Positions 1-64,000 of a stretch of DNA of 64,000 bases are shown one piece after another. Positions within the stretch are counted from its first letter, which is position 1; every line of letters begins with the position of its first letter. Origin of the DNA: an uncultured Dehalococcoidia bacterium (GTDB lineage: Bacteria; Chloroflexota; Dehalococcoidia; DSTF01; RBG-16-68-14); NCBI GenBank assembly GCA_964406605.1, contig CAYOSF010000004.1, positions 36,322 to 100,321 of the forward strand, written 5' to 3'. The translations under genes were made by a program, and so were the position numbers. The notes below the pieces were generated by a model that was not told the DNA's origin, did not search any database, and was given only the letters and a program-made list of their open reading frames with translations.

Positions 1-463
1 CTTTTCGCTGCTTGCCTCACAGTGCATATCGACCATTACGATGGTTCCTTCCCCGATCTCGGTCAGCGCCGCATCAACGGCTCGGAATGGGCAATCGGTT
101 TGGGGCATGAAGGTGCGGCCCTGGAGATTGATGATGGAGGCCCCCTTGTGTGAGAGCACGCCTCGGCCGGGCGTGCCCGGCGGGTAATTCAGCGGTCTCA
201 GGATGGGGAGATCCTTCTCCAGGACCGCGATACCCTCTTTCTGGTCCCAGATGTGGTTGCCTGACGTGAGGGCGTCCACGCCGGCATCAAATAGTTCGCG
301 CGCGGTGCCTTCCGTGAGGCCGAAGCCGCCGGCGGCATTCTCGGCGTTGGCAACGGCCAGATCCACGCCGAGCTCGTCGCGCAACGAGGGCAGCAGCGCG
401 GCCACCGCCCGGCGCCCAGGCTTCCCTACCACGTCGCCGATCATGAGGAGTTTCACGGCGGCC
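1..463 (-). CDS. ymdB: YmdB-like metallophosphoesterase (2',3'-cyclic-nucleotide phosphodiesterase family); 3' part beyond window start; GTG start
   Basis: Minus-strand translation reads VKLLMIGDVVGKPGRRAV...TSGNHIWDQKE...DMHCEASSEK, typical TIGR00282/YmdB. Lies directly downstream of rny, the conserved rny-ymdB pair. Confidence 0.8.
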
Positions 464-599
464 TACGCGCCAGGTTTCCCCGGCCTACGGTTCCTGCGCT
501 CCTTCCCTGGGCGTCTGGCTCATCTCTTCCAGTGTGCCCGGCGCTTCGTGTCACACGCGAGATGTCGCGGCAGCGCGTTCGGATCCACGAAAGGTCGCT

Positions 600-2138
600 C
601 TACCGAGCGTATTCGACGGCTCGGGTTTCCCGCACCACCGTTACCTTGATCTGGCCCGGGTACTCCAGCGACTCCTCGACCTTCTTGCTCACGTCTCGGG
701 CAAGGCGCATCGCCTCAACGTCATCGATTTCATCCGGCTTGACGATGACCCGCACCTCGCGTCCGGCTTGGATGGCGAAGGCCTTCTCGACGCCATCGAA
801 TTCGTTGGCGACGCTTTCCAGCGCCTCCAACCGTTTGATGTAATTGTCCAGCGTCTCCTGGCGGGCCCCAGGGCGGCTGCCGCTGATGGCGTCTGCTATC
901 TGGACGATGATTGCCTCTACGGTCCGCGGCTCCACTTCGTCGTGGTGCGCTTCGATGCAGTGCACCACCGCCGCGTTGACCTTGTGTCGCCGGGCCAGCT
1001 CCGCGCCCAGCAGAGCGTGCGTGCCTTCTACCTCGTGGTCGATTGCCTTTCCCAGGTCGTGCAGCAGTGCGCCGCGACGGGAGACATTGACGTCCGCTCG
1101 CACCTCCGCAGCGATCATCCCCGCGATGTGCGCGCTCTCTACGGCGTGCTTTAGCTGATTCTGCCCATACGAGGTCCGATACTTCAGCCTGCCCATGGCT
1201 TTCAGGATCTCGGGGTGCAGTCCCGGACACTTTGCCTCAACCGCCGCCTCCTCCGCAGCCTCCCGTATCGTCTCCTCCACCTCCTGACGCGCCTTTTCCA
1301 CCATTTCCTCCACGCGTGTCGGATGGATGCGCCCGTCCGTGACGAGGCGGCTGAGCGCCACGCGGGCCACTTCTCGCCGCACCGGGTCGAAGCTGGCAAG
1401 CGCGACGGCGTCCGGCGTGTCATCGATGATCAAGTCGACGCCTGTGGCCGCTTCCAGAGCGCGGATATTTCGGCCCTCGCGGCCGATGATCCGCCCCTTC
1501 ATCTCGTCGCTGGGAATGGGGACGACCGAGACGGTAGTTTCACTCACCACATCTGTGGTGAGCCGCTGCATGGTGCCAGCCAGGATCTCACGAGAGCGTA
1601 GGTCAGCCTTCTCCTTGACCTCCGCCTCCACGAGACGGAGGCGCCGGGAAGCGTCCTCACGGACCTCCTTGTCTATCTCTTGGAGAAGGAGATCACGCGC
1701 CTCCTGGGCGCTGAGCGTGGCTACGCGCTCGATTTCCTTGAGCTGGCGTCCGCGGAGTTCTTCCAGCTCTGCCTGGAGCTCGTCTGCCTTCTGTCGTTTG
1801 TTCGCAAGGTCGCGTTCACGACGTTCTTGCGTTTCGATCTTGCGGTCTAGGTTCTCCTCTTTCGAGGCGACGCGCTGCTCGAGCCGGAGGATCTCATCCC
1901 GCCTCCCCTTTAGCTCGGCTTCTGCCTGACTTCGTAGCTGAATCGCCTCCTCTTTGGCCTCAAGGACCGTTTCCCTTCTCTTCGCCTCTGCCTCCGTCAG
2001 GATGCGGGCTGCGGCACCTCGGGCCGCCTCTATCTGCCCCGCTCCCATTCGAATCTTGAGGTAGTAACCTAGAAGACCGCCGATCACCAACGCGAGAACG
2101 CCCACCACGACGCTCACCACGATGGCGGTCATGGTCAC
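600..2138 (-). CDS. rny: Ribonuclease Y
   Basis: 512 aa. N-terminal TM helix, long coiled-coil region, KH domain (IIGREGRNIRALE), HD domain (HDLGK...HH...). Conserved order with ymdB. Confidence 0.9.
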   Translation of the reverse strand: MTMTAIVVSVVVGVLALVIGGLLGYYLKIRMGAGQIEAARGAAARILTEAEAKRRETVLEAKEEAIQLRSQAEAELKGRRDEILRLEQRVASKEENLDRKIETQERRERDLANKRQKADELQAELEELRGRQLKEIERVATLSAQEARDLLLQEIDKEVREDASRRLRLVEAEVKEKADLRSREILAGTMQRLTTDVVSETTVSVVPIPSDEMKGRIIGREGRNIRALEAATGVDLIIDDTPDAVALASFDPVRREVARVALSRLVTDGRIHPTRVEEMVEKARQEVEETIREAAEEAAVEAKCPGLHPEILKAMGRLKYRTSYGQNQLKHAVESAHIAGMIAAEVRADVNVSRRGALLHDLGKAIDHEVEGTHALLGAELARRHKVNAAVVHCIEAHHDEVEPRTVEAIIVQIADAISGSRPGARQETLDNYIKRLEALESVANEFDGVEKAFAIQAGREVRVIVKPDEIDDVEAMRLARDVSKKVEESLEYPGQIKVTVVRETRAVEYAR

Positions 2139-2509
2139 CTCACTTTCTCTGCTTCGTCTCTATCCGATATGGAACATCCTTTCCAAAGTCTATGCTTTGA
2201 TTCATGATAAACGCGGCCTATTGGAGGTGTCAAGGAAATCCACTTGTACGAAATGGGGCCGCTTGATGAAGCTGTTGCTCCGCACCGAAAGCGCAGGAGA
2301 TGAGTCTGTGCAGTGTAGTGGCCAAGAGATGCCGGTGCCGAGCGAATGGCGTTGGCCCGTGGTCCGGTCGCTGCTAGACTGTATGCGCGCTGGTGACGTG
2401 TGGCAGAGGCCCTCGAACATCTGCGTGACCGACGAGGTCGACGATGGCGGCTGTTTCGGGTGTGGCCGCCCGCGAGTGCTGCGCGAGCGGATAGGAAAGG
2501 GGCTAGGCG

Positions 2510-3163
2510 ATGAAGGTGACGTGGCTTGGACATGCTAGTTTCCTGTTGGTGTCAGACGCGGGGGTCAAGATCATCACCGACCCATACACGCCGGGCATGT
2601 ACGGTCTGGACTACAAGGATATCAACGAGAGCGCCGACATCGTCACCGTGAGCCATGAGCACGGTGACCACAACAACGTTGCGGCAGTGAAGGGAGACCC
2701 GCAGGTCATTCGTGGGGACGGAAGCCACGAGGCGAAGGGGCTGACGTTCCGGGGAGTGGCCTCCTACCACGACGCGAGCAAAGGCGGCGAGCGGGGCGAG
2801 AACACGATCTTCTGCTTCGCCGTCGACGGCGTGAACGTCTGCCATGTGGGCGATCTTGGCCACGAGTTGGAAGACAAGGCGCTCGCACAGATTGGCCAGG
2901 TGGACCTTCTGCTCCTACCCGTGGGCGGTAATTTCACCATCGATGCTACGGTGGCCGGCCAGGTGTGCGAGAAGCTGCGACCCAAAGTGGTCATCCCCAT
3001 GCACTTCAAGAACGAGCGCTGTCCCACGTTCCCGGTGGCGGAGGTGGACGAGTTCCTCGGCGCATGTAGCCAGGTGAAGAAGCTGGAGAGCAGCGAGCTG
3101 GAGATAGCCGCAGATGCTCTCCCGGCGTCCACGGAGACCGTGGTGCTGAAGCCGGCTCGCTAG
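2510..3163 (+). CDS. Metal-dependent hydrolase, MBL fold (UPF0173-like)
   Basis: MKVTWLGHASFLL...VSHEHGDHNN...CHVGDLGH, typical of the small beta-lactamase-fold hydrolase family. Confidence 0.75.
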   Translation: MKVTWLGHASFLLVSDAGVKIITDPYTPGMYGLDYKDINESADIVTVSHEHGDHNNVAAVKGDPQVIRGDGSHEAKGLTFRGVASYHDASKGGERGENTIFCFAVDGVNVCHVGDLGHELEDKALAQIGQVDLLLLPVGGNFTIDATVAGQVCEKLRPKVVIPMHFKNERCPTFPVAEVDEFLGACSQVKKLESSELEIAADALPASTETVVLKPAR

Positions 3164-3185
3164 GCACGGTGAGCGAGAGGCTGGC

Positions 3186-3420
3186 CTAGCTGGGCGCTGC
3201 TGCCGCCAAGAATTGCCGATAGAAGGTCGCGAATCCCTCCGCGATTCTCGCCCAGGAGTAGCGTGTCCTAGCGAGTTGGAGAGCGTTTCGACCTAGGCGT
3301 CGGCGTTCGGACTCGTCGCATACCGATTCGGCGATGACCCGCGCGAGGGAGGTAGCGTCGTCCACATACGAGTCGGTGATCCCGCGCCGGATCGAGGGGC
3401 ACGCGGAAGGGACGAAAGGC
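3186..3420 (-). pseudogene. C-terminal remnant of a GT1-family glycosyltransferase
   Basis: The last ~70 codons (…RRRLGRNALQLARTRYSWARIAEGFATFYRQ) match the characteristic GT1 C-terminus. The upstream part of ORF 3186..3767 is non-GT-like and overlaps the strongly supported CoA-transferase gene, so only a fragment remains. Confidence 0.4.
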
Positions 3421-3509
3421 TCTTGCCCCACGGCGCGCGCTGACCCTAGCATGGGCAGGAGCATGTTCGTCCGTTGGAGAAAGGAGTCCTGTGTCGAGGA
3501 CAGGTCCGT

Positions 3510-4709
3510 ATGACTGACGCCGCCCTGTCCGGCCTGACGGTGGTCGAGCTGTGCGGAACGATCGCCGGGCCCTACTGCACCAAGGTCCTGGCGGATCTCG
3601 GGGCCCAGATAGTGAAGATCGAGGAACCTGCCGGAGGCGATCCGGCCCGGCGTGCGGGTCCTTTCCCGAAAGACAGCCCGCACCCTGAGCGCAGCGGTCT
3701 TTTCCTCTACCTCAATACGAACAAGCTGGGCGTCACACTCGACGTGACGAGCGCCACGGGCCGACATCTCCTGCTCGAGCTGCTGCGGGACGCCGACGTG
3801 TTCGTCCAGGATCTACCGCCGGGCGAGGCGGATGACCTGGGGATCGGCTACGAAGCGCTGGCGGATTCCCACCCGAAGCTGGTCGTCACTGCCATCTCTC
3901 CATACGGAGCATCGGGCCCCCACCGTGACTGGCGGGCCTATCACTTGAACCTGTACCACGGTAGCGGTCACTCTTCCTTCTTCTATCAGGACCCGCGGGA
4001 GGCGGCGAGAGGTCCGGTAGTCGGGGGCGGAAACGTCGGCGAGTACGATGCCGGCCTGGCGGCGGCCCTGGCAACCCTCGCGGCCGTTCTCGGGCGCGAG
4101 GCGACAGGTCGTGGACAGCAGGTGGAGGTGTCCAAGCAGGAGGCTCTCGTGGCCTTGGAGAGGGTTGAGATCGGCCGCCTCGCCAACGACCCCATCCCGA
4201 TGAATCGCCCGGGAATGGTCGGTGGGCTGGTGCGCTCCCGCGACGGCTACGTTGTGATAACGGCTGCCCAGGACGGCCAGTGGAAGGGTCTGGTGAAAGC
4301 GATGGGCAGCCCCGCATGGGCCGAGGACGAGAGCTGCCGTGACGAGAAGAGCCGCTCGGACAATCGAGACGAGATCCAGCGTCGGATCGAGGAGTGGGCT
4401 GCCGGGCTCTCCAGCGATGAGATCTATCGCGTGTCGCAAGAAAGCAGCACGCCTGTCGGCCCGGTGCGCACCGTGGCCGAGGTGATGGCATGGCCGCAGG
4501 CGCGCCAGAGGGGTTTTTTCGCCGAAATTGAGCACCCGGAGGTCGGCCGCCTCGAATACCCCACAGCGGCCTACCGCTTTTCTGAGACCCCCTGGCGGGC
4601 GGAGCGACCGGCGCCGCTTCTTGGTGAACACAACGAATCGGTCTTCTGCGGGAAGCTCGGGCACGCGCGAGCCGACCTGGTGCGTTTGCGAGCGGCTGGA
4701 GTGATCTGA
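3510..4709 (+). CDS. CoA-transferase family III (CaiB/BaiF-type)
   Basis: MTDAALSGLTVVELCGTIAGPYCTKVLADLGAQIVKIE, the classic family III N-terminus, with full-length similarity. An in-frame upstream ATG at 3474 is also possible. Confidence 0.8.
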   Translation: MTDAALSGLTVVELCGTIAGPYCTKVLADLGAQIVKIEEPAGGDPARRAGPFPKDSPHPERSGLFLYLNTNKLGVTLDVTSATGRHLLLELLRDADVFVQDLPPGEADDLGIGYEALADSHPKLVVTAISPYGASGPHRDWRAYHLNLYHGSGHSSFFYQDPREAARGPVVGGGNVGEYDAGLAAALATLAAVLGREATGRGQQVEVSKQEALVALERVEIGRLANDPIPMNRPGMVGGLVRSRDGYVVITAAQDGQWKGLVKAMGSPAWAEDESCRDEKSRSDNRDEIQRRIEEWAAGLSSDEIYRVSQESSTPVGPVRTVAEVMAWPQARQRGFFAEIEHPEVGRLEYPTAAYRFSETPWRAERPAPLLGEHNESVFCGKLGHARADLVRLRAAGVI

Positions 4710-4711
4710 CG

Positions 4712-5971
4712 ATGGTTGAAGCAGAGGTCAAGGGAGGTCCCCTGGCAGGAGTCAGAGTGCTTGACTTCACGTGGGCCTGGGCCGGACCCCACGGGACGTT
4801 GCTGCTCGGTCTCCTGGGGGCGGAAGTGATCAAAGTCGAGAGCAGAAGCCGACTCGACCATACGCGGGTTCGGTCGCTGATGACCGGCCCAACGATGACC
4901 AGTCCCGATCACTCGGCCATCTTCAACGATCTGAACGTCGGCAAACTGAGCCTGAGCCTGAACCTCAAGAAGCCGAGGGCGGTGGAGATCGCCCGGGAGG
5001 TGGCAAGGCACAGCGACGTGGTGACCGCGAACATGAGGCCGGGCGCCCTGGATCGACTGGGCCTGGGCTACGAGTCGCTGCGGGAGGTGAAGCCGGACAT
5101 CATCGTGGTATACTCCTCGGCCGTCGGTAGCACCGGGCCCGAACACACCTACGTAGGATACGCGCCCACCTTCGCCGCGCTGGGCGGCCTCTCCTCGATC
5201 ACCGGACACCGGGGCGGCATGCCCAACCCACACAGCGGCGCGGTCGACCTGCGGGTGGGTACCACGTGTGCATTCGCCGTTCTGGCCGCGCTCTACCATC
5301 GCCGGCGAACGGGCGAGGGACAGTTCATCGATATCTCCTCGGCGGAAGCGGTGAGCGCCCTTATCGGCGGCGTCTTCATGGAGCCTGCCATGAACGGGCG
5401 AACGCCCACTCGGGACGGCAACCGCGATCCATCGATGGCGCCGCACAACTGCTATCCCTGCCGGCGCAGCAAGAGCGCGTCGGGTGCGAACGAGGCAAGG
5501 CAGGAATCGCTGAGCATCGCCGTGGGCTCCGACGGGGAATGGCGGTCGCTCTGCGGGGTGATGGGCCGGGACGATCTGGCGGATGACACAAGGTTCGCCG
5601 ACGTGGTGAGCCGGTATCGGAACCAGGAAGAGCTGGACGCCATCATCTCGGCGTGGACGCGGCGGAGGACGGCCCAGAAGACGGCCGATAGACTGCAGAA
5701 GGCAGGCGTCGCGGCCGTACCGGTGCTCTCGGGCAACGGCCTGACGCAGGACCGCCACATTCGAGCCAGGCATGTTATCGACAAGGTTGAGCACCCGGTC
5801 CTCGGACCACAGTTCGTTCTGGGAGTCCCTTGGCGGCTTTCCGATACGCCGGCTGCCGTCCGCCGCCCCGCTCCCTGCCTGGGAGAGCACAACAGCTATG
5901 TGCTGGGAGAGATCCTGGGTATGGCGGAGGAGGAGATCGAAGCGCTGATCCGCGACGGCGTGGTGGCCTAG
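4712..5971 (+). CDS. CoA-transferase family III (CaiB/BaiF-type), tandem paralog
   Basis: GVRVLDFTWAWAGPHGTLLLGLLGAEVIKVE. Starts 2 bp after the stop of the preceding paralog. Confidence 0.8.
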   Translation: MVEAEVKGGPLAGVRVLDFTWAWAGPHGTLLLGLLGAEVIKVESRSRLDHTRVRSLMTGPTMTSPDHSAIFNDLNVGKLSLSLNLKKPRAVEIAREVARHSDVVTANMRPGALDRLGLGYESLREVKPDIIVVYSSAVGSTGPEHTYVGYAPTFAALGGLSSITGHRGGMPNPHSGAVDLRVGTTCAFAVLAALYHRRRTGEGQFIDISSAEAVSALIGGVFMEPAMNGRTPTRDGNRDPSMAPHNCYPCRRSKSASGANEARQESLSIAVGSDGEWRSLCGVMGRDDLADDTRFADVVSRYRNQEELDAIISAWTRRRTAQKTADRLQKAGVAAVPVLSGNGLTQDRHIRARHVIDKVEHPVLGPQFVLGVPWRLSDTPAAVRRPAPCLGEHNSYVLGEILGMAEEEIEALIRDGVVA

Positions 5972-6128
5972 TAGCAGCGGACAATCGCCAGACGCGGCGG
6001 CCCAAGCATTCGCTCCGTGACGCGCCGTCAGAGGCAATTCCCGGGAACGAAGAAAAAGATCCCTCAGACCGTGTAAGAATTCCGCGCCGCACCTGTCATA
6101 CCGGTGACACCAAGAAAGGAGGCGTAGG

Positions 6129-6731
6129 ATGAACGCCATCATAAAGGTCACCGGTCTCATGGTCATGGTAGCGGCGGGGTACATCGGAATAGCTGGAGGC
6201 GTCGTCCAGGCGGCACCGGGGCCCGAAGAGGCGCAGATGGAGCGGATCACCGACCCGTGCATGGTGCTCGCGGACTGCATCCAGATCGATCCCTGTCTCG
6301 TCGTGGATTGTGACGATGAGCCGGCCGTTGAGCCTGCTGACGACCCGGCCGTTGAGCCTGCTGACGACCCGGTCGTTGAGCCTGGTGACGACCCGGCCGT
6401 TGAGCCCGGCGACGACCCGGCCGTTGAGCCTGGTGACGACCCGGCCGACGATCCTGGGGACGACCCGGCCGACGACCCTGGGGACGATCCCGGAGACGAC
6501 CCGGGCGACAATCCGGGCGACGATCCTGGAGACCACCCTGGTGACCAGCCGGGCGGTGACCCTGGGAACCAGCCCGGGACCAGCTCTCTGCCCGACGCCG
6601 GCACCGGCGACGGCGCCCCGGCCCAGAACAGCCAGGGAGTCATCGTTCTCGCCGCACTGGGCATCGCGGGCATCGCGATCCTGTTCGCCATGTTCGTGGC
6701 GTTCCGGAGCAAGGAATCGTCCGCACGCTGA
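6129..6731 (+). CDS. Secreted/anchored acidic tandem-repeat protein (Asp/Pro-rich)
   Basis: N-terminal hydrophobic signal/TM. Five 8-aa repeats (DDPAVEPA/G), then about twelve 4-aa repeats (DDPG/DDPA). C-terminal LPDAGTG...hydrophobic helix...RSKESSAR tail. Confidence 0.5.
   Translation: MNAIIKVTGLMVMVAAGYIGIAGGVVQAAPGPEEAQMERITDPCMVLADCIQIDPCLVVDCDDEPAVEPADDPAVEPADDPVVEPGDDPAVEPGDDPAVEPGDDPADDPGDDPADDPGDDPGDDPGDNPGDDPGDHPGDQPGGDPGNQPGTSSLPDAGTGDGAPAQNSQGVIVLAALGIAGIAILFAMFVAFRSKESSAR
6304..6590 (+). repeat. In-frame tandem repeats (24-bp x5, then 12-bp x~12) inside CDS 6129..6731
   Basis: Repeating gacgacccggccgttgagcctgstgac units followed by gacgayccbggv units, read directly from the sequence. 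Confidence 0.7.
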
Positions 6732-6816
6732 CATCGAGGGAAGAGGTAGGACGGCAGCGGGCCGCCCGTACGGGCGGCCTGTTGCGTCGTGGGGCGGATC
6801 AGGATGGCGCGCCCGG

Positions 6817-7230
6817 TCAGCCATGCCAGACCCTCAGGAACTCCCCCGGCGTGACGAACTCCGTGCCCGCATAGCCCCGCGAGAGCAGTACTTCTCTGTC
6901 GGCCGTGACCAGATATTGGGCGTCTCCGCCGACCGCCGCTTCGGCCAGTCGACGGTCTCCCTCGTCCTTGAGCCGGAGGCCGGTCACCTTCCCCGGCACG
7001 ACGAGCACACTTCGCTCGCGCAGCTCCTGCAGCAGGCCGGTCACCTGGCCGCGGGACGTGACCCGCCCGAGCCAGGCGGCTCCCAGCACCAGTTCCGCCT
7101 CGCGGAGCGTCGCCTCCGACGCCACGATCTCCAATCGACCGTCGCGCCACGCCCGCACGATCTTCGCAGCGCTGCCTCTCGGCTTCGCCAGCGCGGCGAC
7201 GAAGACGTTGGTATCGACGACGATTCTCAC
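6817..7230 (-). CDS. PIN-domain protein (putative TA-system toxin family)
   Basis: VRIVVDTNVFVAAL...LVTADREVL motif layout typical of PIN nucleases. Start probably the GTG at 7230; the ORF is open up to 7290. Confidence 0.55.
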   Translation of the reverse strand: MRIVVDTNVFVAALAKPRGSAAKIVRAWRDGRLEIVASEATLREAELVLGAAWLGRVTSRGQVTGLLQELRERSVLVVPGKVTGLRLKDEGDRRLAEAAVGGDAQYLVTADREVLLSRGYAGTEFVTPGEFLRVWHG

Positions 7231-7299
7231 GGGAGCGAACTTCGCGTGGAGCTGCCTGTCACCGCATGCTGAGCGGGAGGAGCTGTTCAAACGACGATC

Positions 7300-9045
7300 C
7301 TACGGCGGAAGGCTGCCGATGATGCCCGCGTCGTACTGGAGGATGAGCAGGGCATCGACGGCGTTGACCCGGCCGTCTCCGTTTGCATCGGCATGCTCCA
7401 GACAGGGCAGCGTGTCGACGATGCCCGCGTCCGACTGGAGCGCCAAGGCGGCGTCGGCACTGTTCACGTATCCGTCGCAGTTCGCGTCCCCGGCTGCCGC
7501 ACTCCTGTTCGCCATGAGCAACGTGTGGCTGTTCTGGTAGACACTCTGCACGCCGTTGGCGTCCTTGGCCCGCACATGGAAGGTGTAGTGGCCATCCGCC
7601 AGGCCGTTGAAGGTGGCGGAGGTATCTGCCGTCCAGTCGGACCAGTTGGGCCGCCTGTCCTCCGTGAAGCCTTGCAGATACGCCATCTCCCAGGTCTGCG
7701 GATCCCTGCGCCAACCTTCGAGGTAGTACGAGTAGAGGTAGCCGCCGGCACCTCCTGAGGCTATCCACTCGTAGTGCGTCCTGCCGGAGGTCACAGTGTC
7801 GCCGGCTGGGAACCTCGTGAGCATCACCATCGGGGCTGAGGGGTTCGCAAGCTGCCGGCCGACGTCCCGGCGGGTGGTGCCGAGCAATGCGTAGACCTCT
7901 CCGCCGGGGCAGATCGTTGGGTTGCAGTCCCGGTGGCCGCTGACGTTGACGAGATCGCGATTCCAGTCATCGTTCGAGAGGAGGAAGTCGCTGGAGCCAG
8001 TCGGGTCGATCTGGTGCGTGGAGCACTCCCAGGCCAGCACCTCCTTCAAGCGCGCGAGCATCTGGCCGCCTGGTTCGCCTCCTCCTTCGCACTCAGCAGG
8101 GGAACAGAACGTGCCCAGGAGGGACACGCCGGTGCTCCCGTAATTGTGGTTCAGGGCGTGGCCGGCGACCACGTCTTCGCTCAGGACCTCGCGGCCATCC
8201 TCCCACTCCCGCCCGTAGCGACCCTCGTAGGAGTTGCCGAACCTGTCCACCAGTGAGTTGTAGCCGATGTCGCCCCAGCCCAGCGTCCGGGCGTGGTAGG
8301 TGTAGACGGCCCGCACGTCAGCCTTGGCTTCCTCTTCGTTCGCGTAGTCGTTGCCGGTCACCGTGTGGTGGACGACGATCTTCTTGGTGGGCACGTAGGA
8401 GCGCGGCCAGATCTCCGTCCCGCCGTTGAATCTCAGGCTCTCGTCGGCGCCCCAGGCCTCCCGGGTGAAGGTTATGGGTTTGGCGCCCACCACTTGCCCG
8501 CTCACATTCGACGCCGACTCCACGACCGGACCGTCGGCACTGTTGATGAACGTCGCGGTGACAGATGAGATCGAAACGGACTCGGGAAGAGACGCCCGGT
8601 ACTGGAGACGGCGATGCCTGGGAGCTCTCAGAAGCGCCGCATAGGTTTCACCGCGCGGCGTCTCCAGCGGCCGGGCCTCGACGTAGAGTTGACGCCAGGG
8701 CGACCAAGACGCACCGTCCTCGGAGGTTCGGACCTCGAACCCGGCCTTTGCTAGGTCCGGACCGCCGCCCTTCCAGTGGAGGCCAACATGCGTGAAGGGA
8801 AACCGCGCGGCCATGACCGGCGACTCGAAGGCACCCGGACCAGCAAGCGCGCCCGCGCCCGCACGATCCAGCGTGGCACCGGCAAGCCGTCCTCGGGAGA
8901 ACGCCGCGCCGGAATGCACCGCGTCGTGGACCAGTGCGCGGACGGCGCCGGGACGCCCGCTCGCCGCCGGGCGCGGCCGGCGCAAGGCGCACATGCCTGC
9001 GACGGTCGAACCAGCGGCCGACGCGAGGAACCGCCGGCGGCTCAT
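7300..9045 (-). CDS. N-acetylmuramoyl-L-alanine amidase (Amidase_2/PGRP fold) with Tat signal and C-terminal type-I dockerin
   Basis: Tat motif MSRRRFLASAAG. KIVVHHTVT...GWGDIGYNSLVDRFG...SGHRDC..PT.CPG amidase_2 signature. Two dockerin repeats (DANCDGYVNSADAALALQ / DANGDGRVNAVDALLILQ) at the C-terminus. The upstream in-frame ATG at 9180 is less likely. Confidence 0.8.
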   Translation of the reverse strand: MSRRRFLASAAGSTVAGMCALRRPRPAASGRPGAVRALVHDAVHSGAAFSRGRLAGATLDRAGAGALAGPGAFESPVMAARFPFTHVGLHWKGGGPDLAKAGFEVRTSEDGASWSPWRQLYVEARPLETPRGETYAALLRAPRHRRLQYRASLPESVSISSVTATFINSADGPVVESASNVSGQVVGAKPITFTREAWGADESLRFNGGTEIWPRSYVPTKKIVVHHTVTGNDYANEEEAKADVRAVYTYHARTLGWGDIGYNSLVDRFGNSYEGRYGREWEDGREVLSEDVVAGHALNHNYGSTGVSLLGTFCSPAECEGGGEPGGQMLARLKEVLAWECSTHQIDPTGSSDFLLSNDDWNRDLVNVSGHRDCNPTICPGGEVYALLGTTRRDVGRQLANPSAPMVMLTRFPAGDTVTSGRTHYEWIASGGAGGYLYSYYLEGWRRDPQTWEMAYLQGFTEDRRPNWSDWTADTSATFNGLADGHYTFHVRAKDANGVQSVYQNSHTLLMANRSAAAGDANCDGYVNSADAALALQSDAGIVDTLPCLEHADANGDGRVNAVDALLILQYDAGIIGSLPP

Positions 9046-9180
9046 CTTCCGGCTCAGAAATGGGGACACGGCGCTTCCTTGCTCAACTGCCACCCAGCAG
9101 GCCAATCCGAGTGCTATCGCGGCCACTATACGGGCGGGGAATCGGGCCGTCAAACTGCGTCCCGACGCGGCGCCCGTCAT

Positions 9181-9800
9181 GCGCGTGAGGGCGAGGGGGG
9201 AGGAGGGTCATGGGTCGGGGGTCGAGGGTCGGGGGTCGGGGGAGGGTCCTTCGGCAAGCCCTTCGGCAGGCTCGGGGCGAGGGGCCAGATTCCTCGCTTC
9301 GCTCGGAATGACATTGCTCTTCATGTGAGTGGGGGAGCGCTGATGTCGAGGCGGGCGAGGGGAGAGGGTTCACCGCGGCGGCGAGCTTGGAGGGCGTGGC
9401 TCCCTCACCCCGACCTGACGGTCGACCCTCTCCCGCAGGCGGGCGAGGGGAGAGGAGGGTCATGGGTCGGGGGTCGAGGGCCGCGGGAGGGCGGGAGGTT
9501 CCTTCGACAGGCTCGGGGCGAGGGGCCAGGTTCCTCGCTTCGCTCGGAATGACACCGCTCTTCATGTGAGTGGGGGCGCGCTGCTGATGTCAAGGCGGGC
9601 GAGGGGAGAAGGCGGGGGTCATGGGTCGGGGTCGAGGGTCACGAGAGGGCGGGAGGTTCCTTCGACAGGCTCGGGGCGAGGGGCCAGATTCCTCGCTTCG
9701 CTCGGAATGACATTGCTCTTCATGTGAGTGGGGGAGCGCTGATGTCGAGGCGGGCGAGGGGAGAGGGTTCACCGCGGCGGCGAGCTTGGAGGGCTTCGAG
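9181..9800. repeat. Cluster of REP-like composite repeats (family 1): three copies of a ~110-130-bp unit, one CCCTCACCCCGACCTGACGGTCGACCCTCTCCCGCAGGCGGGCGAGGGG hairpin unit, and (GGGTCGR)n G-tracts
   Basis: Near-identical units at ~9267-9393, 9507-9612 and 9667-9795 (GCTCGGGGCGAGGGGCCAGATTCCTCGCTTCGCTCGGAATGACATTGCTCTTCATGTGAGTGGGGG...). G-tracts at 9208-9245, 9463-9480, 9617-9640. The same modules recur at 20285-20545, 26893-27125 and 32800-32905. Confidence 0.85.
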
Positions 9801-10259
9801 CTCGTGGAGGGTCTGGAGGCACTGGCGGTGCAGGTGTGTTTCGTAGCGAATGATGTTGTCGAGGACATGGGGCTCGGGAATGATGGAACTGTCCTGGGCA
9901 CGGTCGACGGGCTCGAGGTCGGGAAACCGGTCTTCGGAGCCGGTCTCCTCGATATAGGCGGCGGCGTGGGCAAGGTCCTCCGCCTCGTCTTCTACCTGCT
10001 GGGCCGTGACGGCAACCTCGAAGCGAGTGACGCGGTGGAGACGCCAGAGGAGGAGGGCGACGCGTTCGGCCAGGGCGTGCTCGAGATCGCTCTCGGGGCC
10101 GAGACTGGCGAGGATGCCGTCGCGATAGCGACGCCAATCGGACTCCCGCTCCATGCCCGGAATGACGGGTTTGGTGGAGGTAATGCCATGCGTGAGGGCG
10201 TTGCGGGCAATGACCGCCTTGCCGGTGTCAGTTGCGGGACCTGTCTTGCCCTTTGTCAT
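9720..10259 (-). CDS. Hypothetical protein; 3' end runs into repeat copy 3
   Basis: Begins MTKGKTGPATDTGKAVIARNALTHGI with a non-Arg-rich composition. The last ~25 codons are encoded by the family-1 repeat, so the native C-terminus is probably altered. Confidence 0.4.
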   Translation of the reverse strand: MTKGKTGPATDTGKAVIARNALTHGITSTKPVIPGMERESDWRRYRDGILASLGPESDLEHALAERVALLLWRLHRVTRFEVAVTAQQVEDEAEDLAHAAAYIEETGSEDRFPDLEPVDRAQDSSIIPEPHVLDNIIRYETHLHRQCLQTLHELEALQARRRGEPSPLARLDISAPPLT

Positions 10260-10337
10260 GGTTGAGCGCCGCCCCGTGGGCGGACACGGGGGACAGGGCA
10301 CCCACAGGGGGGTGCCTCTACAGTGTGGGCCAGGTAA

Positions 10338-10570
10338 TTGTTTCGCAAAATCGTGTTTTTTCTATGTACGCGCATTCGCATTTGGTATTGGGCGTGTGGG
10401 CGCACCCTACCCGCGGAAGGGCAGGCGGCCGTGCGCCCCTACATGGCTAGGCGGCCGTACGCCCCTACGGTTGGGTGTACGGAGCTACGATACGGCGCGG
10501 GCGGGAGAACGCCAAGGGGTGGGTGGCACGGCAAAAGGGTCGAGGGCCAGGGGTCGCGGGTCGCCGGAGC
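10338..10570. repeat. Family-3 element, copy 1 (~190 bp), plus adjacent (GGGTCGR)n tract
   Basis: Homologous to 20558-20725: shared GTTTYGCARAATCRTGTT...CGCGYATTCGCRTTTGGTAT, perfect palindrome GGCGCACGGCCGTGCGCC, and 3' block GTACGRAGCYTAGGATACGGCGCGGKCGGGAGARCGCSAAGGGGYGGGTGGCAC. Confidence 0.75.
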
Positions 10571-10727
10571 AGGGGGGCCTGCGATATTCCGCTATCGCCT
10601 CGAGCCCTCTTCCCTCTCGTCGACGACGGACCAACTCCCAGTGAACGTTGTCCACAGAGTTCCCGTGTGAACCAGGGTTATCGGGTCTCTGTGACAATAA
10701 CGCTACCTGGGTCCGGCGGGGGGGGCG

Positions 10728-11207
10728 CTAGCCTGCGGACGCCGGACCCTCGCTGTCACCGCGGGCGGCTCGCAAGACCTGGTTGAGCTGTTCCTCATAC
10801 CCCTGAGCCCGGAGACCATCGCGAAGCTCCTTGCCCGGCAGGTGCGGCAGGCGGAAATAGAAGAAGTGTCCGACTGGGTCGGTGTTCGCCACACTCTCGT
10901 TCCACAGCGGTCGATCGACAGCGATAGTCAGGCGGCGAAACTCCTCATCGAGTTCCTGCACGATTGCCTCAGCAGTAGGAAGCATGCCGGGGCGTGCCCT
11001 CTCCAGGGAGCTCTTTATCAGCCAGCGCCTGTCGAGGTCGTTGCAGTACTCCTCGAGCGAATACAAGTAGACCGCGCGGCATTCGTCTACTGTCTGCGCC
11101 CACCCGCTCAGGAGAAGATGGGGCCACGATGATTTGGCCTTCTTGAGGAAGAGCACGCGCTCTTCATCAGGCAGTTCGAGCAGAGGGTCTCTTCGACTAG
11201 TCATCAC
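10728..11207 (-). CDS. Hypothetical protein (159 aa), translationally coupled to the upstream small ORF
   Basis: ATGA overlap with ORF 11204..11557. Balanced amino-acid composition. No recognisable domain by eye. Confidence 0.45.
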   Translation of the reverse strand: MMTSRRDPLLELPDEERVLFLKKAKSSWPHLLLSGWAQTVDECRAVYLYSLEEYCNDLDRRWLIKSSLERARPGMLPTAEAIVQELDEEFRRLTIAVDRPLWNESVANTDPVGHFFYFRLPHLPGKELRDGLRAQGYEEQLNQVLRAARGDSEGPASAG

Positions 11208-11557
11208 TTGACTTGGCTCCGGAAGTAGGCTTCGCTGCCCAGCTCCGGCTCGACCACAAACGATGTACCTATCCTACCACTAGGATGCACAAACACAATC
11301 GAGTTCGTGCTCCGCTCGTAGACCACCTTTGTCTGATCGTGGCTGCGGATGCCGATCAGGATGTCGTCGGTTTGATCGGTCTGCGCGGCGAGGCGCAGCG
11401 TGTGCCGCTGGTAGGCGCCCACCGCTGAGAAAGGACTCGCTGCGTCTAACCACGTTCGCTCCCCGGCGAGGCTCCGGCTTCCGTTCGCCCGGAACCAGGG
11501 CCGTAGTGGGAGGTCGGAATCCGGATTCCACCAACAGGACGCCGCGGACATTGACAT
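11204..11557 (-). CDS. Hypothetical small protein (about 118 aa)
   Basis: ORF 11204..11698, with start reassigned to Met48 (11557) because the 5' extension overlaps the patatin-gene promoter and start. Operon partner of 10728..11207. Confidence 0.35.
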   Translation of the reverse strand: MSMSAASCWWNPDSDLPLRPWFRANGSRSLAGERTWLDAASPFSAVGAYQRHTLRLAAQTDQTDDILIGIRSHDQTKVVYERSTNSIVFVHPSGRIGTSFVVEPELGSEAYFRSQVK

Positions 11558-11578
11558 GCTTAGACCAGCATGTATAAT
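11551..11578 (+). promoter_or_regulatory. Near-consensus sigma70 promoter: TTGACA - 16 bp - TATAAT, with TG immediately upstream of the -10
   Basis: ttgacaTGCTTAGACCAGCATGtataat read directly, ~80 bp upstream of the patatin ORF start (11656). Strikingly AT-rich for this genome. Confidence 0.6.
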
Positions 11579-11655
11579 AGGCCACGCAAGCGTTTCCTCT
11601 TCAGCGTCAGAGGAGGCGGCGCTGCCGTTCTGTGACGAGCGACGCAGTCGGCTGA

Positions 11656-14600
11656 TTGGCGCATCGGGAGCGAGCGGTGAACTCGGAGCGGGAATCACCG
11701 TGCCAGTGTAAACGACCCGGGGGACGCCCCACGGTCTTGGCGCTTCGTCTTGACGACCCGGGTGGGCTCTTCTCGTCGGGTGAGACTAACATTAGCGACG
11801 ACGTGAGGAGCATCCTCAAGGCGCACTACGCCGTCGTGCACGGTGCGCCCCACGGCCCCGAAGCACTGATCCCGGCACCCTGCAGAATCAAGGAAGACTT
11901 GGCGAGCCCCGAAGATATCGACGCCGCCGGACCCGCTAAGCTTCGTGAGTTCGCCCGGCGGCGGTTCGTTGCCGTATTTCAGTCCGAAACCGATGCGCTC
12001 CACCGGGCTGTGGCAATCCAGCAGAGGGCGTCAGAATCTCTGCAGGGTTCGTCAAAGCAAGGCGAGGGTGGCGGCACTGCGCCGGACAGGCCAGACGCAA
12101 GGCCGTACTATGGCGGAGAGGCGCGCCTCCAATGCGTTATCGGGCTGGCGCATGAAAAGGCGCCTCGCAGCACAGTCGAACGCATCAGATCCAAAGCGCA
12201 GAAGCTTCTTCAGCGAACGCCCTCGGAGTCAACGTCCGGCGCGCAAGAGCCGTCTAACGTGGGTGAGGCCGTCGCCTTGATCGGGCCCGAGGGCCCGGCG
12301 AGCGGCGGCAGCATCGTATGCACGGGCACGGTGTATCAGGAATTGCCGCAGAAGGACATGCGCCTGCTGTACGAGTGGGAGGAAGCCCGCGAACCCGCGC
12401 CGCGCAGGTTGAACCGGGACTATGTCCTGGCCCAGATCAAGCGTCCGTTCTCCGCCGTCAAACGCTTCATGAAGGGCGCCGGGGCGCCGATGGAGTGCAT
12501 CTACGACGACGCGCAGGTGCTTCTCAATGCCCCGTTTGAGCGCACGTTCTCGGCGGAAGTCCGCGGCTGGATCAAGCCGCGCCGAGGTGCTCGGCCAGAC
12601 GGCCCGGGGGCTCTGCTCTATCCCGAGCGCCCGCATCCCAAGAACGAGCTCGTCGGCCTGGCGCTCTCGGGCGGCGGCATGAGGTCTGGTGTGTTCAGCC
12701 TGGGTGCCGTGCAGGCGCTCGCGCGCTACGGCGTCCTAGAGGATGTCGACTACCTCTCGACCGTGTCCGGCGGCGGCTACTTCGGTGCCGCTCTATCGGC
12801 GCTCTGGGCCGATCCGCTCCCGTACGACGACCTCCCGCAGCTCAACGCCACACCCGAGCATTTCCCATTCGCCTATCCCCGCCCACCCTCGGACGGCGGA
12901 CCGCGCGCTGTGCACGGGAACGAGAGCCCCGCGCTCAAGTACGTGCGCGGCAATGCCAAGCTATTCGGCAGCGGCATCGGCCTGTTCAATGCCGGCACTT
13001 GGTCCGACGCCGGCCGGTTTCTCGTTTCCATGATGCTCCTCTGGACCGTGTTCCTCCTGCCGACGATAACCTTGCCGGTGCTCGGGGCAATAGGCGTACG
13101 CAACGGCTTCCAGCATCTTCGCCCGCACGTCGACTGGCAGGACCCGTGGTGGATCGCGCTCGCACTTATCCCTGCCGCGCCCGCCATCCTTGCCGTCTTG
13201 CTGTCCGCGGTTGCCTGGCGCGTGGGAGACAGGGGAAGGTGGCGAGAGCGACTGTGTGGCGCCAGCATCGGGTCCGCGATTGTCGCCGCCCTCCTGTTCG
13301 TACCGGAGGTCTTTGGGGCCGTGACGCTCCAACCCAGCATGGAGGACGTTTGGACGAGGCACTGGCTAGTCACGCTGGCAGCGGTGAGCCCGCTCGTGGT
13401 GTTCGGCGTCTATGCCTTGATCTCGTTCGTCGTCGAGAACATCAGAGGCGAGCGGACCAGGTTCGTCCCCGATTCGGTCAGATCTGTGCTTTTGCCCACC
13501 AGCGCCGTCCTCACGTTCGTTCTGCTGCTGTGCGCGGGAGTCTGGGGCTTCGACCAGCTATGGAATGGCACAATAGCTCGGTATGTCACCGGCGGCGCCG
13601 GGGTAGGGGGCGCGACGGTGGGCGGCTTCTCGCTCAGCAAGCTGTGGGACGCGCGTCTGAAGGACAACAAGCGAGTGCAGCGAGCCATCCTCCAGATCGG
13701 CCTGGCGGTTGGCGGTTACTTCGTGCTCGGTTTGGTGTTGAGCGCATGGTCCTGGTTCCTGTGGAGCAGTGGCGCTGGGAGTCCCGGATGGGTATTCCAC
13801 GCCGCTTGGGCTGCTGCCGGCGGGCTGGTCCTTCTTGGCCTTTGTCATCCGGTGTCCCGCGGGCTTCTGAACCGCTTTTCGCTCAGCCGTACGTACGCCG
13901 CGATGATCCAGAAGTCCTGGGTCGTGGGCGCGGTTCCCAAAGAATTGGCGAGCGGCAGGCCAGGTGCCGACACCGAAGAGGCCGGTGATCTCTCGCGACA
14001 GACCAAGGCCGCCCACTGGACGCGGGTTTGGCCTCGGCCCGACATCACGATGCATACGCTTCGCGAGAAGACGGCCGCTCCGGGAAAGGTGCCGCCGGGC
14101 CCGTACCACCTGGTCTGCACTGCGCTCAACCTGCCCGGTTCGACGAGCGCCAAGCTCCTTGACCGCCGCTCGGATTCGTTCGTGATCGCCCCCATTCACT
14201 CCGGCTCAGCCCTCACGCGCTGGCGCTCTACCGAAGGGCACGACGAACTCGACGGCATGCCGCTCGCCCAAGCGGCGGCCATCTCGGGCGCCGCCATCTC
14301 TCCCAACATGGGTGGGCGTACGACACGGACGCTCAGCATTATTCTCACGCTGCTCAACGTGCGGCTGGGCCGCTGGATGCGCAATCCTCGACCATCCACG
14401 AACACTCTCATCAAGAAGGTGTTCGTCGACGCGCCTCTCGTCCTCTACTGGAAGGAGATGCTCGGCCTTGCCTCGCACGAAGACGGGCAGATCTACCTCT
14501 CGGACGGCGGTCACTTCGATAACCTCGGCCTCTACGAGCTGCTCCGCCGTCGCTGCAAGTACATCGTCGCCGTCAGCGCCGATGTAGGAGCACTGGAGGA

Positions 14601-15084
14601 GGCGTTCGACATGGGCAACCTCGGCCGCGCCCTGCGTCTCGCGCGCGTCGACTTCGGTGTCGAAGTGGACATGGGACCGCTGGCACCGCTCATGCACGAT
14701 CCCACGACCGGCGAGGTCGGCTCTCTCTTCGCCGCCGGGGAGATCACCTATCCTTCGGGACACGGCGGAGACTCTGAGAAGGGAACGCTCATCTTCATCA
14801 AGAGCGGCATCGTCAACGAGGAGCTCACTGCCGACCTCCTCAGCTACTGGAAGAACGAGCATCCCGCCTTCCCCTATGACTCCACAACCGACCAACAGTA
14901 CGACCAGCCGCAGTTCGAATCCTACCGCCAGCTCGGCTACATAGCGGCCCGAGCCATGTGGAACTCAGTCGATGTTGCTCCGGGTGGCGATACGAGGGGA
15001 CGGCTCACAAGGATCGCCGACAAGTACAGCAAGACCACAGCGGAGCAGCATGCCCGCACAAGCCGATCAATATCCTATCCCTGA
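11656..15084 (+). CDS. Patatin-like phospholipase, 1142 aa, with ~320-aa N-terminal region and a ~570-aa multi-TM insertion between the catalytic Ser and Asp motifs
   Basis: GGGMRSG oxyanion block (LALSGGGMRSGVFSLG), nucleophile block STVSGGGYFG, and DGG block YLSDGGHFDNLGLYELL about 575 residues later. Residues ~445-720 form multiple hydrophobic helices. Start uncertain (next in-frame ATG at 12358). Confidence 0.75.
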   Translation: MAHRERAVNSERESPCQCKRPGGRPTVLALRLDDPGGLFSSGETNISDDVRSILKAHYAVVHGAPHGPEALIPAPCRIKEDLASPEDIDAAGPAKLREFARRRFVAVFQSETDALHRAVAIQQRASESLQGSSKQGEGGGTAPDRPDARPYYGGEARLQCVIGLAHEKAPRSTVERIRSKAQKLLQRTPSESTSGAQEPSNVGEAVALIGPEGPASGGSIVCTGTVYQELPQKDMRLLYEWEEAREPAPRRLNRDYVLAQIKRPFSAVKRFMKGAGAPMECIYDDAQVLLNAPFERTFSAEVRGWIKPRRGARPDGPGALLYPERPHPKNELVGLALSGGGMRSGVFSLGAVQALARYGVLEDVDYLSTVSGGGYFGAALSALWADPLPYDDLPQLNATPEHFPFAYPRPPSDGGPRAVHGNESPALKYVRGNAKLFGSGIGLFNAGTWSDAGRFLVSMMLLWTVFLLPTITLPVLGAIGVRNGFQHLRPHVDWQDPWWIALALIPAAPAILAVLLSAVAWRVGDRGRWRERLCGASIGSAIVAALLFVPEVFGAVTLQPSMEDVWTRHWLVTLAAVSPLVVFGVYALISFVVENIRGERTRFVPDSVRSVLLPTSAVLTFVLLLCAGVWGFDQLWNGTIARYVTGGAGVGGATVGGFSLSKLWDARLKDNKRVQRAILQIGLAVGGYFVLGLVLSAWSWFLWSSGAGSPGWVFHAAWAAAGGLVLLGLCHPVSRGLLNRFSLSRTYAAMIQKSWVVGAVPKELASGRPGADTEEAGDLSRQTKAAHWTRVWPRPDITMHTLREKTAAPGKVPPGPYHLVCTALNLPGSTSAKLLDRRSDSFVIAPIHSGSALTRWRSTEGHDELDGMPLAQAAAISGAAISPNMGGRTTRTLSIILTLLNVRLGRWMRNPRPSTNTLIKKVFVDAPLVLYWKEMLGLASHEDGQIYLSDGGHFDNLGLYELLRRRCKYIVAVSADVGALEEAFDMGNLGRALRLARVDFGVEVDMGPLAPLMHDPTTGEVGSLFAAGEITYPSGHGGDSEKGTLIFIKSGIVNEELTADLLSYWKNEHPAFPYDSTTDQQYDQPQFESYRQLGYIAARAMWNSVDVAPGGDTRGRLTRIADKYSKTTAEQHARTSRSISYP

Positions 15085-15230
15085 ACGTCCAGCCATTCCG
15101 CCTCGTTGCCGCCGGAGACCGAGGCACGTCTGCGGCTGGAGGCCCCGTCCCGCGTCCGGGACCCGCCCCATATAATGGTGCGCGTGGGCATGACTGAGCA
15201 CCGGTAGGGCATCGAAAGGATTCCATCGCC

Positions 15231-16820
15231 ATGAGTAGCGACGACACGATCCGGGTCGGCGTGTTCTCGCCGAACGACAACCGAGCGTGGGTGCGAGCCG
15301 ACAACCTGGACCTCATGCTCCGGCACGAGGGGCTGCTCATCGATGCGCTCCGGGGGCAGGGCGTGGAGGTGATCCGGGGCGGCGACGGCTACCCGCGCGA
15401 AGACCAGATCGCGTGGAATCGAGAGCTGGTGATCGAGCAGGCGAGGAAGATCGCCCAGGCGCGGCCGGACGCGCTGATCCTGAACCAGGGCTCGTGGACG
15501 TTCCCGCGGGACTCCGTGGATGCGGTGGACATCTATGAGGGCGCGATCCGGACGCTGGTGGACAACGCCGGCGAGGCCGGGGCGCGCATTCTGCTGTTCG
15601 GGTACAAGGACCCGGCGGTCCCCGGCATGGTGGCCGTGATGGCGGTGGCCGGGGCGCTCAAGATCATGGGCCGGTCGTACCAGATCTGCTACGGCCTGGT
15701 CGACCAGGACCCGTCGACGCTACAGGACCTGATGAGCAAGCTCCGCTTCTTCAAGCGACGCGCCGACGCGGCACGGGACGTTGCGGGCGTCATCGCCAGG
15801 CTGCCGGAGCAGAAGTACCTCCAGTTCGGGGGCGAGTCGCTGCGCATGCCCACGGCCACGGCCGACCCCAACCTGTGGCAGAAGACCTTCAAGGTGAGCT
15901 ACGACCACCTCGACCAGTCCGAGATCGTGAGCCGCGCCCTGGGCTTCGTGCGCTGGAGTGGCGTGGCGGGCGAGAGCGACTACGAGATCGTGGACGACAG
16001 GCTGAAGAAAGCCATCGCCTATAAGGAGAAAGAGGGCAGGTTCGACTTCAGCAGGCCAAAACTGACATCGATCGGCAAGTTCGTGATGCAGACGGCCATG
16101 TTCTACGCGGCGCGAGACATCGTGGAGGAGACGGGCGCCACCTTCTGCGGCGTCAAGTGCCAGGACGAACTGAGCGCGCGGATGTGCACCGCCTGCATCG
16201 TTACGTCGTATCTGGGCAACGACGTGGCGCCCGACGGGACGCCGCAGGAGCGCTTCTACCCGACCTCCTGCGAGAACGACATGGACACCGCGCTCACTCA
16301 GCACCTGCTCCACCTGCTGACGGGCCGCCCGGCCGCCTTCGGCGACTTCCGGGACGTGGAGGACGGCGCGCTGGCCATCGTCAACTGCGGCCAGCACCCG
16401 ACGCACTTCTTCGGCACGCCCGACGAGGACCCGGCGGAGAAGGAGCGCCGGGCCGAGTTCATGGGACAGGAGGTGTTCTATGACGCCGGCGGGAGCGTCG
16501 TGCGAGGCCGGACGCCGGGAGGTCTCGAAGTCACGGTGGCGAGGCTGGGGCGCGAGAACATGCGCTACTACCTGGCCGCCACGGTCCTGCAGACCGTCGA
16601 CGTGCCGGTCGAGCAGCACGAGCGCTACAACCCGTCTTGGCCGGTCCTGCGCGGCAAGATCCCGATGGCGGAGCGCGAGCTGATCGCCATGTGGCCGTCG
16701 AACCACCTCGCGTTCTCGTTTGGGGACTTGACGCCGGACCTGGCGGAGCTGTGCGAGGTGTTGGGCATCGGCTACTGTATCGTCGACGGGGACGGGAACC
16801 GGTACGAGCGGCCCGCGTAG
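15231..16820 (+). CDS. Sugar isomerase, L-fucose/L-arabinose isomerase family
   Basis: 529 aa with family-like N-terminal half. AAGGA RBS precedes the ATG. Family assignment by eye only. Confidence 0.45.
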   Translation: MSSDDTIRVGVFSPNDNRAWVRADNLDLMLRHEGLLIDALRGQGVEVIRGGDGYPREDQIAWNRELVIEQARKIAQARPDALILNQGSWTFPRDSVDAVDIYEGAIRTLVDNAGEAGARILLFGYKDPAVPGMVAVMAVAGALKIMGRSYQICYGLVDQDPSTLQDLMSKLRFFKRRADAARDVAGVIARLPEQKYLQFGGESLRMPTATADPNLWQKTFKVSYDHLDQSEIVSRALGFVRWSGVAGESDYEIVDDRLKKAIAYKEKEGRFDFSRPKLTSIGKFVMQTAMFYAARDIVEETGATFCGVKCQDELSARMCTACIVTSYLGNDVAPDGTPQERFYPTSCENDMDTALTQHLLHLLTGRPAAFGDFRDVEDGALAIVNCGQHPTHFFGTPDEDPAEKERRAEFMGQEVFYDAGGSVVRGRTPGGLEVTVARLGRENMRYYLAATVLQTVDVPVEQHERYNPSWPVLRGKIPMAERELIAMWPSNHLAFSFGDLTPDLAELCEVLGIGYCIVDGDGNRYERPA

Positions 16821-16879
16821 CGGCGGGCGGCGCCGGACAGCGCCAACAGAGACCTGGCCAGAGCGGAGGGAAGCACACG

Positions 16880-17494
16880 ATGGACGTATTCGAAGCGATC
16901 GGCACGCTGCGCGCGATGCGCCGGCTGAAGCCCGATCCGGTCTCCGATGAGGACGTCTGGAAGGTTCTCGACGCCGCCATCAAGGCGCCCAGCGGCGGGA
17001 ACCGGCAGCCGTGGAACTTCATCGTCGTGCGAGACCCGGAGATCAGGCGCAGGCTGGGCGAGTACTACCTCGACGCGTGGGGCAAGGCGTACGCCGGCGG
17101 GCCAGGCCGGGCCAGGCTGGACGACCCACGCTCGGCGCGCGTGTACCGTTCGGCCGAGCACCTGGCGCACCACCTGGCCGAGGCGCCGGTCCTCATCATC
17201 GTCACCCTACGCAAGGACGGGCCGACCCTTCCGCCCCTGGCCGGCAGCTCCATCTACCCGGCGATCCAGAACCTGATGCTGGCCGCGCGGGCGCTCGGCC
17301 TGGGCACCACGCTCACAACGCTGCACAAGCTCCACGAGCGGGAGGTGAAGGAACTCCTCGGCATCCCGGAGCAGGTCGAAACCATGGCGCTCATCCCCCT
17401 CGGCCGGCCGAAGGGGCGGTTCGGTCCTCCGACGCGGTTGCCCGTGGAGAAGGTCGTCTACTGGGAGCGGTGGGGCGAACGACGGGAGCGGTGA
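16880..17494 (+). CDS. Nitroreductase-family protein
   Basis: MDVFEAIGTLRAMRRL...APSGGNRQPWNFIVV, the classic nitroreductase N-terminus. GGAGGG RBS at 16865-16870. Confidence 0.75.
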   Translation: MDVFEAIGTLRAMRRLKPDPVSDEDVWKVLDAAIKAPSGGNRQPWNFIVVRDPEIRRRLGEYYLDAWGKAYAGGPGRARLDDPRSARVYRSAEHLAHHLAEAPVLIIVTLRKDGPTLPPLAGSSIYPAIQNLMLAARALGLGTTLTTLHKLHEREVKELLGIPEQVETMALIPLGRPKGRFGPPTRLPVEKVVYWERWGERRER

Positions 17495-17657
17495 CCGCGC
17501 CACGAGCGGCCGGCCGAGAGACTGCTGAACAAACTCCGCAAATCTGTCCCACCCGCCCGCCCGGTTGTGTTTGTTGAATCTGGGGGACACCCCCAGACCC
17601 CCGGCAGAGTCCTTCCCGGGAAGGACTCTGCACTCCCCCTTCTTCCGCAGGCTCAGC

Positions 17658-20252
17658 CTAGCCGGTTGACAGAGCGATGTCGATGTGCAGGCTGTCGCCC
17701 GCGCCCAGCGCGACGGGCCGCGTGAACTCGACCGACAGCCCCTCATCATCGACGGTCAGCCGTCCCTCGACATCGCTGCCGGCCACCGAAAGCTGATCGA
17801 CGCGCGCCGCGCCGCCGTCCACCAGTCGCGGGACGCCGAGACGCTCGAGTAACAAGCTGCCGTACAGCAGATCGAGCGCGTGGGTCTGCTTCGACCCGTC
17901 GCGGCGCTGGGCGTAGCGGCCCCAGGATTCGCCCGCGGTAAAGAAGCAACGGAAGTCGTCGGTCGAGAGGCGCGGCGCGAAGGCGAGCGAGCGCTCCGGC
18001 GCGCTGTACCGGTACCCGCTCAGCGCGAGCAGCAGCGACCACGACGACATGGCGCGGGCGTAATGGCTCCCGCATTCGACCTCGTTCCAGGGGTTGCGGC
18101 GCTCGCCGTCGTAGCGCTCTCGGGCCGAGCGCACGATTGTCAGTCCCTCGTCCAGCAGTCCCTCCCAGATGAGGTGCGCCGCGACGTGGTACTCGATGCC
18201 CGTCCACACCTCGTGCGCGTAGGGGAAGGGATAGCGGGGGCGGCCGCCCTGGGGCCAGGAGCAGAGAACGAGCCCCGCCTCGTCGTTGAGGGCATAGACA
18301 CGCTGGGGATTGGGGTGGTCGGATAGATCGGCGCGGTAGTTGTACCGGTAGATCGACGCGAGCGCCTGCCGCACGCGCTCCCGCGGCAGCAGGTGACCGA
18401 GCCCGATGGTGGAGGCAAGCCACTGGCCGAGAAGCTGGTCGGACAGGCAGCCGACGCCGAACTGGTAGCGGTGCTCGTCGATGTCTTCGAGGCGCTGCAC
18501 GTAGAACTCGCCGTTCCAGAGCAGCTCCTCGGTCCGCTGCCGGCCCTGCTCGTACACGCGACGGTACTCCTCGGCCGACTGCTCCTCGCCCAGGGCGCGG
18601 GCCATCTCCTCGGCGGCGCGCAGGGCGCCGAGGTAGAGGACGTTGGTCATCGGGTTCGAGCCGTAGAACTCGATGTCGTAGGTGTTGTGCTGTTCGCCGT
18701 CCATCATGCCGTCGCGGTCGGCGTCCCAGGACTGCCAGGCGAACTCAAGGGCGCGCTTGGCGTGGGGCCACAGCTCGCGCAGGAACGACTCGTCGCCGCC
18801 CATCTGCCATTCGCGGTAGAGCCGGAGGACGGTGCCCATCTGGCCGTCGGCCGCGGGCGCGTGGGCCCACAGCTCGCCGACCAGCGGGATGAGCGAACGG
18901 AAGGCCATGTCGCCGTCGGACCGGGTGTTCGATGCGAAGTCGGTCCGGCGCGCGCCGCGTTCGAGCTGGGGGAAGAGGAAGGCGGGCGCCTGGGCGTAGT
19001 TCCAGACGTGGGTGCAGTCCATGGGGCAGCAGCCGGACGTGTCGGCGCAGCCCTCGAAGGCGTGGAAGCGGCCGTCCTCAGTGCGGAGGCAGGTGGTGGT
19101 GCGGATGGTCGACATTTGGCTGGAGACGGCGTCCAGCACATAGTCGGGGAGCGTGCTCCCGAAGAACGCGTCGTGGAAGAGGCGGGTCTGCGACTCCAGG
19201 CGATCCATGTGCTCAACGGTGTAGCGGGCCGCGTCCCAAGCGTCGGCGAAGCGGGTCGCGTACTCGTTGCCCAGGCGCTTGCCCCGCACCGCCTCCTCGA
19301 CGTTCCAGTAGTTCATCAGGTTCGGGAAGTGCCAGGCGAGGATGAACGGGAGCCGCGCCGACTCCCCGGGGGCGAGCGAGGCGACCAGCCCGAGGCTGCC
19401 GATGTCGGTCTCGTTATCCGGCGTGGGGCTCTCGTCCGAGGGAGCGATTCGGCCGTTCTGAGAGAAGGCGTCCCAGAAGCCCTGGACGTCGTCGAACCAG
19501 CCGGCGCGCTCCCAGTGGGCGCAGGCGGTAATCTCCGGCCAAGGCGTCGCGACGGCCATCGTGCCGAAGGCGGGGTCCTCGGGAGCGTACTTGGCGCTGG
19601 ACATGCGCAGGCCCCGGAGCGAGCCTTCATCGACCACCTGATTCAGATTCCGGCCGTACAGGTGGCTGTGCCGGCCTCGTAATGAGGCCAGGCCGTCGTA
19701 GCCGACGGCGTTCATCATGCTGAAGGCGACCGTCGCACGCACGGGCCGGTCACCATCGTTCGTGAGCGTCCAGAAGAAGACGGCGACCGGCAGGCCGGAG
19801 TCCTCGGGGTCGGCCGGGATGCACGGGTTGAACGCCTCCAGGGCGAAGCGGAGCGGGAGGGCCGGGTCCTCGAAGTCGATGCGGGCGAAGGGGTAGCTGC
19901 CGGTGAATCGGGCGGAGGCGAGCCGGGGGAGGCCGGCGGCGAGGTTGGCGGGCGCGCCGAACCCGCCTCCGTAAGGCGGCTGGAGTCGCGACTCCAGGAC
20001 GCGGGCGACGGGCTCGCCGCCCTCGGGCGCGGCCCAGATGCTGAAGAAGGTATAGGGCAGGTGCTTGCCCTTGCCGGGTCGATTGAAGACCTCCCAGTCG
20101 CGGAGCTGGCCGCGCCCGCCGAGCGACACGGTACCGGTGCCGATGCCGCCCAGCGGGAAGGCGATCTCCTGGAGCGCCGCGCCCTCGAACGTGCGCCCGA
20201 CGGGCGGTTCCGGCGACGGGTCGGCAGGTGGTGAGCTACTCGATGTGGACAT
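17658..20252 (-). CDS. Glycoside hydrolase family 116 (GBA2-type beta-glucosidase/glucosylceramidase-like)
   Basis: Full-length GH116-like sequence (…FPLGGIGTG…, catalytic-domain blocks). Start set at MSTSSSSPPAD (ATG 20252). Confidence 0.8.
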   Translation of the reverse strand: MSTSSSSPPADPSPEPPVGRTFEGAALQEIAFPLGGIGTGTVSLGGRGQLRDWEVFNRPGKGKHLPYTFFSIWAAPEGGEPVARVLESRLQPPYGGGFGAPANLAAGLPRLASARFTGSYPFARIDFEDPALPLRFALEAFNPCIPADPEDSGLPVAVFFWTLTNDGDRPVRATVAFSMMNAVGYDGLASLRGRHSHLYGRNLNQVVDEGSLRGLRMSSAKYAPEDPAFGTMAVATPWPEITACAHWERAGWFDDVQGFWDAFSQNGRIAPSDESPTPDNETDIGSLGLVASLAPGESARLPFILAWHFPNLMNYWNVEEAVRGKRLGNEYATRFADAWDAARYTVEHMDRLESQTRLFHDAFFGSTLPDYVLDAVSSQMSTIRTTTCLRTEDGRFHAFEGCADTSGCCPMDCTHVWNYAQAPAFLFPQLERGARRTDFASNTRSDGDMAFRSLIPLVGELWAHAPAADGQMGTVLRLYREWQMGGDESFLRELWPHAKRALEFAWQSWDADRDGMMDGEQHNTYDIEFYGSNPMTNVLYLGALRAAEEMARALGEEQSAEEYRRVYEQGRQRTEELLWNGEFYVQRLEDIDEHRYQFGVGCLSDQLLGQWLASTIGLGHLLPRERVRQALASIYRYNYRADLSDHPNPQRVYALNDEAGLVLCSWPQGGRPRYPFPYAHEVWTGIEYHVAAHLIWEGLLDEGLTIVRSARERYDGERRNPWNEVECGSHYARAMSSWSLLLALSGYRYSAPERSLAFAPRLSTDDFRCFFTAGESWGRYAQRRDGSKQTHALDLLYGSLLLERLGVPRLVDGGAARVDQLSVAGSDVEGRLTVDDEGLSVEFTRPVALGAGDSLHIDIALSTG

Positions 20253-20284
20253 GAGCGGTCTCCTCGGTGGGCGGGCAGTATGTG

Positions 20285-20545
20285 TCGTTGAGAGGATAGC
20301 GGCGAGAGGGTCGGGGGTCGAGGGCCGGGGGTCGCGAGAGCGCGGGCGAGGCAGTTGCCTGTTGATTGCATTTGGAAATGGGACGGATTCCAGATACGAG
20401 AAGCGCGCATGTGGTTTGATTGACCGTCGTCGGGATGGGACCGAGGGCCGGAGATGGAGGGTCGGGGGCCAAGGGTCGCCGGAGCGGACCCTCACCCCGA
20501 CCTGACGGTCGACCCTCTCCCGCACGCGGGCGAGGGCAGGGAACG
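20285..20545. repeat. Family-1 repeat modules: (GGGTCGR)n tracts plus CTCACCCCGACCTGACGGTCGACCCTCTCCCGCACGCGGGCGAGGG unit
   Basis: Direct sequence identity to modules in the 9181-9800 cluster. Confidence 0.8.
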
Positions 20546-20557
20546 GTAGGGAATTCG

Positions 20558-20725
20558 TTTTGCAGAATCATGTTCTTCCCCTGCACGCGTATTCGCGTTT
20601 GGTATCTGGAATCGGTTTCCGGGCGCACGGCCGTGCGCCCCTACGCGACCGGACCCGCACAAGACGGGTTGTACGAGCCTAGGATACGGCGCGGTCGGGA
20701 GAGCGCGAAGGGGCGGGTGGCACCG
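20558..20725. repeat. Family-3 element, copy 2
   Basis: See copy 1 (10338-10530). Contains palindrome GGCGCACGGCCGTGCGCC. Confidence 0.75.
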
Positions 20726-20852
20726 GGGGGAGGGCGGATACTGCGGCTGGCGAACGCAGAACGGACGCTACTGCGGCGGGACGGGCCTCGCCAGCAGAGC
20801 GAGTATGCGGGACAAGGGCGGCCTATAGCGAGGGGGCGGCGATCGGCTTAGA

Positions 20853-22208
20853 ATGGTAGTGGTCATGAGGCAAGTGGAGAGCGTGGCTGTGGGCGCGAAG
20901 GCGTGCAACTTGGCGGAGCTAGAGCCCTATGTCCGAGCGCTGGAGACTCTGGCGACGCAAGCCCGCCCTGTGGGTGTAAGCACGGGCAGCGCTGATTGGA
21001 TGTCGAAGGTGCTTGATGGGCAGCCCAGCGGGGAGCTGAAGAGAGTTGTTCCGCTGGAGAAAAGAAGGGAAATGGGCGCGTTCTTCACCGGGAAGGCGCT
21101 GGCAGGCGAAACGGTAGCGCCATGGCGGCAGAAGCTCACGCGGCAGGCGAGGATAGTTGACCCGGCGTGCGGTGCGGGAGATCTTCTGCTTGCATGTGCG
21201 CGGTCATTACCAACGCATGAAACACTCAGAGAGACCTTGTGGCAATGGGGCCGCCAGGTATTCGGGTTCGACTTGCATCCGGAGTTCGTGCGGGTGACCA
21301 AAGCAAGGCTAGCCCTGCTGGCCGCCCAGCGTGTACGCCGAGACAGTAGAGTGGTGATCCCTCCGCTTGATCAGATGTTCCCGAATGTGCAGGTGGGGGA
21401 TGGCTTGGGCGATGTGTACGATGCGGTCCGCCCGACGCACATCGTCTTGAACCCTCCGTTCCAGAGAGCGGAGGCCCCGGACTGGTACACGTTGGGGAAT
21501 GGTCTGGTATCGCGCGCGGCGGTGTTCGTTCAGAGATGGCTGTTGGAGGCAGAGTCAAAAACGGAGTTCGCCGCAATCCTGCCTGACGTACTGAGGACGG
21601 GAGCCAACTACGCGAGCTGGAGAGCGTGGGTGGAAAGGCAGAGCGCGAGCCGCGAGGTGAAGGTGCATGGAGCCTTTGACTCCGAGGCGGATGTGGATGT
21701 GTTCATACTTCGGGTGGTATGCGGCTCGAGGAAGGAAGCCGATGAGACTGGCTGGTGGCGGGGAGGGCCGGCGGAGCAGGGATGCGTAGGCGAGCGGTTC
21801 AATGTGCACGTGGGATCCGTGGTGCCGCACAGAGACGCGAAAATGGGGCCTTGGCGTGCGTTTGTCACCACGCGGGTATTGCCACGCTGGGGTGTGGTGA
21901 GGGCTGATAAGAGCAAGAAACGCCGATATCGCGGCCGAACGTTCTCGCCGCCGTTCGTGGCGATACGCCGCACATCAGCACCCGGCGACAGGAAGCGGGC
22001 TGTGGGTACGATTGTCACAGGTGCGATTCCTGTGGCGGTAGAGAACCATCTTATCGTGGCCGAGCCGCGTGACGGCTCAGTTCAGAGCTGTCGTGGGTTG
22101 CTGGATGTGCTGCATTCAGACGAGAGCGATCGGTGGTTCGACGAGCGAATACGGTGTAGACATCTGACGGTGTCGGCGGTGGCCGAATTGCCGTGGCGGA
22201 GCTGGTAG
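20853..22208 (+). CDS. N6-adenine DNA methyltransferase (gamma-class amino-MTase)
   Basis: Motif I DPACGAGDLL (AdoMet binding), motif IV IVLNPPF ((N/D)PP(Y/F)). No TRD/REase fused. Alternative ATG 12 nt downstream. Confidence 0.8.
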   Translation: MVVVMRQVESVAVGAKACNLAELEPYVRALETLATQARPVGVSTGSADWMSKVLDGQPSGELKRVVPLEKRREMGAFFTGKALAGETVAPWRQKLTRQARIVDPACGAGDLLLACARSLPTHETLRETLWQWGRQVFGFDLHPEFVRVTKARLALLAAQRVRRDSRVVIPPLDQMFPNVQVGDGLGDVYDAVRPTHIVLNPPFQRAEAPDWYTLGNGLVSRAAVFVQRWLLEAESKTEFAAILPDVLRTGANYASWRAWVERQSASREVKVHGAFDSEADVDVFILRVVCGSRKEADETGWWRGGPAEQGCVGERFNVHVGSVVPHRDAKMGPWRAFVTTRVLPRWGVVRADKSKKRRYRGRTFSPPFVAIRRTSAPGDRKRAVGTIVTGAIPVAVENHLIVAEPRDGSVQSCRGLLDVLHSDESDRWFDERIRCRHLTVSAVAELPWRSW

Positions 22209-22209
22209 G

Positions 22210-24258
22210 ATGACGACCGACTACCTCAAGTTCTCTCCAGACATTCTGCGCCGGCTGGGCGAAGAGCTTGTGCCTCAGCCGGAACAGGGCATCGTAGAGC
22301 TGGTGCGAAACTCATACGATGCGGACGCCGTAAGCTGCACTGTGGAGATCAACGACGCGGGGGGGCCAGGAGGAGCGGTTTGCGTCACTGATGACGGCGT
22401 GGGCATGGATGTCGAGGCGATCAGCTCTGGGTGGCTGGTAGTGGGACGGTCGCCAAAAGTGGGGCGGCAGGTCACCGGGCGGGGGCGCTATCCTGTAGGG
22501 GACAAGGGGCTTGGGAGACTGGCCGCACTGCGCATGGGGCGGTTCGCCGACCTGGCGACTCGACCCAAGCGGGATCCGGGGAAGCAGTTCCGCCTGGTAA
22601 TCGACTGGGTGCGCGTAGACAGCGCGACTGTAGTGGAAGGCGTTCCATTCGAGATCAAGGAACAAGAGACCAGGGAGCCCCCTGGAACGACGATCGAGAT
22701 CAGGGACCTCCACGTTGCGCTGGGGCGGAGAGAGGTGAACCGGCTAGCGCGGTCACTGCTTCTACTGGCGGATCCCTTCGATGACTCGACTGGATTCCAC
22801 CCGCAACTTGTGGCACCAGCCTTCAGTGATCTGGAGAAGCGTGTGCGGGAGTCCTATTTCGCGGAAGCGGATCACAAGCTTGTGGCGAGCTTGGACGAGG
22901 CCGGTAGAGGTCAAGCGGAAGTAGTGGACTGGAAGAATGAAGTGCTGTGGAAGGCTGCACACGAGGATTTGAGCGACCGGCCGTACGAAGCGCCTGCTGC
23001 AACCTTCGAGTTGTCGGTCTTCCTTCTGGACTCCAAGACGTTCTCTTCGCGCTCGGTATCACTGCGGGAAGTCAGGCAATGGCTCCAGGTGGTGGGCGGT
23101 GTCCACCTGTACCATAGGGGACTTCGCGCACATCCGTATGGCGATCCCGGCCACGACTGGCTGGAGATGAATCTCCGAAGGGCAAGAAGCCCCGAAGAGC
23201 GCCCTTCTACGAACACGTCGATTGGCCGGGTCGTCGTCCCGGATCCTGGAGAGCACCTGATACAGAAGACGGATCGAACGGGCTTCATAGAGAACGAAGC
23301 TTTCGGGGAGCTCCGTGGCTTTTGCACAGACGCTCTGGATTGGATGGCGAAAGCGCGACTGCGTGCAAGAGAACGGGGCCGGCAGAAGGAGAGAGTGGGG
23401 GCGTCGCGGTCGGTGGTACGTGCGCGCGAGTCAGTCAAGCACGCCATGGACGAGGTGCCCGTACCGGTGCGGAGGTCGGTGGAAAAGGCGGTGGAGCGCC
23501 TGGATCGTGCGCGTGACAGAGAGTCAAGAGCGCTCAGGGAAGAGCTGCAGCTGTACAGAACGCTGGCTACTGTGGGGACGACGGCCGCAGTCTTCGCTCA
23601 CGAATCGGCGAAGCCAGTTTCTCAGATCGAGAGGACGGCCAGGATCATCGAGAATCGCGGGCGTAGGCTGTTGAAGGAGCGGTATGCAGAAGAGCTGGAG
23701 AAGCCCGTTGGCCTGGTCATTCGGTCATCTCAAGCTCTGCGGAGTTTTGCCGCGCTGCCGCTGAGTCTTCTCAAGCGGGAAAAGCGAAGGGTGGGTCGCG
23801 TGGACGTGCATGCGGTCATCGGGGATGTTCATGATCTCTTCGAACCGTTCCTGACGGACGCTCGCATACGGGTGGATCTTGAACTGACGCAGCAGATCCC
23901 TTCGATAAGGGGGAGTGCTGCAGCGCTTGAGGCCATAGTGGCGAATCTGCTTACTAACGCGGTAAACGCTTTCGCAGCTCAGTCTGGCAAGGTAGCGTCG
24001 CGCCGAGTGGTGATTCGTACAGAACTCTCGGGAGACAGACTGCTCCTGCGAGTCATGGACAATGGACCGGGAATCACGGACATAAGCGTAGACGACATCT
24101 GGCTGCCTGGCCAGAGCACCGTGCCTGGTGGCACAGGCCTGGGGCTTACGATTGTGCGCGACTCGGCGGTGGACCTTGGCGGGAGTGCGCACGCACTGGC
24201 GCATGGGGAGCTGGAGGGTGCCGAATTGGTAGTTGAGCTTCCGACTATCGGAGCGTAG
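22210..24258 (+). CDS. Cytoplasmic GHKL-ATPase (MORC/MutL-like Bergerat fold) fused to a histidine kinase core (HisKA-like + HATPase_c)
   Basis: N-terminal ELVRNSYDADA N-box, DDGVGMD and GDKGLG. C-terminal H-box-like VFAHESAKPVSQI, N-box LLTNAVNAF, DNGPGI, GGTGLGLTIV. No TM segments. Starts 2 bp after the MTase stop. Confidence 0.75.
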   Translation: MTTDYLKFSPDILRRLGEELVPQPEQGIVELVRNSYDADAVSCTVEINDAGGPGGAVCVTDDGVGMDVEAISSGWLVVGRSPKVGRQVTGRGRYPVGDKGLGRLAALRMGRFADLATRPKRDPGKQFRLVIDWVRVDSATVVEGVPFEIKEQETREPPGTTIEIRDLHVALGRREVNRLARSLLLLADPFDDSTGFHPQLVAPAFSDLEKRVRESYFAEADHKLVASLDEAGRGQAEVVDWKNEVLWKAAHEDLSDRPYEAPAATFELSVFLLDSKTFSSRSVSLREVRQWLQVVGGVHLYHRGLRAHPYGDPGHDWLEMNLRRARSPEERPSTNTSIGRVVVPDPGEHLIQKTDRTGFIENEAFGELRGFCTDALDWMAKARLRARERGRQKERVGASRSVVRARESVKHAMDEVPVPVRRSVEKAVERLDRARDRESRALREELQLYRTLATVGTTAAVFAHESAKPVSQIERTARIIENRGRRLLKERYAEELEKPVGLVIRSSQALRSFAALPLSLLKREKRRVGRVDVHAVIGDVHDLFEPFLTDARIRVDLELTQQIPSIRGSAAALEAIVANLLTNAVNAFAAQSGKVASRRVVIRTELSGDRLLLRVMDNGPGITDISVDDIWLPGQSTVPGGTGLGLTIVRDSAVDLGGSAHALAHGELEGAELVVELPTIGA

Positions 24259-24259
24259 A

Positions 24260-24976
24260 TTGACCTCCGTGCGTTCCGACTCGCAGATCGAAAAGGTGGC
24301 GGTGGTTGATGACGACCAAACCGAGGCACAGCTAATGAGCGAGATTGTGCAAGAGGCTGGCTTCTTGCCTGTGCCAGTTCTTGCGACCGAGCGAACGGAT
24401 CGGTTTGACAACCCCTCGGTGCTAGCAGCTGTGATTCAGGACAGAGCGGAGGCGGCCGTGTGTGATCATCGCCTGCGACCGCTGGGTTATGCATCTTTCG
24501 ACGGCGCACAACTGGTGGCCGAGCTTCTTGTGCGAAAGATACCGGCAGTGCTGGTCACTACGTACCTGGATATCGACGCAGATGTGTCGATTAGAAGGTG
24601 GCGCGACAAGATCCCAGTTCTACTAAGTAGGGATGAAGCCGATCCAGAGCATATCCGAGAGGGACTGGAAGCGTGTCTGTCGGAGATAGCCGGCGCAGTA
24701 CTAGCTGGCCGGCGGCCTCGCAGAGCCCTGATACGCGTGGTGGATGTCACACAGGAATCCAGCGAGACCGTTGTGGACGCTATCGTGCCGCAGTGGAACC
24801 CGAACAAGGGCGTTCGCTTTCCGGTCACGCTCCTGCCTCGTGAGCTGCACAGCGAGGTGGCCCCCGGAATCAGGCTACTGGCTGATGTGAATATTGGCGC
24901 ACGAAAGGCCGAAGAGCTGTTCTTCGGGAACTTCGATCTTGCGCCAGAGCCTGCTCGAGAGAATGACGTCCTGTGA
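24260..24976 (+). CDS. Response-regulator receiver (REC) domain protein with ~100-aa uncharacterised C-terminal extension
   Basis: KVAVVDDDQTEAQ…AAVCDHRL (phospho-Asp position)…VLVTTY…K. TTG start at 24260 directly after the kinase stop. The in-frame ATG at 24233 would overlap the kinase by 26 bp. Confidence 0.65.
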   Translation: MTSVRSDSQIEKVAVVDDDQTEAQLMSEIVQEAGFLPVPVLATERTDRFDNPSVLAAVIQDRAEAAVCDHRLRPLGYASFDGAQLVAELLVRKIPAVLVTTYLDIDADVSIRRWRDKIPVLLSRDEADPEHIREGLEACLSEIAGAVLAGRRPRRALIRVVDVTQESSETVVDAIVPQWNPNKGVRFPVTLLPRELHSEVAPGIRLLADVNIGARKAEELFFGNFDLAPEPARENDVL

Positions 24977-25943
24977 GCTAGCAATCCTTGATGTGGGACA
25001 CGGCAACTGTGTCGTGCTCAGTGACGACCTTGGCACAGTGGTGTTCGACGCTGCGAGCGGAGAGACCTTGCTCGAGTTCCTCGAACAGGAGGAGATTACT
25101 GACATAGATGCGGTGCTGATCTCGCATGCGGACGCCGACCACATCGCGGGCGTGCTGACACTCCTGCTGGAGCCCAGCGTTCTCGTTCGCAAGATCTACC
25201 TCAACCCAGACGCTGCGAGGACAACACAGATATGGTGGGACTTCCGGTGCGCGCTACGTGTCGCCAGAAGGAGCTTCGGCACACAGGTGAAGACGCAGCT
25301 GACAATGGAGTCGTCGGCGGAGTTCGCCAGGGGTGAGGTGCAGATTGATGTGCTAGCACCGCAACCTGAGATTGCGGCAAGCGGCGCGGGCGGCCGGGAC
25401 TTGAGGGGACGTCTCCTCACGTCCCACTCGGTGTCCGCCGTCGCCCGGATCATGACAGACGATGTCGGCCAGGCAATTCTGTGTGGTGACCTGGACGACG
25501 TGGGCCTTGACAACTTTCTAGAGGCGGGTTCGTCGCCGAGCGCGAAGGTGCTGCTCTTCCCACATCACGGCGGGACGCCAGGTGGAAGCAATGCCTTCGA
25601 CTTCGCGAAACGACTGGTTCAGGCTGTTCAACCGAATGCGGTGGTGTTCTCAAACGGGCGGGCGAGACACGGAACTCCGCGTCCCGAGATCATTGAGGGC
25701 GTACGCGCGGCCGCGCCGCAGGCGCACATCGCGTGCACCCAGCTGTCCGAGAGATGCGCAGCAAATACTCCTTCTGAGCCTCCTGGGCATCTGGCCGCGC
25801 TCCCCGCACAAGGTCGCGCGGTCAACGCGTGCTGCGCAGGGAGTCTGCACGTGAGCCTGCGCGAAGGCAGCATAGCTGCACCGAAGCCGAGCGAGCATCT
25901 GGGTTTCATTAGGCGAGAGGCTCCGACGCGGCTTTGCGAGTGA
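24963..25943 (+). CDS. MBL-fold hydrolase of the ComEC-C-terminal type (candidate nuclease effector)
   Basis: LAILDVGHGNCVVL…DAVLISHADADHIAG…LLFPHHG. Overlaps the REC gene end by 14 bp. Confidence 0.7.
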   Translation: MTSCELAILDVGHGNCVVLSDDLGTVVFDAASGETLLEFLEQEEITDIDAVLISHADADHIAGVLTLLLEPSVLVRKIYLNPDAARTTQIWWDFRCALRVARRSFGTQVKTQLTMESSAEFARGEVQIDVLAPQPEIAASGAGGRDLRGRLLTSHSVSAVARIMTDDVGQAILCGDLDDVGLDNFLEAGSSPSAKVLLFPHHGGTPGGSNAFDFAKRLVQAVQPNAVVFSNGRARHGTPRPEIIEGVRAAAPQAHIACTQLSERCAANTPSEPPGHLAALPAQGRAVNACCAGSLHVSLREGSIAAPKPSEHLGFIRREAPTRLCE

Positions 25944-26106
25944 CGCTGGGCAAGGGATTGTAGTCTGTCGCAGAGAGGCCGGTTGGCGGGCGGCGAGCTG
26001 GTGCCGATGGAGGCGGAACTGGCGGGCCGTGAGGGGCGCCAGTACGAGCCGGCGTCGGTGCTGCTGGAGCGCGTCAAGGCAAAGCGGGTGGCGCGGTAGA
26101 CCAGAC

Positions 26107-26761
26107 GTGAGGCGCGATTCCGAGCGGCGGCATCGCCAGTCCATTCGGCTGAAAGGGTACGACGACGCGCAGGCCGGCGCGTATTTCGTGACGGTCTGCA
26201 CGTACGGTCGGGAATGCCTGTTCGGGGAGGTGGCCGGCGGTGAGGTACGGTTGAACGAATGTGGCGAACTGGTTGAGGCGTGCTGGAATGACATTGCCGG
26301 CCATTTCGCCTGCGTCCAATTGGACGCGTTCGTGATCATGCCCAATCACGTTCACGCTATCCTTCACATCACGGAATGCCAGAGCGCCGCAACCGTAGGG
26401 GCACGGCATGCCGTGCCCCTACCGGGCAACGTGCCCCACCGAAACGTTGAACGGTTCGGCAAGCCGGTGGTGGGTTCGATTCCGACCATCGTGCGGTCCG
26501 TGAAATCCGCCACCACCAAACGTATCAACGAACGGCGCGACACGCCCGGGCGCGCGCGTGTGGCAACGCAACTACTACGAACACATCATCCGCGACGAGG
26601 AAACCACCATGGGCGCGGAAACCGCGCCCCTACCGGGGGTGGAACGACCGGCGCTGGACCGTATCCGACGGTACATCGTCGACAATCCGGCACGGTGGGC
26701 GTCCGATCCGGAGAACCCGCAGGCGGCGGTGCCGGAACGCGAGGAGGCATGGCGCACGTGA
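26107..26761 (+). pseudogene. REP-associated tyrosine transposase (RAYT / IS200-like TnpA_REP) with +1 frameshift
   Basis: Frame 1 reads HRQSIRLKGYDDAQAGAYFVTVCTYGRECLFGE…FVIMPNHVHAILH…SVKSATTKRINERRDTPG. Frame 2 continues VWQRNYYEHIIRDEE…IRRYIVDNPARW. The break lies in a GCGCGCG run near 26545-26555. Confidence 0.75.
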
Positions 26762-26892
26762 CCGCGTGGGTCACCCATGGGCGCAGAGACCGCCACTACG
26801 GGACCGGCGGCGGGGATGGTGCCCGATCCCCGGGCGGGTTAGAAACCCGCCCCTACGGCGGGTGCGGCCCGGAGGGCGAGGGGAGCGCCCGG

Positions 26893-27125
26893 TAGGCCTA
26901 TGGCGAGGGGCCAGATTCCTCGCTTGCGCTCGGAATGACGGAGAGGGGGAAGGCGGGAGAGCGAGGGGCCGGGGGTCGAGTGTCGGGGGTCGGGAAAGAA
27001 CGGGCGGTGTGAGATGGTGGGGGCGTGGACGCACACGGATAGAGACCGAGGGTGGAAAGCCTCGGCTACGGTGGCGAGAGGGGTCGAGAACCGGGAGTCG
27101 AGGGTCGAGGGTCGAGGGTGGCAGT
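26893..27125. repeat. Family-1 repeat modules immediately downstream of the RAYT remnant
   Basis: GGCGAGGGGCCAGATTCCTCGCTTGCGCTCGGAATGAC plus several GGGTCGAGGGTCG tracts, e.g. gggtcgagggtcgagggtcgagggtgg at ~27096. Confidence 0.8.
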
Positions 27126-27137
27126 GTGCGGGACCAG

Positions 27138-28664
27138 TTAGCGCCGGCGCAGGCGCAGCGCCGCGTACGCAGCGGCCGCCGCGAGGCCCGTAGCCGCAAG
27201 GGCGGCGATGGGCCAGATCGGCAGGCCGTCGCCGGGGCCGCCGCCGATGCCGGTAGACGGCGGCCGAATGACCCCCGCGGTCGCGGTCGGGACGGGCGTG
27301 GTCGACGCGGGCTCGAACTCGTAGGCGCCGATGTCGCAGACCGCGCTACCGTCGCCGTCGCCGTCGAGGGGGCGGGCGACGCCGCGCTGGTCGGTGTCGG
27401 GCGGCGGGCAGTCATCGCTCGCGGCGTCGATGGCGGGGCTTCCGGCGAGGAGGGCGGAAGTTCGGGTGGACCCGCCGTTGTCGGCGAGGTCGCCGAGCAA
27501 GGGATCGGCGTCGGTGATGTCGCTGGGGGCGGTCGGGCCGCACGCGAGCGGATAGAAGATGTTGTGGCCGGCGGACGCGATCGTGGCGCCGATGCAGTTG
27601 TTGCCGATGCGGGTGCCGTTGAAGGCGACGATCGTGTTCTTCAGCGTCGTGGTGCCGCCGCCGGAGATGCCCCCTCCCCGACCGATGGCCGTGTTCGATG
27701 CGACGGTAGCGTGGTTGAGCATCGCCGATCCGGTATTGAAGAGGCCGGCGCCATCGCTGTTGGCGAGATTGCCTCCAATCGTGACGTTGGTGAGCGACAT
27801 GGCAGCGCCGTTGAAGATGCCGCCGCCGTCATCGCCGATGTTGCCGGCGAAGGTACTGTCACGGATGGTGACCGTGCCCGCATCGTTGTAGAGCCCGCCG
27901 CCGTTCGCGCTGAAGGCCGTGTTGCCGTTGCCGCTGATGGTACTGTCGGTGAGCATGAGGGAGCCGTTGTTTGCGATCCCGCCGCCGTTCGCGCTGTAAG
28001 CCGTGTTGCCGTTGCGGCTGACGGTACTGTCGGTGAGCGTGAGGGAGCCGTTGTTTGCGATCCCGCCGCCGTCGAAGGCGGAGTTCCCGCTGACGACGAC
28101 ATGGACAAGCGCCAGCACGCCGTTGTTCAAGACGCCGCCGCCGTCGTTGGGAGCGTTCCCTTTCCGGAGGGTCACGCCGGCGATCTGCACCGAGATACCG
28201 TCGGATGCAGGATCGACGTGGAAGGCGCGGTCGACGCCGCCCATGTCAATGACGGTGTCGGCCGCCCCTGCGCCCGTAATAGTGAGGTCACCCGTCGTGA
28301 CGTCCAGGTCGCCGTCGGCGGCGTCGTCGGGCGTGCCGTCCGGCGGGATACGCAGCATGTAGGTGCCCGGCCCGAGCAAGATGGCATCCGGACCGGGGGC
28401 CGTGTTGGCGTCGATGATCGCCTCCCGCAGGGAGCAGTCACCCGGCGCGCAGCCGTCGGGGGCGGGATCGTCGAACCTCGTAACCTCGAAGCCGGTCGCT
28501 GCGGCCGGCTGCCGGCCGCCCGGCATGACCAGCACAAGAGCGGCAACGGCAAGGCCGAACGCGACCAATGCGAGAAGTCGGGGAACGGCAGGGGTCAAAC
28601 GGGACGTGGGCGTGCCTCCTTGTACGTCTCGACCTGGGCGGGAGCTTACTCCGCGGTCGAGCAA
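27138..28664 (-). CDS. Secreted right-handed beta-helix protein with CSLREA domain and C-terminal hydrophobic anchor plus Arg tail
   Basis: CSLREAIIDAN motif, many NxGxL / GGG beta-helix repeats, N-terminal signal/TM, C-terminal …WPIAALAATGLAAAAAYAALRLRRR. Confidence 0.6.
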   Translation of the reverse strand: MLDRGVSSRPGRDVQGGTPTSRLTPAVPRLLALVAFGLAVAALVLVMPGGRQPAAATGFEVTRFDDPAPDGCAPGDCSLREAIIDANTAPGPDAILLGPGTYMLRIPPDGTPDDAADGDLDVTTGDLTITGAGAADTVIDMGGVDRAFHVDPASDGISVQIAGVTLRKGNAPNDGGGVLNNGVLALVHVVVSGNSAFDGGGIANNGSLTLTDSTVSRNGNTAYSANGGGIANNGSLMLTDSTISGNGNTAFSANGGGLYNDAGTVTIRDSTFAGNIGDDGGGIFNGAAMSLTNVTIGGNLANSDGAGLFNTGSAMLNHATVASNTAIGRGGGISGGGTTTLKNTIVAFNGTRIGNNCIGATIASAGHNIFYPLACGPTAPSDITDADPLLGDLADNGGSTRTSALLAGSPAIDAASDDCPPPDTDQRGVARPLDGDGDGSAVCDIGAYEFEPASTTPVPTATAGVIRPPSTGIGGGPGDGLPIWPIAALAATGLAAAAAYAALRLRRR

Positions 28665-28912
28665 CGGTCAATGGCCCGATCTGCATTGTAGGCGCCCCGC
28701 GTTCCAGAGGCTCGGCCTTATCCGCGGGCCGCGGGGGCGGCTTGTAGGAGAGCTGCTGGTGGCGACCTTCAGGTCGCCGCTACGGAGGAAGGGAAAGCTG
28801 TCAGGCTGAAGCTCCTCCCAAGGCGGACGCGGCTGACCCGCGAGGAGAGATGAGAGGTGGGTTGGCCCCCTGAGAGGGGGACAGATGGCCATGCGCCGCA
28901 CCAGCCGCTAGG

Positions 28913-29719
28913 ATGGGTGCCATGATGGATGCTCCTAGCCCGGGCGTGGGCGGGTTCTACCTGGACGGCGAGCCGCAGCTATCGCCGGAGCGTGCCGTGG
29001 CCGAGCGGTGCGAGCGTCAGGGGATCACGTTGGACCAGATGGGGGTGAAGCCGTCGGTGGTGGCGACGTTCTTCCCGCAACTCACCACGTATCTCGCCCA
29101 GCGAAGCGGCGCGACTCGGTCCGAGCACTGGTGGCCGGAGATGGACAGCCGCGCGCTCTTCACGGCGGACGGCGGGGTGTCCATCGCGACGCTGGACGTC
29201 GGCGCGCCGGGCGCGTGCTTGATCTTCGAGGAGCTGATCGCGTGCGGGGCGAGGAATATCGTGGTGGTGGGGGCGGCCGGGAGCCTGCAGCACCACCTGC
29301 CTATCGGGTCGGTCGTGGTGCCGACAAGGACCGTGCGAGAGGAAGGCACGTCCTACCACTACCTGCCGCCGGAAGCGCCGGCCGAGGCGTCCGCGGGCGT
29401 GCTCGGCGCGCTGCGGGCCGCCTGGCGCGGGTCGGGCGAGATGCGGGAGGGCCTGCACTGGACCACGGACGCGCCCTATCGAGAACACAAGGAGAAGGTC
29501 GCCGCCTTCCGCGAGGCCGGCGTTCTCTCGGTCGACATGGAGGTGTCGGCGCTGTACGCGGTTGCGCAGCACCGGGGCGCGTCGTGCGCGGCCATTCTCG
29601 CGATATCGGACGAGCTGTACGAACCGTGGCGGATCGGCTTCTACGGGGAGGAGTTCCAGCGCGCGATCGTGCGGTGCGGGCTGGCCGCGTTGGAGGCGGC
29701 GACGCAGGTGGCGACCTGA
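28913..29719 (+). CDS. Nucleoside phosphorylase family protein (PNP_UDP_1 fold)
   Basis: NIVVVGAAGSL … SVDMEVSALYAVAQ blocks characteristic of the PNP/MTAN superfamily. Confidence 0.55.
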   Translation: MGAMMDAPSPGVGGFYLDGEPQLSPERAVAERCERQGITLDQMGVKPSVVATFFPQLTTYLAQRSGATRSEHWWPEMDSRALFTADGGVSIATLDVGAPGACLIFEELIACGARNIVVVGAAGSLQHHLPIGSVVVPTRTVREEGTSYHYLPPEAPAEASAGVLGALRAAWRGSGEMREGLHWTTDAPYREHKEKVAAFREAGVLSVDMEVSALYAVAQHRGASCAAILAISDELYEPWRIGFYGEEFQRAIVRCGLAALEAATQVAT

Positions 29720-29834
29720 AGGTGGCCGCTACGGGGATACGACAAGGGGGCGGGGCGCGTCAGGCTGAAGCTCTTCCAGAGGCGGACGCGGCTGAACCGC
29801 GCGAAGACGAGCGGAGGTGGGAAGACCGGCGTCG

Positions 29835-30716
29835 TCAGGTCGCTTCGTCGACGCGCAGGAAGAAGTCGAGCATTGCCTGCCATGTCTCTTCGTTGTTGCC
29901 GGCCATGAGCCCGTGCTGGGCGCCGGGCAGGATGCGTAGCTCGGAGTTCGGGATGCCCTCGTGAAGCCGGTGCGCGCCGGCTACCGGTACGACGCTGTCG
30001 GCGTCCCCGTGGATGATGAAGGCCGGCATCGTTATCTCGGAAAGGCGGGCCGTCAGGTCGGATTCGAGGTAGGCGGAGTAGTTGCGCGTCTCGCCCGCGT
30101 ACCAGCGTATGCGCTCCTCTCGGGATGTGTTCTTGATCAGATTCTGGAGCAGCTCCCGGCGTGCGAGAAACTCGGTGACCTGTTCCGGCGTGGCCGTCTT
30201 CACGGCGTCCGCCAGCATCGTTTCCAGCCCCATCGCCGGCTGCGACTTGCGTGCCTCGTAGGCCGCCTCACTTCCCTCGCGCTCCAGGAAGGCCACGCGT
30301 TCGCGTAGCCCCTCGGTGGGCGGTCCCTCCGGGATCAGCCGGGGCGCGGTATTGACCAGCGCGAGCGCCTTCACCGTCTCCGGGTACCTGAGGACATAGG
30401 TGAGGGCGATCGGCCCGCCGGCGGAAGCGCCGATGAGGTGGCTTCTCTCGATGCCGAGATCGCGCAGGAGCCCGCGGAGGTCTTCGGCGAAGCTCTCGAG
30501 GGAGTAACCGTCGTCGGCGTATTCCGACCGGCCCGCCGACCGCCGGTCGTAGGTGATCACGGTGTAGCGCCGCGCGAACAGATCGACCCAGGGCTCCGGC
30601 TGCGGGTCGAGCGTGGAGGCGATCCCGCCGAAGCCGCCGTGAACGAAGGCAACGGGGAACCCCCGGCCCGCCACCTCGTAGTGCATCTCGAAGCCGTTGA
30701 TGGTCTTCCTTGGCAT
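29835..30716 (-). CDS. Alpha/beta-hydrolase fold protein
   Basis: HGGFGG…SHLIGASAGG (GxSxG nucleophile elbow)…C-terminal His region. Start at MPRKTINGFEMHYE. Confidence 0.7.
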   Translation of the reverse strand: MPRKTINGFEMHYEVAGRGFPVAFVHGGFGGIASTLDPQPEPWVDLFARRYTVITYDRRSAGRSEYADDGYSLESFAEDLRGLLRDLGIERSHLIGASAGGPIALTYVLRYPETVKALALVNTAPRLIPEGPPTEGLRERVAFLEREGSEAAYEARKSQPAMGLETMLADAVKTATPEQVTEFLARRELLQNLIKNTSREERIRWYAGETRNYSAYLESDLTARLSEITMPAFIIHGDADSVVPVAGAHRLHEGIPNSELRILPGAQHGLMAGNNEETWQAMLDFFLRVDEAT

Positions 30717-30772
30717 CGGTTCACCTCCGCTGCGTGCCGGCGACAATCCCCTGCGGCGCCGGTGCCTTCAGC

Positions 30773-31375
30773 TCAGGTAGGCCGGCGCTCGTGCTCCCTG
30801 ATGGAAGAGAGGAACTCTCGAACTTCCCGCATGGAGCGTAGCACAACGACATCCGCATGGTGCGAGATCTCGCGGAGTGATTCGGTGATGCCGCGAACGT
30901 GGGCCCGCCAATGGGTGATGCACCACAGCAGGATCGAGTCCCTGCTCATGAAGGTCATGCGCCAGGACTCGTAGTTCGTTCCCCAGAGGGACTCCCCTGT
31001 CCAGGCCCTGGTCACCGTCCGCTTGAACAGCCGCCAGAAGACCAGAGGAAAGGGCAGGCGCAGCCAGACGACCGTCTCGACCTTGGGCAGCACGATGTCG
31101 CGTATGGTGCGATAGTTCCCGTCGCACACCCAGCCATCGGAATGGCGGGCCAGGCGCTCTGCGATCTTCTCTCTGAACTCGTCCTCCGGTGTGGGCTCCC
31201 AGTTGGGCCGGTGGAAGAGAGCGTCCAGCTCGATCACCGGGAGGCCGAGCAGGCGGCCAAGCTCACGCGAAACCGTGGTCTTGCCGGACCCGGTCGGGCC
31301 GTACACGGCGATCCGCCTTCCCAGCACGGTGGGAAGCGAGGTTTCTCGCACAGCCTGAACTTCTCTTGAGGTCAT
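30773..31375 (-). CDS. P-loop NTPase, adenylate-kinase-like (topology-modulation-protein-type)
   Basis: VYGPTGSGKTT Walker A. Size and layout as in small AAA/NMP-kinase-like proteins. Confidence 0.5.
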   Translation of the reverse strand: MTSREVQAVRETSLPTVLGRRIAVYGPTGSGKTTVSRELGRLLGLPVIELDALFHRPNWEPTPEDEFREKIAERLARHSDGWVCDGNYRTIRDIVLPKVETVVWLRLPFPLVFWRLFKRTVTRAWTGESLWGTNYESWRMTFMSRDSILLWCITHWRAHVRGITESLREISHHADVVVLRSMREVREFLSSIREHERRPT

Positions 31376-31568
31376 TGCGACATGTCGATGCCTTGACAAT
31401 CTAGAAGGACGTACCCGGACGGAGAACCAGATCTCATTGTACGACGGCGACCGCCGGGATGGGAGCGCTCTCTGTATCATCCGGGTGCGGCACGCTGTCG
31501 CCCAGTGGTATCATCCAGTACCCCTAGCACCGATGTGCCTTCGCAGGCAGAAAGGACAGGCCGACGAG

Positions 31569-32750
31569 ATGGGCGCCCACATAGACTACCCGGCGAGGCT
31601 GAAGAAGATCCAGAACGGGATGGATGACCAGGCCATCGATATCCTGGTCGCGACACGGCTGAGCACGGTGGGCTACGTCTTCGGCGCTTTCGTCCCCTGG
31701 CGGGGTATCGGCGTGATACCGAAGGACGGGGAACCGGAGCTGTACGTACTGGCGCTCGACGCGGAACGCGTCAAAGACGACAGCTTCTTCAAGGACGTGA
31801 AGCCGGTGGGACCGCTGCCCGGGCTGCTGATGTGGGACCAGGTCGTCTCATCGGTGCGCGCGAGGGGCGCCGAACGGGGCACGATCGGGGTGGAGCTCGG
31901 CCATTCGCCCATCAGGATCGAGACGTTCCTGCTCGCGAGCGAGGACGAGATCCTCCGCAACGCCTTCCCGGATGCCTCCTTCAAGAGCGCGACGCCGATG
32001 CTGAACGAGATCTTCCTGTTGAAGGAGGAGGCGGAGATCGCGCTCTTCCGGCGGGCGGCCGAGATCTGCGACCTGGGCATGGCGGCCGTTCTCGACGAGA
32101 TAGAAGTGGGCATGAGCGAGACGGAGGTCGCCGGTATCGCGGAGTACGCCATGCGGGAGGCCGGCAGCGAGCTGAACTGGACCTTCACCGGCGGGCAGGA
32201 GATAGGCTCCGGCTACCGCTCAGCGTACGGCTGGGGCGGCTGCACGCCGCCGACGCGGAAGCGGATCCAGCCGGGGGACAACGTGGTGCTCGATCTGCAC
32301 TGCATGTACGAGCTGTACCTCGGGGACGTGTCGAGGAACGCCATCATGGGCGATCCCACGTCGGAACAGGAAGAGCTGTCATCGGCCTTCGTGGCCATCT
32401 GCAACCACCTGCTGGAGAATCTGAAGCCGGGGGTGACGCTCGGTGAGGTCGCACAGAAGGTGGATGCCATGATCGACGAAGGGGGATGGCGGCAGTATGC
32501 GCTGCCCGGCTACGGCCACGGCATCGGTATCCTCGGGAACGAGTGGTACCCGGCCATCGCGCAGTCGACCGCCGACTACGAGTCGAGCGCCGACCTGGTG
32601 CTCAAGCCGAACATGGTGGAGATCGCGGCGATCGTGCTGAACAAGCCCGGCATCGGAGGCTTGAGGATGGAGACGCCCGTGCTGATCACCGAGGACGGCA
32701 GCGAGTCGCTCAGCAAGTCACCGTTCCAGCCGGCGATCATCGAGATCTAG
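31569..32750 (+). CDS. M24-family metallopeptidase (Xaa-Pro aminopeptidase/creatinase fold)
   Basis: N-terminal creatinase-like domain plus C-terminal pita-bread fold blocks (…DLHCMYELYLGDVSRN…GYGHGIG…). Confidence 0.7.
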   Translation: MGAHIDYPARLKKIQNGMDDQAIDILVATRLSTVGYVFGAFVPWRGIGVIPKDGEPELYVLALDAERVKDDSFFKDVKPVGPLPGLLMWDQVVSSVRARGAERGTIGVELGHSPIRIETFLLASEDEILRNAFPDASFKSATPMLNEIFLLKEEAEIALFRRAAEICDLGMAAVLDEIEVGMSETEVAGIAEYAMREAGSELNWTFTGGQEIGSGYRSAYGWGGCTPPTRKRIQPGDNVVLDLHCMYELYLGDVSRNAIMGDPTSEQEELSSAFVAICNHLLENLKPGVTLGEVAQKVDAMIDEGGWRQYALPGYGHGIGILGNEWYPAIAQSTADYESSADLVLKPNMVEIAAIVLNKPGIGGLRMETPVLITEDGSESLSKSPFQPAIIEI

Positions 32751-32799
32751 TGCGGCTCCAAGTTGATTCCCGCGAATGTCGGGGGCGAGGCGGGCTGCG

Positions 32800-32905
32800 G
32801 CCGTGCGAGGTCCCTCCCTCACCCCCTTCCCCTCTCCCTCGTGCGCGAGGGCGAGGGGTGGCCCTTCCGCAGAAGGGCCGGTGTGAGGGAATACCGGAAG
32901 AAGGC
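32800..32905. repeat. Family-1 C-type unit (CCCTCACCCCCTTCCCCTCTCCCTCGTGCGCGAGGGCGAGGGG)
   Basis: Sequence similarity to units at 9396-9452 and 20490-20540. Confidence 0.6.
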
Positions 32906-32971
32906 CGCCGGGTTGACGGCTGGGAGAGGAACACCTGCGCGTCCCGGCGATACTGAGGAAAGGAGATTCAG

Positions 32972-33442
32972 ATGGCTTTGACGCTGAAAGGAAGCGTCGA
33001 ACTGGTGGACGGGATGACCTTCGAGGGAACATCCGGGTCCGGCCACACCACGTTGATGGATGCCGAGCCAGGTGCGGGCGGGCAGGAGCGGGGAGCGCGC
33101 CCCATGGAGGTGGTGCTCCTGGCCTTCGGGGGATGCACGGGGATGGACGTGATCTCCATCCTTCGCAAGATGCGGCAGGAGGTGAGCGGGTACGAAGTGC
33201 GGCTGGTGGGCGAGCGCACGGAGGAGCAGCCAACGGTATTCACCGACGTCACCGTCGAGCACGTCGTGCGCGGCCGCAACCTGAACGTGGCCAACGTGCG
33301 GCGCGCGGTCGAGCTTTCGGCCACACGCTACTGTCCGGTGGCGGCGATGCTGCGGAAGGGGGGAGTGAACGTGGCGGACAGCTACCGCGTCATCGACGAG
33401 GCGACCGGGCAGGAGGACGCGGGCCCGGTCGAGATCGCGTGA
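32972..33442 (+). CDS. OsmC/Ohr-family peroxiredoxin-like protein
   Basis: …LLAFGGCTGMDVISILRKM…ELSATRYCPVAAML, two conserved Cys blocks of OsmC. Confidence 0.75.
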   Translation: MALTLKGSVELVDGMTFEGTSGSGHTTLMDAEPGAGGQERGARPMEVVLLAFGGCTGMDVISILRKMRQEVSGYEVRLVGERTEEQPTVFTDVTVEHVVRGRNLNVANVRRAVELSATRYCPVAAMLRKGGVNVADSYRVIDEATGQEDAGPVEIA

Positions 33443-34494
33443 CGGGACGTCCTTTGCTGGCCCCATTGCCATCGCAGCCGAAAGGCGTAGCGTGGCCGAC
33501 CGAGGAGTGGCCGGAATCCGAGCCGCCGCCCGGCGTGGACCGGGATGCGCTCAGCGCGCTGCTCGACGCGACGTTCGCCGAGCCACAGCCGCCCACGACC
33601 GCGCAGACCAACGACCTGATCGTCGTCCACCGAGGCCGCATCGTGGCGGAGCGATACGCGGCGGGGCTGGGGCCGGAGGACCCGCAGCCGTCGTGGTCGA
33701 TGGCCAAGAGCATGCTGCACGCGGCGGTAGGGACCCTGGTGCGCGAGGGGCGGCTCGACGTGAGCAAGCCGGCGGCGGTGCCGGAATGGCAGGGGGAGGG
33801 AGACCCGCGGGCCGCGATCGCCCTCGACTCGCTCCTGCACATGACCTCCGGCCTCCGGTTCTGCGAGGACTACGTGGACGAGCAGATCTCGGACACGATC
33901 CAGATGCTCTTCCGAGGGGGCGCGGAAGACACGGCGGCGTTCGCAGCCTCCTTCCCGCTCGACCATGAGCCGGACACCGTGTTCAACTACTCGAGCGGCA
34001 CCAGCAACATCATCTCGGGGATCGTCAAGCGGATCGTCGGCGCGGGAGACGAGTACCTGGCCTTCCTGCGGCGCGAGCTCTTCGACCGGATAGGGATGAG
34101 GAGCGCTGACCCCAGGTTCGACGGATCGGGTACCTGGATCGGCTCGTCCTTCTGCTTCTGCAGGCCGCGGGACTTCGCGCGCTTCGGGCTCCTCTATCTG
34201 CGGGACGGCGTGTGGGAGGGGAAGCGCGTCCTGCCGGAGGGCTGGGTTGACTACGGACGCACGCCCGCGCCCGTACAGCCCGAGGAGGAGGACGACCGGG
34301 GATACGGCGCCCACTGGTGGCTGCTCAACGACGACCTGGGGACGTTCTTCGCCAGCGGCTACTTCGGCCAGTATGTGTTCCTGGTGCCGCCGCTCGACCT
34401 GATCATCGTCCGCAACGGCAACACGCCGGAGGAGCGACGGACGCACGTGGTGGAGCTCGTACGGCGCATCACGGACTTGTTCCGCGAGGCCTGA
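33439..34494 (+). CDS. Serine hydrolase of the beta-lactamase/transpeptidase-like family
   Basis: SWSMAKS (SxxK)…YSSG…full-length class C/esterase-like similarity. GTG start overlaps the OsmC stop. Confidence 0.65.
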   Translation: MTGRPLLAPLPSQPKGVAWPTEEWPESEPPPGVDRDALSALLDATFAEPQPPTTAQTNDLIVVHRGRIVAERYAAGLGPEDPQPSWSMAKSMLHAAVGTLVREGRLDVSKPAAVPEWQGEGDPRAAIALDSLLHMTSGLRFCEDYVDEQISDTIQMLFRGGAEDTAAFAASFPLDHEPDTVFNYSSGTSNIISGIVKRIVGAGDEYLAFLRRELFDRIGMRSADPRFDGSGTWIGSSFCFCRPRDFARFGLLYLRDGVWEGKRVLPEGWVDYGRTPAPVQPEEEDDRGYGAHWWLLNDDLGTFFASGYFGQYVFLVPPLDLIIVRNGNTPEERRTHVVELVRRITDLFREA

Positions 34495-34658
34495 GGAGGG
34501 GTCCGGCGGGACCGCGTCGACGCCGAAGCAAGCGAGGCAAGAGGCCATCGAGGATGCTGCGTCGCGATTCCGAGGACCCTTCGCTGACGGGAGCCGACGT
34601 TCCATGTTAGACTTCTGGATTCGGAGCGGGTCGTGAAAGAACCAGCGAGGAGTGGAGC

Positions 34659-35327
34659 ATGGTAGGAGCGGAAGCAGGGAGGACGCCCCAGGATTCGGTC
34701 GACGTAAGGGGCAAGACGATCACGACCTTCATCCTGTATGAGGCGGCGACGAAACTGCAGGGGATGAAGGAAGGGGACGTGCTGGAGATACTGACCGACC
34801 CCTTCGAACCGATAGAGAACGACATCCAGGCGTGGTGCCGGATGACGGGCCACGTTCTGGCCGGCACGCAGAAGGAGCCGGACAGCGAACGGTACTACAT
34901 CCAGAAGGGAGCGCCCAAGAAGGAGGGGCACAAACTGGCGATGGTCGTCTCAGATCCCGGCCTGGAGGAACTGCTGTCGCCGCTCGGATTCGCTCTCGGG
35001 GCCGCCCTGGCGGGAACGGAAGTGGCCATCTATTTCCAGGGTCCGGCCGTGAGGGTGCTGACAAAAGGCTTCAAGGCGAGACTGAAAGGCATAGGCAGGT
35101 TCTTCAGCAGCTTCGCCCAACGCGGAATGGCCGCCACGGGCCACATTCCGCCACAGGAGAAGCTCAGGCAGCTTCGGGAGCTGGGTGCGCAGTTCTACAT
35201 CTGCGGTCCGTCGATGGAGCACTTCGGCGTCAAGAAGGACGAGCTCGCGTTCGACGACGTGGTCATGGCCGAATACGTGACGCTCGTCGAGGTGATGAAC
35301 GGGGCGGACACCCACATCTACGTGTAG
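34659..35327 (+). CDS. TusA-like / DsrE-like fusion protein (sulfur-relay-type folds)
   Basis: N-terminal TusA-like two-layer sandwich region (no CPxP Cys), C-terminal DsrE/DsrF-like region (…ICGPSMEHFGV). Confidence 0.45.
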   Translation: MVGAEAGRTPQDSVDVRGKTITTFILYEAATKLQGMKEGDVLEILTDPFEPIENDIQAWCRMTGHVLAGTQKEPDSERYYIQKGAPKKEGHKLAMVVSDPGLEELLSPLGFALGAALAGTEVAIYFQGPAVRVLTKGFKARLKGIGRFFSSFAQRGMAATGHIPPQEKLRQLRELGAQFYICGPSMEHFGVKKDELAFDDVVMAEYVTLVEVMNGADTHIYV

Positions 35328-35483
35328 CGGGCACGCCGCCCGGGCAGTACGCCCGGAGCGGAACGGACAACGTCATTCCATCTGCTTAGGGTGGCGTCGA
35401 CCGGTTGGGCGTTGGCGGTTGCGCGGGGCCGCTCTGAGAGGTGGAGCCCGACAGCGGAGGAGGAAGTGGGAGAGGAGACCTGG

Positions 35484-35792
35484 CTAGGCAGCCTTGCCGG
35501 GGTTCTCCATGAGCAGCCGCAGGCGCGCGTCCACCGCGGACCGAGTCGCCCTAAGGGCATTGGCAGTGGGGTCGCCTCGATCCTCGTCGGACGGTGCGTC
35601 TTGCTCAGGGTCGAGTTGATGGCTGACCGGGTCGACTACGCCGGCCGCGCTAGGTCCTGAGGCCTCTTTAGCAGGCCCGCCGCGCGCGGCGCCGGTATCC
35701 GCGCTATCGGGCTGGACTCTGTCGCGAGGCTGGCTCGCTATCGCCCAGCCGATCAGGCCGAGAACCATCCCGACGAAAGTGATCCTGCGCAT
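35484..35792 (-). CDS. Small hypothetical membrane-anchored protein
   Basis: N-terminal TM (ITFVGMVLGLIGWAIA) followed by disordered acidic region. Weak support. Confidence 0.25.
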   Translation of the reverse strand: MRRITFVGMVLGLIGWAIASQPRDRVQPDSADTGAARGGPAKEASGPSAAGVVDPVSHQLDPEQDAPSDEDRGDPTANALRATRSAVDARLRLLMENPGKAA

Positions 35793-36011
35793 CGATACAC
35801 TCTCCCCAATCGTACTATCGACATCTTCCGAGTGAGTCCGAACGGGCGCGGGGAAAAGGGGGTGTTGCGGCAGGGCCGGCCGTTGCGTGTGGCCTGCGGG
35901 GGAGACCGTCAGAGATGGCCGTCGGCAGGCAATCCGCCGTGCTGACGGGCGGCGCGCCGCTGGTATAATCGGCGTATCCTACACCGCGGGACGGTCGAAA
36001 TCCGAAACGCC

Positions 36012-36812
36012 ATGTCCAAGCTGACGACGAAGACACGTCCTTTCTCTGAGCCCGCGGTCGACCTCGAGTACTCCATCCGCGATCTGCACTTCGGTGAGGG
36101 ACGAGATCACCGATTCCTGGCCGAGCGCACAGAGGAGGTTCTGGTCGAGGAGATGGCGCGCCCAGGCACGAGGGCGCTGGACGTGGGCTGCGGCACCGGG
36201 CAGCAGGCGGCACGTCTGGGAAGGCGGGGCGTGGCGGCCTGGGGGGTGGAGCCTTCACTGGAGATGCTGGACCTCAGCCGCATGCTCTACCCACCGGGCC
36301 GGGTGGTGCTCGTCCGGGGGATCGCGGAGGCGCTGCCGCTCAGGGACGGGAGCTTCGACCAGGTGGTGTGCCGCTGCGCGCTTGACCATTTCGTCAATCC
36401 GCGGGCCTTCATCCGGGAGGCCGAGCGCGTGCTGCGGCCGGACGGCCGCCTGATCATCGCGCTGAACAACTACGGCAGCCTGACCAGCCGGTTCGTCTGG
36501 CTGCTGCATCACATCGGGCGGATGCTCTACGGCCGGTCGCCGGTGGGACGCCGTCGCCTGTGGGAGCCGCCGTCCGATCACAACTACCGGAGCGATATCT
36601 CCTTCGCGCGCGGGTTGGGCGGGAGTCGGCTGCGGCTGGAGCGGTGCTACGGCGTCTCGATGCTCTGGGGGTTCCCCGGCTGGGAACCCTTCGTGGGCGC
36701 TCTGCCCTCCGCTCTCGCGAGGGCGCTGCTCATGACGGCGGACCGGATCGCGCGGCGGACGCCGGCGGTGGCGGATATCATCGTTACCGTCTGGCGGCCG
36801 CGAGCGGAGTGA
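36012..36812 (+). CDS. Class I SAM-dependent methyltransferase
   Basis: LDVGCGTGQQA motif I …RVLRPDGRLI. Confidence 0.7.
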   Translation: MSKLTTKTRPFSEPAVDLEYSIRDLHFGEGRDHRFLAERTEEVLVEEMARPGTRALDVGCGTGQQAARLGRRGVAAWGVEPSLEMLDLSRMLYPPGRVVLVRGIAEALPLRDGSFDQVVCRCALDHFVNPRAFIREAERVLRPDGRLIIALNNYGSLTSRFVWLLHHIGRMLYGRSPVGRRRLWEPPSDHNYRSDISFARGLGGSRLRLERCYGVSMLWGFPGWEPFVGALPSALARALLMTADRIARRTPAVADIIVTVWRPRAE

Positions 36813-36900
36813 AGCCGAGAACCGTCCGGTTCGGCCGGAGAACAGGCCTCAGCCCGCCGGTCCCTGCGTTCGGCCCGGGTCGCGCCGGGGGCGGAGGCGT

Positions 36901-37836
36901 TCAGCTCCCGCCGGCCAAGAACTTGCGCGGCACCTCTCGCAGCATAACGTCGATGGTCTGATCGCTGACGCCCTCCTCGCGCAGGGCGGGCAGCGCCACC
37001 TTCGTGACGAAAAGGAAGCCGTCGGCGCTACCGGACTCCGGCTCGCCGCTTCCCGCCAGCACCGCGCCCGGAGCGTGGTCATGTCCCACCATCAGACGGT
37101 GCGCCCAGCCGCAGTCGAGGAGCGTCTTCAAGGTCGCGTTCCGCTGCTTCCAGTCCGGTCGAGGAGGACGTCCCGGGTAGCGGTCCATCGAGAGGTAAAC
37201 GCCGGTATCGAGCAACGACTCCAGGTAGGCCACGTCGGTGGTGTCCGCGCTGTGGCCGATGCAGACGCGGTCCATCGGCGCGCCCTCCTCCTGGAAGATC
37301 TCCACCTGTCGCCGGCCGACCTGGTCGGGCGCCCACTGGTGCGTGCTGATTGGGCAGCCGGTGCGCTTGAGCGCTCGGGCCGCCCCGCGCAGAATGAGCT
37401 CGCCTTCCGGCGTCACCCCCTGGGTATCGTTGGCCACCTTGATGACGCCCGCCTTGATCCCGGTGTCACCGATGCCCACTTCGATCTCGCGAACGAAGAT
37501 GTCCGCGATGGCATCGGGGTCGCGCCCCAGGAACGAGCGCGGCGGATCGAGCCAGATGCCCGTGGCGACGATGACGTTCACGCCGGAGGCCTTCGAAACC
37601 TCGGCGAAGAACTCGACGTCCCGCCCGAGATCCGGCGTGGTCAGGTCGATCACTGTGTCGATGCCGCCGGACTTGGCCTCGCTGAACTCGCGGACGATCT
37701 TCGTCTTGGTCTTCTCCCAGTCGAACAGCCACGGGTAGTGGTGGTTGTCGGCGCCCATGGACACGAGCACATGCTCGTGCGCGAGCGTGACGCCGAGGTC
37801 GGAGTCGGGTATCGGTCCCAGGGCCGTCTCTATCAT
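36901..37836 (-). CDS. Phosphotriesterase-family (PTE/PHP) metal-dependent hydrolase
   Basis: GVTLAHEHV…KxG…HxH blocks of the amidohydrolase PTE family. Start at MIETALGPIP. Confidence 0.7.
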   Translation of the reverse strand: MIETALGPIPDSDLGVTLAHEHVLVSMGADNHHYPWLFDWEKTKTKIVREFSEAKSGGIDTVIDLTTPDLGRDVEFFAEVSKASGVNVIVATGIWLDPPRSFLGRDPDAIADIFVREIEVGIGDTGIKAGVIKVANDTQGVTPEGELILRGAARALKRTGCPISTHQWAPDQVGRRQVEIFQEEGAPMDRVCIGHSADTTDVAYLESLLDTGVYLSMDRYPGRPPRPDWKQRNATLKTLLDCGWAHRLMVGHDHAPGAVLAGSGEPESGSADGFLFVTKVALPALREEGVSDQTIDVMLREVPRKFLAGGS

Positions 37837-38128
37837 TCCCACGTTCTTCCTCCTCATTGGGACGGTGGTCCACCGGCGGCAGGTCTTTCAGGCGGGACCG
37901 GGCAGCCGGCGGCATTCCAGCCGCCATATCCTACCGCCGGAGCAACGGCGAGGGCCAGCGGAGAACGGTGCGCCGGCCTACCACGAGGCGGCGAGGCTGG
38001 AGTATCCTTGCTGGTGCCCGGCAGTGCCCTCGCCCGTGTGGGCGCTTCGGGGGCAGCCGCATATCGATTCTCCGCCGCGGAATCGGGAGCGCGCCAGCGG
38101 GCCGCTCACTCGAAAGGAGCCCAATGCC

Positions 38129-39778
38129 ATGCGCAGCGACGCCGTGAAGGGACGCAGGTCCTTCTTCCTCGCCATGGGGAGGACGCGTGAGGAGATAGCC
38201 GGGCCTCTGGTAGCCGTGGTCAATTCCCAGAACGAGCTGGTCCCCGGCCACATCCATTTGAACGAGATCGCAGGCGCGGCCCGGGAGGGCGTGATCTCGG
38301 CGGGAGGCACGCCGTTCGAGTTCCCCAGCATCGCCATCTGCGACGGCCTGGCCATGGGCCACGCGGGCATGTGCTACCCGCTGGCGAGCCGCGAGCTGAT
38401 CGCGGATTCGGTCGAGGCGATGATGCTGTCCCATGCCCTGGACGCGATGGTGATGGTCAGCAACTGCGACAAGATCACGCCGGGCATGATGATGGCGATG
38501 GCGCGGCTGGACGTACCGTCGATACTCGTGAGCGGCGGACCGATGCTGGCGGGCTCCTTCCACGACCGGGCCATCGACGTGAGCAATCTGGCGGACCTGG
38601 CGGGCATGGAGCAGCGGGAGGAGCTGACGGCGGACGAGCGAGAGGACTTCCTGGGGGAGGCGGCGCCCACTTGCGGCTCTTGCGCCGGCCTGTTCACAGC
38701 CAACAGCATGAACTGCATGGCGGAGGCGCTGGGGCTGGCCCTGCCGGGCAACGGCACGATCCCCGCAGTCTACGGCAGGAGGCGGGAGCTGGCCAAGTAC
38801 GCGGGCCGGAGGGCGATGGAGGTGTTCGAAGAGGAGAGGACGCCGAGGAGCGTCCTTACCAGAGAGGCCTTCGAGAACGCGATCACCGTCGACATGGCGA
38901 TCGGCGGCTCCTCAAACACGATCCTACACCTGATGGCCATCGCGGCCGAGGCCGGCGTGGAGCTGGACCTGGATACTTTCGACGTCATCAGCCGGCGGAC
39001 GCCGCGGCTCTGCGACCTGAGCCCCGGCGGCCGGCACCACGTGGAGGACCTCTACCAGGCAGGGGGGATCCAGGCCGTGATGAAGGAGCTGGCACCGCGG
39101 GACCTGCTGCATCTGGAGGCGATGACGCTGAGCGGGCAGACGGTAGGCGAGATCGTCGAGGGCGCGCGCATCAGGCGGCGCGACGTGATCAGGGAGATCG
39201 ACGATCCGTACGACGCAGAGGGCGGCCTGGCCCTGCTCTACGGGAACCTGGCGCCGGCGGGCGCGGTGGTCAAGCAGGCGGCGGTGCGACCGGAGATGCT
39301 GAGGCACCGCGGCCCGGCCCGGGTGTTCGACATCGAGGAGGAGGCGGTGAGCGCGACCATGGGCGGCGCGATCGTGAGTGGAGACGTGGTGGTGATCCGC
39401 TACGAGGGGCCGAAGGGCGGGCCCGGCATGCGGGAGATGCTGATGGCCACTATGTCGATCGTCGCGCGGCAGCTCGACGGGGAGGTGGCGCTGATCACGG
39501 ACGGCCGGTTCTCGGGCGCGACGAAGGGGGCGGCGATCGGCCACATCTCACCAGAGGCGATGGAGGGAGGGCCGCTGGCCATCGTTGAGGAGGGCGACAT
39601 GATCGAATTCGACATCCCGGCCAGGACGCTCAACGTCGACCTGCCGCAATCCGAGATCGACAAGCGGCTTTCGGAGTGGTCGGCGCCTCCGCTGAAGCGG
39701 GAGGTGGCTTCCTACCTGAAGCGCTATTCGGCCCTGGTGACGTCGGCCAGCACTGGGGCAGTGCTGAGGCTGCCGTAG
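38129..39778 (+). CDS. ilvD: Dihydroxy-acid dehydratase
   Basis: MRSDAVKGRR…CDGLAMGH…SNCDKITPGM…full-length IlvD/EDD. AAAGGAG RBS at 38113-38119. Confidence 0.9.
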   Translation: MRSDAVKGRRSFFLAMGRTREEIAGPLVAVVNSQNELVPGHIHLNEIAGAAREGVISAGGTPFEFPSIAICDGLAMGHAGMCYPLASRELIADSVEAMMLSHALDAMVMVSNCDKITPGMMMAMARLDVPSILVSGGPMLAGSFHDRAIDVSNLADLAGMEQREELTADEREDFLGEAAPTCGSCAGLFTANSMNCMAEALGLALPGNGTIPAVYGRRRELAKYAGRRAMEVFEEERTPRSVLTREAFENAITVDMAIGGSSNTILHLMAIAAEAGVELDLDTFDVISRRTPRLCDLSPGGRHHVEDLYQAGGIQAVMKELAPRDLLHLEAMTLSGQTVGEIVEGARIRRRDVIREIDDPYDAEGGLALLYGNLAPAGAVVKQAAVRPEMLRHRGPARVFDIEEEAVSATMGGAIVSGDVVVIRYEGPKGGPGMREMLMATMSIVARQLDGEVALITDGRFSGATKGAAIGHISPEAMEGGPLAIVEEGDMIEFDIPARTLNVDLPQSEIDKRLSEWSAPPLKREVASYLKRYSALVTSASTGAVLRLP

Positions 39779-39845
39779 GGGGACGGGGCGCTGCATTGGG
39801 CATGGAATGATGGCGTCACGTGGCGGCAGAACGCTTGGGGAGTAA

Positions 39846-39957
39846 GGGGCCGGACTGGCTCCCCGAGCAGTCCTTCCCCGGAAGGAGAACCTGCAATCCT
39901 TCCCCGGAAGGACGGTTAATCCTTCCCTGGAAGGACCCGCTCTGGCGGGTGAGCGAT
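39846..39957. repeat. Family-2 repeat (tRNA-Asn 3'-half-like unit with two CCTTCCCCGGAAGGA palindromes)
   Basis: TGGCTCCCCGAGCAGTCCTTCCCCGGAAGGAGAACCTGCAATCCTTCCCCGGAAGGA…; compare tRNA-Asn 3' half TGGCTCCCCGAGCAGGACTCGAACCTGCAACC at 46860-46891. Confidence 0.75.
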
Positions 39958-40062
39958 GGGGAACTAGGGAGCCTGCGCTCCGGCCGTTGGGCGACTATGG
40001 TATCACGCGGCCTGTTACGCCGCGAACCACAGAACCTCTCCCCCACCGATCGCGGTCTCCAC

Positions 40063-41355
40063 CTAGCCCGCAAGACGCCCGGATTCCGATCTCAGACGGT
40101 TTGAGGGCGGGCTGGGCGAGCGGCCGTAAGCCGCGGATCCCGCGTCCCAAACGAAGACGGCGAATACTGCCGCTAAGACGGCGATGAGCGGGTCGAGTGG
40201 GAAGTGGTAGCGCGGGAAGGTCTCGAAGTAGCTGAACAGGAGCGTCCAGCCGAGAGCGGCGACGACCACTACTAGCCCTCCCCTGTTACGGCGCACGATC
40301 ACTAAGCCGAATCCTACCAACGCCGCCGCGCCCGCCACGAAGTAGAACGCATCCGCCAGGCGGCGCCAACCCCGCTCCTCCGCCGGCGTGAGCGGCTGTT
40401 CGTAGCCCGGCACGGTCGCCCCGCCCCCCGGACCCTTCTGGATCATGCGGATCCCATCGGCGTCCGTCCGGTACAGGTTTTGGAGGCGCCGCCCAACCGT
40501 GGTCGGGACCTCCCAGGGATGGGTAATCTGATAGCGGAGGCCGGTGGGCAGCGGCAACGGGTCGCCTTCGCCGATACCGATCCCGTGCCTGTCTGGATCG
40601 AGGGAAGTCGCGATCACGTCACCCGTCCCGCTTCGGAGCGGAATGAATGCGTGGAGTTCAACCGGGTTGCGGACGGTCCAGGGCGTAAGCGCCAGTACGA
40701 CGCCTAGCGCCAGGAGTGCCCCATATCGGGCGACCGTCCGCCACGGGCGTACCGTGATGGCCCAGAGCGCGAGCAGCACTACGGCGAGGAACACACCTTC
40801 GGACCGGACCATGCCCGCCATACCGGTGAGGAGTCCGAGGACGAACACCTGCCACCACAGGGCTTCGCGGCGTTCGACCGTCCAGACGAATGCGAGGAAG
40901 AGGACTAGGAGGAAGACCATCGCGAACATGGTCTCCGTCAACACCAGAGTGGAGAAATATATCTGGCCCGGGAAGAGGGCGAGGATCAGTGCACCCAGCA
41001 GCGCGACCCGGCGATCGAAGGCTCGACGAGCGAATAGGTAGGCGAGGGCAATGGTTGCGGCGGCGAATGCGATGTTCAGCACTTTCGCGACCGTGACATG
41101 GAACCCGAACAGCTTGTAGAAGGCGGCCAGGGTTGCGGTGTAGGCGGGCGCCCAGCGAGCGGTGACACCTAGCCCGTAGGGGGAGACGTACCCCTCCCCA
41201 CGGGCGAGCAAGTGCGCGACGTTGTGATACGCCACGCTGTCGTCGAAGCGGCCGTCGTTCGGGTCGACGTTGACATGAACCACCCAGAGGATGCGCAGCA
41301 CGACGGCGGCGAGGATCAACGCCGCGAACCAGGGAAGCTCCGCTCTTGTCAACAT
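40063..41355 (-). CDS. Membrane glycosyltransferase, GT39/ArnT/PMT-like
   Basis: More than 10 TM helices. DPNDGRFDDSVAYHNVAHLLARGEGY loop typical of ArnT/PMT-family transferases. Start at MLTRAELPWFAAL. Confidence 0.6.
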   Translation of the reverse strand: MLTRAELPWFAALILAAVVLRILWVVHVNVDPNDGRFDDSVAYHNVAHLLARGEGYVSPYGLGVTARWAPAYTATLAAFYKLFGFHVTVAKVLNIAFAAATIALAYLFARRAFDRRVALLGALILALFPGQIYFSTLVLTETMFAMVFLLVLFLAFVWTVERREALWWQVFVLGLLTGMAGMVRSEGVFLAVVLLALWAITVRPWRTVARYGALLALGVVLALTPWTVRNPVELHAFIPLRSGTGDVIATSLDPDRHGIGIGEGDPLPLPTGLRYQITHPWEVPTTVGRRLQNLYRTDADGIRMIQKGPGGGATVPGYEQPLTPAEERGWRRLADAFYFVAGAAALVGFGLVIVRRNRGGLVVVVAALGWTLLFSYFETFPRYHFPLDPLIAVLAAVFAVFVWDAGSAAYGRSPSPPSNRLRSESGRLAG

Positions 41356-41835
41356 GGAGGGGTGTGCCGGCTCCCACAGCCTGCCGACGCAGTCCACGCC
41401 GGCAGCGGCGGCGCGCTCATGGGCCGGTAGTTCTACAGGTACCGGCAAGTCGAAACCGAACACTCGACCACAGGCCACGCATCGAACTTGCATAGCAGCG
41501 CCGTCCTAACACAATCCGTGGGTGAGTGGCGGTGGCCTCCCCATCACGGTTGGAATAGTAGCACCAGGGGGCGCTTGTTGCGGAGAGGTAATCGTTCACG
41601 CGCTCGATGGACGCCGATCACGGCGGTGCCTAGGCCCTCGCTGCCCGGGTCGGGAGGTGCATGCCAACACGAAGGAAGTGACCCGTGGAGGGGAGCGTGA
41701 ACGATGATAACGTCCCACAACGATTCTCTGGTGCAGCCCGAATCGTGCCGACTCCTCACGCTCTCCGTGCCTGAGGAGTTCCACGTCCCCGTCGTCTTCC
41801 CCAGCCGTCGAATACCCGGGGCGGGATCGGGCGTC

Positions 41836-42372
41836 ATGGGCCAAATGCGGCGGCCCGACCTGTCGGTACACATCAGTCTTGGCGTGCTTTGGGCTTCGTC
41901 ACGGCCCTCCTCAGCCGCTCTTTGGCACGAGCTGCTTTGCGTCTGCTACCACGAGTTCGGCCACGTAGCCACGTTCTGGGCACAAGGCTATGTCTCAGTG
42001 GGCGAGTATGTGGTTTGCGGTGATGGCTGCCGCCGGGCTGAGCGAGCAGAAGGGTTGGTCCTAATGCCGAAATCCTCGCTCCGCTCGCTCGTGATTGCCA
42101 ACAATTGCGGATGCACACGCAGCACCCGTCGAATCCGTCAACTGCTCAGATCAACATTGACAACTAATGCTTGGTGTGTTGCCACCGAGACCTCCTCTGC
42201 TGACCTCAGAGCATGCTCATCTGGGGGGCTGGTGGTGGTTCAGGTGCCGAATCCGCGGGTGTTGAGTCTGGTGTTAGCTGTTGGCTCCCCGAGCATCCTT
42301 CCCCGGAAGGAGAACCTGCAATCCATCCCCGGAAGGACCCGCTCTACTGGTTGGTGGGTCTTCTGCGTCTGA
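41836..42372 (+). CDS. Possible degraded HExxH-motif ORF (YHEFGH), lower GC, 3' end replaced by family-2 repeat
   Basis: Only support: HEFGH motif, a local GC drop, and no better ORF in 41500-42280. Composition is odd (Cys/Ser-rich). Confidence 0.2.
   Translation: MGQMRRPDLSVHISLGVLWASSRPSSAALWHELLCVCYHEFGHVATFWAQGYVSVGEYVVCGDGCRRAERAEGLVLMPKSSLRSLVIANNCGCTRSTRRIRQLLRSTLTTNAWCVATETSSADLRACSSGGLVVVQVPNPRVLSLVLAVGSPSILPRKENLQSIPGRTRSTGWWVFCV
42284..42350. repeat. Family-2 repeat unit
   Basis: TGGCTCCCCGAGCATCCTTCCCCGGAAGGAGAACCTGCAATCCATCCCCGGAAGGACCCGCTCTACTGG. Confidence 0.8.
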
Positions 42373-42601
42373 GGCGTTCGCGCAATTCCTGGTTCGCTCT
42401 GCCTCGCTTGAGTTCTCGCTCCCGGCGCATGGCGGCGGTCCGGGTAGGGAACTCCTCAGAGTACACCAACTGCCAGGGGCCTCGCGTGGCCGTCCACTTG
42501 GCCTGTCCCTCAGCATGCTCGGTCAAGCGCCGGGCCAGGTCTCTGGTGCTTCCGACGTACAATCGTCCTTCCGGGTTCTGCAACACGTAGACAGAGAACA
42601 A
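42344..42601 (-). CDS. GIY-YIG nuclease-family small protein
   Basis: FSVYVLQNPEGRLYVGSTRDLARRLTEHAEG…WQLVYSEEFPTRTAAMRRERELK. Start set at the TTG at 42601 because the longer ORF N-terminus is encoded by the repeat array. Confidence 0.6.
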   Translation of the reverse strand: MFSVYVLQNPEGRLYVGSTRDLARRLTEHAEGQAKWTATRGPWQLVYSEEFPTRTAAMRRERELKRGRANQELRERLRRRRPTNQ

Positions 42602-42622
42602 GAACGCCCCTTGACTCCGGAA

Positions 42623-42895
42623 AGCGGACTGGCTCCGCGAGCGTCCTTCCCTGGAAGGAGAACCTGCAACCCAGCGCTCGATCTTTCGCTGGAAGGACCT
42701 GCTCTGTGGTTGAGTAACTGGCTCCCCGAGCATCCTTCCCCGGAAGGACCCGCTCTATGGTTTGGTGGACTGGCTCCCCGAGCATCCTTCCCCGGAAGGA
42801 GAACCGGCAACCCAGCGGTGAATCCTTCCCCGGAAGGACCCGCTCTATGGTTTGGCGAAATGGCTCCCCGCGCCGGGGTAAAATCCGAACTTTTC
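42623..42895. repeat. Tandem array (~3.5 units) of family-2 repeats
   Basis: Units beginning CTGGCTCCCCGAGCATCCTTCCCCGGAAGGA…, in long (~90 bp) and short (~50 bp) forms. Confidence 0.85.
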
Positions 42896-43016
42896 TGACC
42901 TTCACCCTCCTCGCCGCCGCTGACCGCTGCAAGCGCCCCGCGCGCTGGCAGGCGGTCTTGAGTCTTTCGCCGGTTGATCGACGAAATGAACCCCTCGCCG
43001 GTCTCAGGGATATATA

Positions 43017-43610
43017 TTGAAGTGGCGAAAGAAGGTCGTTGTGGCAGAATCCGACATGATTCGCCGGGCGAAGGAAGGGGACCGGGCAGCGCTGTCCGAG
43101 CTGCTGGCCACCTATCGCGACCAGGCCTATCGGCTCGCCCTCCATATCGTTCGCAACCCAAATGATGCGGAAGACGCCACTCAAAACGCCTTCGTCCGTG
43201 CCTTTACCCACCTCGATCGCTTCGACGAGAGCCGGCCCCTTTCGCCGTGGCTGCTGCGCATCGTCGTCCGCGAGGCCCTAAAGCTCTTGCGGGCGGAGAA
43301 GGTTAGATTCGCGTTTTCGCAGCGGCAAATCCAAGTCCGAGAGATAGAAGAAACGGTGGAGTCAGCGGTAATGGTCAGGGCGGAGCACAAAGACCTGTGG
43401 CGCGCCGTAAACCGGCTAGGGAATAAGCACCGACTGGTGTTGACGCTCAGCTATCTTATGGAGATGGCCGAGGCAGAGGTGGCGCAGGTGTTGGGCATCA
43501 GGCGCGGCACGGTGAAGTCGAGAAAGCACAACGCCCTAGTTCGTCTGCGCGCACTCGTGGAACGGGAATTTCCGGACCTGCAGCCGATGGTGCTGGGGGC
43601 CCCCCAATGA
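43017..43610 (+). CDS. ECF-subfamily RNA polymerase sigma factor
   Basis: Region 2 (…DAEDATQNAFVRAF…) and region 4 (…AEVAQVLGIRRGTVKSR…). Confidence 0.8.
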   Translation: MKWRKKVVVAESDMIRRAKEGDRAALSELLATYRDQAYRLALHIVRNPNDAEDATQNAFVRAFTHLDRFDESRPLSPWLLRIVVREALKLLRAEKVRFAFSQRQIQVREIEETVESAVMVRAEHKDLWRAVNRLGNKHRLVLTLSYLMEMAEAEVAQVLGIRRGTVKSRKHNALVRLRALVEREFPDLQPMVLGAPQ

Positions 43611-45181
43611 GACAGTACAGCGAATTGGACCGCCTGGAGGCGGCACTGGTAGAGATGGGCCAGGGCATGAGCTACGCGGCTACGCCGAACTTCGAGCCGA
43701 AGGTGCTGGCGGCTCTGGAGCGAGCACGCGGCGCGCGGCCGCGGCTTGTCACAGGCCTTCGGGTCGTGACCCCGCGCGTGATCCTCATCATCGCCCTGTC
43801 GCTGGCGCTGCTGGCCGCCGTGGCCGCCAGCGCTTACTACGTCAGCGTGCGGGTCGGCTTTATGCCCGGCGTCGGGTTCGTCGAACTCGACGAGACCCTG
43901 ATTCTCGCCGAGCCTGTCGCGGTTGAACAGGGTGGGCTGACCGTGCAGGTGAACCAGGTGGTCGCCAATCCTGAAGGGACGCGGATCCAGTACTCGATCT
44001 CGCCATTCTTCCCGCTTCCGGACGAGGGGCAGGCGATTAACCCGTATAACCTGCCTGTTGACCCTGACCTCCCATACGAGCCCAAACTGCTGCTTCCCGA
44101 CGGGAGGGTGTTGTCTGAAAACGGCGGGGGTGTGGGTTTCATGAACTCCGACGACCCCAGCGACCTCCGACCGGGGTTCGTAATGACAGGGGGGCATATC
44201 GACTTTGCTGCCCTTCCCAAAGGCGCCCACGACGTTACCTTGATCCTGAACTGCATCCCGGTTCAGCCGGGGGACATTGGCCCTGTACCTATGGGGACCC
44301 GCGCGCCGCAGCCCTGCATCCCAGGCGAGTGGCGGGTCGCCCTCCGGCTCGTCCCGGCCACAGAGGGGCGTTTCTCCCTTTCCCAGCCTTACGATCCGCA
44401 GGTCAGCGCGAGCGCCGATGGCGTGACCATGCGCGTGCAGCAGGTGGCGCATAACGACCAGGAAACCGCCGTCGAGCTGCAGTTCGAGTGGGACAACCCG
44501 GCCTGGCTGTATCCGGGTTCTGTGTACACTTCGGATTTGCAGGACGAACTTGGTCATCAATATTTACAAATCGGGAACAAAAAGGGTGGGATGACCGAGA
44601 TCGGTTGTGTTTGGTGCGCAAATGTCGTCACGCGAGACACGCCCGGCGGGCAGGTGATGTCCGAAGTGCAAACGCTTGCTTTTGCCCCCGTTTCCCACCA
44701 GGCCAGGGAGGTGACCCTCACGGTTGAAGCCCTCACATTTGTCGTGCCAGCCAGCGACGAGTTTTCGATTGACCTGGGTCCTGATCCGCAGGTCGGGCAG
44801 ACCTGGACCTTAGACCAGATCTTGCAGGTGGTCGGATACGAAGTCCACCTGTTCGGGGCGCGCCTAACCAAGAAAGATGGCTTGTTCTCGCTGGAACTCT
44901 TCTTCAAACTCAAAACAGAAGAGCCAACCGATTCCTACCTGAATGATTTTTCTGCTCATCCATTGAATGCACGGTTTTTCCAGTTGGGGGGCTGTGCGGA
45001 AGCAGACCAAACGCGCTGCATGCCGGGATGGGCGAGGGAAGCCGCCGCTGGGCATCGCGGGATCATGCTGTCTATCGAAACAGACGAGATGCCGCGCGGG
45101 CGGCAATCATTCGTCATCGGTGAGGCGACGATCGGGTTGCGCGGCCCCTGGCAGGTCACCTGGCCGATTCCCAGCCCCTGA
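43607..45181 (+). CDS. Membrane anti-sigma factor (N-terminal cytoplasmic domain, one TM, large extracytoplasmic domain)
   Basis: ATGA overlap with the sigma gene. TM at VILIIALSLALLAAVAASAYYV. Typical sigma/anti-sigma pairing. Confidence 0.65.
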   Translation: MRQYSELDRLEAALVEMGQGMSYAATPNFEPKVLAALERARGARPRLVTGLRVVTPRVILIIALSLALLAAVAASAYYVSVRVGFMPGVGFVELDETLILAEPVAVEQGGLTVQVNQVVANPEGTRIQYSISPFFPLPDEGQAINPYNLPVDPDLPYEPKLLLPDGRVLSENGGGVGFMNSDDPSDLRPGFVMTGGHIDFAALPKGAHDVTLILNCIPVQPGDIGPVPMGTRAPQPCIPGEWRVALRLVPATEGRFSLSQPYDPQVSASADGVTMRVQQVAHNDQETAVELQFEWDNPAWLYPGSVYTSDLQDELGHQYLQIGNKKGGMTEIGCVWCANVVTRDTPGGQVMSEVQTLAFAPVSHQAREVTLTVEALTFVVPASDEFSIDLGPDPQVGQTWTLDQILQVVGYEVHLFGARLTKKDGLFSLELFFKLKTEEPTDSYLNDFSAHPLNARFFQLGGCAEADQTRCMPGWAREAAAGHRGIMLSIETDEMPRGRQSFVIGEATIGLRGPWQVTWPIPSP

Positions 45182-45232
45182 TTACGGCGCTGCAATCCGA
45201 CGACGCACGGTTCACACAGCAAGGAGGTTCAC

Positions 45233-45845
45233 GATGAAAATGGCAGTCCGGCCGCTAAGGCTATTCGTGCCTGCAGCGGTCATCCTATCCCTGGCGGCCT
45301 TCGTGCTCGCCACACCCGCGGTGGCGACACACGGGCAGCCGGAGAAGCAGCTTCCGTTCCAACTTGTGCAGACGGGGTCGGGCATCGTCGAGTTGGCCCC
45401 GGGGTTTCCGTTCGAGCGCAGCACCGTCGGCGGGCGCTGTTCCGTCCCCTCCGACGCCCTCAGCAGTTGGGACTACACGGGTACAGCGACCCACCTCGGC
45501 TCGTTCACCGCTGAAGCCAGCCACTGCTCGCTGCTGGACCTGGCAGCCGGCGTCGGCACCTTTGGTGACGGCGTGTACACGGCCACGGCGGCGAACGGCG
45601 ACACGTTCACGTACACGTACGACAACGGGTTGACGGCATTCCACCCGGACGGAACGATCACGTATACCGGTGATGCGACGATCACGGGCGGAACCGGTCG
45701 CTTCGCCGGTGCGACGGGCGAGATCCTCGAGGTCAGCGGGACAGTGTTGGAGTCCGACATGACGGTGACGCCGTGGGTGGTGACGGTCGCCGAGACGCTC
45801 GGTGGCTGGATCGCCTGCGACGCGTCGCAGAGAAGCGGACCGTAG
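45233..45845 (+). CDS. Secreted hypothetical protein (signal peptide)
   Basis: MKMAVRPLRLFVPAAVILSLAAFVLATPAVA signal. AAGGAGG RBS at 45219-45225. Confidence 0.5.
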
Positions 45846-45914
45846 CAGGCGATGTTCGGTACGGGCAAGGCGCAGGTGCAAGAATGGCGGCGGCGGGCCG
45901 CGAGGAGGAATGAC

Positions 45915-46367
45915 ATGCCAGTGCGATGGGCCTTGGCCATGGCCATGGCGATCAGTATGCTTCTGCTAGTCGCTTCCTGCGGCGGGGGTGACGGTGGCGC
46001 CGATACCCGCGCAGTGGTCGAGCGAGCCATGGCCGCCTACAGGGAACGCGACGCCGCCGCGTACGCCGCTCTTTTTGCGATTGACGGCAGAATGGACGAT
46101 TTCAGCGCAGTCGGGGACCACGTGCAGGGTCGCGACAAGGTCGAGCACCTGTACCGGCAGTGGTTTTCCATCGTTGTGCCGGCGGACCACACCTCGGAAT
46201 ACAAGATATTGATGGCCGACGAGCATATGGCGATCGTGCAGGTGTCGGACGAGTGGTCCGAAAACGGAAAGACGCTGCGCTTGGAAGGCATCACAGTCTA
46301 CGAGGTCGAGGACGGCGAGATCGTCCGCGAGGCTGACTACTACGACTCGGAGCCCGTGGAGCGTTGA
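45915..46367 (+). CDS. Lipoprotein with SnoaL/NTF2-like fold
   Basis: Lipobox LLLVASC. Ketosteroid-isomerase-like layout. GGAGGA RBS. Confidence 0.5.
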   Translation: MPVRWALAMAMAISMLLLVASCGGGDGGADTRAVVERAMAAYRERDAAAYAALFAIDGRMDDFSAVGDHVQGRDKVEHLYRQWFSIVVPADHTSEYKILMADEHMAIVQVSDEWSENGKTLRLEGITVYEVEDGEIVREADYYDSEPVER

Positions 46368-46859
46368 CTCCCCTAGCAGGGGAGAGCTCGAAGGTCGGTG
46401 GTCTGTCTAGCTGAGGGTTGGACGCAGCGCGTTCTGTACGGTCGGCTGCAGAGCCTGGGGTACGAGGTTGCGTTCCACGACCTTCCGGACTCCCGCCACG
46501 GCCTTTTCAGCGAGGCGGCTCTTCAGGTCGCCGTCGACGCGATCAACCGCCCGGATAGCGACGGGGAAATGTGGAAGCCCCGAGCCTGAATGGGGAAACA
46601 CTCGGTGACGTGGCTCCGTTCCTACCCGTGAGATCGGCGACCTGCGCGTTGTTCGGCCTACTCCTTAACATCGTGGTCGCGTTCTACGCTGGCTCACGAT
46701 CGGTCCGCTATCATTTCGGCGTCTTCAGGCACCGGCGCAGGGTCCGCGCGGCTGCTATGATTTCTTTCTTCATGGAAGGGCTCTATTACTTTCGGACGCA
46801 TGTTTGGGATCAAAGCGGAATGCAGTGGCCAGTCGAGCATCAGCACATATGTTTCATGT

Positions 46860-46937
46860 TGGCTCCCCGAGCAGGACTCGAACCTGCAACCTAGCGGTTA
46901 ACAGCCGCCCGCTCTACCAATTGAGCTATCGGGGAGC
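46860..46937 (-). tRNA. tRNA-Asn: tRNA-Asn (GTT), CCA encoded
   Basis: Reverse complement GCTCCCCGATAGCTCAATTGGTAGAGCGGGCGGCTGTTAACCGCTAGGTTGCAGGTTCGAGTCCTGCTCGGGGAGCCA. 7-bp acceptor stem, D-, anticodon- (CTGTTAA loop) and T-arms fold canonically. Confidence 0.85.
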
Positions 46938-47153
46938 GACCCAAGCCTCGGACTGATCTCCTCAGTGCCGGCTGGAGGAAGTCCGAGCTTCCCGTAGCAT
47001 GTTAGCAGGTCTCGAGAGGGGAGCGATAGGAGCGGGGGGATGTGCCGGCAGGGCCGCGCTTCGGCGGCGAACGTGAAACGCCGGCCGCGCTTCCATGCGG
47101 CTCACCTGTGGCTCTACGTGTGAACGCTTGCCTGCCTGGGTTCCGCCTGTGTT

Positions 47154-47582
47154 CTAGGAAAGGCCGACCCCGACCTGCTGGACGAGGGTCATCATGTCGA
47201 AGTAGCGATGGCTCTCCTTGATCCTTCCGCCCTCGAAGGTGAGTAGCTGGACGGACCGCGTTACCTGATGCTTGCCGGAGGCGGGGATCGTACCGTCCGG
47301 ACCAACGAGCGGGCGGGTGTGGGTCCCCTCCCAGATGATCTCCACCGTGGCGGTGCTGTCGCCGGCGACGGCCTTGGTGATGGTTCCCTTGGCGTCCGGG
47401 AAGGCTTCCTTCCAGCCGCGAGCTGCCTCGACGATCCGATCGGCGCCCCGGACGTGCAGGTGTGACCCGATCTCGTCGTACGCACTATCGGGCGCCAGCG
47501 TGGCCTTGAAGCGCTTCATGTCCCCGTCGTTGAACGCCCCGATGTTCTCTCGAGCCACGTGAATCATCTCTTGCTCGGTCAT
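47154..47582 (-). CDS. Ester-cyclase / SnoaL-like polyketide-cyclase family protein (copy A)
   Basis: MTEQEMIHVARENIGAFNDGDMKRFKATLAPDSAYDE… ~80% identical to copy B. Confidence 0.7.
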   Translation of the reverse strand: MTEQEMIHVARENIGAFNDGDMKRFKATLAPDSAYDEIGSHLHVRGADRIVEAARGWKEAFPDAKGTITKAVAGDSTATVEIIWEGTHTRPLVGPDGTIPASGKHQVTRSVQLLTFEGGRIKESHRYFDMMTLVQQVGVGLS

Positions 47583-47686
47583 TTCCTAGTCCTTCCCCTG
47601 GGTCTCTCGAAGGGCGACCCCGCGTCCCTTCGGGCCTGAGATAGGAACGGGGGATACCATCTTCACAAACAAGGATATCACTACTG

Positions 47687-47701
47687 ATTGACGAAGTCAA
47701 T
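47687..47701. promoter_or_regulatory. Perfect inverted repeat ATTGAC-GAA-GTCAAT (candidate operator) in divergent intergenic region
   Basis: Read directly. Identical site at 48519-48533 in the duplicate. Overlaps a TTGACG -35-like hexamer. Confidence 0.45.
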
Positions 47702-47878
47702 CGCCGCGATAGATAACAGCCGGGCTCATCCGGTCATGCGGGACAGGAGTGCATGTAGGAATCGTATTGGAGTCTTGAAGCGGCCAGAGTCAGAGCGTAA
47801 CGTGCTGATACAGATACGTGTTTGCGTTCTTCCCGATAGCCCGCAGGGGGCCGAGCTTCTGTTAGGCCCGTAGACGGC

Positions 47879-47913
47879 GCAGGCAGCCATCGGACATGGC
47901 TGCCTGCTTTCTT
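47879..47913 (+). terminator. Intrinsic-terminator-like hairpin (12-bp perfect stem GCAGGCAGCCAT/ATGGCTGCCTGC, 5-nt loop) followed by TTTCTT
   Basis: Read directly. Lies in the duplicated leader region ahead of a truncated HIT-gene 5' fragment. Confidence 0.55.
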
Positions 47914-47990
47914 GGTGCCGCCTGCGCGCCCAGCTAGAGATGGGCGACGGTCGCGCTCGTGCAGTGGTGTGCGTTCTGCCGCATCGTCCC

Positions 47991-48419
47991 TCAGGAGGAG
48001 GCGGCCCCGATCTGCTGAAGGAGCGTCATCATGTCGAAGTAGTGGTGGCTCTCCTTGATCCTTTCGCCCTCGAACGTGAATACTTCTACCGCCCGAGTGG
48101 TCTGGCGCTTGCCGGAGGGAGGAATCGTGCCTCCCGGACCCATGAGCGGTCCGGTATGCGTCCCCTCCCAGATGAGCTCTACCGTGGCGGTGCTGTCGCC
48201 GGCAACCGCCTTGGTGATGGTTCCCCTGGCGTCCGGGAAGGCTTCCTTCCAACCCAGAACGGTCTCTGCGATCTGCTCTGCGCCTTGGATGCGCCGGTGG
48301 GTCCCGACCTCGTCGTAGACGCTGTCGGGCGCCAGCGTGGCCTTGAAGCGCTTCATGTCCCCATCGTTGAACGCCTCGACGTTCTCACGGGCCAAGTGGA
48401 TCATCTCTTGCTCGGTCAT
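47991..48419 (-). CDS. Ester-cyclase / SnoaL-like polyketide-cyclase family protein (copy B)
   Basis: MTEQEMIHLARENVEAFNDGDMKRFKATLAPDSVYDE…. Start at Met45 of ORF 47991..48551. Confidence 0.7.
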   Translation of the reverse strand: MTEQEMIHLARENVEAFNDGDMKRFKATLAPDSVYDEVGTHRRIQGAEQIAETVLGWKEAFPDARGTITKAVAGDSTATVELIWEGTHTGPLMGPGGTIPPSGKRQTTRAVEVFTFEGERIKESHHYFDMMTLLQQIGAASS

Positions 48420-48518
48420 TTCCTGCTCCTTCCTTTCGATCTCCCCCCGAGTGTCTTGGCGGCCCTCCGAACGGGATGGAGGGTATACCATGCTTACAAG
48501 CAAGCGTAGCATGGTTTG

Positions 48519-48533
48519 ATTGACGAAGTCAAT
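48519..48533. promoter_or_regulatory. Second copy of ATTGAC-GAA-GTCAAT palindrome
   Basis: Identical 15-mer, same relative position between the cyclase (copy B) and HIT genes. Confidence 0.45.
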
Positions 48534-48709
48534 CGCTTTCATAGGAAACACCTAGGATTCCATGGTTATGTAGGGCAGAAGTGTCCTTCGGAGATGTATG
48601 GAGGTCTTGACTCGGCCGGAGTCCGAGCGTAAAGTGCTGATACAGATAGACGTTTGCCTATTTCCGATAGCCCGCAGGGGGCCGAGTGTCTCCAGGGCCC
48701 GTAGCCGGC

Positions 48710-48738
48710 GCAGGCAGCCACATCCGATGGCTGCCTGC
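48710..48738 (+). promoter_or_regulatory. Leader hairpin (GCAGGCAGCCA / TGGCTGCCTGC stem) 50 nt upstream of the HIT start; attenuator-like, weak U-tract
   Basis: Homologous to the 47879-47907 hairpin. Followed by GCGTTTG rather than a clean U-run. Confidence 0.4.
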
Positions 48739-48788
48739 GCGTTTGACGCCGCCTGCGCGCCCACCTAGAATGGGCGACGGTCACTGTC

Positions 48789-49109
48789 GTGCAGTGGTGT
48801 ACGTTCTGCCGCATCGTCGCTCACCAGGAGCCCGCCGAGATCCTCTTCGAGGATGAAGAGATCATGGTGTTCCGCAACCGGCTGAACTGGGTGCCGGTGA
48901 TGCTGCTGGTGGTGCCGAAAGAGCACATCTCGCAGGAGGACTTGTGGCGGCGGATGGGTCGGGTGGCGGAGGTGGCGGTGGAGATGGGCGCGACCCACTG
49001 TCCCAACGGCTTCCGGCTGATCTCGAACTTCGGCCACGACGGAATGCAGAGCATCCAGCACGGGCACGTGCACGTCCTTGGCGGCGGGTTCCTGGGCGAA
49101 TACGCCTGA
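48789..49109 (+). CDS. HIT-family (histidine triad) hydrolase
   Basis: MQWCTFCRIV… and HGHVHVLGG histidine-triad motif. Confidence 0.75.
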   Translation: MQWCTFCRIVAHQEPAEILFEDEEIMVFRNRLNWVPVMLLVVPKEHISQEDLWRRMGRVAEVAVEMGATHCPNGFRLISNFGHDGMQSIQHGHVHVLGGGFLGEYA

Positions 49110-49219
49110 TCGACCGAGGGTTCCGACGTACTGGAGGCGCGCGGGCGCGGCTTCGACCAGGGTGCGGCGTCGCCGCGCTCAGAACGAGGCGGGGGAGATT
49201 GGGGTGGTGCGCCGGGAGC

Positions 49220-49957
49220 CTAAGGAGCCGCGCCGGGCGGCTGGGCGAGCGCCTCCTGCTGGACCTCCAGCAGCTCGCGAATGCCGGCCTCCGCGAGGAG
49301 GAGGAGGGCGTCCATCTCCTCGCGCGGGAAGGGCTGGTCTTCGGCGGTGCCCTGCACTTCGACGAAGCGGCCGTCGCCGGTCATCACCACATTGAAGTCG
49401 ACCCCGGCTCGGGCGTCCTCCTCGTAGCAGAGATCGAGCAGGGGCACGCCCTCGACGATGCCGGCGCTGGTGGCGGCGACGGCGGTCGACATCGGCACGG
49501 AGGTAAGGACTTCCTTCTCCACCAGCTTCTCGAGCGCCTGGTGCAGCGCGACGTAGGCGCCGGTGATGGACGCGGTGCGGGTGCCGCCGTCGGCCTTGAT
49601 GACGTCGCAGTCGATGGTGAAGGTGCGCTCGCCGAGGATGTCAAGGTTGGTGACGGCGCGGAGGGCTCGGCCGATGAGGCGCTGGATCTCCTGGGAGCGT
49701 CCGGACGGACGGCCGGCGGCCGCCTCGCGGCCGGTGCGCTCCTTCGTTGAGCGAGGGAGCATGCCGTACTCGGCGGTGACCCAGCCGGAGCCGGTGCCAC
49801 GGAGGAACTGGGGCAGGCGGGCCTCGACGGTGGCGGCGCAGAGCACCTGGGTGCCGCCCAGATCGATCAGGGCGGAGCCTTCGGCCCACGGGAGGTAGCC
49901 GGTGGTGATGCGGACCGGGCGGAGCTGGTCAGGCCTGCGGCCGTCCACACGTTCCAT
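49220..49957 (-). CDS. rph: Ribonuclease PH
   Basis: [15 protein letters not shown]…GSALI…GTQVLC…[18 protein letters not shown], full-length RNase PH. Confidence 0.9.
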
Positions 49958-50041
49958 GATGGGGGGAGTATAGCACGGACGGGGGGCGTCGCAGTCGCGG
50001 GAGGCGGCGGGGGCACATGGGAAGCCGCTGGCTCCTTGTCG

Positions 50042-50605
50042 CTACTCGGCCGTGGGGGGTGGGGCCTCCTCTCCCTCCGTGCAGGTGATCTCGCCGTCCT
50101 GGATCGCCGCGACGACGGGCTGAGGGTCGCCGATGGTGGCGTCCGCGAAGACGTCGATGGCGATGGCGAGGGGGCTCGAGCCGGCGGCGGCGCAGGTGAA
50201 CTCCACCGTCGCTAGGACGGTATCGCCCTCGTTGCCGTAGGCGGTGGCGCCGGCGACCCGGACCGTGGTGTCATCGTACGCGGGGTTGCAGACGCTGCCG
50301 GCGAACGGTGGACAGTCCACGATGGTGATCACAGCGGGGTCGTAGGTGATGTCGGCGGTCCAGGCGCCCAGCCCGGGCGCGGGAAAGCCGGTCACCTCCA
50401 GGTCCACCGAGCCGTCCTCGCCGACGGCCAGCGAAGCCGAGCCGACGGACAGTACCGGGGCGTCCGGGCCGGGAGTCGCGGCGGCGGCCTCGCCATCGGG
50501 GCTCGCCGTGCCGCCCGAGTCGGATTCTTCCTCGCCTCCGTTTCCGCAGGCCACCGCCAGCGCGAGCGCAAGCGACAGCAACAGGACCGTGAACAATCGC
50601 ATCAT
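50042..50605 (-). CDS. Lipoprotein with cohesin-like domain
   Basis: Lipobox LALAVAC. VLSVGSASLAVGEDGSVDLEV…YDPAVITIVD…GDTVLATVEFTCAAAGSSPLAIAIDVFADATIG follows the cohesin beta-sandwich sequence pattern. Starts at tandem ATGs (50605/50602), with a GAGGGAGA RBS. Confidence 0.55.
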   Translation of the reverse strand: MMRLFTVLLLSLALALAVACGNGGEEESDSGGTASPDGEAAAATPGPDAPVLSVGSASLAVGEDGSVDLEVTGFPAPGLGAWTADITYDPAVITIVDCPPFAGSVCNPAYDDTTVRVAGATAYGNEGDTVLATVEFTCAAAGSSPLAIAIDVFADATIGDPQPVVAAIQDGEITCTEGEEAPPPTAE

Positions 50606-50698
50606 TGCGTCTTCTCCCTCAGTGCGGCGCTCAGCGGCCGCGGGCCGGCGGAGGGCCTCCCCGGCCTCCGAAGTCCATGCTGGGGCGAGTATAGCACC

Positions 50699-51724
50699 AT
50701 GAGACATGATAGGGGGTTGACAGAGGCGAACGAACATTCTACTATGGCGCTTGATGACTGTCTTTGCCTTGGCATGGCCAAGTCGACGGCCTGTGTAGTA
50801 GTCCCCATGCAGAAAGGACGTTCTTTGCCATCCACCATTCGAATTGTGGGGCCTGACGGGCATGGCGTACCTGGTGGAGGGGGAGCTACGCATCATGACC
50901 TGCGCTTGGGTGACGCGCGCCAGCTTAGCTGGGTCCCAGATGGGTCGGTCCATTTGGTCTTGACCTCACCTCCCTACTGGACCCTGAAGAAGTACAACGA
51001 CCATCCCGATCAGCTAGGCAATGTGACTGACTACGAGACTTTTCTCAACGAGCTTGACAAGGTATGGACGCACTGCTATCGGGCCTTGGTGCCGGGCGGC
51101 CGACTGGTCTGCGTTGTTGGCGATGTGTGCTTGGCCAGACGAAGGAACGCCGGACGCCACATGGTGGTTCCGCTGCACGCAGACATATCAACACGATGCC
51201 GGCGGATAGGGTTCGACTACCTCACGCCGATCCTCTGGCACAAGATTGCCAATGCAAGCTATGAAGTGGAGAACGGTTCATCCTTCTTAGGCAAGCCCTA
51301 CGAGCCGAATGCGATAATCAAGAATGACATAGAGTACGTCCTAATGCTGCGAAAACCTGGAGGGTACCGGAAGCCTACGGAAGAACAGCGAGGTCGTTCG
51401 AAGCTGTCCAAGGACGAGCACCGGCGATGGTTCAGGCCAATCTGGGCTGACCTTCCGGGTGCTTCAACGCGGGATCACCCAGCTCCGTTCCCACTTGAAC
51501 TGGCCTATCGGGCCATTAGGATGTTCTCTTTTGTCGGCGACACAGTGCTCGATCCCTTTGTCGGCACTGGCACCACGGTAGTGGCGGCCATACGCGCGGA
51601 GCGGAACTCCGTGGCGAGTGAGGTTGACCCCCAATACCTTCAAATGGCTGAGCGTGCCGCCAGGAAGGAGACTTCCCAGCAGCGCCTCTTCGGTCTTTCG
51701 GCAGTCATCGATCCGGATCTGTGA
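50699..51724 (+). CDS. DNA methyltransferase, beta-class (motif IV before motif I), probably N4-cytosine-specific
   Basis: LVLTSPPYW (SPPY motif IV) N-terminal and DPFVGTGTT (FxGxG motif I) C-terminal. Markedly lower GC than surroundings. Alternative start ATG at 50762. Confidence 0.7.
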   Translation: MRHDRGLTEANEHSTMALDDCLCLGMAKSTACVVVPMQKGRSLPSTIRIVGPDGHGVPGGGGATHHDLRLGDARQLSWVPDGSVHLVLTSPPYWTLKKYNDHPDQLGNVTDYETFLNELDKVWTHCYRALVPGGRLVCVVGDVCLARRRNAGRHMVVPLHADISTRCRRIGFDYLTPILWHKIANASYEVENGSSFLGKPYEPNAIIKNDIEYVLMLRKPGGYRKPTEEQRGRSKLSKDEHRRWFRPIWADLPGASTRDHPAPFPLELAYRAIRMFSFVGDTVLDPFVGTGTTVVAAIRAERNSVASEVDPQYLQMAERAARKETSQQRLFGLSAVIDPDL

Positions 51725-52652
51725 TTGCCGAAAAGCGAGACACGTAGAACTGGACCACGCGCCGCAAGAAAGTCTCATAGTGGTCCCGATCACCTGGCTG
51801 TGGAGCGGGTGGCGCCGTCCACAGCGTCACCCCACCCTGATTGTCGCAATCTACGACAAGAGAGGCGTACGCGTCGAAACCCACCGTACCAACGGCGTCG
51901 CGAAGCGGAAGGCCTCGAAGATGCTGGATCATGCCCGCTGCGGCATCGGGCTGTCTATGGGGCGTGACAGTCAACGAGTGGCGATCACGCTGGCGCAGAG
52001 GTGAGACGAACGTCTCCGCAATGTTGACTACGGTGATGCCAGCGGCAATTGCGTTGGGATTGCCTTGGTGCACAATCTGATGGGATGAACTCAGTTCGTC
52101 ATAGACGCGCGGTTTCGATTTCGCGTGCTCTGTCATGACGGACTTGGCCTCGCAGGACACGAAGACCTCAGCCGGTGCACTCTTGGCTATCGCTCCGCCG
52201 GGAGCTGGATGTGCTTTCGTATGGCCACCAGATTCCCGGGCGGCCGGCGAATCGTCACTCCGCGCCGAGACCGGGGGTTCGGCAGGTGGCCCAAGGACCA
52301 AGTCCAGCGTCTTGGTCTTGCTCGTGGACGGCGACGTGAACTTCTCATTGATGCCGTACACTACCAGTCCTTGTGCTGCCTGATTCCTGAGAAGCGGACA
52401 CGCGTCGATGAGGTCTTCCAGTATGTAGGTGCAGAGGGCAATCGAGTGAGCGTCGCTTCGTGGGTGGTACCGGTAGACATGGCCGAGGCCGTTGGTGTGG
52501 GAGTGGTGGCTCATCCAATCCGCGAACTTCTCGGGAGCTGGCATCAGCTTAGGATAGGACTGGTGCGATGGAGGAGGCAAGGCGCTGCCCTGTGCTGTCA
52601 CTGGGGTGGACATTCCCCCGAACCGCATGGAGTGGGTATAGCCTTGCATCAC
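51705..52652 (-). CDS. Putative type II restriction endonuclease (convergent partner of the MTase)
   Basis: Convergent with 20-bp 3' overlap to the MTase gene. Low GC. Possible PD-(D/E)xK-like block (…DLVLG…EVFVSCEAK). No confident family match by eye. Confidence 0.35.
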   Translation of the reverse strand: MMQGYTHSMRFGGMSTPVTAQGSALPPPSHQSYPKLMPAPEKFADWMSHHSHTNGLGHVYRYHPRSDAHSIALCTYILEDLIDACPLLRNQAAQGLVVYGINEKFTSPSTSKTKTLDLVLGPPAEPPVSARSDDSPAARESGGHTKAHPAPGGAIAKSAPAEVFVSCEAKSVMTEHAKSKPRVYDELSSSHQIVHQGNPNAIAAGITVVNIAETFVSPLRQRDRHSLTVTPHRQPDAAAGMIQHLRGLPLRDAVGTVGFDAYASLVVDCDNQGGVTLWTAPPAPQPGDRDHYETFLRRVVQFYVSRFSAITDPDR

Positions 52653-52744
52653 CTAGGGGATTCCCCGATTCCGCGCCTGTCATTCGGGCCGCATAATGGC
52701 GGGGTCGGACGCGGCCTCGGCCGCGTGCCGTGCGAATCAGGCAC

Positions 52745-53032
52745 ATGAAACAGTTCCTGGCAGTCATGCGATACGCGCTCGATCACCGGCCCGCGCTGCT
52801 GGTGACGATGCTGTTGCCGGTGCTGGTTACGATGCTGGTCGCGGTGGCCGCGCCCACGGTGCCCACGATGGTGGCGGCGTTCATCGCCGTGCCAGCGGCG
52901 ATGGCGGCCTGGGGCGGCGGCATGCTGGCCGGCAAGCTCCACGAGCAGGAGTCGACGCCGTTGACGAGCGGTATGAGCGAGGAACCGCCGGCGGCGGACG
53001 AACCGGCCGAGCGGCGGAAGCGGGCCGCCTAG
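52745..53032 (+). CDS. Small hypothetical membrane protein
   Basis: Two hydrophobic helices (LLVTMLLPVLVTMLVAVAA / MVAAFIAVPAAMAAWGGGML). Weak support. Confidence 0.3.
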   Translation: MKQFLAVMRYALDHRPALLVTMLLPVLVTMLVAVAAPTVPTMVAAFIAVPAAMAAWGGGMLAGKLHEQESTPLTSGMSEEPPAADEPAERRKRAA

Positions 53033-54036
53033 CTCTCGGATCGGCCGCCGGCCGCAGCCTCCGATTCCTCCAGAGCGATTTCCCTGCGGATCTCGTCCGG
53101 GTCCACGGTCCCGGGCGGCTTTTCTTCGTGCACGAGGCGGCTCGCGATCCGCTGCAGTGCGCTGTTCGCCGGTGTGGGCACGCCGTGGAGGCGGCCGAGG
53201 AGAGCGATCTCGCCGTTGAGGAAGTCGACCTCGATGGAGCCGGCGCCGCGGGCGAGGCTTTGCCAGGAAGAGCCGCCGAGCCGCCGGCGGTTGCCGGCTC
53301 TATCCATGCGGAGCACGTTCCCGCGCCGCTCGCGCACCTCCTCCGCCGAGGCACAGTCGATGCCGGCGGCGCGATAGCAGGCGAGCGCCTCGTCGCGGAG
53401 ACGGCGCACGATGTCGCCGATGTCGGCGCCGAGGCCGCAGGCCGCCTGAAGCGCGTTGCCGACGTTCATGAGCAGCTTGGCGTACTTCCAGCGCATGATG
53501 TTCTCGTAGACGTGTGAATCGAAGGTGGAGGCGTTCAGGTCGCCGGCGACGCGCGCGGCAAGCCGGTCGGCGCCATGCGGGAAGCATCCGATGTCGAGCA
53601 TACCGGTGGTGGGCCAGGAGTTGGCCCGGACGACGCCGGGCTCCAGGTGGGTGGCGGGCAGCATGACGACGACGCCGTAGACGGACCGGAAGCGCCGGAG
53701 CGCGAGGCGCTCGTTCGCTACGCCGTTCTGGGCGCAGAAGACGGGAACCGCATCGCCCGCAGCGGCCCGGAGGTCGACGAGCGCTCGTTCGGTGTCCTGC
53801 CCCTTCATCGTGAGGAACACGACATCGTCGTCCCGGAAGTCGATCTCGGAAGGGTGGGCGACGACTGGTACTGGAAGGGCGACGGTCTCTTCCGGGGACT
53901 CGAGCGTTAGGCCCCGCTCTCGAATCGCGGCGAAATGTTCGCCCCGGGCGATGAGGACGGTATCGCGCTCGTGCTGGAAGAGCCGGCCACCGATGACGCC
54001 TCCGACGGCCCCGGCCCCGTAGATGACGTAGCGCAT
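53029..54036 (-). CDS. 2-dehydropantoate 2-reductase (ketopantoate reductase, ApbA/PanE family)
   Basis: MRYVIYGAGAVGGVIGGRL Rossmann N-terminus …K…N…E family blocks. Confidence 0.7.
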   Translation of the reverse strand: MRYVIYGAGAVGGVIGGRLFQHERDTVLIARGEHFAAIRERGLTLESPEETVALPVPVVAHPSEIDFRDDDVVFLTMKGQDTERALVDLRAAAGDAVPVFCAQNGVANERLALRRFRSVYGVVVMLPATHLEPGVVRANSWPTTGMLDIGCFPHGADRLAARVAGDLNASTFDSHVYENIMRWKYAKLLMNVGNALQAACGLGADIGDIVRRLRDEALACYRAAGIDCASAEEVRERRGNVLRMDRAGNRRRLGGSSWQSLARGAGSIEVDFLNGEIALLGRLHGVPTPANSALQRIASRLVHEEKPPGTVDPDEIRREIALEESEAAAGGRSES

Positions 54037-54199
54037 GGTGCTCAGTCCCGGTCCTCCCGCCGCGCGGCGAACACCCTGCGGGACCTATCACCCCGCGCGG
54101 AGTCGCACTTGCACGGCCGACGGTGGTCGGCGTCGCTCATGGACGTACCATAGCATGAGCGAGGTGCCGGGGCGACGTGGGCCTGGTCGGCCGGGGCAC

Positions 54200-55182
54200 C
54201 TACTGGTTCGTGTACGTGTCCGTGGCGCCGCCTCCCGAAACGGTGAACTCGCCGCCGAGGTCCGGCTCCGCTTCGATCACGACGGTGCCGTTCACAACGT
54301 GGTCCTGTCCCGGAACCGGGGTGGCATCCTTGCTGGATCCGAGGTTCGTCCAGTAGGTGGTCACTCCGTGGTCGTGCAGACGCACCAGGGCGTCGGCCGT
54401 TGGGTGATCGTAGGTATTTGTGCCGGTGGAGATGATCGCGACCTTCGGCGTGATGCCGTCGAGCCAGCTAACGCTCGAGGAGTACTTGGAGCCGTGGTGG
54501 TTGACCTTGTAGACCTCGACGTCACCGACGTGGGGCGCGACCGTCCCCTCCACGAGCGGGTACGGCTCCACGCCTGTCAGGTCACCGGCGAGGACCTCAT
54601 CGAACGAGCCGTACGTGAGCTTGAGCACCAGGCTGAGGGCGTTCTCATCATCCGTCTGGATGCCCGCGCCGTCCAGGTCGATCACGGTGATCGTCACGGG
54701 GTTGGCCGAGCCTGCATCCAGAGTGATCACCTGGCCCTTGGCCACGGTCTGCCGCTTCGTCCCGCACGTGTCCACGTAGGAATCGAAGGTCTTGCTCGCA
54801 TAGGTTCCGCCCCGGTCGTAGCAGGCCACAGCCACCGTGATCCCTTCCGCGGCCATGTCGTCGAGGCAGCCGATGTGGTCGTCGTGGTAGTGGCTGGCGA
54901 AATGGTAATCAATCGAGGTTATGCCGAGGGCATCGAGGTAGGAGATGACCTGGGCACACCTCTGCCGCTGGCCGTCGTCTACCATGGCCAGCTCGCCGCC
55001 GGGCGACACGATCAGGATCGCGTCCCCCTGCCCCGTATCGATGTGGTGGATCTGGAGGGCCGGTGGGGGCGGCGTGTCGGACGGCGACACGGTCGCCTCC
55101 GGAGGTCCATTCTCCTCTCCGCCGCCGCAGGCTGTCGCCAGCAGCACGGAGAGCAGGATTAGCAGCGCTATCGATCGTCTCA
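54200..55182 (-). CDS. Lipoprotein, MBL-fold hydrolase of the ComEC C-terminal type (standalone)
   Basis: GTG start with GAGGAGG RBS. Lipobox LLATAC. HHIDTGQGDAILIV…HYHDDHIG…VNHHGS. Confidence 0.65.
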
Positions 55183-55221
55183 CTTGTATCCTCCTCAATC
55201 CGGCATGTCCCCGCGTTGTTC

Positions 55222-57624
55222 TCACGGCGGGCGCCATGCGTACTCGGGCTGGACACGGAGTCGCTCACCGTCGGTGGAGAGCCGGACCGTGCCGTGTTGG
55301 TCGGTACGAAAGAGCAGCGAGCCGCCCAGCCGGTCGAGGACGGCGCGCGCGGGGTGGCCGAAGGTGTTCTCCTCGCCGACCGAGACGACGGCGACGGCCG
55401 GCTGCACCGCCCGGACGAACGCGGCGCCCGTCGAGGTGCGTGAGCCGTGGTGGGGCACCTTGAGCACCGACGCGCGCAGGTCGGCCTTGGAATCGAGCAA
55501 CGCTTCCTCGCTGAGGGCCTCGATGTCACCGGCCAGGAGGAAGCTGACCTGCCGCCAGGTCAGCTTGAGCACGAGCGAGGCGTCGTTGGGCTCGCCTCCG
55601 GCGAGCATCTCTTCGTCCGGCGCGAGGACCCGCAGCGTCGCACCGTCGTCCAGGTCTACCCGGTCGCCGACCCGCGCCTCGTGGTACGGAATGTCCTCCA
55701 GCCGGATCAGCTCGCGCCATTCCTCGTAGGCGGCGGTATCCGCCTCGCGCGGCGTGGCGAGCACCTGCTTTACGTCGTAGCGTTCCAGCACATCGATGAG
55801 GCCGGCCAGATGATCGTCCTCCGGGTGGGTGAGCGCCACGAGGTCGAGGGTGTGCTCCCAGAAGGGGAGCTCCCGTCCCAATGCCTCGGTGACGGCCTGG
55901 CCGCTGGCCCCGCCATCGATGAGGAGATTGCGGCCGTCCGGGGTCTCCACCAGGATGGCGTCGCCCTGGCCGACGTCCAGGACGTTGACGGTGAGCCGCC
56001 CGCCGCTCCCGCCCAGCGCGGCCCACCAGGAGAGGGCGGCGAAGAGGGCGAAGCCGGCCCCGAGCAGCCAGACCGGCCGCAAGCCGAACCCGCCGGTGAC
56101 TGTCCGCTCGGGCGTGGAGGCCGTCGCCGGATCGAATCGCGGCCGGCTCAGCCACCAGGCGAAGACGGCGAGCGCGAGGTAGGCCGCGGCGGCGTGCCCG
56201 GCGCCGAAGCCGGAGACGTGGAACGAGGCGAGCGGGATGGCCGCGAAGAAACGGGCGATTTCGATCATGTAGGTGAGGGCGGCCCACGAGAACCAGGCCG
56301 TGGCGTGGCCGAGCGGCTCCCAGAGGACGCCGGCCGCCGCCGTGAGGGCCGAGCTGCCGAGGATGATCGGGAAGGCGGGTACCAGCAGCAGGTTCGAGAC
56401 CAGCGCCACGGCGGAGACCCGGCCGAAGTTGAGCGCGATGAGGGGCAGTGTGGCCATCACGGCGCCCGCGGTCATCACCATGCCCTCCAAGATGCCTCCC
56501 GCCAAGCCGCCTTCGGTCGTCCCAACGTCCCAAGAGCGGAGGAGGTCGGCGGCGCGCTCCTGGAGCATGGGCGTGAGATAGACGAGGCCGAGGATGGCGG
56601 CGAAGCTGAGCTGAAAGGAGACGTCCTCGATCACGAACGGATGCCAGCCGGTCATGATCGCCGCCGCCAGCGTGATGGAGGTGAGAGCGCTGCCCGGCCG
56701 GCCGACGAGGGTGGCCAGGACGAAGAGGCTGCCCATGATCGCCGCCCGTACTACTGTCGGTGACGCGCCGGTGAGTGCGGTGTAGCCGGCGATGGCGACG
56801 AGGGCCACCAGGGCAGCCTGTCGCCGGCCGATGAGCCAGGCCAGCCCGCTCATGATGAGCGCGGCCACCAGGCTGACGTTGTGACCGGAGATCGCGATCA
56901 GGTGCGAGGTGCCGGTCGCGTTCAGGTCGTCCGTCAGGTCCGTCGGGATGGCGGAGCGCTGACCGAGGAAGATGCCCTGGGCGAGGGCGGCCTGCGGCTC
57001 GGGCAGGGCTCGCGCGAGGGCGTCGCCCAGGCGGTTGCGCACGGAGTGGAGCGCGGCCAGGGCGGGGTTGCCCTCGCCGGTGGCGATGGTGCGCACTTCC
57101 TCCGGGAAGTCGATCACGGAGGCGACGCCCCGGCGCGCGAGGTAGTCGCGGTAATCGAAGTCAGGAAGGATGGGCGGCGTCTCCAACTCGCCCGTCACTT
57201 CAAGCAGCTCGCCGTAGTGGTGCTGGGGGAAGAGGCCGCAGCGCAACAGCACGCCGCCCGAGGTGGACCGCCACCGTCCGCCGTCGAGCACCTCGCGCAC
57301 CGAGAGGCGGACGCGCTGCAACCGGCCGCGCACGTCCGGCTCGTCGCTGACCAGGGCGCGGAAGGTGACGGCGGCGCCGTCGTTGTGGAGGGCGATGCCG
57401 GCGGGCTGATTGGGCGGTCGCTGATCGACGTATCGGAGACCGCCGGCCAGGAAGAGTCCGGCCGAGAGCAGGCCGATGACGGCCAATCGAGGCTGTCGCT
57501 CGAGTGCCGCGGCCACGAGCCCCGCGGCGCCGATCGCGGCGACACCGGGCCACCAGACGGCGCCGCCAACGGCGCCCGCGACGACGCCGAGCAGCCACGC
57601 ACCTGCCAGGTAGACGAGAGTCAC
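55222..57624 (-). CDS. comEC: DNA internalisation competence protein ComEC/Rec2
   Basis: N-terminal DUF4131-like TM region, competence domain, C-terminal MBL domain (VLDVGQGDAILVETPDGRNLLIDGG…HPEDDHLAG…PHHGS). Confidence 0.85.
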   Translation of the reverse strand: MTLVYLAGAWLLGVVAGAVGGAVWWPGVAAIGAAGLVAAALERQPRLAVIGLLSAGLFLAGGLRYVDQRPPNQPAGIALHNDGAAVTFRALVSDEPDVRGRLQRVRLSVREVLDGGRWRSTSGGVLLRCGLFPQHHYGELLEVTGELETPPILPDFDYRDYLARRGVASVIDFPEEVRTIATGEGNPALAALHSVRNRLGDALARALPEPQAALAQGIFLGQRSAIPTDLTDDLNATGTSHLIAISGHNVSLVAALIMSGLAWLIGRRQAALVALVAIAGYTALTGASPTVVRAAIMGSLFVLATLVGRPGSALTSITLAAAIMTGWHPFVIEDVSFQLSFAAILGLVYLTPMLQERAADLLRSWDVGTTEGGLAGGILEGMVMTAGAVMATLPLIALNFGRVSAVALVSNLLLVPAFPIILGSSALTAAAGVLWEPLGHATAWFSWAALTYMIEIARFFAAIPLASFHVSGFGAGHAAAAYLALAVFAWWLSRPRFDPATASTPERTVTGGFGLRPVWLLGAGFALFAALSWWAALGGSGGRLTVNVLDVGQGDAILVETPDGRNLLIDGGASGQAVTEALGRELPFWEHTLDLVALTHPEDDHLAGLIDVLERYDVKQVLATPREADTAAYEEWRELIRLEDIPYHEARVGDRVDLDDGATLRVLAPDEEMLAGGEPNDASLVLKLTWRQVSFLLAGDIEALSEEALLDSKADLRASVLKVPHHGSRTSTGAAFVRAVQPAVAVVSVGEENTFGHPARAVLDRLGGSLLFRTDQHGTVRLSTDGERLRVQPEYAWRPP

Positions 57625-58214
57625 GGGCCCACGGTGATCAGGTCCACGATCTTGTCGAACGTGCCCTGAGGAATGACACGGCGCTCCACCAGCTCCTCGG
57701 CGGTCTGGAAGGGGCCGTCCCAGGTGCGGCTCTCGACGATGCGCTGGCTGTAGACCTCGCCGATGCCGGGAAGCTCATCGAGCTCGGCCGCGGTAGCGGT
57801 GTTGATATTGACGATCTCCCTGGCGGCGCCCGCCACGTCCGACGCAGTCCCCGAGGCCAGGACGGGCGCGGGCTCACCCAGGCGCGGCACGACGATGTGG
57901 TGCTCGTCGTGGAGACGCAGCGACAGGTTGATCGCCTCCAGGTTCGCGTCGGCCGCAGGGCCGCCGGCCTCGTACAGGGCATCGATCACGCGGTCGCCGT
58001 CCGCCATCTCGTAGACGCCGGGCTGGGCGACGGCGCCGGTGATGTAGACCTCCATCGGGCCTTCGTCGGTGGGCGTCGTTTGGCCGAAGGTGACCTCGAT
58101 CGGCTGCTCGTCGCGCTCGCGAGAGACGATGACGACGATAGCAGCGACCAGCGCCGCCGCCAGTGCGACGACGGCGATTCTCAGATAGCGGCTGTCCCCT
58201 GTCGCCACGGGCAC
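57621..58214 (-). CDS. comEA: Competence protein ComEA (SLBB + tandem helix-hairpin-helix)
   Basis: N-terminal TM. NINTATAAELDELPGIGEVYSQRIVE HhH motif. 4-bp overlap with comEC. Confidence 0.8.
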   Translation of the reverse strand: MPVATGDSRYLRIAVVALAAALVAAIVVIVSRERDEQPIEVTFGQTTPTDEGPMEVYITGAVAQPGVYEMADGDRVIDALYEAGGPAADANLEAINLSLRLHDEHHIVVPRLGEPAPVLASGTASDVAGAAREIVNINTATAAELDELPGIGEVYSQRIVESRTWDGPFQTAEELVERRVIPQGTFDKIVDLITVGP

Positions 58215-58503
58215 TCCCTGCCTCGCTGCCTGTCAGTTGGGGTGGATCGGACGCCAGACGGATGTCCTTGCCACCACGCTCATGCGCGAACACTTAAGCC
58301 GAAACGGGAGCGCTGTGTCAAGGGTAGGAGGATGGGGGCGCGGCGTGACGCTGGTGAACCCGCGTGGGGGCGCGCGTGGCAGTTTCGCTGTGTGAGCAAG
58401 AGCAGGAGGCCGGCTGAAGCACAGTGGCGAGGCTCGGAGTGCTGCGCCGTGGCGGACAGGCTGTGTCGTTTGTCTGACAGGCGAAAGGCAGCAGGGAGTG
58501 CGG

Positions 58504-59334
58504 CTAGAGCCTAGATGCCTTTCGGCGGACTGCTATCTTCACCATGGACGCAAGTCTCTCGCGGTGGTCATCGTCTTCCCACGAGGCTCCGTCGTTCTCG
58601 TAGCAGGCCCACGTTTGCCCCGAGATGTCAGAAGGCGGCCGCGGTCTTTGGCTGTGGCGTATTGGGTGTACGCGGATGCCCCAGGTCAGTGCTACGCCCA
58701 TTTCGATCATGACATTGGGATTGAGATCCGATGTTTCGAAAACCGCGATGTCAGACGCAATGATGGATCGGGCTATCTGGTTGAATAGGTGTTCACCGTA
58801 GCCCGCCCGCAGTGGAACGAAGTCGAGGGATAGGCTGGTGCCAAGATCCGTGTTGGCCGCCTCAAGCGCTTCCGTGAATAGGCCCTCAAGGTTGCTAGCC
58901 AGACTCCCGGCATCGTAGAACTGGCTTTCGAACTGGTGCCCGAATACGACGATCAGCCTTCCGGATCTCCGTTCGCGATCTATGTATTCCCAGTCATCAT
59001 CAACGAAACCATAAGGAGAGCCGACCGGCCATGGAGAAGGGCGAACGTGCGACTCTTCAACTCCCTGCTCCATCGATTGTGCGGCTGCCTCGGCACGCTC
59101 CAACTCATAGCGTCCAGCCGCCGTAATCCAGAGACTGTTGAAATCGAAGGGCCGGTTGCCCAGCGTCCTCACAGCTTCAACGTAACCGCTGTCCTCCAGC
59201 ATTTGGACGGCGTCGTTTACGCGTCCAGGGTCAAGCTTCGTGGTTTCGGCAAGCTTGCTGTTGTGGACCGGACTGTCGCGCTCGAACTGCGCGAGTGCCC
59301 GCAAGATCGTAGCCATGTCTTGTTGGATAGTCAT
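58504..59334 (-). CDS. wHTH domain fused to a nucleoside 2-deoxyribosyltransferase-like (Rossmann/TIR-like) domain
   Basis: N-terminal MTIQQDMATILRALAQFE…KLAETTKLD (winged-helix-like). C-terminal LIVVFGHQF…IAVFETSDLNPNVMIEMGVALTWG, resembling the NDT catalytic-Glu block. Lower GC than flanks. Confidence 0.4.
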   Translation of the reverse strand: MTIQQDMATILRALAQFERDSPVHNSKLAETTKLDPGRVNDAVQMLEDSGYVEAVRTLGNRPFDFNSLWITAAGRYELERAEAAAQSMEQGVEESHVRPSPWPVGSPYGFVDDDWEYIDRERRSGRLIVVFGHQFESQFYDAGSLASNLEGLFTEALEAANTDLGTSLSLDFVPLRAGYGEHLFNQIARSIIASDIAVFETSDLNPNVMIEMGVALTWGIRVHPIRHSQRPRPPSDISGQTWACYENDGASWEDDDHRERLASMVKIAVRRKASRL

Positions 59335-59638
59335 TGAGCTTGTCGCGCCGCGTTGCCTTCCACTCCTCACCGCATTCTAGATCATGAGGTCTAACACTAC
59401 GAGCTTGAGGTCCTATCGATCCATCAAGGTGATGCCGGGGCGGAGGCCACGCTGGCCGGTGTTCCACAATCTCAGTCAGCGCCGGGGTTATGTCCTCGCA
59501 CGCGCTTCTCCGCGTCACGTTCGGCTCCGCAGGCCGACCGATCGCCCGTGGGGCCAGCGCTGGTGCTTGGGTGGCAGCTTCACATCCCCCGGGAACTGGA
59601 GGCGGTCGGGTGATTCGGCCAGGGTGAGCGGCGGAGCG

Positions 59639-60388
59639 CTAGTCTTCGGCGGGGACGTAGAAGATCTCCACCGACGAAATCTCGCGGGTGTTTACTATCA
59701 CTGCGTTGCCACCCGCGCTTGGGGGAAGCGTGGCCAACGGGGGTGTCCCCTTGCCAGGCTCCGGCGGTGGCGCGTAGTGTGCCCGCCAGATGGCAATATC
59801 CCGTGTTCCATCCTTCCGTGAACGGACGTCGAACGAAGCCACGAAGCCAGCGTAGACCGCTCCGGACTTCATCCTTATACGCGCCGCGCGATAGGTGCGA
59901 CGACCCGCGCTTCCGCCTTTGGTCGCGTTGGCCTCGTTGACGTCATTGATAAGCTCTTCATCGCTGGTGAGGATAGCAGTCCAGGCAGGACTGTGGGTCA
60001 GCCCCACCTGTCGGAGCCTGGATTCGATCTGCTTGTCAGGGAAGCGGCGGTATCCCGCCAGAGTGCCAACGGCTAGATTGAACCCCAGCACCCCGGTTGC
60101 GCAGCCCAACAGCCGGACGGGATGTTGATCGGCGTACGCGGGCAGGCCGTCAGCGACGAGCAACTGAAGCTGATCCTTCAACCCAGGCCAGAGAATCGCC
60201 AATAGCACGATGGCCGTCGCCTCCGCAGCCAAGAGGACGAGGGTACCGCAGAGGCTGCGTACAAGTAGCTGGAGATCGCTCGGATCCGCATCGCTCGCAA
60301 CACCGAAAGCGCGCGTGAAGTAGTAGTGGACGAACCCAGGCGCGACAAAGTACGCCATGACGAAGACGCCCTGGATCGTAGCGTTCAT
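59639..60388 (-). CDS. Hypothetical membrane protein (2-3 TM) with soluble C-terminal domain
   Basis: Hydrophobic helices (VFVMAYFVAPGFV / LVLLAAEATAIVLLAILW / LLGCATGVLGFNLAVGTLAG). No recognisable domain. Confidence 0.4.
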   Translation of the reverse strand: MNATIQGVFVMAYFVAPGFVHYYFTRAFGVASDADPSDLQLLVRSLCGTLVLLAAEATAIVLLAILWPGLKDQLQLLVADGLPAYADQHPVRLLGCATGVLGFNLAVGTLAGYRRFPDKQIESRLRQVGLTHSPAWTAILTSDEELINDVNEANATKGGSAGRRTYRAARIRMKSGAVYAGFVASFDVRSRKDGTRDIAIWRAHYAPPPEPGKGTPPLATLPPSAGGNAVIVNTREISSVEIFYVPAED

Positions 60389-60420
60389 CTTGCTGCTCCC
60401 TCTTTGACGATCAGCACAGC

Positions 60421-60738
60421 CTAGTCGTCGCCCCCGGACGAGTCCTGTCCTGGCGCGGCGGATGATCCCGATGCGTCCGGCGGGGGCGCTACCGGTGTGG
60501 ACTCTGTACTGCCCTGCCCTGGTGTGGCAGCCGGACTTTGGTCGCCTTGAACCGCTGGGTTCTGGAGGCCAGCAGGCGGGGCCGCCTGGAGCCCTGCCTC
60601 GGCCTCCTTCATGCTGATGGGCTTGCGGGGAGCAGGGCGGGTCTCACCTTCGGGCGCGGGATGGCTCTGACCCTGGCTGGCCTGGGTGTTCTCGCTGCCT
60701 TGGCCGCCTTCGGGGTTGCCTTCGTTGTCTTGAGTCAT
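60421..60738 (-). CDS. Low-complexity Q/G/P/S-rich hypothetical protein
   Basis: ORF with biased but non-Arg-rich composition. Uncertain. Confidence 0.3.
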   Translation of the reverse strand: MTQDNEGNPEGGQGSENTQASQGQSHPAPEGETRPAPRKPISMKEAEAGLQAAPPAGLQNPAVQGDQSPAATPGQGSTESTPVAPPPDASGSSAAPGQDSSGGDD

Positions 60739-60830
60739 GGCGGGTATGACCTCCTTCTTATGGTGTTGTCCTCAACGCATCAGGACCGCCGAATTTCCGC
60801 TTGGCGGTGCGCGTCGTGTGGGACCATTCG

Positions 60831-61043
60831 TCAGTCGTCTTTCTCGAACTCCTCGGAAGACAGTGACGCTGCGTTTGGCTTGGGCGCGACCTCACGGTAG
60901 CCGATGATCTGGGTCAGATTGTACCTTCCTATTTCACCTCCGCCTCTGGTCAGGACGAGGAAGTCGCTCTCCGTCTTGTAGTCGTCGCACTCAACGCGGA
61001 CCGGGTCGCGCTCCTTCAGATCGATTTGCAGGGTCTTTGCCAT
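60831..61043 (-). CDS. Small hypothetical protein (70 aa)
   Basis: Plausible composition. Directly downstream of 61097..62017. Confidence 0.35.
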   Translation of the reverse strand: MAKTLQIDLKERDPVRVECDDYKTESDFLVLTRGGGEIGRYNLTQIIGYREVAPKPNAASLSSEEFEKDD

Positions 61044-61096
61044 CTCATCAACCTCCCGAAGATCATCCTATCGCGTCGCCGTCGAAGGCGGGCGGG

Positions 61097-62017
61097 CTAT
61101 CGAAAATGGAACTCAACGTCGCTCGTTGTGAAGATCTGCGGATCGTACTTCAGCACGTCGAGTGGCGTGGCGGCGTCCACCTCGAAGCCGAACCACCCGC
61201 GTATCTTCTCCCCGCTCCCGATGTCGGTGCCGGATAGCAGGGGCTGCAGACCGAAGAGCAGCGTGGGTTCGTAAGCAAACCCCTCCGTGTTCGTCAGCTT
61301 GAAGTTGAACTGGTTGGCGTAGTGCTGGCTGCCCTTCACTCGCTCGATGGTCACGTCGAAGGCAACGAACCTCTTGCCAGGGGCGGGCTGTTGCGGGGCG
61401 AAGTTGGACGGATCTACCCAGGGATCGGCGATCTCGTTGAGAGTAATCCGCACGTCCTCAGCCTGAGCGACAGCACCAGGGGCCGCCTGGACAATCCGCT
61501 CGATCTGCGGCTCCGGCGTCTCCGTCGGCTCGGCAGGTTGCTGCAAGTCGTTGCCTGCGTCTGCTTGCTGCTGCTCCTCGGCTGCTGCCTGTTCTTCGCC
61601 GTCGCCTCCGCCGCCCGTAGCTGACGCGACCCAGATGATGATGATCAAGACGATCACCACCGCGACCGGCCCGCCGAACGCCAGCACCTTGCCCTGCGTG
61701 CTCTGGCGTTGTCCGGCCCAGCGCCAGTAGGCCCCGACCGGCGCGAACAACGTTGCGAGCATGCTCCGCCCGCCTTTGACGACGAGCTGCCCGTCGACCA
61801 CACGGATATAGATCAACTGGTCGCTCTTCGCCCAGTGCCACAGCAGGTAAACTATGATGCCAAGGCCGAAGACCAGCAGCCAGAGCAAGGCCCAGACGAA
61901 GCTGAACCTCTTGGGCTTTCTCATCTGGGCCTCGGTCGCACCGCGCGAGACTAGCACCCATCCTTGCCCGGTCCGCCTGGCTATCTCGTCCTGGAGTGTG
62001 TCGGGTTGCATCGCCAT
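61097..62017 (-). CDS. Membrane protein with two TM helices and C-terminal DUF4352-like extracytoplasmic domain
   Basis: TMs FVWALLWLLVFGLGIIVYLLW and VAVVIVLIIIIWVA. C-terminal …GKRFVAFDVTIERVKG…GWFGFEV, Ig-like lipoprotein-domain pattern. Confidence 0.5.
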   Translation of the reverse strand: MAMQPDTLQDEIARRTGQGWVLVSRGATEAQMRKPKRFSFVWALLWLLVFGLGIIVYLLWHWAKSDQLIYIRVVDGQLVVKGGRSMLATLFAPVGAYWRWAGQRQSTQGKVLAFGGPVAVVIVLIIIIWVASATGGGGDGEEQAAAEEQQQADAGNDLQQPAEPTETPEPQIERIVQAAPGAVAQAEDVRITLNEIADPWVDPSNFAPQQPAPGKRFVAFDVTIERVKGSQHYANQFNFKLTNTEGFAYEPTLLFGLQPLLSGTDIGSGEKIRGWFGFEVDAATPLDVLKYDPQIFTTSDVEFHFR

Positions 62018-62436
62018 GGCTTGTTCTCCTCTTTACTACTCGCAGCCCAGGCCGTCGTTGTCGCGGTCGAGGTCATATACATCCGGCCCACGACCGTGAG
62101 CGTGCCCGTGCAGCAGGGGCCGTTGCCGCAGCCGCCCGCACAATCGTAGTCGCTGCAGTTCGGGTCGAGGAATGCGCGCTGATAGGGCGGGTAGGACGTG
62201 GTCCCTGGTGGCGGTCAGGAGTACGCCCGAACGTGGCACAAGCACCATCCATCGCATGTTCCGCCTCCTTGAACACTGGTGGACGGGCGGCGGCGGTCGC
62301 CAAGCTTCCCGGCGGTGGGGCCGTCCCCACGTCCAAGGACGTTGCAGTGATTATATCAGGTGATCAAGGGGGGTGCTATGGGCGGCCTATGCGCCGCCCC
62401 CGGCCGGTCGATCATACAGGGAGGAGGTGTTTGCCG

Positions 62437-62682
62437 ATGGCGACGAAGCTGATATACGTCCGGCCCATCAGGATACTGGCCCCAGGCCAAGTGGAAGTTC
62501 TGGAAGAACTCGACGACCAGGAAATGCGCGACGTTCTGGAGCGGGCCGAGAGGGTGGGCTTTTCGTGCGAAAGCTCCGTGGTGGAAAAGCCGCCCTACAC
62601 CGACCGGATCAAGCTCAACGATCCGAACCGCGAGGGCTATCACCGTGACTACTTGGCGCGGATAGAGCGCCCCGAGGCGTAG
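62437..62682 (+). CDS. Small hypothetical protein (81 aa)
   Basis: GGGAGGAGG RBS 7 nt upstream of ATG. Lower local GC. Confidence 0.4.
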   Translation: MATKLIYVRPIRILAPGQVEVLEELDDQEMRDVLERAERVGFSCESSVVEKPPYTDRIKLNDPNREGYHRDYLARIERPEA

Positions 62683-63081
62683 CCTTCCGCCTCGTCCGGC
62701 ACCCACCCCGAGGCCGCCGGAGGTCGGCCCCTGCGAGGCGCTCGCCGGTCGGCCGGGAGTCAGGCGGGGGTTCCGCGGGGGCGCGGCGGGGGCCGCTGCA
62801 TATGCCGCTGCCCGTTGCTGCTAGGAGTGGCAGTAGCCTAGCCTGCCCACCGCCTCCTGACATACCACGCCGCGCCACCCAGGGCGATCGCACCTGCTGC
62901 CGCAGCCACCGCGATGCCGCCGAGGACTCCGCTGCTCGTCAGCGTCGGTGGGAACTCAAGCGCGATAGGGTGTGGAACTATCCCTGGTAGGGGAGCGACC
63001 CGACGCGACAGCTAGCCCGAACGTGGCCGCGGGTGGCGTCCAGCAGGACCACGTCGCGCGGCCGGGGCGACCGGCGGAACA

Positions 63082-63399
63082 CTAGGCGTCGCCCCACGAA
63101 TGCAGAAGGTAGTCCTGCCCGTCATATAGACCGATAATCTGCCGACGTTGGTGGTCGAGGTGGACTAGACCGAAAGGTCTTGCTGGGCTGATCAGCGCTT
63201 GGGTCCCCACTCGCTCGATCCATAGAGTGAAGCTACCGTCTTCCGGCTCTGGCCAGATCGACTTCACTATCGACGCAGGTGCCCTGGCTCCGCCTTCTAT
63301 GGTGACGAATCTGGGCACGGCTTCGTGATCGGTCTTGATCACCACACAACTGCCGTTCTTCGTCTGCCTTTGCCCGTCTAAGAACTCGATGAGAACCAC
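63082..63399 (-). CDS. Hypothetical protein (105 aa)
   Basis: ORF with ordinary composition. No domain recognised. Confidence 0.35.
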   Translation of the reverse strand: MVLIEFLDGQRQTKNGSCVVIKTDHEAVPRFVTIEGGARAPASIVKSIWPEPEDGSFTLWIERVGTQALISPARPFGLVHLDHQRRQIIGLYDGQDYLLHSWGDA

Positions 63400-63644
63400 A
63401 CGTCGACCTCCATGCCTGAAGGGGCCAGTGTTAGCCTATCACAGGCAGTGCGCGCTGCGGCCCGTCATCCGACTCCGGCCCACGCCCGTGGCAGCCCCGA
63501 CCATCGAACGCCCTGGGGCGTGTGATGGCCGATGCCCTGCCCCCGTGCCGTTCCTGATCGCGATCTGCCGGCGAGGCCCCGCGACCCGCGCGTTGCGCCC
63601 GTATCTCGTGGCACTGGCTACGGTTCCGGCGTGGGCATCAGCTT

Positions 63645-64000
63645 CATAGACTGGTTCTGCAGTCGTGGAAGTAGGACTTGATGATGGCGAGGATATCGTC
63701 GATGCGGATCCGGCCGTTCGGTGGGCCCAGACTCCACGGGTTCGGTCCGACGTACGTGCGATCGTATGATTCGTCGTATGCCGGCTGCCCCTTGTCCATG
63801 AAGTAGTGGCTCAGAACGGCTAGGATGTCGTCGACGCGGTTCTCACCGTCGCCCGTGGGGTTGAAGTAGTCCCAGGGGTTCTTTGGGTCGCGCAGCCCGG
63901 CGTGTAATTCCTCGGAACCCAGTTCCTGCTTGTCGGTGCAGGCGTCGCCGTCGGCGTCGATGTCCAGGGGGTCGACCTCGGCCTTGCCCAGCGGACAGCC
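63645..64000 (-). CDS. C-terminal part of a dockerin-domain protein (N-terminus beyond window end)
   Basis: Minus-strand translation …DIDADGDACTDKQELG…NPTGDGENRVDDILAVLSHYF…NGRIRIDDILAIIKSYF…, two type-I dockerin-like Ca-binding repeats, then stop at 63645-63647. Confidence 0.55.

What the first reader, a model, noticed from the sequence alone, without database searches (positions are those of the whole stretch)
9181..9800. Dense cluster of REP-like composite repeats with (GGGTCGR)n G-quadruplex-prone tracts, one copy supplying the C-terminus of an adjacent gene
Seen: three ~110-130-bp units (two essentially identical, at 9267-9393 and 9667-9795) contain nested hairpins (GCGAGG…CCTCGC and ATTCC…GGAAT). 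Between them lie the hairpin unit CCCTCACCCCGACCTGACGGTCGACCCTCTCCCGCAGGCGGGCGAGGGG and runs such as gggtcgggggtcgagggtcgggggtcggggg (G3-N3-G3 pattern, all on the + strand). The same modules recur at 10535-10570, 20285-20545, 26893-27125 (next to the RAYT gene) and 32800-32905. ORF 9720..10259 only reaches a stop inside repeat copy 3. Inference: a REPIN/REP-type mobile repeat family mobilised by the RAYT at 26107-26761. The G-tracts could form G4 structures affecting replication or transcription of the neighbouring minus-strand genes.
Basis: partly seen in the sequence, partly recalled or inferred. Interest (0 to 1): 0.5.

Follow-up and report, generated by a model that had tools for sequence, protein, structure and literature searches.

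The report
Tandemly amplified hairpin-repeat cluster
A 620-base non-coding stretch holds three tandem copies of a gene's tail plus small hairpin and G-rich repeats, which is ordinary bacterial repeat DNA, except that its hairpin belongs to a cross-phylum family found beside small GIY-YIG nuclease genes rather than beside the transposase first suspected.

Summary
The repeats are real and sit at the stated coordinates. 9181-9800 is the spacer between two minus-strand genes. It holds about 3.5 tandem units. Each unit contains the last 16-24 codons and stop of the upstream 179-aa gene, a TGTC-tagged hairpin (H), a weaker hairpin (S), and a (GGGTCGR)n tract that can form G4 structures.

- **C-terminus.** The gene's C-terminus is conserved in 20 homologues from other organisms. 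The gene therefore donated its tail to the repeats, not the reverse.
- **RAYT link.** 80 loci with homologues of this (frameshifted) RAYT carry GTAG...CTAC palindromes in and beside the gene. None has an H hairpin next to it, and (GGGTCGR)n appears once in all 80.

H fits the published CGTC/TGTC-tagged REP class, which is reported to lack a transposase. Its exact 28-mer occurs in more than 119 genome stretches from many phyla.

An unexpected result came from following this up. In 18 of 20 independent cases, from about eight phyla, stand-alone GIY-YIG nuclease genes are bracketed on both sides by hairpins of this class. One such gene lies in this window at 42343-42597. I found no paper describing this association.

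The locus itself is a new member of a known kind, a mosaic REP cluster. The GIY-YIG link is the interesting lead, and it is inferred from co-location only.

The parts
9720..10259 (-). 179-aa conserved hypothetical gene. Its genuine 3' end (9720-9794) is the proximal copy of the repeated unit.
   Evidence: ORF and translation. 719 homologues, mostly from Chloroflexota/Dehalococcoidia metagenomes. C-terminus conserved in 20 homologues. All-helical model, pLDDT 75, no PDB fold match with E <= 0.001, no Pfam/NCBIfam/PHROG hit.
9684..9712 (-). H hairpin copy 3: TGTC tag, then ATTCC-GA-GC-GAA-GC-GA-GGAAT, then CTGG tail. It begins 7 nt after the stop codon.
   Evidence: It fits the tagged-hairpin signature.
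9659..9676 (-). S module copy 3 (CCCCGAGCCTGTCGAAGG)
   Evidence: three exact copies in the array. A similar motif directly follows the stop codon of a homologue in L001.
9597..9643 (+). G-rich heptamer tract 3, a G4 motif
9562..9612 (-). Orphan copy of the gene tail (PSPLARLDISSAPPLT*)
   Evidence: alignment A2.
9526..9554 (-). H hairpin copy 2 (TGTC tag; GGAAC variant)
9501..9518 (-). S module copy 2
9441..9495 (+). G-rich heptamer tract 2, a G4 motif
9402..9456 (+). P module: CCCTCACCCCGACC...CCCTCTCCCG-CAGG-CGGGCGAGGG hairpin. Its C-rich arm pairs with the adjacent G tract.
   Evidence: A second copy lies at 20489-20542. The fold of 9396-9500 on the minus strand has z -2.6.
9321..9395 (-). 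Orphan copy of the gene tail (ALQARRRGEPSPLARLDISAPPLT*). It lies within the 136-nt copy 9260-9395, which is 99% identical to the copy holding the real tail (9659-9794).
9285..9313 (-). H hairpin copy 1 (TGTC tag)
9260..9277 (-). S module copy 1
9189..9246 (+). G-rich heptamer tract 1, (GGGTCGR)4.4. It is the strongest G4 motif and is preceded by a decayed copy of the 19-nt junction motif.
9748..9766 (+). 19-nt direct repeat AGGCGGGCGAGGGGAGAGG, which encodes PSPLAR on the minus strand. Other copies are at 9349-9367 and 9437-9455 (exact) and 9593-9611 (one mismatch), at the unit junctions.
   Evidence: Exact 19-nt matches at 9349, 9437 and 9748. The copy at 9593-9611 is read directly from the sequence and falls within the 9437-9609 / 9593-9764 alignment.
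9125..9153 (-). Sigma-70-like promoter (TTGACG-17-TATAGT, 10 of 12 matches) for the downstream amidase gene. It marks the distal edge of the array.
   Evidence: The amidase/dockerin ORF 7300-9180 has a Tat-like MSRRRFL start near 9046.
26911..26940 (-). Fourth H copy (CGTC tag, GCAA loop), about 150 nt beyond the RAYT stop. G tracts follow at 26945-26994 and 27093-27118.
26107..26761 (+). RAYT-like Y1 transposase gene. It is frameshifted near 26546-26556 and contains GTAG palindromes (26395-26422; also 26626, 26849).
   Evidence: After frameshift correction: Pfam Y1_Tnp 25.7 bits (cut-off 23); NCBIfam REP_Tyr_transpos E 4.5e-16, 59 bits (cut-off 80).
20285..20730 (.). Second mosaic locus: G tracts (20308-20336, 20459-20479), P module (20489-20542), and an orphan copy of the 179-aa gene's conserved 5' region (20545-20730) with no gene.
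42343..42597 (-). Stand-alone GIY-YIG nuclease gene (85 aa). It is flanked by the (C/G)GTC-tagged hairpin family GTCCTTCC..GGAAGGA at 42282-42357 and 42625-42870. More copies lie at 39851-39943 and 17604-17631.
   Evidence: tblastn E 6.5e-9. Pfam GIY-YIG E 1.6e-17. Repeats.

Best explanation
**What it is.** 9181-9800 is a mosaic REP cluster in the spacer between the 3' end of a conserved 179-aa gene and the promoter of an amidase gene. One composite unit was reiterated about 3.5 times. The unit holds the last 16-24 codons and stop of the gene, a TGTC-tagged stem-loop (H), a weaker stem-loop (S), and a (GGGTCGR)n microsatellite.

**How it arose (inferred).** The most likely route is slipped-strand or unequal recombination between the 19-nt direct repeat AGGCGGGCGAGGGGAGAGG that marks every junction. 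A very recent conversion or duplication then made copies 1 and 3 99% identical. The real gene end donated sequence to the repeats.

**What H is (shown).** H matches the CGTC/TGTC-tagged REP class rather than the GTAG class. The GTAG palindromes elsewhere in the window go with the RAYT family; H does not.

**Likely enzyme partner (inferred from co-location only).** The partner of H-class hairpins is a small stand-alone GIY-YIG nuclease, because such genes are bracketed by these hairpins in many phyla.

**Likely role here (inferred).** At this locus the array is probably selfish or neutral DNA. It is most likely transcribed in the gene's 3' UTR, where the GAA/GNRA-loop hairpin may protect the mRNA 3' end. 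G4 potential is a by-product of the G-rich heptamer.
For: **Anatomy.**

**Gene tail is ancestral.** The tail is conserved in 20 homologues. Copies 1 and 2 translate as orphan tails.

**A parallel case.** In another Chloroflexota-type assembly (L206), 4 tandem 131-nt hairpin units follow the homologous gene. The first overlaps its 3' end.

**H class membership.**
- The base before GTC is T in 113 and C in 13 of 132 copies.
- The stem starts A-T, T-A.
- Loops are GAA (114 copies) or GNAA (18 copies).
- 80 of 132 copies form tags-outward dimers.

**RAYT excluded.**
- GTAG palindromes occur at 1.29 per kb in the gene, 0.35-0.46 per kb in the flanks, and 0.03 per kb further away.
- H-type hairpins number 0 in the gene and flanks.

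**GIY-YIG link.**
- 20 independent genes were examined: 18 have tagged hairpins on both sides, 1 on one side, 1 none.
- Density in the flanks is 5.3 per kb, against 0.059 per kb in the RAYT loci.
- In 50-kb controls from A. lipoferum and S. meliloti, every family-specific hairpin (3 and 4) lies within 110 and 330 nt of the GIY-YIG gene.

**Promoter.** A promoter-like site bounds the array.
Against: - No close relative of this genome was available, so the duplication history and any presence/absence polymorphism at this locus are inferred, not observed.
Genome-wide copy numbers are therefore unknown.
- The H copies here are singletons, not dimers. No GIY-YIG gene with H-type flanks lies in the window. 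The window's GIY-YIG gene has a different hairpin family.
- Predicted folding energies of the units are no better than shuffled sequence.
- H deviates from the published CGTC class in loop length (3-4 nt against 4-5) and tail (CTGG against CCA).
- GIY-YIG enzymes hydrolyse DNA and do not form covalent intermediates, so how they would move a repeat is unclear.
- Nine of the 20 GIY-YIG cases were judged by eye.
Confidence: 0.65

Rival explanations
1. The composite units are REP/REPIN elements mobilised by the RAYT at 26107-26761.
For: - One H copy and two G tracts lie 150-360 nt downstream of the RAYT stop.
- After frameshift correction the protein is a Y1/RAYT-like HUH enzyme.
- REPs commonly flank RAYT genes (PMC3733652).
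Against: - H has no GTAG tag.
- Among 80 homologous RAYT loci, none has an H-type hairpin in the gene or its 300-nt flanks.
- 55 of the 80 carry GTAG...CTAC palindromes inside the gene, and these are enriched more than 10-fold in the flanks.
- The strict tagged-hairpin signature gives 1 hit in 37.6 kb of RAYT flanks.
- The RAYT here is frameshifted.
- No RAYT homologue was found in 927 kb around 132 H copies.
Confidence: 0.07
2. The orphan gene tails are scars left by the 179-aa gene cassette itself. On this view the conserved 5' region, the gene and the downstream modules move or recombine as one unit. Rearrangement with a second copy, now the gene-less remnant at 20285-20730, would have left successive 3' fragments.
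For: - The gene sits in unrelated neighbourhoods in every homologue examined.
- A two-block conserved 5' region travels with it.
- An orphan 5' region followed by a P module lies at 20489-20730, flanked by G tracts as at the intact locus.
- The P module shares GCGGGCGAGGG with the gene's PLAR codons.
Against: - The protein shows no nuclease, recombinase or transposase fold or domain.
- No terminal repeats or target duplications delimit a cassette.
- A simple tandem period (158 nt) with direct repeats at the junctions is what slippage produces.
- Only 2 of 7 homologue loci carry arrays.
Confidence: 0.12
3. The array is a selected regulatory element. It could be a 3'-UTR stabiliser or insulator, or a G-quadruplex block on the template strand that limits read-through into the amidase gene or affects replication.
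For: - H starts 7 nt after the stop codon, in the sense orientation.
- The GAA/GNRA loop and tandem G.A pairs exist on that strand only.
- REPs lie mostly downstream of genes and are thought to act as RNA elements (PMC3733652).
- Three strong G4 motifs sit on the strand that is template for the minus-strand genes.
- All 24 heptamer matches are on the + strand.
Against: - There is no T-run terminator.
- Folding is no better than shuffled sequence.
- The near-identity of copies 1 and 3 points to recent amplification rather than a conserved design.
- Homologous genes elsewhere lack the array.
- Heptamer tracts in other lineages are not G-rich.
- The strand bias matches the window's positive GC skew.
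Confidence: 0.08
4. Assembly artefact. The near-identical copies were created when repeat-containing reads from a metagenome were mis-joined.
For: - The source is a metagenome-type contig. The protein is known from a single NCBI contig of 307,586 bp.
- Copies 1 and 3 differ at 1 of 136 positions.
Against: - The three units have graded divergence (99%, and about 85-91% with gaps) and differ by indels and by the inserted P module. That pattern is not what a collapse or expansion artefact gives.
- A comparable array exists in an independent assembly (L206).
- Similar arrays vary in copy number between four Microcoleus assemblies.
Confidence: 0.04

Closest known systems
CGTC-tagged REPs (Di Nocera, De Gregorio & Rocco 2013, BMC Genomics 14:522; PMC3733652). 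From my own knowledge, the class includes Neisseria dRS3-type and rhizobial palindromes.
   Same: - H has a terminal YGTC tag outside the stem (TGTC three times and CGTC once here; 126 of 132 copies elsewhere).
- Its stem is 9 positions long and starts A-T, T-A, with a short loop and a short unpaired tail.
- Most copies form inverted dimers, and there is no link to a transposase gene.
   Different: - Two of the nine stem positions are tandem G.A mismatches.
- The loop is 3-4 nt (GAA or GNAA) rather than 4-5.
- The tail is CTGG rather than CCA.
- The host phyla seen here (Chloroflexota, Acidobacteriota, Planctomycetota, Gemmatimonadota, Armatimonadota) were not on the published list.
- The copies in this window are singletons embedded in a tandem mosaic.
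GTAG REPs / REPINs with RAYT ('REPtrons')
   Same: - Both are short, dispersed, extragenic palindromes.
- Both show clusters reiterated together with flanking DNA.
- In both, a small nuclease gene is bracketed by its own hairpins. That is the geometry seen here for GIY-YIG genes.
- The window holds a genuine example: a RAYT with GTAG palindromes.
   Different: - H has no GTAG tag.
- H is absent from 80 RAYT-homologue loci.
- The co-located enzyme is a GIY-YIG hydrolytic nuclease, not an HUH/Y1 enzyme.
BIMEs of E. coli and NIMEs of Neisseria (mosaic intergenic elements; my own knowledge, and the mention in PMC3733652)
   Same: Both are intergenic mosaics in which REP-type hairpins alternate with other short conserved modules, in variable tandem combinations.
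   Different: The module set here (H, S, P, heptamer tract) is different, and the unit includes a fragment of the neighbouring coding sequence.
Cyanobacterial STRR heptanucleotide repeats (my own knowledge: Mazel et al. 1990; used for fingerprinting, PMC5088731)
   Same: - Both are short tandem arrays of a 7-nt unit, dispersed in non-coding DNA and strand-biased.
- Period 7 is also the commonest non-triplet period in the 119 H-bearing loci (107 arrays, against 44 for period 6 and 42 for period 8).
   Different: - The unit sequence GGGTCGR and the host phylum are different.
- The copy number is only 2-4.5 per tract.
- A specific link to H hairpins was tested and is weak (7 of 132 copies against 2.2% of random positions).

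Membership tests
REP/REPIN-RAYT system | Short (20-40 nt) imperfect palindrome, extragenic and multi-copy | tested here: met
   H is 25-29 nt. There are 4 copies in the window and more than 119 stretches in other genomes.
REP/REPIN-RAYT system | Conserved GTAG tetranucleotide at one end of the palindrome | tested here: not met
   H starts with TGTC or CGTC. GTAG palindromes do exist in the window, but they are different elements (GCCCCTAC: 7 matches against 2.0 expected).
REP/REPIN-RAYT system | The same repeats flank the RAYT gene | tested here: not met
   Here one H copy lies 150 nt from the RAYT on one side only. Across 80 homologous RAYT loci there are 0 H-type hairpins in the gene or its flanks.
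REP/REPIN-RAYT system | REPIN = two inverted REPs forming a long hairpin | tested here: not met
   The window copies have no inverted partner. In other genomes 80 of 132 copies do.
CGTC-tagged REP superfamily (PMC3733652) | Terminal CGTC (variants TGTC, CCTC) not involved in pairing | tested here: met
   TGTC at 9313, 9554 and 9712, and CGTC at 26940. Elsewhere T occurs 113 times and C 13 times in 132 copies.
CGTC-tagged REP superfamily (PMC3733652) | 8-9 bp stem with complementary A-T residues in the first and second positions | tested here: met
   The stem is ATTCC-GA-GC / GC-GA-GGAAT. It has nine positions, the first two are A-T and T-A, and positions 6-7 are tandem G.A.
CGTC-tagged REP superfamily (PMC3733652) | Loop of 4-5 nt | tested here: inconclusive
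   GAA (3 nt) in 114 copies and GNAA (4 nt) in 18 copies. The copy at 26911 has GCAA.
CGTC-tagged REP superfamily (PMC3733652) | Short unpaired tail, mostly CCA | tested here: inconclusive
   A conserved tail is present, but it reads CTGG.
CGTC-tagged REP superfamily (PMC3733652) | Not associated with transposase genes | tested here: met
   No RAYT homologue in 927 kb around H copies. The recurrent neighbour is a GIY-YIG nuclease.
STRR-type heptanucleotide tandem repeats | Head-to-tail 7-nt units, dispersed in non-coding DNA | tested here: met
   TRF period 7 at 9212-9242, 20308-20334 and 27097-27119. There are 8 tracts, all intergenic.
STRR-type heptanucleotide tandem repeats | Cyanobacterial host and the STRR unit sequences | tested here: not met
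   The host is of Chloroflexota type and the unit is GGGTCGR.
Diversity-generating retroelement (template/variable repeat at a gene's 3' end) | Nearby reverse transcriptase, and differences between repeats confined to adenines | tested here: not met
   No RT lies among the neighbouring ORFs scanned. Copies 1 and 3 differ at 1 of 136 positions. Copy 2 differs by indels and mixed substitutions.
G-quadruplex-forming sequence | Four or more runs of at least 3 G separated by loops of 1-7 nt | tested here: met
   Present at 9189-9246, 9441-9495 and 9597-9638, with G4Hunter up to 2.52.
G-quadruplex-forming sequence | Actual folding, and an effect on polymerases | not testable with these tools
   This needs CD or polymerase-stop assays, or in-vivo probing.

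The most novel reading that the evidence does not exclude
CGTC/TGTC-tagged REP hairpins, including the H hairpin of this array, may be the non-autonomous partners of a small stand-alone GIY-YIG nuclease. That would be a second REP system, independent of RAYT, found from Chloroflexota and Acidobacteriota to rhizobia and Neisseria. The autonomous form would be [YGTC-hairpin] - GIY-YIG gene - [hairpin-GACR]. The common gene-less hairpin dimers would be its internally deleted derivatives. This would fill the gap left by the published statement that CGTC REPs 'lack a dedicated transposase'.
Probability: 0.4. Interest if true: 0.8.

Novelty: new member of a known kind. Interest (0 to 1): 0.55.

Why it matters
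The locus by itself is ordinary: a mosaic REP cluster that copied the tail of its neighbouring gene. It does warn annotators that a repeat overlapping a gene end need not have created that end.

The wider value has two parts.
- **Conservation.** A 28-nt hairpin is conserved letter for letter across many phyla. REP families are usually specific to a species or genus, so this is unusual.
- **A testable enzyme candidate.** Hairpins of this tagged class sit systematically on both sides of a tiny GIY-YIG nuclease gene. If that nuclease makes or maintains them, a 2013 open question becomes directly testable: what propagates CGTC-type REPs, which include abundant repeats of Neisseria, rhizobia and cyanobacteria? 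One purified protein and one oligonucleotide would be enough for a first test.

Tried and rejected
- **Rfam.** Only a tRNA passed the gathering threshold in the window. Relaxed thresholds over 9000-10700 gave only chance-level hits.
- **DGR reading of the repeated gene tail.** Rejected: no RT, and no adenine-specific differences.
- **Heptamer tracts as fixed partners of H hairpins.** 7 of 132 H copies have a period-7 array within 120 nt, against 2.2% of random positions. That is explained by both being intergenic, so I dropped the idea.
- **The 179-aa protein as the mobilising enzyme.** It is all-helical, with no PDB fold match at E <= 0.001 and no family hit.
- **Hairpin stability.** Not significant with nearest-neighbour DNA parameters. 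From my own knowledge, those parameters do not model tandem G.A pairs or GAA mini-hairpins well.
- **Context look-ups.** The window's own protein and its closest large-contig homologue were not on record.
- **tblastn with the RAYT against all H loci.** No hits.
- **Viral-contig scan for GIY-YIG relatives.** One locus, without flanking hairpins.
- **Literature.**
  - No hit for the H 22-mer.
  - No paper links GIY-YIG with REP, REPIN, MITE or RAYT.
  - The library is limited to open-access papers.
- **32800-32905.** It resembles the P module only loosely, and I did not count it as a copy.
Full report
**1. Setting**

The window has 65.5% G+C. Homologues of its genes are named Chloroflexota or Dehalococcoidia where a name exists.

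The flagged tract lies between two minus-strand genes:
- ORF 9720-10259 encodes 179 aa and has no family assignment.
- An amidase/dockerin gene lies downstream. Its long ORF reaches 9180, but its likely Tat-type start (MSRRRFL) is near 9046. A sigma-70-like promoter sits at 9153-9125.

The repeats therefore fill the stretch from a gene's stop codon to the next gene's promoter.

**2.

- A 136-nt unit occurs at 9260-9395, 9501-9636 and 9659-9794. The outer copies are 99% identical.
- TRF finds a 158-nt period.
- Aligning the three units shows each is a mosaic. Read on the minus strand, the sense of the genes, it runs: gene tail and stop, then TGTCATTCCGAGCGAAGCGAGGAATCTGG (H), then CCCCTCGCC, then CCCCGAGCCTGTCGAAGG (S), then the complement of a (GGGTCGR)n tract.
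- A 19-nt motif, AGGCGGGCGAGGGGAGAGG, marks every junction. It is exact at 9349, 9437 and 9748 and has one mismatch at 9593.
- Between units 1 and 2 sits the P module (9402-9456), which recurs at 20489-20542.
- The heptamer pattern is well above chance: 24 matches against 7.4 expected. All 24 are on the + strand, which fits the positive GC skew across the window.
- Three canonical G4 motifs lie in the tract.
Predicted folding is not better than shuffled sequence, except for P plus its neighbouring G tract.

**3. The gene tail is ancestral**

Twenty homologues from other organisms, 46-65% identical, all end with ...HELEALQARRRGExxxLARLDISxPP. Copy 3 therefore contains the gene's own 3' end.

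Copies 1 and 2 translate as ALQARRRGEPSPLARLDISAPPLT* and PSPLARLDISSAPPLT*, with nothing coding upstream of them. They are orphan duplicates of the tail. The repeat did not supply the C-terminus. The unit that was amplified simply started inside the gene.

A parallel case exists in another assembly (L206). Four tandem 131-nt hairpin units follow the homologous gene. There the first unit really does add a C-terminal extension beyond the family's conserved end.

**4. The RAYT is not the partner**

- The ORF at 26107-26761 is a Y1/RAYT-like gene only after a frameshift near 26546-26556 is corrected.
- I fetched 80 metagenome loci encoding 39-55% identical homologues.
- GTAG[GA]GG...CC[CT]CTAC palindromes occur 58 times inside the gene, in 55 of the 80 loci. 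Their density is 0.35-0.46 per kb in the 300-nt flanks and 0.03 per kb further away.
- H-type hairpins are absent from the genes and flanks, and (GGGTCGR)n occurs once in all 80 loci.
- The same GTAG palindromes are present in the window: GCCCCTAC gives 7 matches against 2 expected, at 10435, 10461, 20637, 26395/26415, 26626 and 26849.
- They are the RAYT-type REPs of this genome, in line with published GTAG REPs in Chloroflexi.
- The single H copy 150 nt beyond the RAYT stop is best read as co-occurrence in a repeat-rich spacer.

**5. What H is**

- The 28-nt core, with one optional base, matches exactly in at least 119 stretches of species-representative genomes. The scan stopped at its limit.
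- These come from Acidobacteriota, Bacteroidota (Hymenobacter), Planctomycetota, Gemmatimonadota, Chloroflexota, Armatimonadota, Ignavibacteria-like groups, Binatia and Luteimonas.
- Across 132 copies, the base before GTC is T in 113 and C in 13.
- The loop is GAA in 114 copies and GNAA in 18.
- 80 copies have an inverted partner 38-83 nt downstream (tags outward). Only 6 have one upstream.
- On the strand that carries the tag, the stem reads ATTCC-GA-GC/GC-GA-GGAAT. That is five Watson-Crick pairs, two tandem G.A positions and two G-C pairs closing a GAA or GNRA loop. The complementary strand would have T.C mismatches instead. This is read directly from the sequence.
- These features match the published CGTC-tagged REP class: CGTC or TGTC tag, 8-9 bp stem beginning A-T/T-A, short loop, short tail, mostly dimers, and no transposase.
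- H differs from that class in loop length and tail sequence.

**6. The unexpected neighbour**

I clustered all ORFs in the 927 kb around H copies. This gave common housekeeping families plus one small family present in four loci. That family proved to be stand-alone GIY-YIG nucleases of 85-101 aa (Pfam E 1e-11 to 1e-17). In each of the four loci the gene is bracketed by H-class hairpins.

*Where the 20 genes came from:*
- The window holds one at 42343-42597(-). It is flanked by arrays of a (C/G)GTC-tagged hairpin, GTCCTTCC..GGAAGGA, at 42282-42357 and 42625-42870. Further copies lie at 39851-39943 and 17604-17631.
- One more turned up in a RAYT locus (L165), flanked by GTCATTGCGAG...GCAATGAC elements.
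- Three were chosen only by taxon from a protein search: Microcoleus, a deltaproteobacterium, and an unnamed lineage.
- Ten came from plasmid or chromid records: Planktothrix, S. meliloti, Spirosoma, Rhizobium, N. aromaticivorans, A. lipoferum, N. gonorrhoeae, Sphingobium, Aeromonas and Photobacterium.
- One came from a viral-contig scan.

*What the flanks show:*
- Of 20 independent genes, 18 have tagged hairpins on both sides within about 120 nt.
- One has them on one side only (Photobacterium), and one has none (the viral contig).
- A strict signature gives 5.3 hits per kb in the flanks of the first nine genes. The RAYT loci give 0.059 per kb.
- In two 50-kb controls, every family-specific hairpin lies next to the GIY-YIG gene. 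A. lipoferum has 3, and the gene there interrupts sufB-sufC. S. meliloti has 4, and the gene lies between lpxB and gltA.

*Geometry and host overlap:*
- The geometry is either one hairpin on each side with tags outward, or a dimer on each side. This is the same tags-outward geometry as the gene-less dimers.
- Several host species are those listed as CGTC-REP carriers in the 2013 paper.
- Array copy number differs among four Microcoleus assemblies.

*Limits:* I found no paper that links GIY-YIG with REPs, but the library holds open-access papers only. Co-location is shown. Any catalytic role is inferred.

**7. How the locus most likely works**

*Shown:*
- the mosaic anatomy;
- the ancestry of the gene tail;
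- the class of H;
- the mismatch with the RAYT family;
- the GIY-YIG co-location at family level.

*Inferred:*
- The array grew by slippage or unequal exchange between the 19-nt junction repeats. A recent conversion made copies 1 and 3 nearly identical.
- H-class hairpins are spread or maintained by a GIY-YIG nuclease encoded elsewhere in the genome.
- The array is transcribed with the 179-aa gene and may protect the mRNA 3' end.

G4 formation is possible but is probably incidental.

**8. Other points on the surroundings**

- The 179-aa gene family carries a conserved two-block 5' region (GTGCCACCTCCCCCTTCGCGCTCTCCCC ... ACATAAC ... CACGATTTTGCAAAACGAA) in every homologue examined.
- A gene-less copy of that region, followed by a P module and G tracts, lies at 20285-20730.
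- This keeps open a rival in which the gene cassette itself has moved or recombined.

**9. Verdict**

The locus is a new member of a known kind. The lead worth following is the GIY-YIG association of CGTC/TGTC-tagged hairpins.

Noticed in passing
window 42282-42870 (gene 42343-42597, minus strand); also 39851-39943 and 17604-17631: A stand-alone 85-aa GIY-YIG nuclease gene is flanked on both sides by arrays of a (C/G)GTC-tagged hairpin, GTCCTTCC..GGAAGGA (TRF period 52 at 42691-42800). More copies lie 2.4 kb away, and a perfect 28-nt palindrome of the same family sits at the 3' end of the GH116 gene.
   Followed up: yes
L054, L069, L105/L215, L114, L165, L207-L210, L211-L214, L216-L219, L221-L230: Across about eight phyla, small GIY-YIG nuclease genes are bracketed by CGTC/TGTC-tagged REP hairpins: 18 of 20 on both sides. 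In 50-kb controls from A. lipoferum and S. meliloti, the only such hairpins are those next to the gene. No paper describing this was found.
   Followed up: yes
L226/L231 (A. lipoferum AZO_p3 255398-255920); L207-L210 (Microcoleus); L221 (Planktothrix): The hairpin-GIY-YIG-hairpin cassette sits inside otherwise contiguous gene sets: between sufB and sufC, between the type I R-M genes hsdR and hsdM, and between MmeI and drmA. The Microcoleus downstream array differs in length between four assemblies, with the next gene starting at 1784, 1910, 1938 or 2029.
   Followed up: partly
window 26107-26761: The RAYT-like gene is frameshifted near 26546-26556. It carries GTAG palindromes inside its reading frame (a 28-nt perfect palindrome at 26395-26422, encoding VGARHAVPL). 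55 of 80 homologues elsewhere also have a GTAG...CTAC palindrome inside the gene.
   Followed up: partly
window 10260-10530 and 20545-20730; L001, L002, L203-L206: The 179-aa gene family has a conserved two-block upstream region in all homologues examined. In the window it is interrupted by GTAG palindromes. A second, gene-less copy lies at 20545-20730. It could be a promoter/leader or a structured RNA; this was not tested.
   Followed up: partly
L206 2564-3192: In another assembly (GCA_030157145.1), the homologous gene is followed by four tandem 131-nt units made of CCCTCTCCCG..CGGGAGAGGG and TGTCCTTCCGTAAGGAAGGAC hairpins. The first unit overlaps the gene and adds a C-terminal extension.
   Followed up: partly
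L004-L122 (119 loci, 927 kb): Period-7 tandem repeats are the commonest non-triplet period in these diverse genomes (107 arrays, against 44 for period 6 and 42 for period 8). This echoes the heptamer STRR repeats of cyanobacteria.
   Followed up: partly
window 1-64000: All 24 heptamer matches and 12 of 16 G4 motifs are on the + strand. GC skew is positive across nearly the whole window, which suggests the + strand is the leading strand.
   Followed up: no
window 47161-48830: Two adjacent segments of about 840 bp are 79% identical (47161-48000 and 47999-48830). This is probably a tandem gene duplication.
   Followed up: no
window 6314-6578 and 27891-28072: There are coding-type tandem repeats: 12/24/48-nt periods at 6314-6578, and an 84-nt period (2.1 copies, 94% matches) at 27894-28072, both inside long ORFs.
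   Followed up: no

Follow-up and report, generated by a model that had tools for sequence, protein, structure and literature searches.

What is the ~170-190-bp intergenic element that occurs twice in this stretch of DNA, and to what is it tied? In the window, by which we mean the whole 64-kb stretch that was analysed, one copy lies upstream of an uncharacterised gene, hereafter gene A, and the other has no such gene beside it. The initial annotation proposed a candidate ncRNA or MITE containing a perfect palindrome. We found that the element is real and independently conserved, but that it is linked to a gene family and has no demonstrable structure. The features to which we refer are the following.

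9720..10259, minus strand: gene A, encoding an all-helical protein of 179 aa; the element is its upstream region.
10260..10332, minus strand: leader, from the proximal block to the start codon of gene A, partly common to locus L027.
10333..10387, minus strand: proximal block of copy 1, AT-rich, reading ACCAAATGCGAATGCGCGTACATAGAAAAAACACGATTTTGCGAAAC on the gene strand (nhmmer, 43.5 bits; alignment; patterns).
10398..10482: variable spacer of copy 1, a cluster of GTAG-tagged hairpin units that is not conserved in the loci of other genomes.
10498..10529, minus strand: distal box of copy 1, TGCCACCCACCCCTTGGCGTTCTC on the gene strand and GAGAACGCCAAGGGGTGGGTGGCA on the plus strand.
20489..20547: hairpin repeat unit of family D20 abutting copy 2, 92% identical to 9402-9460, downstream of gene A.
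20549..20605, minus strand: proximal block of copy 2, an orphan without adjoining gene A (nhmmer, 42.4 bits; patterns).
20621..20644: palindrome of copy 2, 20 perfect nucleotides (GGGCGCACGGCCGTGCGCCC), then CTAC.
20690..20723, minus strand: distal box of copy 2, TGCCACCCGCCCCTTCGCGCTCTC on the gene strand.

The two copies, both on the plus strand (10333-10530 and 20549-20725), resemble each other far beyond chance. Aligned with their flanks by MAFFT (10300-10580 against 20520-20780), they are identical in 78% of the columns, with three well-conserved stretches and a centre rich in indels. The substitutions are clustered, as had been noticed, the ends being conserved and the centre indel-rich. 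Both copies also contain the AT-richer 5′ block (GTTTYGCARAATCRTGTT…ACGCGYATTCGCRTTTGGTAT) and the conserved 3′ block (GATACGGCGCGGNCGGGAGANCGC…AAGGGGYGGGTGGCAC) that had been described, together with a central motif, CGGCCGTGCGCCCCTAC. Four shared blocks have exactly two matches each in the 64-kb window at up to three mismatches, where 0.00-0.06 are expected, and none of 100 shuffles reached two. The central motif has four matches in the window (0.86 expected), all of them within the two copies. Pattern and nhmmer profile scans found no third copy within the 64-kb window. Two Logan contigs of SRR14802572, otherwise 100% identical to the window, start inside the copies (L023 at 10517 and L001 at 20646); such assembly breaks are expected if more copies exist in that genome or community.

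The surroundings of the two copies only partly match the initial annotation, in which both were placed in divergent intergenic regions and next to (GGGTCGR)n tracts. Copy 2 is indeed flanked by divergent genes, GH116 starting at ~20252 on the minus strand and a methyltransferase-like gene at 20853 on the plus strand, whereas copy 1 lies between two minus-strand genes, after the stop of one (10728-11207) and before the start of gene A. Similarly, copy 1 does abut a heptad tract on its 3′ side (10537-10565), whereas the tract nearest to copy 2 (20437-20485) is on its 5′ side, ~65 nt away, with the repeat unit 20489-20547 in between. The similarity between the copies stops sharply at 10530. The gene-side edge of copy 1 is 81 nt upstream of the gene A ATG (10259), and the leader that follows contains a local hairpin (GGCACCC at 10297-10303, GGGTGCC at 10310-10316). 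As had been judged, the element does not look like eroded coding sequence: in-frame reading of the aligned homologue-locus sequences shows no ORF that persists from locus to locus. A small ORF starting from the TTG at 10338 or from a GTG in the distal box was also considered and discarded, its starts and stops not being conserved across loci.

The protein encoded by gene A has no match in profile scans of Pfam, NCBIfam, PADLOC and PHROG. Its AlphaFold model, made with 31 homologues, is all-helical with a mean pLDDT of 79.5, and neither a sequence search nor a Foldseek search of the PDB with this model returned a significant relative. A protein search retrieved 719 homologues at E<=1e-3, of which the few with names belong to Chloroflexi/Dehalococcoidia MAGs, and this family of ~180 aa appears to be confined to Chloroflexota metagenome sequences. 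The genome studied here belongs to an uncultured member of the Chloroflexota; its RNase Y shares 85% identity with the one from Chloroflexi bacterium RBG_16_68_14, the next named matches being again from Chloroflexi/Dehalococcoidia MAGs. The N-terminus of the gene A family carries a conserved GPxTxxGK…NAxxHG motif and the C-terminus is strongly conserved (HLHRQxLQTLHELEALQARRRGE…LARLDISxPP); a subset of longer homologues, of 280-306 aa, has only half of the family sequence in common. At least two paralogues, P0001 and P0003, are found in the assemblies of one sample.

The 3′ end of gene A is itself repeated. Its last 75 nt and the 61 nt downstream are present three times (9260-9395, 9501-9636 and 9659-9794; family D4), with 99% and 71% identity, and the 24 C-terminal residues of the protein are recovered by tblastn at 9324-9395. 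These segments are interleaved with (GGGTCGR)n tracts and with a GGGGCGAGGGGCCAGATTCCTCGCTTCGCTCGGAATGAC hairpin repeat.

What ties the element to gene A is its recurrence at the same place in other genomes. We read seven distinct homologue loci (L026-L031 and L042) from at least five samples, with protein identities of 47-66%.

L027: protein P0002, 66% identity, from another sample; GGTAATTGTTTTGCAGAATCGTGTTTTTTCTGTGTACGCGCATTTGCATT, then the contig end.
L026: protein P0003, 63%, another contig of the same sample; proximal block.
L028: protein P0004, ~62%, ENA metagenome; proximal block and distal box.
L030: protein P0006, ~62%, ENA metagenome; proximal block and distal box.
L029: protein P0005, ~62%, JGI metagenome; proximal block and distal box.
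L031: protein P0091, 55%, with nine further identical contigs including two NCBI MAGs; proximal block and distal box.
L042: protein P0080, 47%, JGI metagenome; proximal block.

The proximal block, which reads ...ACyAAAy…GCG…GAAAACAC…yTGCAAAAC on the gene strand, lies upstream of the gene in one orientation in all seven loci. Upstream sequence is long enough to look for the distal box (TGCCACCnnCCCCTTCGCGCTCTC on the gene strand) in six loci, and four of these, L028, L029, L030 and L031, have it as the end of the 3′ block (GGGGAGAGCGCGAAGGGGnnGGTGGCA), 89-190 nt beyond the proximal block; GAGAGCGCGAAGGGG is exact in three of these four, and neither L026 nor L042 has a clear distal box. The box has a sharp outer boundary, conservation starting at TGCCACC. 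Profiles of both boxes, searched with nhmmer, match only at these upstream positions and in the two window copies, with nothing else in the window or in ~300 kb of other, unrelated loci. Thus every instance except the orphan copy 2 is directly upstream of a gene A homologue and in one orientation. The neighbouring genes differ in every homologue locus. Since both end blocks recur in other genomes, their conservation is independent of the local composite repeats, of which the element could otherwise have been a mere part.

The degree of conservation points in the same direction. Compared with copy 1, the proximal blocks have 48-92% nucleotide identity and the coding sequences 62-72%; in L027 the block is 92% identical and the coding sequence 72%, which is more than expected of unconstrained non-coding DNA. 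The distance from the proximal block to the start codon is 20-80 nt, and ~170 nt in L042, and varies because hairpin repeats have been inserted. Scans of public genomes, metagenomes and viral contigs with GATACGGCGCGGNCGGGAGA, a pattern taken from the 3′ block in the lineage-specific part of the element, gave only chance matches of 20-25 nt, and two other patterns and a protein-profile scan of viral contigs gave no matches beyond chance.

The palindrome that first drew attention to the element belongs to its variable centre. It is perfect in copy 2 (GGGCGCACGG followed by CCGTGCGCCC, 20621-20640) but not in copy 1, where the same 8-nt arms are split (10398-10405 and 10431-10438, 25 nt apart). 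Copy 1 does have the extra duplicated segment that had been reported, as CGGCCGTRCGCCCCTAC units at 10426-10442 and 10452-10468, and a further hairpin whose arms are 10455-10464 and 10473-10482. The spacer sequence that is specific to the two window copies comprises the palindrome, the CCCTAC repeats and GATACGGCGCGG. Across loci the centre of the spacer is unrelated and the palindrome is not conserved; L031 has instead a CCCTCACCCC…CCCTCTCCC…GGGGAG hairpin unit that resembles the D20 unit at 20489-20547. The spacer is evidently a permissive site for lineage-specific hairpin repeat inserts, and the eye-catching palindrome is one of these inserts and not the conserved part. Two short motifs were tested as dispersed ones in the window, and neither behaves as such: GGGTGGCA is not enriched (7 matches against 3.2 expected, a number that 6 of 100 shuffles reach), and CCCCTAC shows a weak excess (13 against 6.3 expected, 2 of 100 shuffles) and outside the copies marks unrelated sites.

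REPs form dispersed multi-copy families of tens to thousands of copies, and REP families are associated with a RAYT gene, which encodes an IS200/IS605-type Y1 transposase. Among the ~15 window ORFs scanned against profile libraries, none encodes a Y1 transposase. The inserts in the spacer nevertheless recall GTAG-tagged REPs, in which the GTAG tag lies outside a stem of 5-13 bp and the loop has 2-20 nt; these elements are often clustered, and are known in Chloroflexi among other phyla, as with GTAG-23 of T. roseum (Di Nocera et al. 2013, PMC3733652). The element has at its centre, in gene-strand reading, GTAG and then directly a G+C-rich palindrome (GTAG-GGGCGCACGGCCGTGCGCCC) with a stem of 8-10 bp; in copy 2, GTAG directly precedes the palindrome on the minus strand (20644-20621), and in copy 1 three such units are clustered. 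Unlike these REPs, the unit is not dispersed, as it has no occurrence outside the two copies in 64 kb at up to three mismatches; the 25-nt loop of copy 1 exceeds the range of 2-20 nt (PMC3733652), and the likeness is confined to the non-conserved spacer and does not extend to the whole element.

Several other repeats populate the window. The (GGGTCGR)n heptad tracts (9197-9247, 9463-9497, 9615-9643, 10537-10565, 20307-20345, 20437-20485, 26951-27000 and 27073-27123) are found only in intergenic regions and are always G-rich on the plus strand; with GGG every 7 nt, they fit the G3N4 pattern of a G-quadruplex-forming sequence. In L027 and L031, from other organisms, (CGACCC)n tracts of a similar kind come after the stop codon of the gene A homologue. 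At 6266-6577, a 12/24-nt tandem array of GACGACCCGGCCGTTGAGCCTG-like units, with 14 overlapping copies of a 96-nt reference, has the look of coding low complexity. Two adjacent segments of ~830 nt at 47156-48842, which are 72-85% identical (families D3, D9, D13 and D17), lie beside the tRNA at 46863-46935 on the minus strand; they probably represent a tandem gene duplication and include a 31-nt inverted repeat that is 94% complementary. Finally, the repeats at 39852-39970 and 42278-42873, built on the palindromic core TCCTTCCCCGGAAGGA (D5, D8, D12 and D16), are a separate intergenic family unrelated to the element.

Altogether, we propose that the element is the bipartite cis-regulatory 5′ region of the gene A family, made of a non-canonical promoter or operator and a leader; we give this reading a probability of about 0.55. 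Such a region best fits an element that is fixed in position and orientation, conserved in sequence but not in structure, and permissive to inserts in its spacer and leader. On the gene strand, the distal box TGCCACCnnCCCCTTCGCGCTCTC would be followed by the variable spacer, by the proximal A/C-rich block ending in yTGCAAAAC and by the leader. The proximal block may constitute a non-canonical core promoter together with the start of the gene A leader, and the distal box is a candidate binding site for a regulator or, alternatively, a candidate signal in the leader RNA. The spacer and leader would tolerate insertions, here of GTAG-tagged REP-like palindromes, and copy 2 would be a paralogous upstream region whose gene was lost. 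It is a regulatory function that we infer, one that could be exerted either as DNA or as RNA. The element is comparable to the 5′ regions that Rfam classifies as ‘Cis-reg’, as it is found, orphan copy 2 excepted, upstream of the homologues of one gene in a fixed orientation, with conserved islands split by inserts of variable length; unlike them, it has no demonstrable conserved secondary structure and no Rfam match.

No canonical sigma-70 promoter was found for gene A in any locus, which makes a conserved non-canonical promoter block plausible. Sites of the TTGACA-N16-18-TATAAT type are missing from within the element in the window, L026, L028 and L042, and the only ones found, in L030 and L031, are on the far side of the distal box and face away from gene A. 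The proximal block itself shows no recognisable promoter consensus in either orientation, and by eye the spacings of the boxes do not fit sigma-54 or ECF-type promoters. In L029, the proximal block overlaps the called TTG start codon, and a core promoter is a poor fit there. In the same locus, a perfect 18-bp palindrome, GGTATCGTATACGATACC (2090-2107, minus-strand reading), overlaps a promoter-like TTGCAT-N17-TATCGT; it lies ~90 nt past the distal box, ahead of a HicB-like antitoxin operon, and is probably a HicAB operator.

Could the element act as an RNA of its own? The results do not favour a free-standing structured ncRNA, as we found no Rfam hit, no low folding energy, no consensus structure and neither promoter nor terminator. 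Among the 4227 families of Rfam 15 none matches the element: at the gathering threshold the only match in the window is the tRNA at 46863-46935, and at E<=5 the two regions gave chance-level miRNA and other hits, far below gathering scores. No intrinsic terminator was found in or beside either copy. The folding energies are no better than those of dinucleotide shuffles, with MFE z-scores of +0.32, -0.13, -0.21 and -0.61 over the two copies and the two strands, the first two being those of the plus strand. Covariation across homologues, a comparison of low power with eight distinct sequences, does not support a conserved structure either: on the gene strand, no consensus pair is predicted in the proximal block across nine sequences, and on the opposite strand the full alignment of seven loci yields four trivial pairs. 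A small RNA transcribed from the plus strand of the window, divergently from gene A and running from the AT-rich block to GGTGGCAC with the hairpins as tolerated variable stems, is thus confronted with z-scores near zero, with those four pairs and with a strand devoid of promoter and terminator, and we consider it very unlikely. It has in its favour that the orphan copy retains both conserved ends without gene A, that the G+T-rich strand permits many G-U pairs, and that the two-copy RNAalifold consensus comprises 44 pairs, among which 5 have changed on both sides, with a stem (GGGCGCAC/GTGCGCCC) present in both copies despite a loop difference of ~21 nt. However, the two-copy consensus is equally good on the opposite strand (-37.6 vs -35.3 kcal/mol), and a long-range helix joining the conserved ends was rejected since these are not mutually complementary. 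On the gene strand, a structured 5′-UTR riboregulator, in which for instance the C-rich distal box would sequester the ribosome-binding site of gene A, is also quite unlikely. The position and orientation of the element relative to the gene are fixed, the distal box in three loci (CACCUCCCCC) resembles an anti-Shine-Dalgarno sequence with CCUCC-like runs, and the MFE fold of L028 pairs the box with the Shine-Dalgarno/start region; this pairing is nonetheless absent from the MFE folds of the four other loci of the five folded (copy 1, L029, L030 and L031). Besides having no consensus structure, such a leader would have to accommodate a distance from box to start of ~140 to ~270 nt with unrelated inserts in between, and an RNA starting upstream of the box would need a conserved promoter there, whereas conservation stops at the box.

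Mobility is the other explanation to be weighed. The element shares with MITEs a size below 200 bp, a non-coding nature, an intergenic location, more than one copy and one copy without associated gene, but it differs from them by the lack of terminal inverted repeats, of target-site duplications and, in the sequence covered, of dispersed copies, and by the fact that its other instances are locked to one gene family in a fixed position and orientation. Indeed, no terminal inverted repeat links the ends of either copy, GTTTYGCA... and ...GGGTGGCAC not being complementary, and no direct repeat, as a target-site duplication would leave, is present at the flanks of copy 1 (...CCAGGTAA/TT...GGCAC/GGCAAAAG, slashes marking the ends) or copy 2 (...TAGGGAAT/TC...GGCAC/CGGGGGGA). 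As for dispersed copies, the 64-kb window has just the two, and a further ~20 kb of sequence from its sample has none. If the element and gene A formed one small cassette, mobile or duplicative, with the distal box at one terminus and copy 2 as a non-autonomous, gene-less derivative, MITE-like in origin though not in structure, this would account for the orphan, for the paralogues and for the 3′ end of gene A being present three times. The change of neighbour genes at every locus, the sharp start of conservation at TGCCACC, the Logan contigs that break within both copies and the repeats joined to copy 2, which are found elsewhere downstream of gene A, are also in line with it. We still regard this cassette as unlikely: terminal repeats, inverted or direct, and target-site duplications are lacking, its downstream end is not conserved between loci, gene A resembles no transposase or recombinase family or fold, and differing neighbours are expected anyway at protein identities of 50-65%. 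Moreover, the context of the locus within a species is identical in at least nine samples, and therefore gives no sign of recent movement.

The orphan copy deserves a closer look, as its intactness is the main observation that the cis-regulatory reading leaves unexplained. Copy 2 matches both box profiles as well as the gene-linked copies do in nhmmer searches, and its distal box sequence is also in Logan contig L001. On its gene-proximal side, it adjoins the D20 unit and a tract of (CGACCC)n; both types of sequence also occur downstream of gene A, at the first locus as well as in L027 and L031. From this arrangement, we read copy 2 as a paralogous upstream region, a copy of the cassette, that probably lost its gene. 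A gene A pseudogene beside it was sought by tblastn and rejected, the sole match having 34% identity over 38 aa with E=0.55. The GH116 gene, on the same strand as copy 2, now begins ~300 nt downstream of it.

Since the orphan scores as well as the linked copies, the module could work independently of gene A in cis. Accordingly, one may envisage that the bipartite module is an autonomous unit that travels with the gene A family, either as the ncRNA partner of the helical protein or as the recognition end of an undescribed small mobile cassette of Chloroflexota. The intact orphan, the sharp outer boundaries of the two boxes and the local triplication of the gene 3′ end speak for such a unit, which we nonetheless hold to be unlikely.

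On its other side, copy 2 faces a low-GC island (20853-26340, also in L001), with a GC content of 0.59-0.62 against 0.67-0.70 around it. The island starts with the methyltransferase-like protein (20853, plus strand). Its other products are a 682-aa protein, whose N-terminus is HATPase_c_3/restriction-enzyme-like and whose C-terminus is a HATPase of histidine-kinase type, an unknown protein of 235 aa, and a protein of MBL fold with weak hits in PADLOC. The whole has the appearance of a defence island, and local repeat families are present on both of its flanks.

The element is of a familiar kind, a conserved 5′ region belonging to a gene family, but this instance, with its REP-like hairpins, had not been described before; it does not overturn current understanding. 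The use of the spacer as a landing site for lineage-specific hairpins calls for caution when an ncRNA or a MITE is predicted from repeats in genomes of high GC and repeat content. Finally, what looked like an anonymous non-coding repeat is now tied to one widespread (719 hits), uncharacterised protein family of Chloroflexota, and two short signatures, yTGCAAAAC with its upstream A/C-rich block and TGCCACCnnCCCCTTCGCGCTCTC, provide handles for finding the regulatory regions of this family and the factor that binds them.

Follow-up and report, generated by a model that had tools for sequence, protein, structure and literature searches.

In the Detocs system (DtcA/DtcB/DtcC), ascribed to Rousset et al. 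in 2023, a cytoplasmic histidine kinase reportedly senses infection and phosphorylates a receiver protein, upon which an effector is unleashed; the sensor is said to be a TPR in DtcA and the effector (PNP, ATP nucleosidase) to be fused to the REC domain. Ambrosia (AbrR-AbrA-AbrB-AbrC-AbrD) is an anti-phage system validated in P. aeruginosa (van den Berg et al, bioRxiv 10.1101/2025.09.30.679545). Its defence is lost with point mutants in each protein, affecting the GHKL Asn, the receiver Asp (AbrC D60A), the methylase (AbrA T72A, in the predicted MTase domain) and the nuclease, while phage methylated by AbrA is still sensitive to the system; reporter fusions show hardly any expression in the absence of phage, and infection induces them strongly (bioRxiv 10.1101/2025.09.30.679545). 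Its authors favour transcriptional control, and according to a table in their paper DefenseFinder labels AbrA a Type II MTase and AbrB a Type II REase (bioRxiv 10.1101/2025.09.30.679545). Pairs of a paraMORC histidine kinase and a receiver adjoining R-M genes were described bioinformatically in 2021 (Bellieny-Rabelo et al, PMC8011034). In these Response_reg_2/HEF_HK pairs, a soluble kinase made of HATPase_c_3 (paraMORC), DHp and HATPase_c lies beside a divergent receiver, with strong linkage to DNA methylases or R-M; the emphasis is on C5 methylases and on HNH_2 and Vsr neighbours, and that text is silent on both an MBL partner and defence, the words 'lactamase', 'defense' and 'phage' occurring 0 times each. 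An N-terminal paraMORC-type GHKL ATPase also governs a nuclease in GHKL-Shedu/paraMORC3 (VcSduA; PMC12137116) and in the HgiDII/BbrUII enzymes, proteins whose anti-phage context is validated or accepted, and MADS (mad1-8; bioRxiv 10.1101/2023.03.30.534895) is a methylation-associated multi-gene defence system. [quoted passage not shown] Here we describe a four-gene cassette (g1 to g4) within a stretch of 64,000 nucleotides from an uncultured Dehalococcoidia bacterium (hereafter the window). Judged by its sequence, the cassette is an uncharacterised and distinct 'MBL branch' of the superfamily that includes Ambrosia.

Results

The initial annotation had recognised four co-directional, abutting or overlapping genes at 20853-25943 as one operon and had assigned domains to each product. 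All four ORFs are intact, the junctions can be read directly in the sequence, and the four assignments hold in Pfam, NCBIfam, PADLOC and PDB profile matches (Table 1). The TAG stop of g1 (22206-22208) precedes the ATG of g2 at 22210, and g2 ends at TAG 24256-24258; g3 may begin at TTG 24260, at GTG 24269 (the public gene call, 235 aa) or at TTG 24233, the last overlapping g2. The TGA of g3 (24974-24976) lies beyond the ATG of g4 at 24963, and g4 stops at TGA 25941-25943; the resulting 14-nt overlap indicates that g3 and g4 are made together. The GC content of this single operon-like cassette is 61.2%, against ~67% in the 10-kb flanks, and g1-g4 are a real, horizontally mobile operon.

Table 1. 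Features of the cassette and its surroundings, with positions in the window.
Feature	Position	Strand	Basis
Left copy, dispersed G-rich REP-like repeat	20308..20351	+	repeat families D1-D3
Upstream intergenic region, presumed promoter, between divergent GH116 gene and g1	20526..20852	.	sequence read
g1, AbrA-type gamma-class N6-adenine DNA methyltransferase, 451 aa	20853..22208	+	ORF, PADLOC, Pfam, BLASTP
g1 motif X, FFTG	21081-21092
g1 motif I, DPACGAGDLL (aa 103-112)	21159-21188
g1 motif IV, NPPF (aa 200-203)	21450-21461
g2, AbrB-type soluble sensor kinase, 682 aa	22210..24258	+	Pfam, NCBIfam, PDB profiles, BLASTP
g2 ELVRNSYDADA (N34)	22297-22329
g2 DDGVGMD	22390-22410
g2 GDKGLGRL	22498-22521
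g2 middle region, PYGDPGHDW	23134-23160
g2 middle region, QKTDRTGF	23263-23286
g2 HisKA-like DHp, FAHESAKP (H464)	23593-23616
g2 CA domain, N-box	23944-23970
g2 CA domain, G1	24058-24075
g2 CA domain, G2	24127-24156
g3, REC domain + C-terminal OB-fold-like beta-barrel, 238 aa from TTG 24260	24260..24976	+
g3 acidic pair D18/D19, VVDDD	24302-24316
g3 predicted phospho-acceptor D69, VCDHRL	24458-24475
g3 OB-like domain (aa ~150-230)	~24705-24950
g4, ComEC-type MBL-fold hydrolase, predicted nuclease effector, 326 aa	24963..25943	+	Pfam, TIGR00361, PDB, conservation
g4 DVGHGN	24990-25007
g4 motif II, SHADADH (HxDxDH)	25122-25142
g4 PHHGG	25560-25574
g4 C-terminal Cys/His cluster, CTQLSERC	25734-25757
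ORF with shortened REP-associated tyrosine transposase (RAYT) fragment; context, outside system	26029..26895	+	NF047646, Pfam Y1_Tnp
Right copy, same G-rich REP-like repeat as at 20308	26966..27009	+	repeat families D1-D3

The surroundings agree in part with the initial description. The REP-like repeats do bracket the cassette: the G-rich repeat has four copies in the window (9212, 9464, 20308 and 26966) where 0 are expected, and the last two bound a ~6.6-kb segment containing the lower-GC genes. The downstream RAYT is truncated, matching NF047646 at E = 2.5e-7 (30.7 bits, cut-off 80) over profile positions 8-68 of 146 and Pfam Y1_Tnp at 0.009. The neighbourhood of the cassette in the window is not a defence island, with the upstream GH116 glycosidase, a nitroreductase-like gene and a choice-of-anchor Q protein, and this counts against a defence reading. 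Neither an XRE/AbrR-like gene nor a sigma-70 consensus site was found in the intergenic region upstream of g1.

The methyltransferase g1 is 34% identical to Ambrosia AbrA over 359 aa (BLASTP, E = 1e-57). It matches PADLOC MTase_II (E = 8e-9), the mad2 methylase model weakly (4.8e-6) and Pfam N6_Mtase at 1.5e-3, under the gathering cut-off. At least 95% of 39 homologues keep motifs I and IV; PPFVAIRRTS and VAVENH lie in a further conserved region at the C-terminus. The N-terminus of g2 is a paraMORC/MutL-like GHKL ATPase (HATPase_c_3 at aa 25-142, 2e-16 in Pfam) that matches MutL and MORC3 in PDB profiles, followed by a conserved middle, the DHp and a CA domain (HATPase_c at aa 570-678, 2e-20), with the DHp and CA region matching the solved histidine kinase ZraS at 1e-22; NCBIfam matches are to AtoS, ZraS and N-terminal BbrUII/HgiDII. 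It retains intact, conserved catalytic residues (N34, D61xGxG and G97xxGxG in the GHKL domain; H464-E465; the N, G1 and G2 boxes of the kinase), and in 17 homologues N34, the G-boxes and the FAHE H-box residue H464 do not vary. Against the first 399 aa of AbrB, g2 shows 25% identity over 383 aa (BLASTP, E = 5e-28).

In g3, the DD pair and D69 of the REC domain are intact and conserved, and this domain aligns with the AbrC family in an hhalign profile comparison (97.8%, E = 1e-12), whereas the C-termini of the two proteins are unrelated. Since the canonical beta5 Lys is missing (mostly Arg/Lys after Ser) and the Pfam Response_reg threshold is missed, the competence of g3 as a phospho-acceptor is not certain. 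The C-terminal ~100 aa, first regarded as an unknown extension and possible effector, give fold matches to an OB-fold-like barrel, for which binding of nucleic acid or a role as adaptor is more likely than an effector function. Neither a wHTH nor any other recognised domain for DNA binding in transcription was found in g3.

The g4 protein matches Pfam Lactamase_B (5e-11) and TIGR00361 ComEC_Rec2 (5.6e-9), and its closest solved relatives are ComEC/Rec2 chains (about 2e-6), then CbpE, a phosphocholine esterase. DVGHG, HxDxDH and PHHGG are conserved across 50 homologues. Precomputed Pfam matches of g4 homologues to the anti-Pycsar Apyc1 family are weak or faint; on account of these g4 might act on a substrate other than DNA. 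A PADLOC search of g1-g4 gave matches to MTase, REase and MBL models only; g2-g4 did not match the mad models, and no protein tested matched PF19191 or PF19192.

Co-conservation of the genes elsewhere was borne out in 54 related loci (clade I) from many phyla. The g2-g3-g4 triad occurs in the same order in 48 of the 49 loci with enough downstream sequence, an arrangement that on this count is far beyond chance. Methylation is a frequent but dispensable partner of this triad. A linked methylase, sometimes of another family, is found in about two thirds of the loci and is absent from 16 of 52, mostly cyanobacterial; the AbrA type occurs in 34/52, in four different positions; g3 and g4 are linked to g2 more tightly than the MTase is. 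Eco57I-type N6 or C5 MTases replace the AbrA type in L032 and L035, in the scanned HNH-branch loci without AbrA (L058, L060, L076) and in a third branch, which consists of a g2-like protein, a REC fusion and a C5 methylase. An XRE homologue adjoins the cassette only in L003 among clade I loci, and no other conserved flanking gene was detected, no further gene being common to >3 loci. Copies are present on a conjugative Burkholderia megaplasmid, on a Hymenobacter plasmid and on IMG/VR viral contigs or predicted prophages, and neighbours of the related loci include ThsB-TIR genes, integrases, transposases, TA modules and AbiJ.

Discussion

The gene combination was initially thought to belong to no named system; the homology of g1, g2 and g3 to AbrA, AbrB and AbrC of Ambrosia (2025) revises this view. 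Both systems share the gene order MTase, kinase, receiver, nuclease and an R-M-plus-two-component logic, g2 and AbrB both carry HATPase_c_3 and HATPase_c, and D69 of g3 matches AbrC D60. However, the effector is a ComEC-type MBL protein (326 aa) instead of an HNH protein (213 aa), the output domain of g3 is an OB-fold-like barrel instead of the helical C-terminus of AbrC (wHTH according to its authors), the XRE regulator is absent, g2 is only ~25% identical to AbrB and falls in a separate clade, and the MTase is optional, missing in about one third of loci. The Response_reg_2/HEF_HK description, which the third branch found here also fits, does not include the REC-OB architecture. While g2 resembles GHKL-Shedu and HgiDII/BbrUII at its N-terminus, those proteins have the GHKL domain fused directly to a nuclease (DUF4263/PD-(D/E)xK), whereas g2 joins it to a histidine-kinase core, with the receiver protein as the presumed route to the nuclease. 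MADS, a system of eight genes, requires MAD6-8, which have no counterpart in the cassette. The likeness of g4 to ComEC lies in its best profile and structural relatives and in the HxDxDH variant, with an OB-fold-like domain encoded next to it in g3; yet g4 is soluble, has no competence channel or TM domain and carries an additional conserved Cys/His cluster, and its OB-like partner resides on a separate receiver-fused protein and, in sequence, is not detectably similar to the OB fold of ComEC. The resemblance to Detocs drawn in the initial annotation holds for the kinase, receiver and effector logic and not for homology: no Detocs model was matched in PADLOC, the sensor (TPR in DtcA, paraMORC GHKL in g2) is non-homologous, there is no buffer receiver, and the MBL effector is separate rather than REC-fused.

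We propose, as a fairly probable reading of these sequences, that the cassette is a self-contained, horizontally transferred anti-phage or anti-plasmid system in which a phosphorelay gates a DNA nuclease. The cytoplasmic kinase, receiver, nuclease and methylation logic suggested at the outset fits this, the anti-invader reading being drawn from the homology of g1-g3 to AbrA/B/C of the experimentally validated Ambrosia. From its motifs, g1 would be an active N6-adenine DNA methyltransferase. The GHKL ATPase and middle region of g2 would act as a cytoplasmic sensor of an infection-linked cue, most plausibly the state of DNA, leading to autophosphorylation of H464 in the kinase core, and the phosphoryl group would pass to D69 of g3, the position equivalent to that substituted in AbrC D60A. 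Phosphorylated g3 may then bind nucleic acid and/or engage g4 via its OB-fold-like domain, and g4, by its fold, HxDxDH motif and ComEC kinship a putative Mn/Zn-dependent MBL nuclease, would degrade DNA. An OB-fold-like domain encoded beside a ComEC-type MBL is reminiscent of ComEC, whose OB fold enhances the nuclease. The absence of a wHTH from g3 and the overlap of the 3' end of g3 with the g4 start make post-translational control likelier than transcriptional control, in contrast to the model proposed for Ambrosia.

It could be argued that control is transcriptional as in Ambrosia, with phosphorylated g3 acting as a nucleic-acid-binding regulator that switches on g1 and g4 upon infection, after which the methylase would mark DNA for nuclease attack or the pair would act as inducible R-M. 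The homology of g1-g3 to AbrA-C, the phage-induced Ambrosia reporters and the behaviour of AbrA, whose methylation does not protect phage although T72A loses defence, speak for it, and OB/cold-shock folds, which g3 matches, can bind RNA or ssDNA and control expression, as g3 might do at RNA or ssDNA regulatory sites. We nonetheless consider it doubtful, given that g3 has no recognised DNA-binding transcription domain and a C-terminus unrelated to AbrC, that an XRE/AbrR partner is absent, that g3 and g4 overlap and that one third of loci have no methylase to induce; MBL nucleases, moreover, are not known to prefer methylated DNA. A selfish or addiction module, non-defence signalling in DNA uptake or turnover, or hydrolysis of a small molecule such as a cyclic nucleotide by g4 would be compatible with the patchy, HGT-like distribution on plasmids and viral contigs and near TA genes, with the Apyc1 matches and with the many substrates of the MBL superfamily, CbpE included. 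Such roles appear improbable: g1-g3 have homologues in a system whose activity against phages has been demonstrated, the best relatives of g4 are ComEC nuclease domains with the same motif II, and the recurrent association with DNA methylases of three families points to a DNA-centred function.

A conventional Type II-like R-M system, in which g1 protects self DNA, g2 is a HgiDII/BbrUII GHKL-REase, the label that DefenseFinder and PADLOC models would give, and g3 and g4 are accessory, would account for the matches of g2 to NF050001 (4.5e-18) and PADLOC REase_II (3.7e-10), for the DefenseFinder calls of AbrA and AbrB and for the recurrent MTase linkage, including non-orthologous replacement. It is very improbable, as the REase-model match is confined to the GHKL domain (g2 aa 12-182, profile positions 9-186 of 659), the remainder being a canonical histidine-kinase core in which Pfam, NCBIfam and PDB profiles reveal no nuclease domain, and as g3 and g4 are more tightly linked to g2 than the MTase is. 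The sensitivity of AbrA-methylated phage to Ambrosia and the 16/52 loci whose triad has no linked methylase likewise weaken the earlier proposal that methylation marks self. With the phosphorelay-gated nuclease as the preferred reading, methylation may serve to tune the response or give it direction, and not just to shield self DNA. The MBL branch is taxonomically much broader than the Gammaproteobacteria reported for Ambrosia, and in it a kinase-to-receiver relay linked to DNA methylases probably controls a ComEC-type DNA-cutting enzyme in place of Ambrosia's HNH.

Organisation and surroundings of the cassette

ORF calling and direct reading of the junctions found four intact, co-directional ORFs in the window, which confirms the borders of the single cassette first described (see table). 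It comprises g1 (N6A methyltransferase), g2 (paraMORC-GHKL/histidine kinase), g3 (receiver) and g4 (MBL hydrolase). The stop codon of g1 (TAG, 22206-22208) is separated by one base from the ATG of g2 at 22210, and that of g2 (TAG, 24256-24258) is followed by candidate g3 starts at 24260 (TTG) and 24269 (GTG). The ATG of g4 (24963) lies inside the end of g3, whose TGA occupies 24974-24976, giving an overlap of 14 nt; g4 itself stops at TGA 25941-25943. The starts at 24269 and 24963 are those used by the public gene call on the identical contig. A sigma-70 scan of 20300-26500 returned no promoter, terminator-like sites were no commoner there than in shuffled sequences, and the region upstream of g1 (20526-20852) holds no XRE ORF.

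The G+C content is 61.2% in the cassette, compared with 66.7% and 67.3% over 10 kb on either side, and this lower-GC segment is bracketed by copies of a G-rich REP-like repeat at 20308 and 26966, which may mark insertion boundaries. The decayed RAYT transposase reported downstream fits a truncated match to NF047646. Otherwise the genes around the cassette are unremarkable, coding for GH116, a nitroreductase-like product and a choice-of-anchor Q protein, and no evidence links either the last of these or the phosphorylase-like gene to the cassette.

Features of the cassette and its surroundings, in window coordinates
Feature	Position	Strand	Remarks
g1	20853-22208	+	451 aa
g2	22210-24258	+	682 aa
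g3	starts 24233/24260/24269, end 24976	+	247, 238 or 235 aa
g4	24963-25943	+	326 aa; longest ORF from 24894
G-rich REP-like repeat (GGGTCGGGGGTCGAGGGCCGGGGGTCG)	9212-9238, 9464-9490, 20308-20334, 26966-26992		four copies vs none expected
Degenerate copies of G-rich REP-like repeat	20457-20478, 27080-27121		
Truncated RAYT fragment in ORF	26029-26895	+	NF047646 E = 2.5e-7, 30.7 bits vs cut-off 80, profile 8-68 of 146
Secreted choice-of-anchor Q repeat protein	27138-28664	-	just downstream of island
Nucleoside phosphorylase / AMP-nucleosidase-like gene	28913-29719	+	just downstream of island

Relationship to Ambrosia

Ambrosia, an anti-phage system of P. aeruginosa, consists of an XRE regulator (AbrR), an N6A methylase (AbrA), a kinase (AbrB, 747 aa, a 'sensor histidine kinase/HSP90-like ATPase' with HATPase_c_3 and HATPase_c), a receiver with a wHTH (AbrC) and an HNH endonuclease (AbrD). 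It protects its host against two phage groups, its genes are induced by infection, and AbrB N40A (the GHKL Asn), AbrC D60A, AbrA T72A and AbrD H60A each abolish defence singly (van den Berg et al., bioRxiv 10.1101/2025.09.30.679545). The initial annotation recognised no named system in the combination found in the window; since g1, g2 and g3 are homologous to AbrA, AbrB and AbrC, a named relative does exist. With the proteins of Table S1 of that preprint, BLASTP aligned g1 with AbrA at 34% identity over 359 aa (E = 1e-57), and g2 with the first 399 aa of AbrB at 25% identity over 383 aa (E = 5e-28). The BLASTP alignment of g3 with AbrC was restricted to the surroundings of the phospho-acceptor Asp, and hhalign joined the two receiver families with 97.8% probability (E = 1e-12, 126 columns, REC only).

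The likeness thus extends to an AbrA-type N6-adenine methyltransferase with conserved motifs I and IV and to the Pfam architecture of the kinase (HATPase_c_3 plus histidine kinase). The differences are nevertheless substantial. The g2 protein is only ~25% identical to AbrB and falls in a separate clade; the OB-fold-like output of g3 is unrelated to the wHTH-bearing C-terminus of AbrC; the effector gene encodes an MBL protein unrelated to the HNH enzyme AbrD, which has no homologue in the window or the related MBL-branch loci described below; and a HipB-like XRE regulator of AbrR type is absent from the cassette.

Predicted functions of the four proteins

Two ATP-binding modules are recognisable in g2, an N-terminal HATPase_c_3 (2e-16) and a C-terminal HATPase_c (2e-20). 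A profile built from 17 homologues aligned residues 6-123 with MutL and MORC3, and residues 437-679 with the DHp and CA regions of solved histidine kinases (ZraS, 1e-22). The same homologues keep invariant the GHKL residues N34, D61/G63/G65 and G97/K99/G100/G102, as well as the kinase residues H464-E465 (the FAHE H-box), N579/N583, D617/G621 and G641-T-G-x-G-L. Because these key residues are invariant, both modules and the phospho-histidine site appear functional. The two-component hallmarks are accordingly all present, with the H-box His and the N, G1 and G2 boxes in g2, and an acidic pocket and predicted phospho-acceptor Asp in g3.

Sequence profiles gave nothing significant for g3 in Pfam or NCBIfam (Response_reg E = 0.18), and its fold was taken from structure prediction. 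The AlphaFold model, with 34 homologues as input, reached a pLDDT of 94; the acidic pair is kept, and the invariant D69 lies at the end of beta3. The C-terminal domain is regarded, with moderate confidence, as an OB-fold-like barrel; a Foldseek search against the PDB also brought up OB folds, none of them significant. At E <= 1e-30 this REC-OB family counts 388 clusters (50% identity), and the best 150 listed stand alone, with lengths from 147 to 279 aa that in nearly every case fall within 215-265 aa.

The g4 protein is an MBL-fold hydrolase of ComEC type and a predicted nuclease. It matches Lactamase_B (5e-11), TIGR00361 ComEC/Rec2 is its best NCBIfam match (5.6e-9), and its closest solved structures are ComEC/Rec2 chains (~2e-6), followed by CbpE. 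Among 50 homologues the family keeps DVGHG, S-H-x-D-x-D-H and P-H-H-G-G; the MBL domain of ComEC, a nuclease that requires metal, likewise has Asp in place of His in motif II (PMC8579336). A C-terminal Cys/His cluster (~C258, C265, C291, H312 and C325 in the 326-aa numbering; window 25734-25940) is also conserved in the g4 family. It lies outside the ComEC matches obtained and may be an added module that binds zinc or DNA. A weak match also links g4 to the B protein of 'PDC-M48', a PADLOC candidate on which the literature yielded nothing.

As for g1, its sequence predicts a DNA methyltransferase, of the gamma class given the motif order X-I-IV. Across 39 homologues, conservation is 95% or higher in both motif I (D-P-x-C-G-x-G-x-L-L) and motif IV (N-P-P). 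Pfam N6_Mtase matches under threshold (1.5e-3).

Distribution and three effector branches

Relatives of g2 number more than 2,500 among the candidates scored in a 90%-clustered protein collection and are encoded in at least 588 species genomes. In the best 80 loci, ORFs were classified by phmmer searches with g1-g4 and AbrA-D, and three branches emerged: MBL (I), HNH (II) and a third (III). The phyla represented include Chloroflexota, Acidobacteriota, Actinomycetota, Cyanobacteriota, Bacteroidota, Planctomycetota and Pseudomonadota.

The MBL branch comprises 54 loci, with a g2 identity of 40-63%, from these first six phyla (Streptomyces among the Actinomycetota), Latescibacterota, Verrucomicrobiota, and Alpha-, Beta- and Gammaproteobacteria. 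Co-conservation, one of the checks suggested with the initial proposal, is strong for the kinase-receiver-MBL triad: of 49 loci whose sequence extends 1.8 kb or more downstream, 48 have g3 and g4 directly behind g2. The single MBL-branch-like g2 with ample downstream sequence that lacks both is found in Wenjunlia tyrosinilytica (L051:6313-8352) and is an orphan or decayed copy. The methylase is a looser partner, an AbrA-type gene being present in 34 of 52 loci (upstream and co-directional in 24, upstream and divergent in five, downstream in three, elsewhere in two). Of two further loci without the AbrA type, one has an Eco57I-type N6 methylase abutting g2 (L032) and the other a C5 methylase just downstream (L035). 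No methylase was found among the flanking genes of the other 16, mostly cyanobacterial, where the triads sit between housekeeping genes. All-against-all BLAST of flanking ORFs from 55 loci revealed no fifth conserved gene; since no flanking gene is common to more than three loci, the MBL-branch unit is self-contained. An XRE/AbrR-like gene was sought in all loci and, within the MBL branch, adjoins the cassette only in L003.

The HNH branch, of Ambrosia type, is represented on genome contigs (L055, L058-L061, L065, L070, L072, L076) and a viral contig (L097), with Betaproteobacteria, Gemmatimonadota, Bacteroidota, TM6 and Paceibacterota among its hosts, a range wider than the Gammaproteobacteria given in the preprint (bioRxiv 10.1101/2025.09.30.679545). 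AbrA lies upstream in only two of these loci. In the three AbrA-less loci scanned (L058, L060, L076) an Eco57I-type methylase immediately follows the HNH gene, and L061, L065 and L072 carry a co-directional ORF of the same size in that position. An Anaerolineae locus (L066:4922-10473) encodes a 666-aa AbrA-like methylase, an AbrB-like kinase and a 263-aa AbrC-like receiver whose C-terminus differs, with a 217-aa gene lacking any Pfam match in the HNH position; it may be a further effector variant.

In the third branch (L062, L064, L067, L083 and others) the g2-like kinase is followed by a protein of 350-460 aa (e.g. L067:9055-10425, L083:9126-10304), with a weak N-terminal receiver match in most cases scanned and, in the remainder of its length, an uncharacterised part lacking Pfam matches. 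A C5 methylase adjoins in three of the five loci scanned (L062, L064, L067). In L083 a HerA-like DUF87 ATPase lies upstream (5357-6991). This branch probably corresponds to the 'two-component-like' pair of HEF_HK kinase (HATPase_c_3) and Response_reg_2 receiver described bioinformatically in 2021 by Bellieny-Rabelo et al., which derives from paraMORCs and occurs in linkage with C5 methylases and R-M genes; that study mentions neither MBL partners nor defence (PMC8011034). The cassette resembles this pair in having a soluble HATPase_c_3-DHp-HATPase_c kinase beside a divergent receiver, with linked R-M methylases. PF19191 (HEF_HK) and PF19192 (Response_reg_2) gave no match in g2, g3 or the relatives scanned (E <= 1-10), in a Pfam copy whose inclusion of these models is unconfirmed.

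Complete cassettes were found on two plasmids, the 421-kb conjugative plasmid p1 of Burkholderia sp. IDO3 (NZ_CP028965.1, 358589-363758) and a 101-kb plasmid of Hymenobacter volaticus (NZ_CP095070.1, 49684-54818), under generic annotations: 'N-6 DNA methylase / type I R-M subunit M' (g1), 'ATP-binding protein / sensor histidine kinase' (g2), 'response regulator / hypothetical protein' (g3) and 'MBL fold metallo-hydrolase' (g4). The MBL-branch cassette also turned up on six viral contigs of IMG/VR. Five of these include a methylase of g1/AbrA type, and the sixth has a partly disrupted triad without methylase; HNH-type cassettes occur on other IMG/VR contigs. The phage genomes of INPHARED hold essentially no copy, with one partial match. 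Elsewhere, neighbours include ThsB-TIR genes, integrases, transposases, toxin-antitoxin pairs, AbiJ, an SMC-like ATPase and a PD-(D/E)xK protein. One Chloroflexi locus (L086) offers a clear defence-island setting, unlike the surroundings in the window: its cassette is flanked (2356-3731, 14791-16923) by an rve integrase, an SMC_N/AAA_23 ATPase and two TIR genes of ThsB-like type. A distant g2 relative was also observed in 41 Campylobacter plasmid records (hits H5-H25; C. jejuni/coli, ~50-kb plasmids), where it bears the annotation 'sensor histidine kinase'; the alignment covers 94% of the query at ~25% identity.

Discussion

The initial proposal of a kinase-receiver-nuclease defence system is largely borne out in outline, three of the genes being homologous to a validated system. 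What is new is the MBL/OB branch, widespread, compact and present on plasmids and predicted prophages, with a predicted role in defence, together with the view of a three-branch superfamily in which effectors, receiver outputs and methylases are interchangeable. Anti-phage activity has been demonstrated only for the Pseudomonas HNH-type system (bioRxiv 10.1101/2025.09.30.679545).

Other families accounted for the cassette less well. MADS was rejected after comparison of the PADLOC models. So was Detocs, whose parts are a DtcA-type kinase, a DtcB buffer receiver and a DtcC receiver-effector fusion; the cassette has only one receiver gene, and its effector is encoded separately. The check for known systems gave g2 and g3 no PADLOC match at E <= 0.1 beyond REase_II, which was matched by g2 only. 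The available portions of the DefensePredictor and BREX-diversity papers contain no description of the g2-g3-g4 architecture. Current HMM sets would suggest a conventional Type II R-M system; Type II methyltransferase models of PADLOC match g1 (best 8e-9). We consider this unlikely, as the REase-model matches of g2 are confined to its GHKL domain, the triad also occurs without a methylase (16/52 loci), and methylation in Ambrosia gives phage no protection, phage from an AbrA-only strain remaining sensitive (bioRxiv 10.1101/2025.09.30.679545). The last two points also weaken the earlier idea of methylation as a simple self mark. Pfam and PDB profile comparison found no nuclease domain in g2.

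We propose that the paraMORC module of g2 would sense an infection-linked cue, probably DNA-borne, upon which H464 would be autophosphorylated and the phosphoryl group passed to D69 of g3; the activated REC-OB protein would then bind nucleic acid and/or engage the MBL protein, which would degrade DNA. Post-translational control of this kind is favoured because g3 lacks a wHTH, because the overlapping g3 and g4 would be made together, and because in ComEC an MBL nuclease of this kind is made more active by the OB fold (PMC12455585). Transcriptional control, as proposed by the authors of Ambrosia, is a serious rival. It can also be hypothesised that the paraMORC-GHKL module directly reads a DNA state, physical or epigenetic (e.g. 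an unmethylated or replicating invader), and that a His-Asp phosphorelay leads the REC-OB protein to load the ComEC-like nuclease. Self and non-self would then be decided by the kinase and not by sequence recognition of the nuclease, with interchangeable methylases (AbrA-type, Eco57I-type, C5) setting the reference state. This 'restriction by signal transduction', which departs from the transcriptional model of Ambrosia, is a speculative proposal that we regard as rather improbable, and we know of no defence system in which such a mechanistic class has yet been demonstrated. The linkage to methylases of three families is recurrent and non-obligatory.

Current tools label the components 'Type II REase/MTase', 'sensor histidine kinase' and 'MBL fold metallo-hydrolase', and the system is therefore invisible or misfiled in genome surveys. 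If the MBL branch defends, the Ambrosia family, just described and mechanistically puzzling, would extend from Pseudomonas-type bacteria to many phyla. Natural swaps would then separate the roles of the parts: HNH against MBL, wHTH against OB-fold-like output, the presence against the absence of XRE, and three methylase families or none. It would also offer a tractable bacterial MORC-like ATPase wired to a phosphorelay, which would bear on DNA sensing by MORC and paraMORC proteins.
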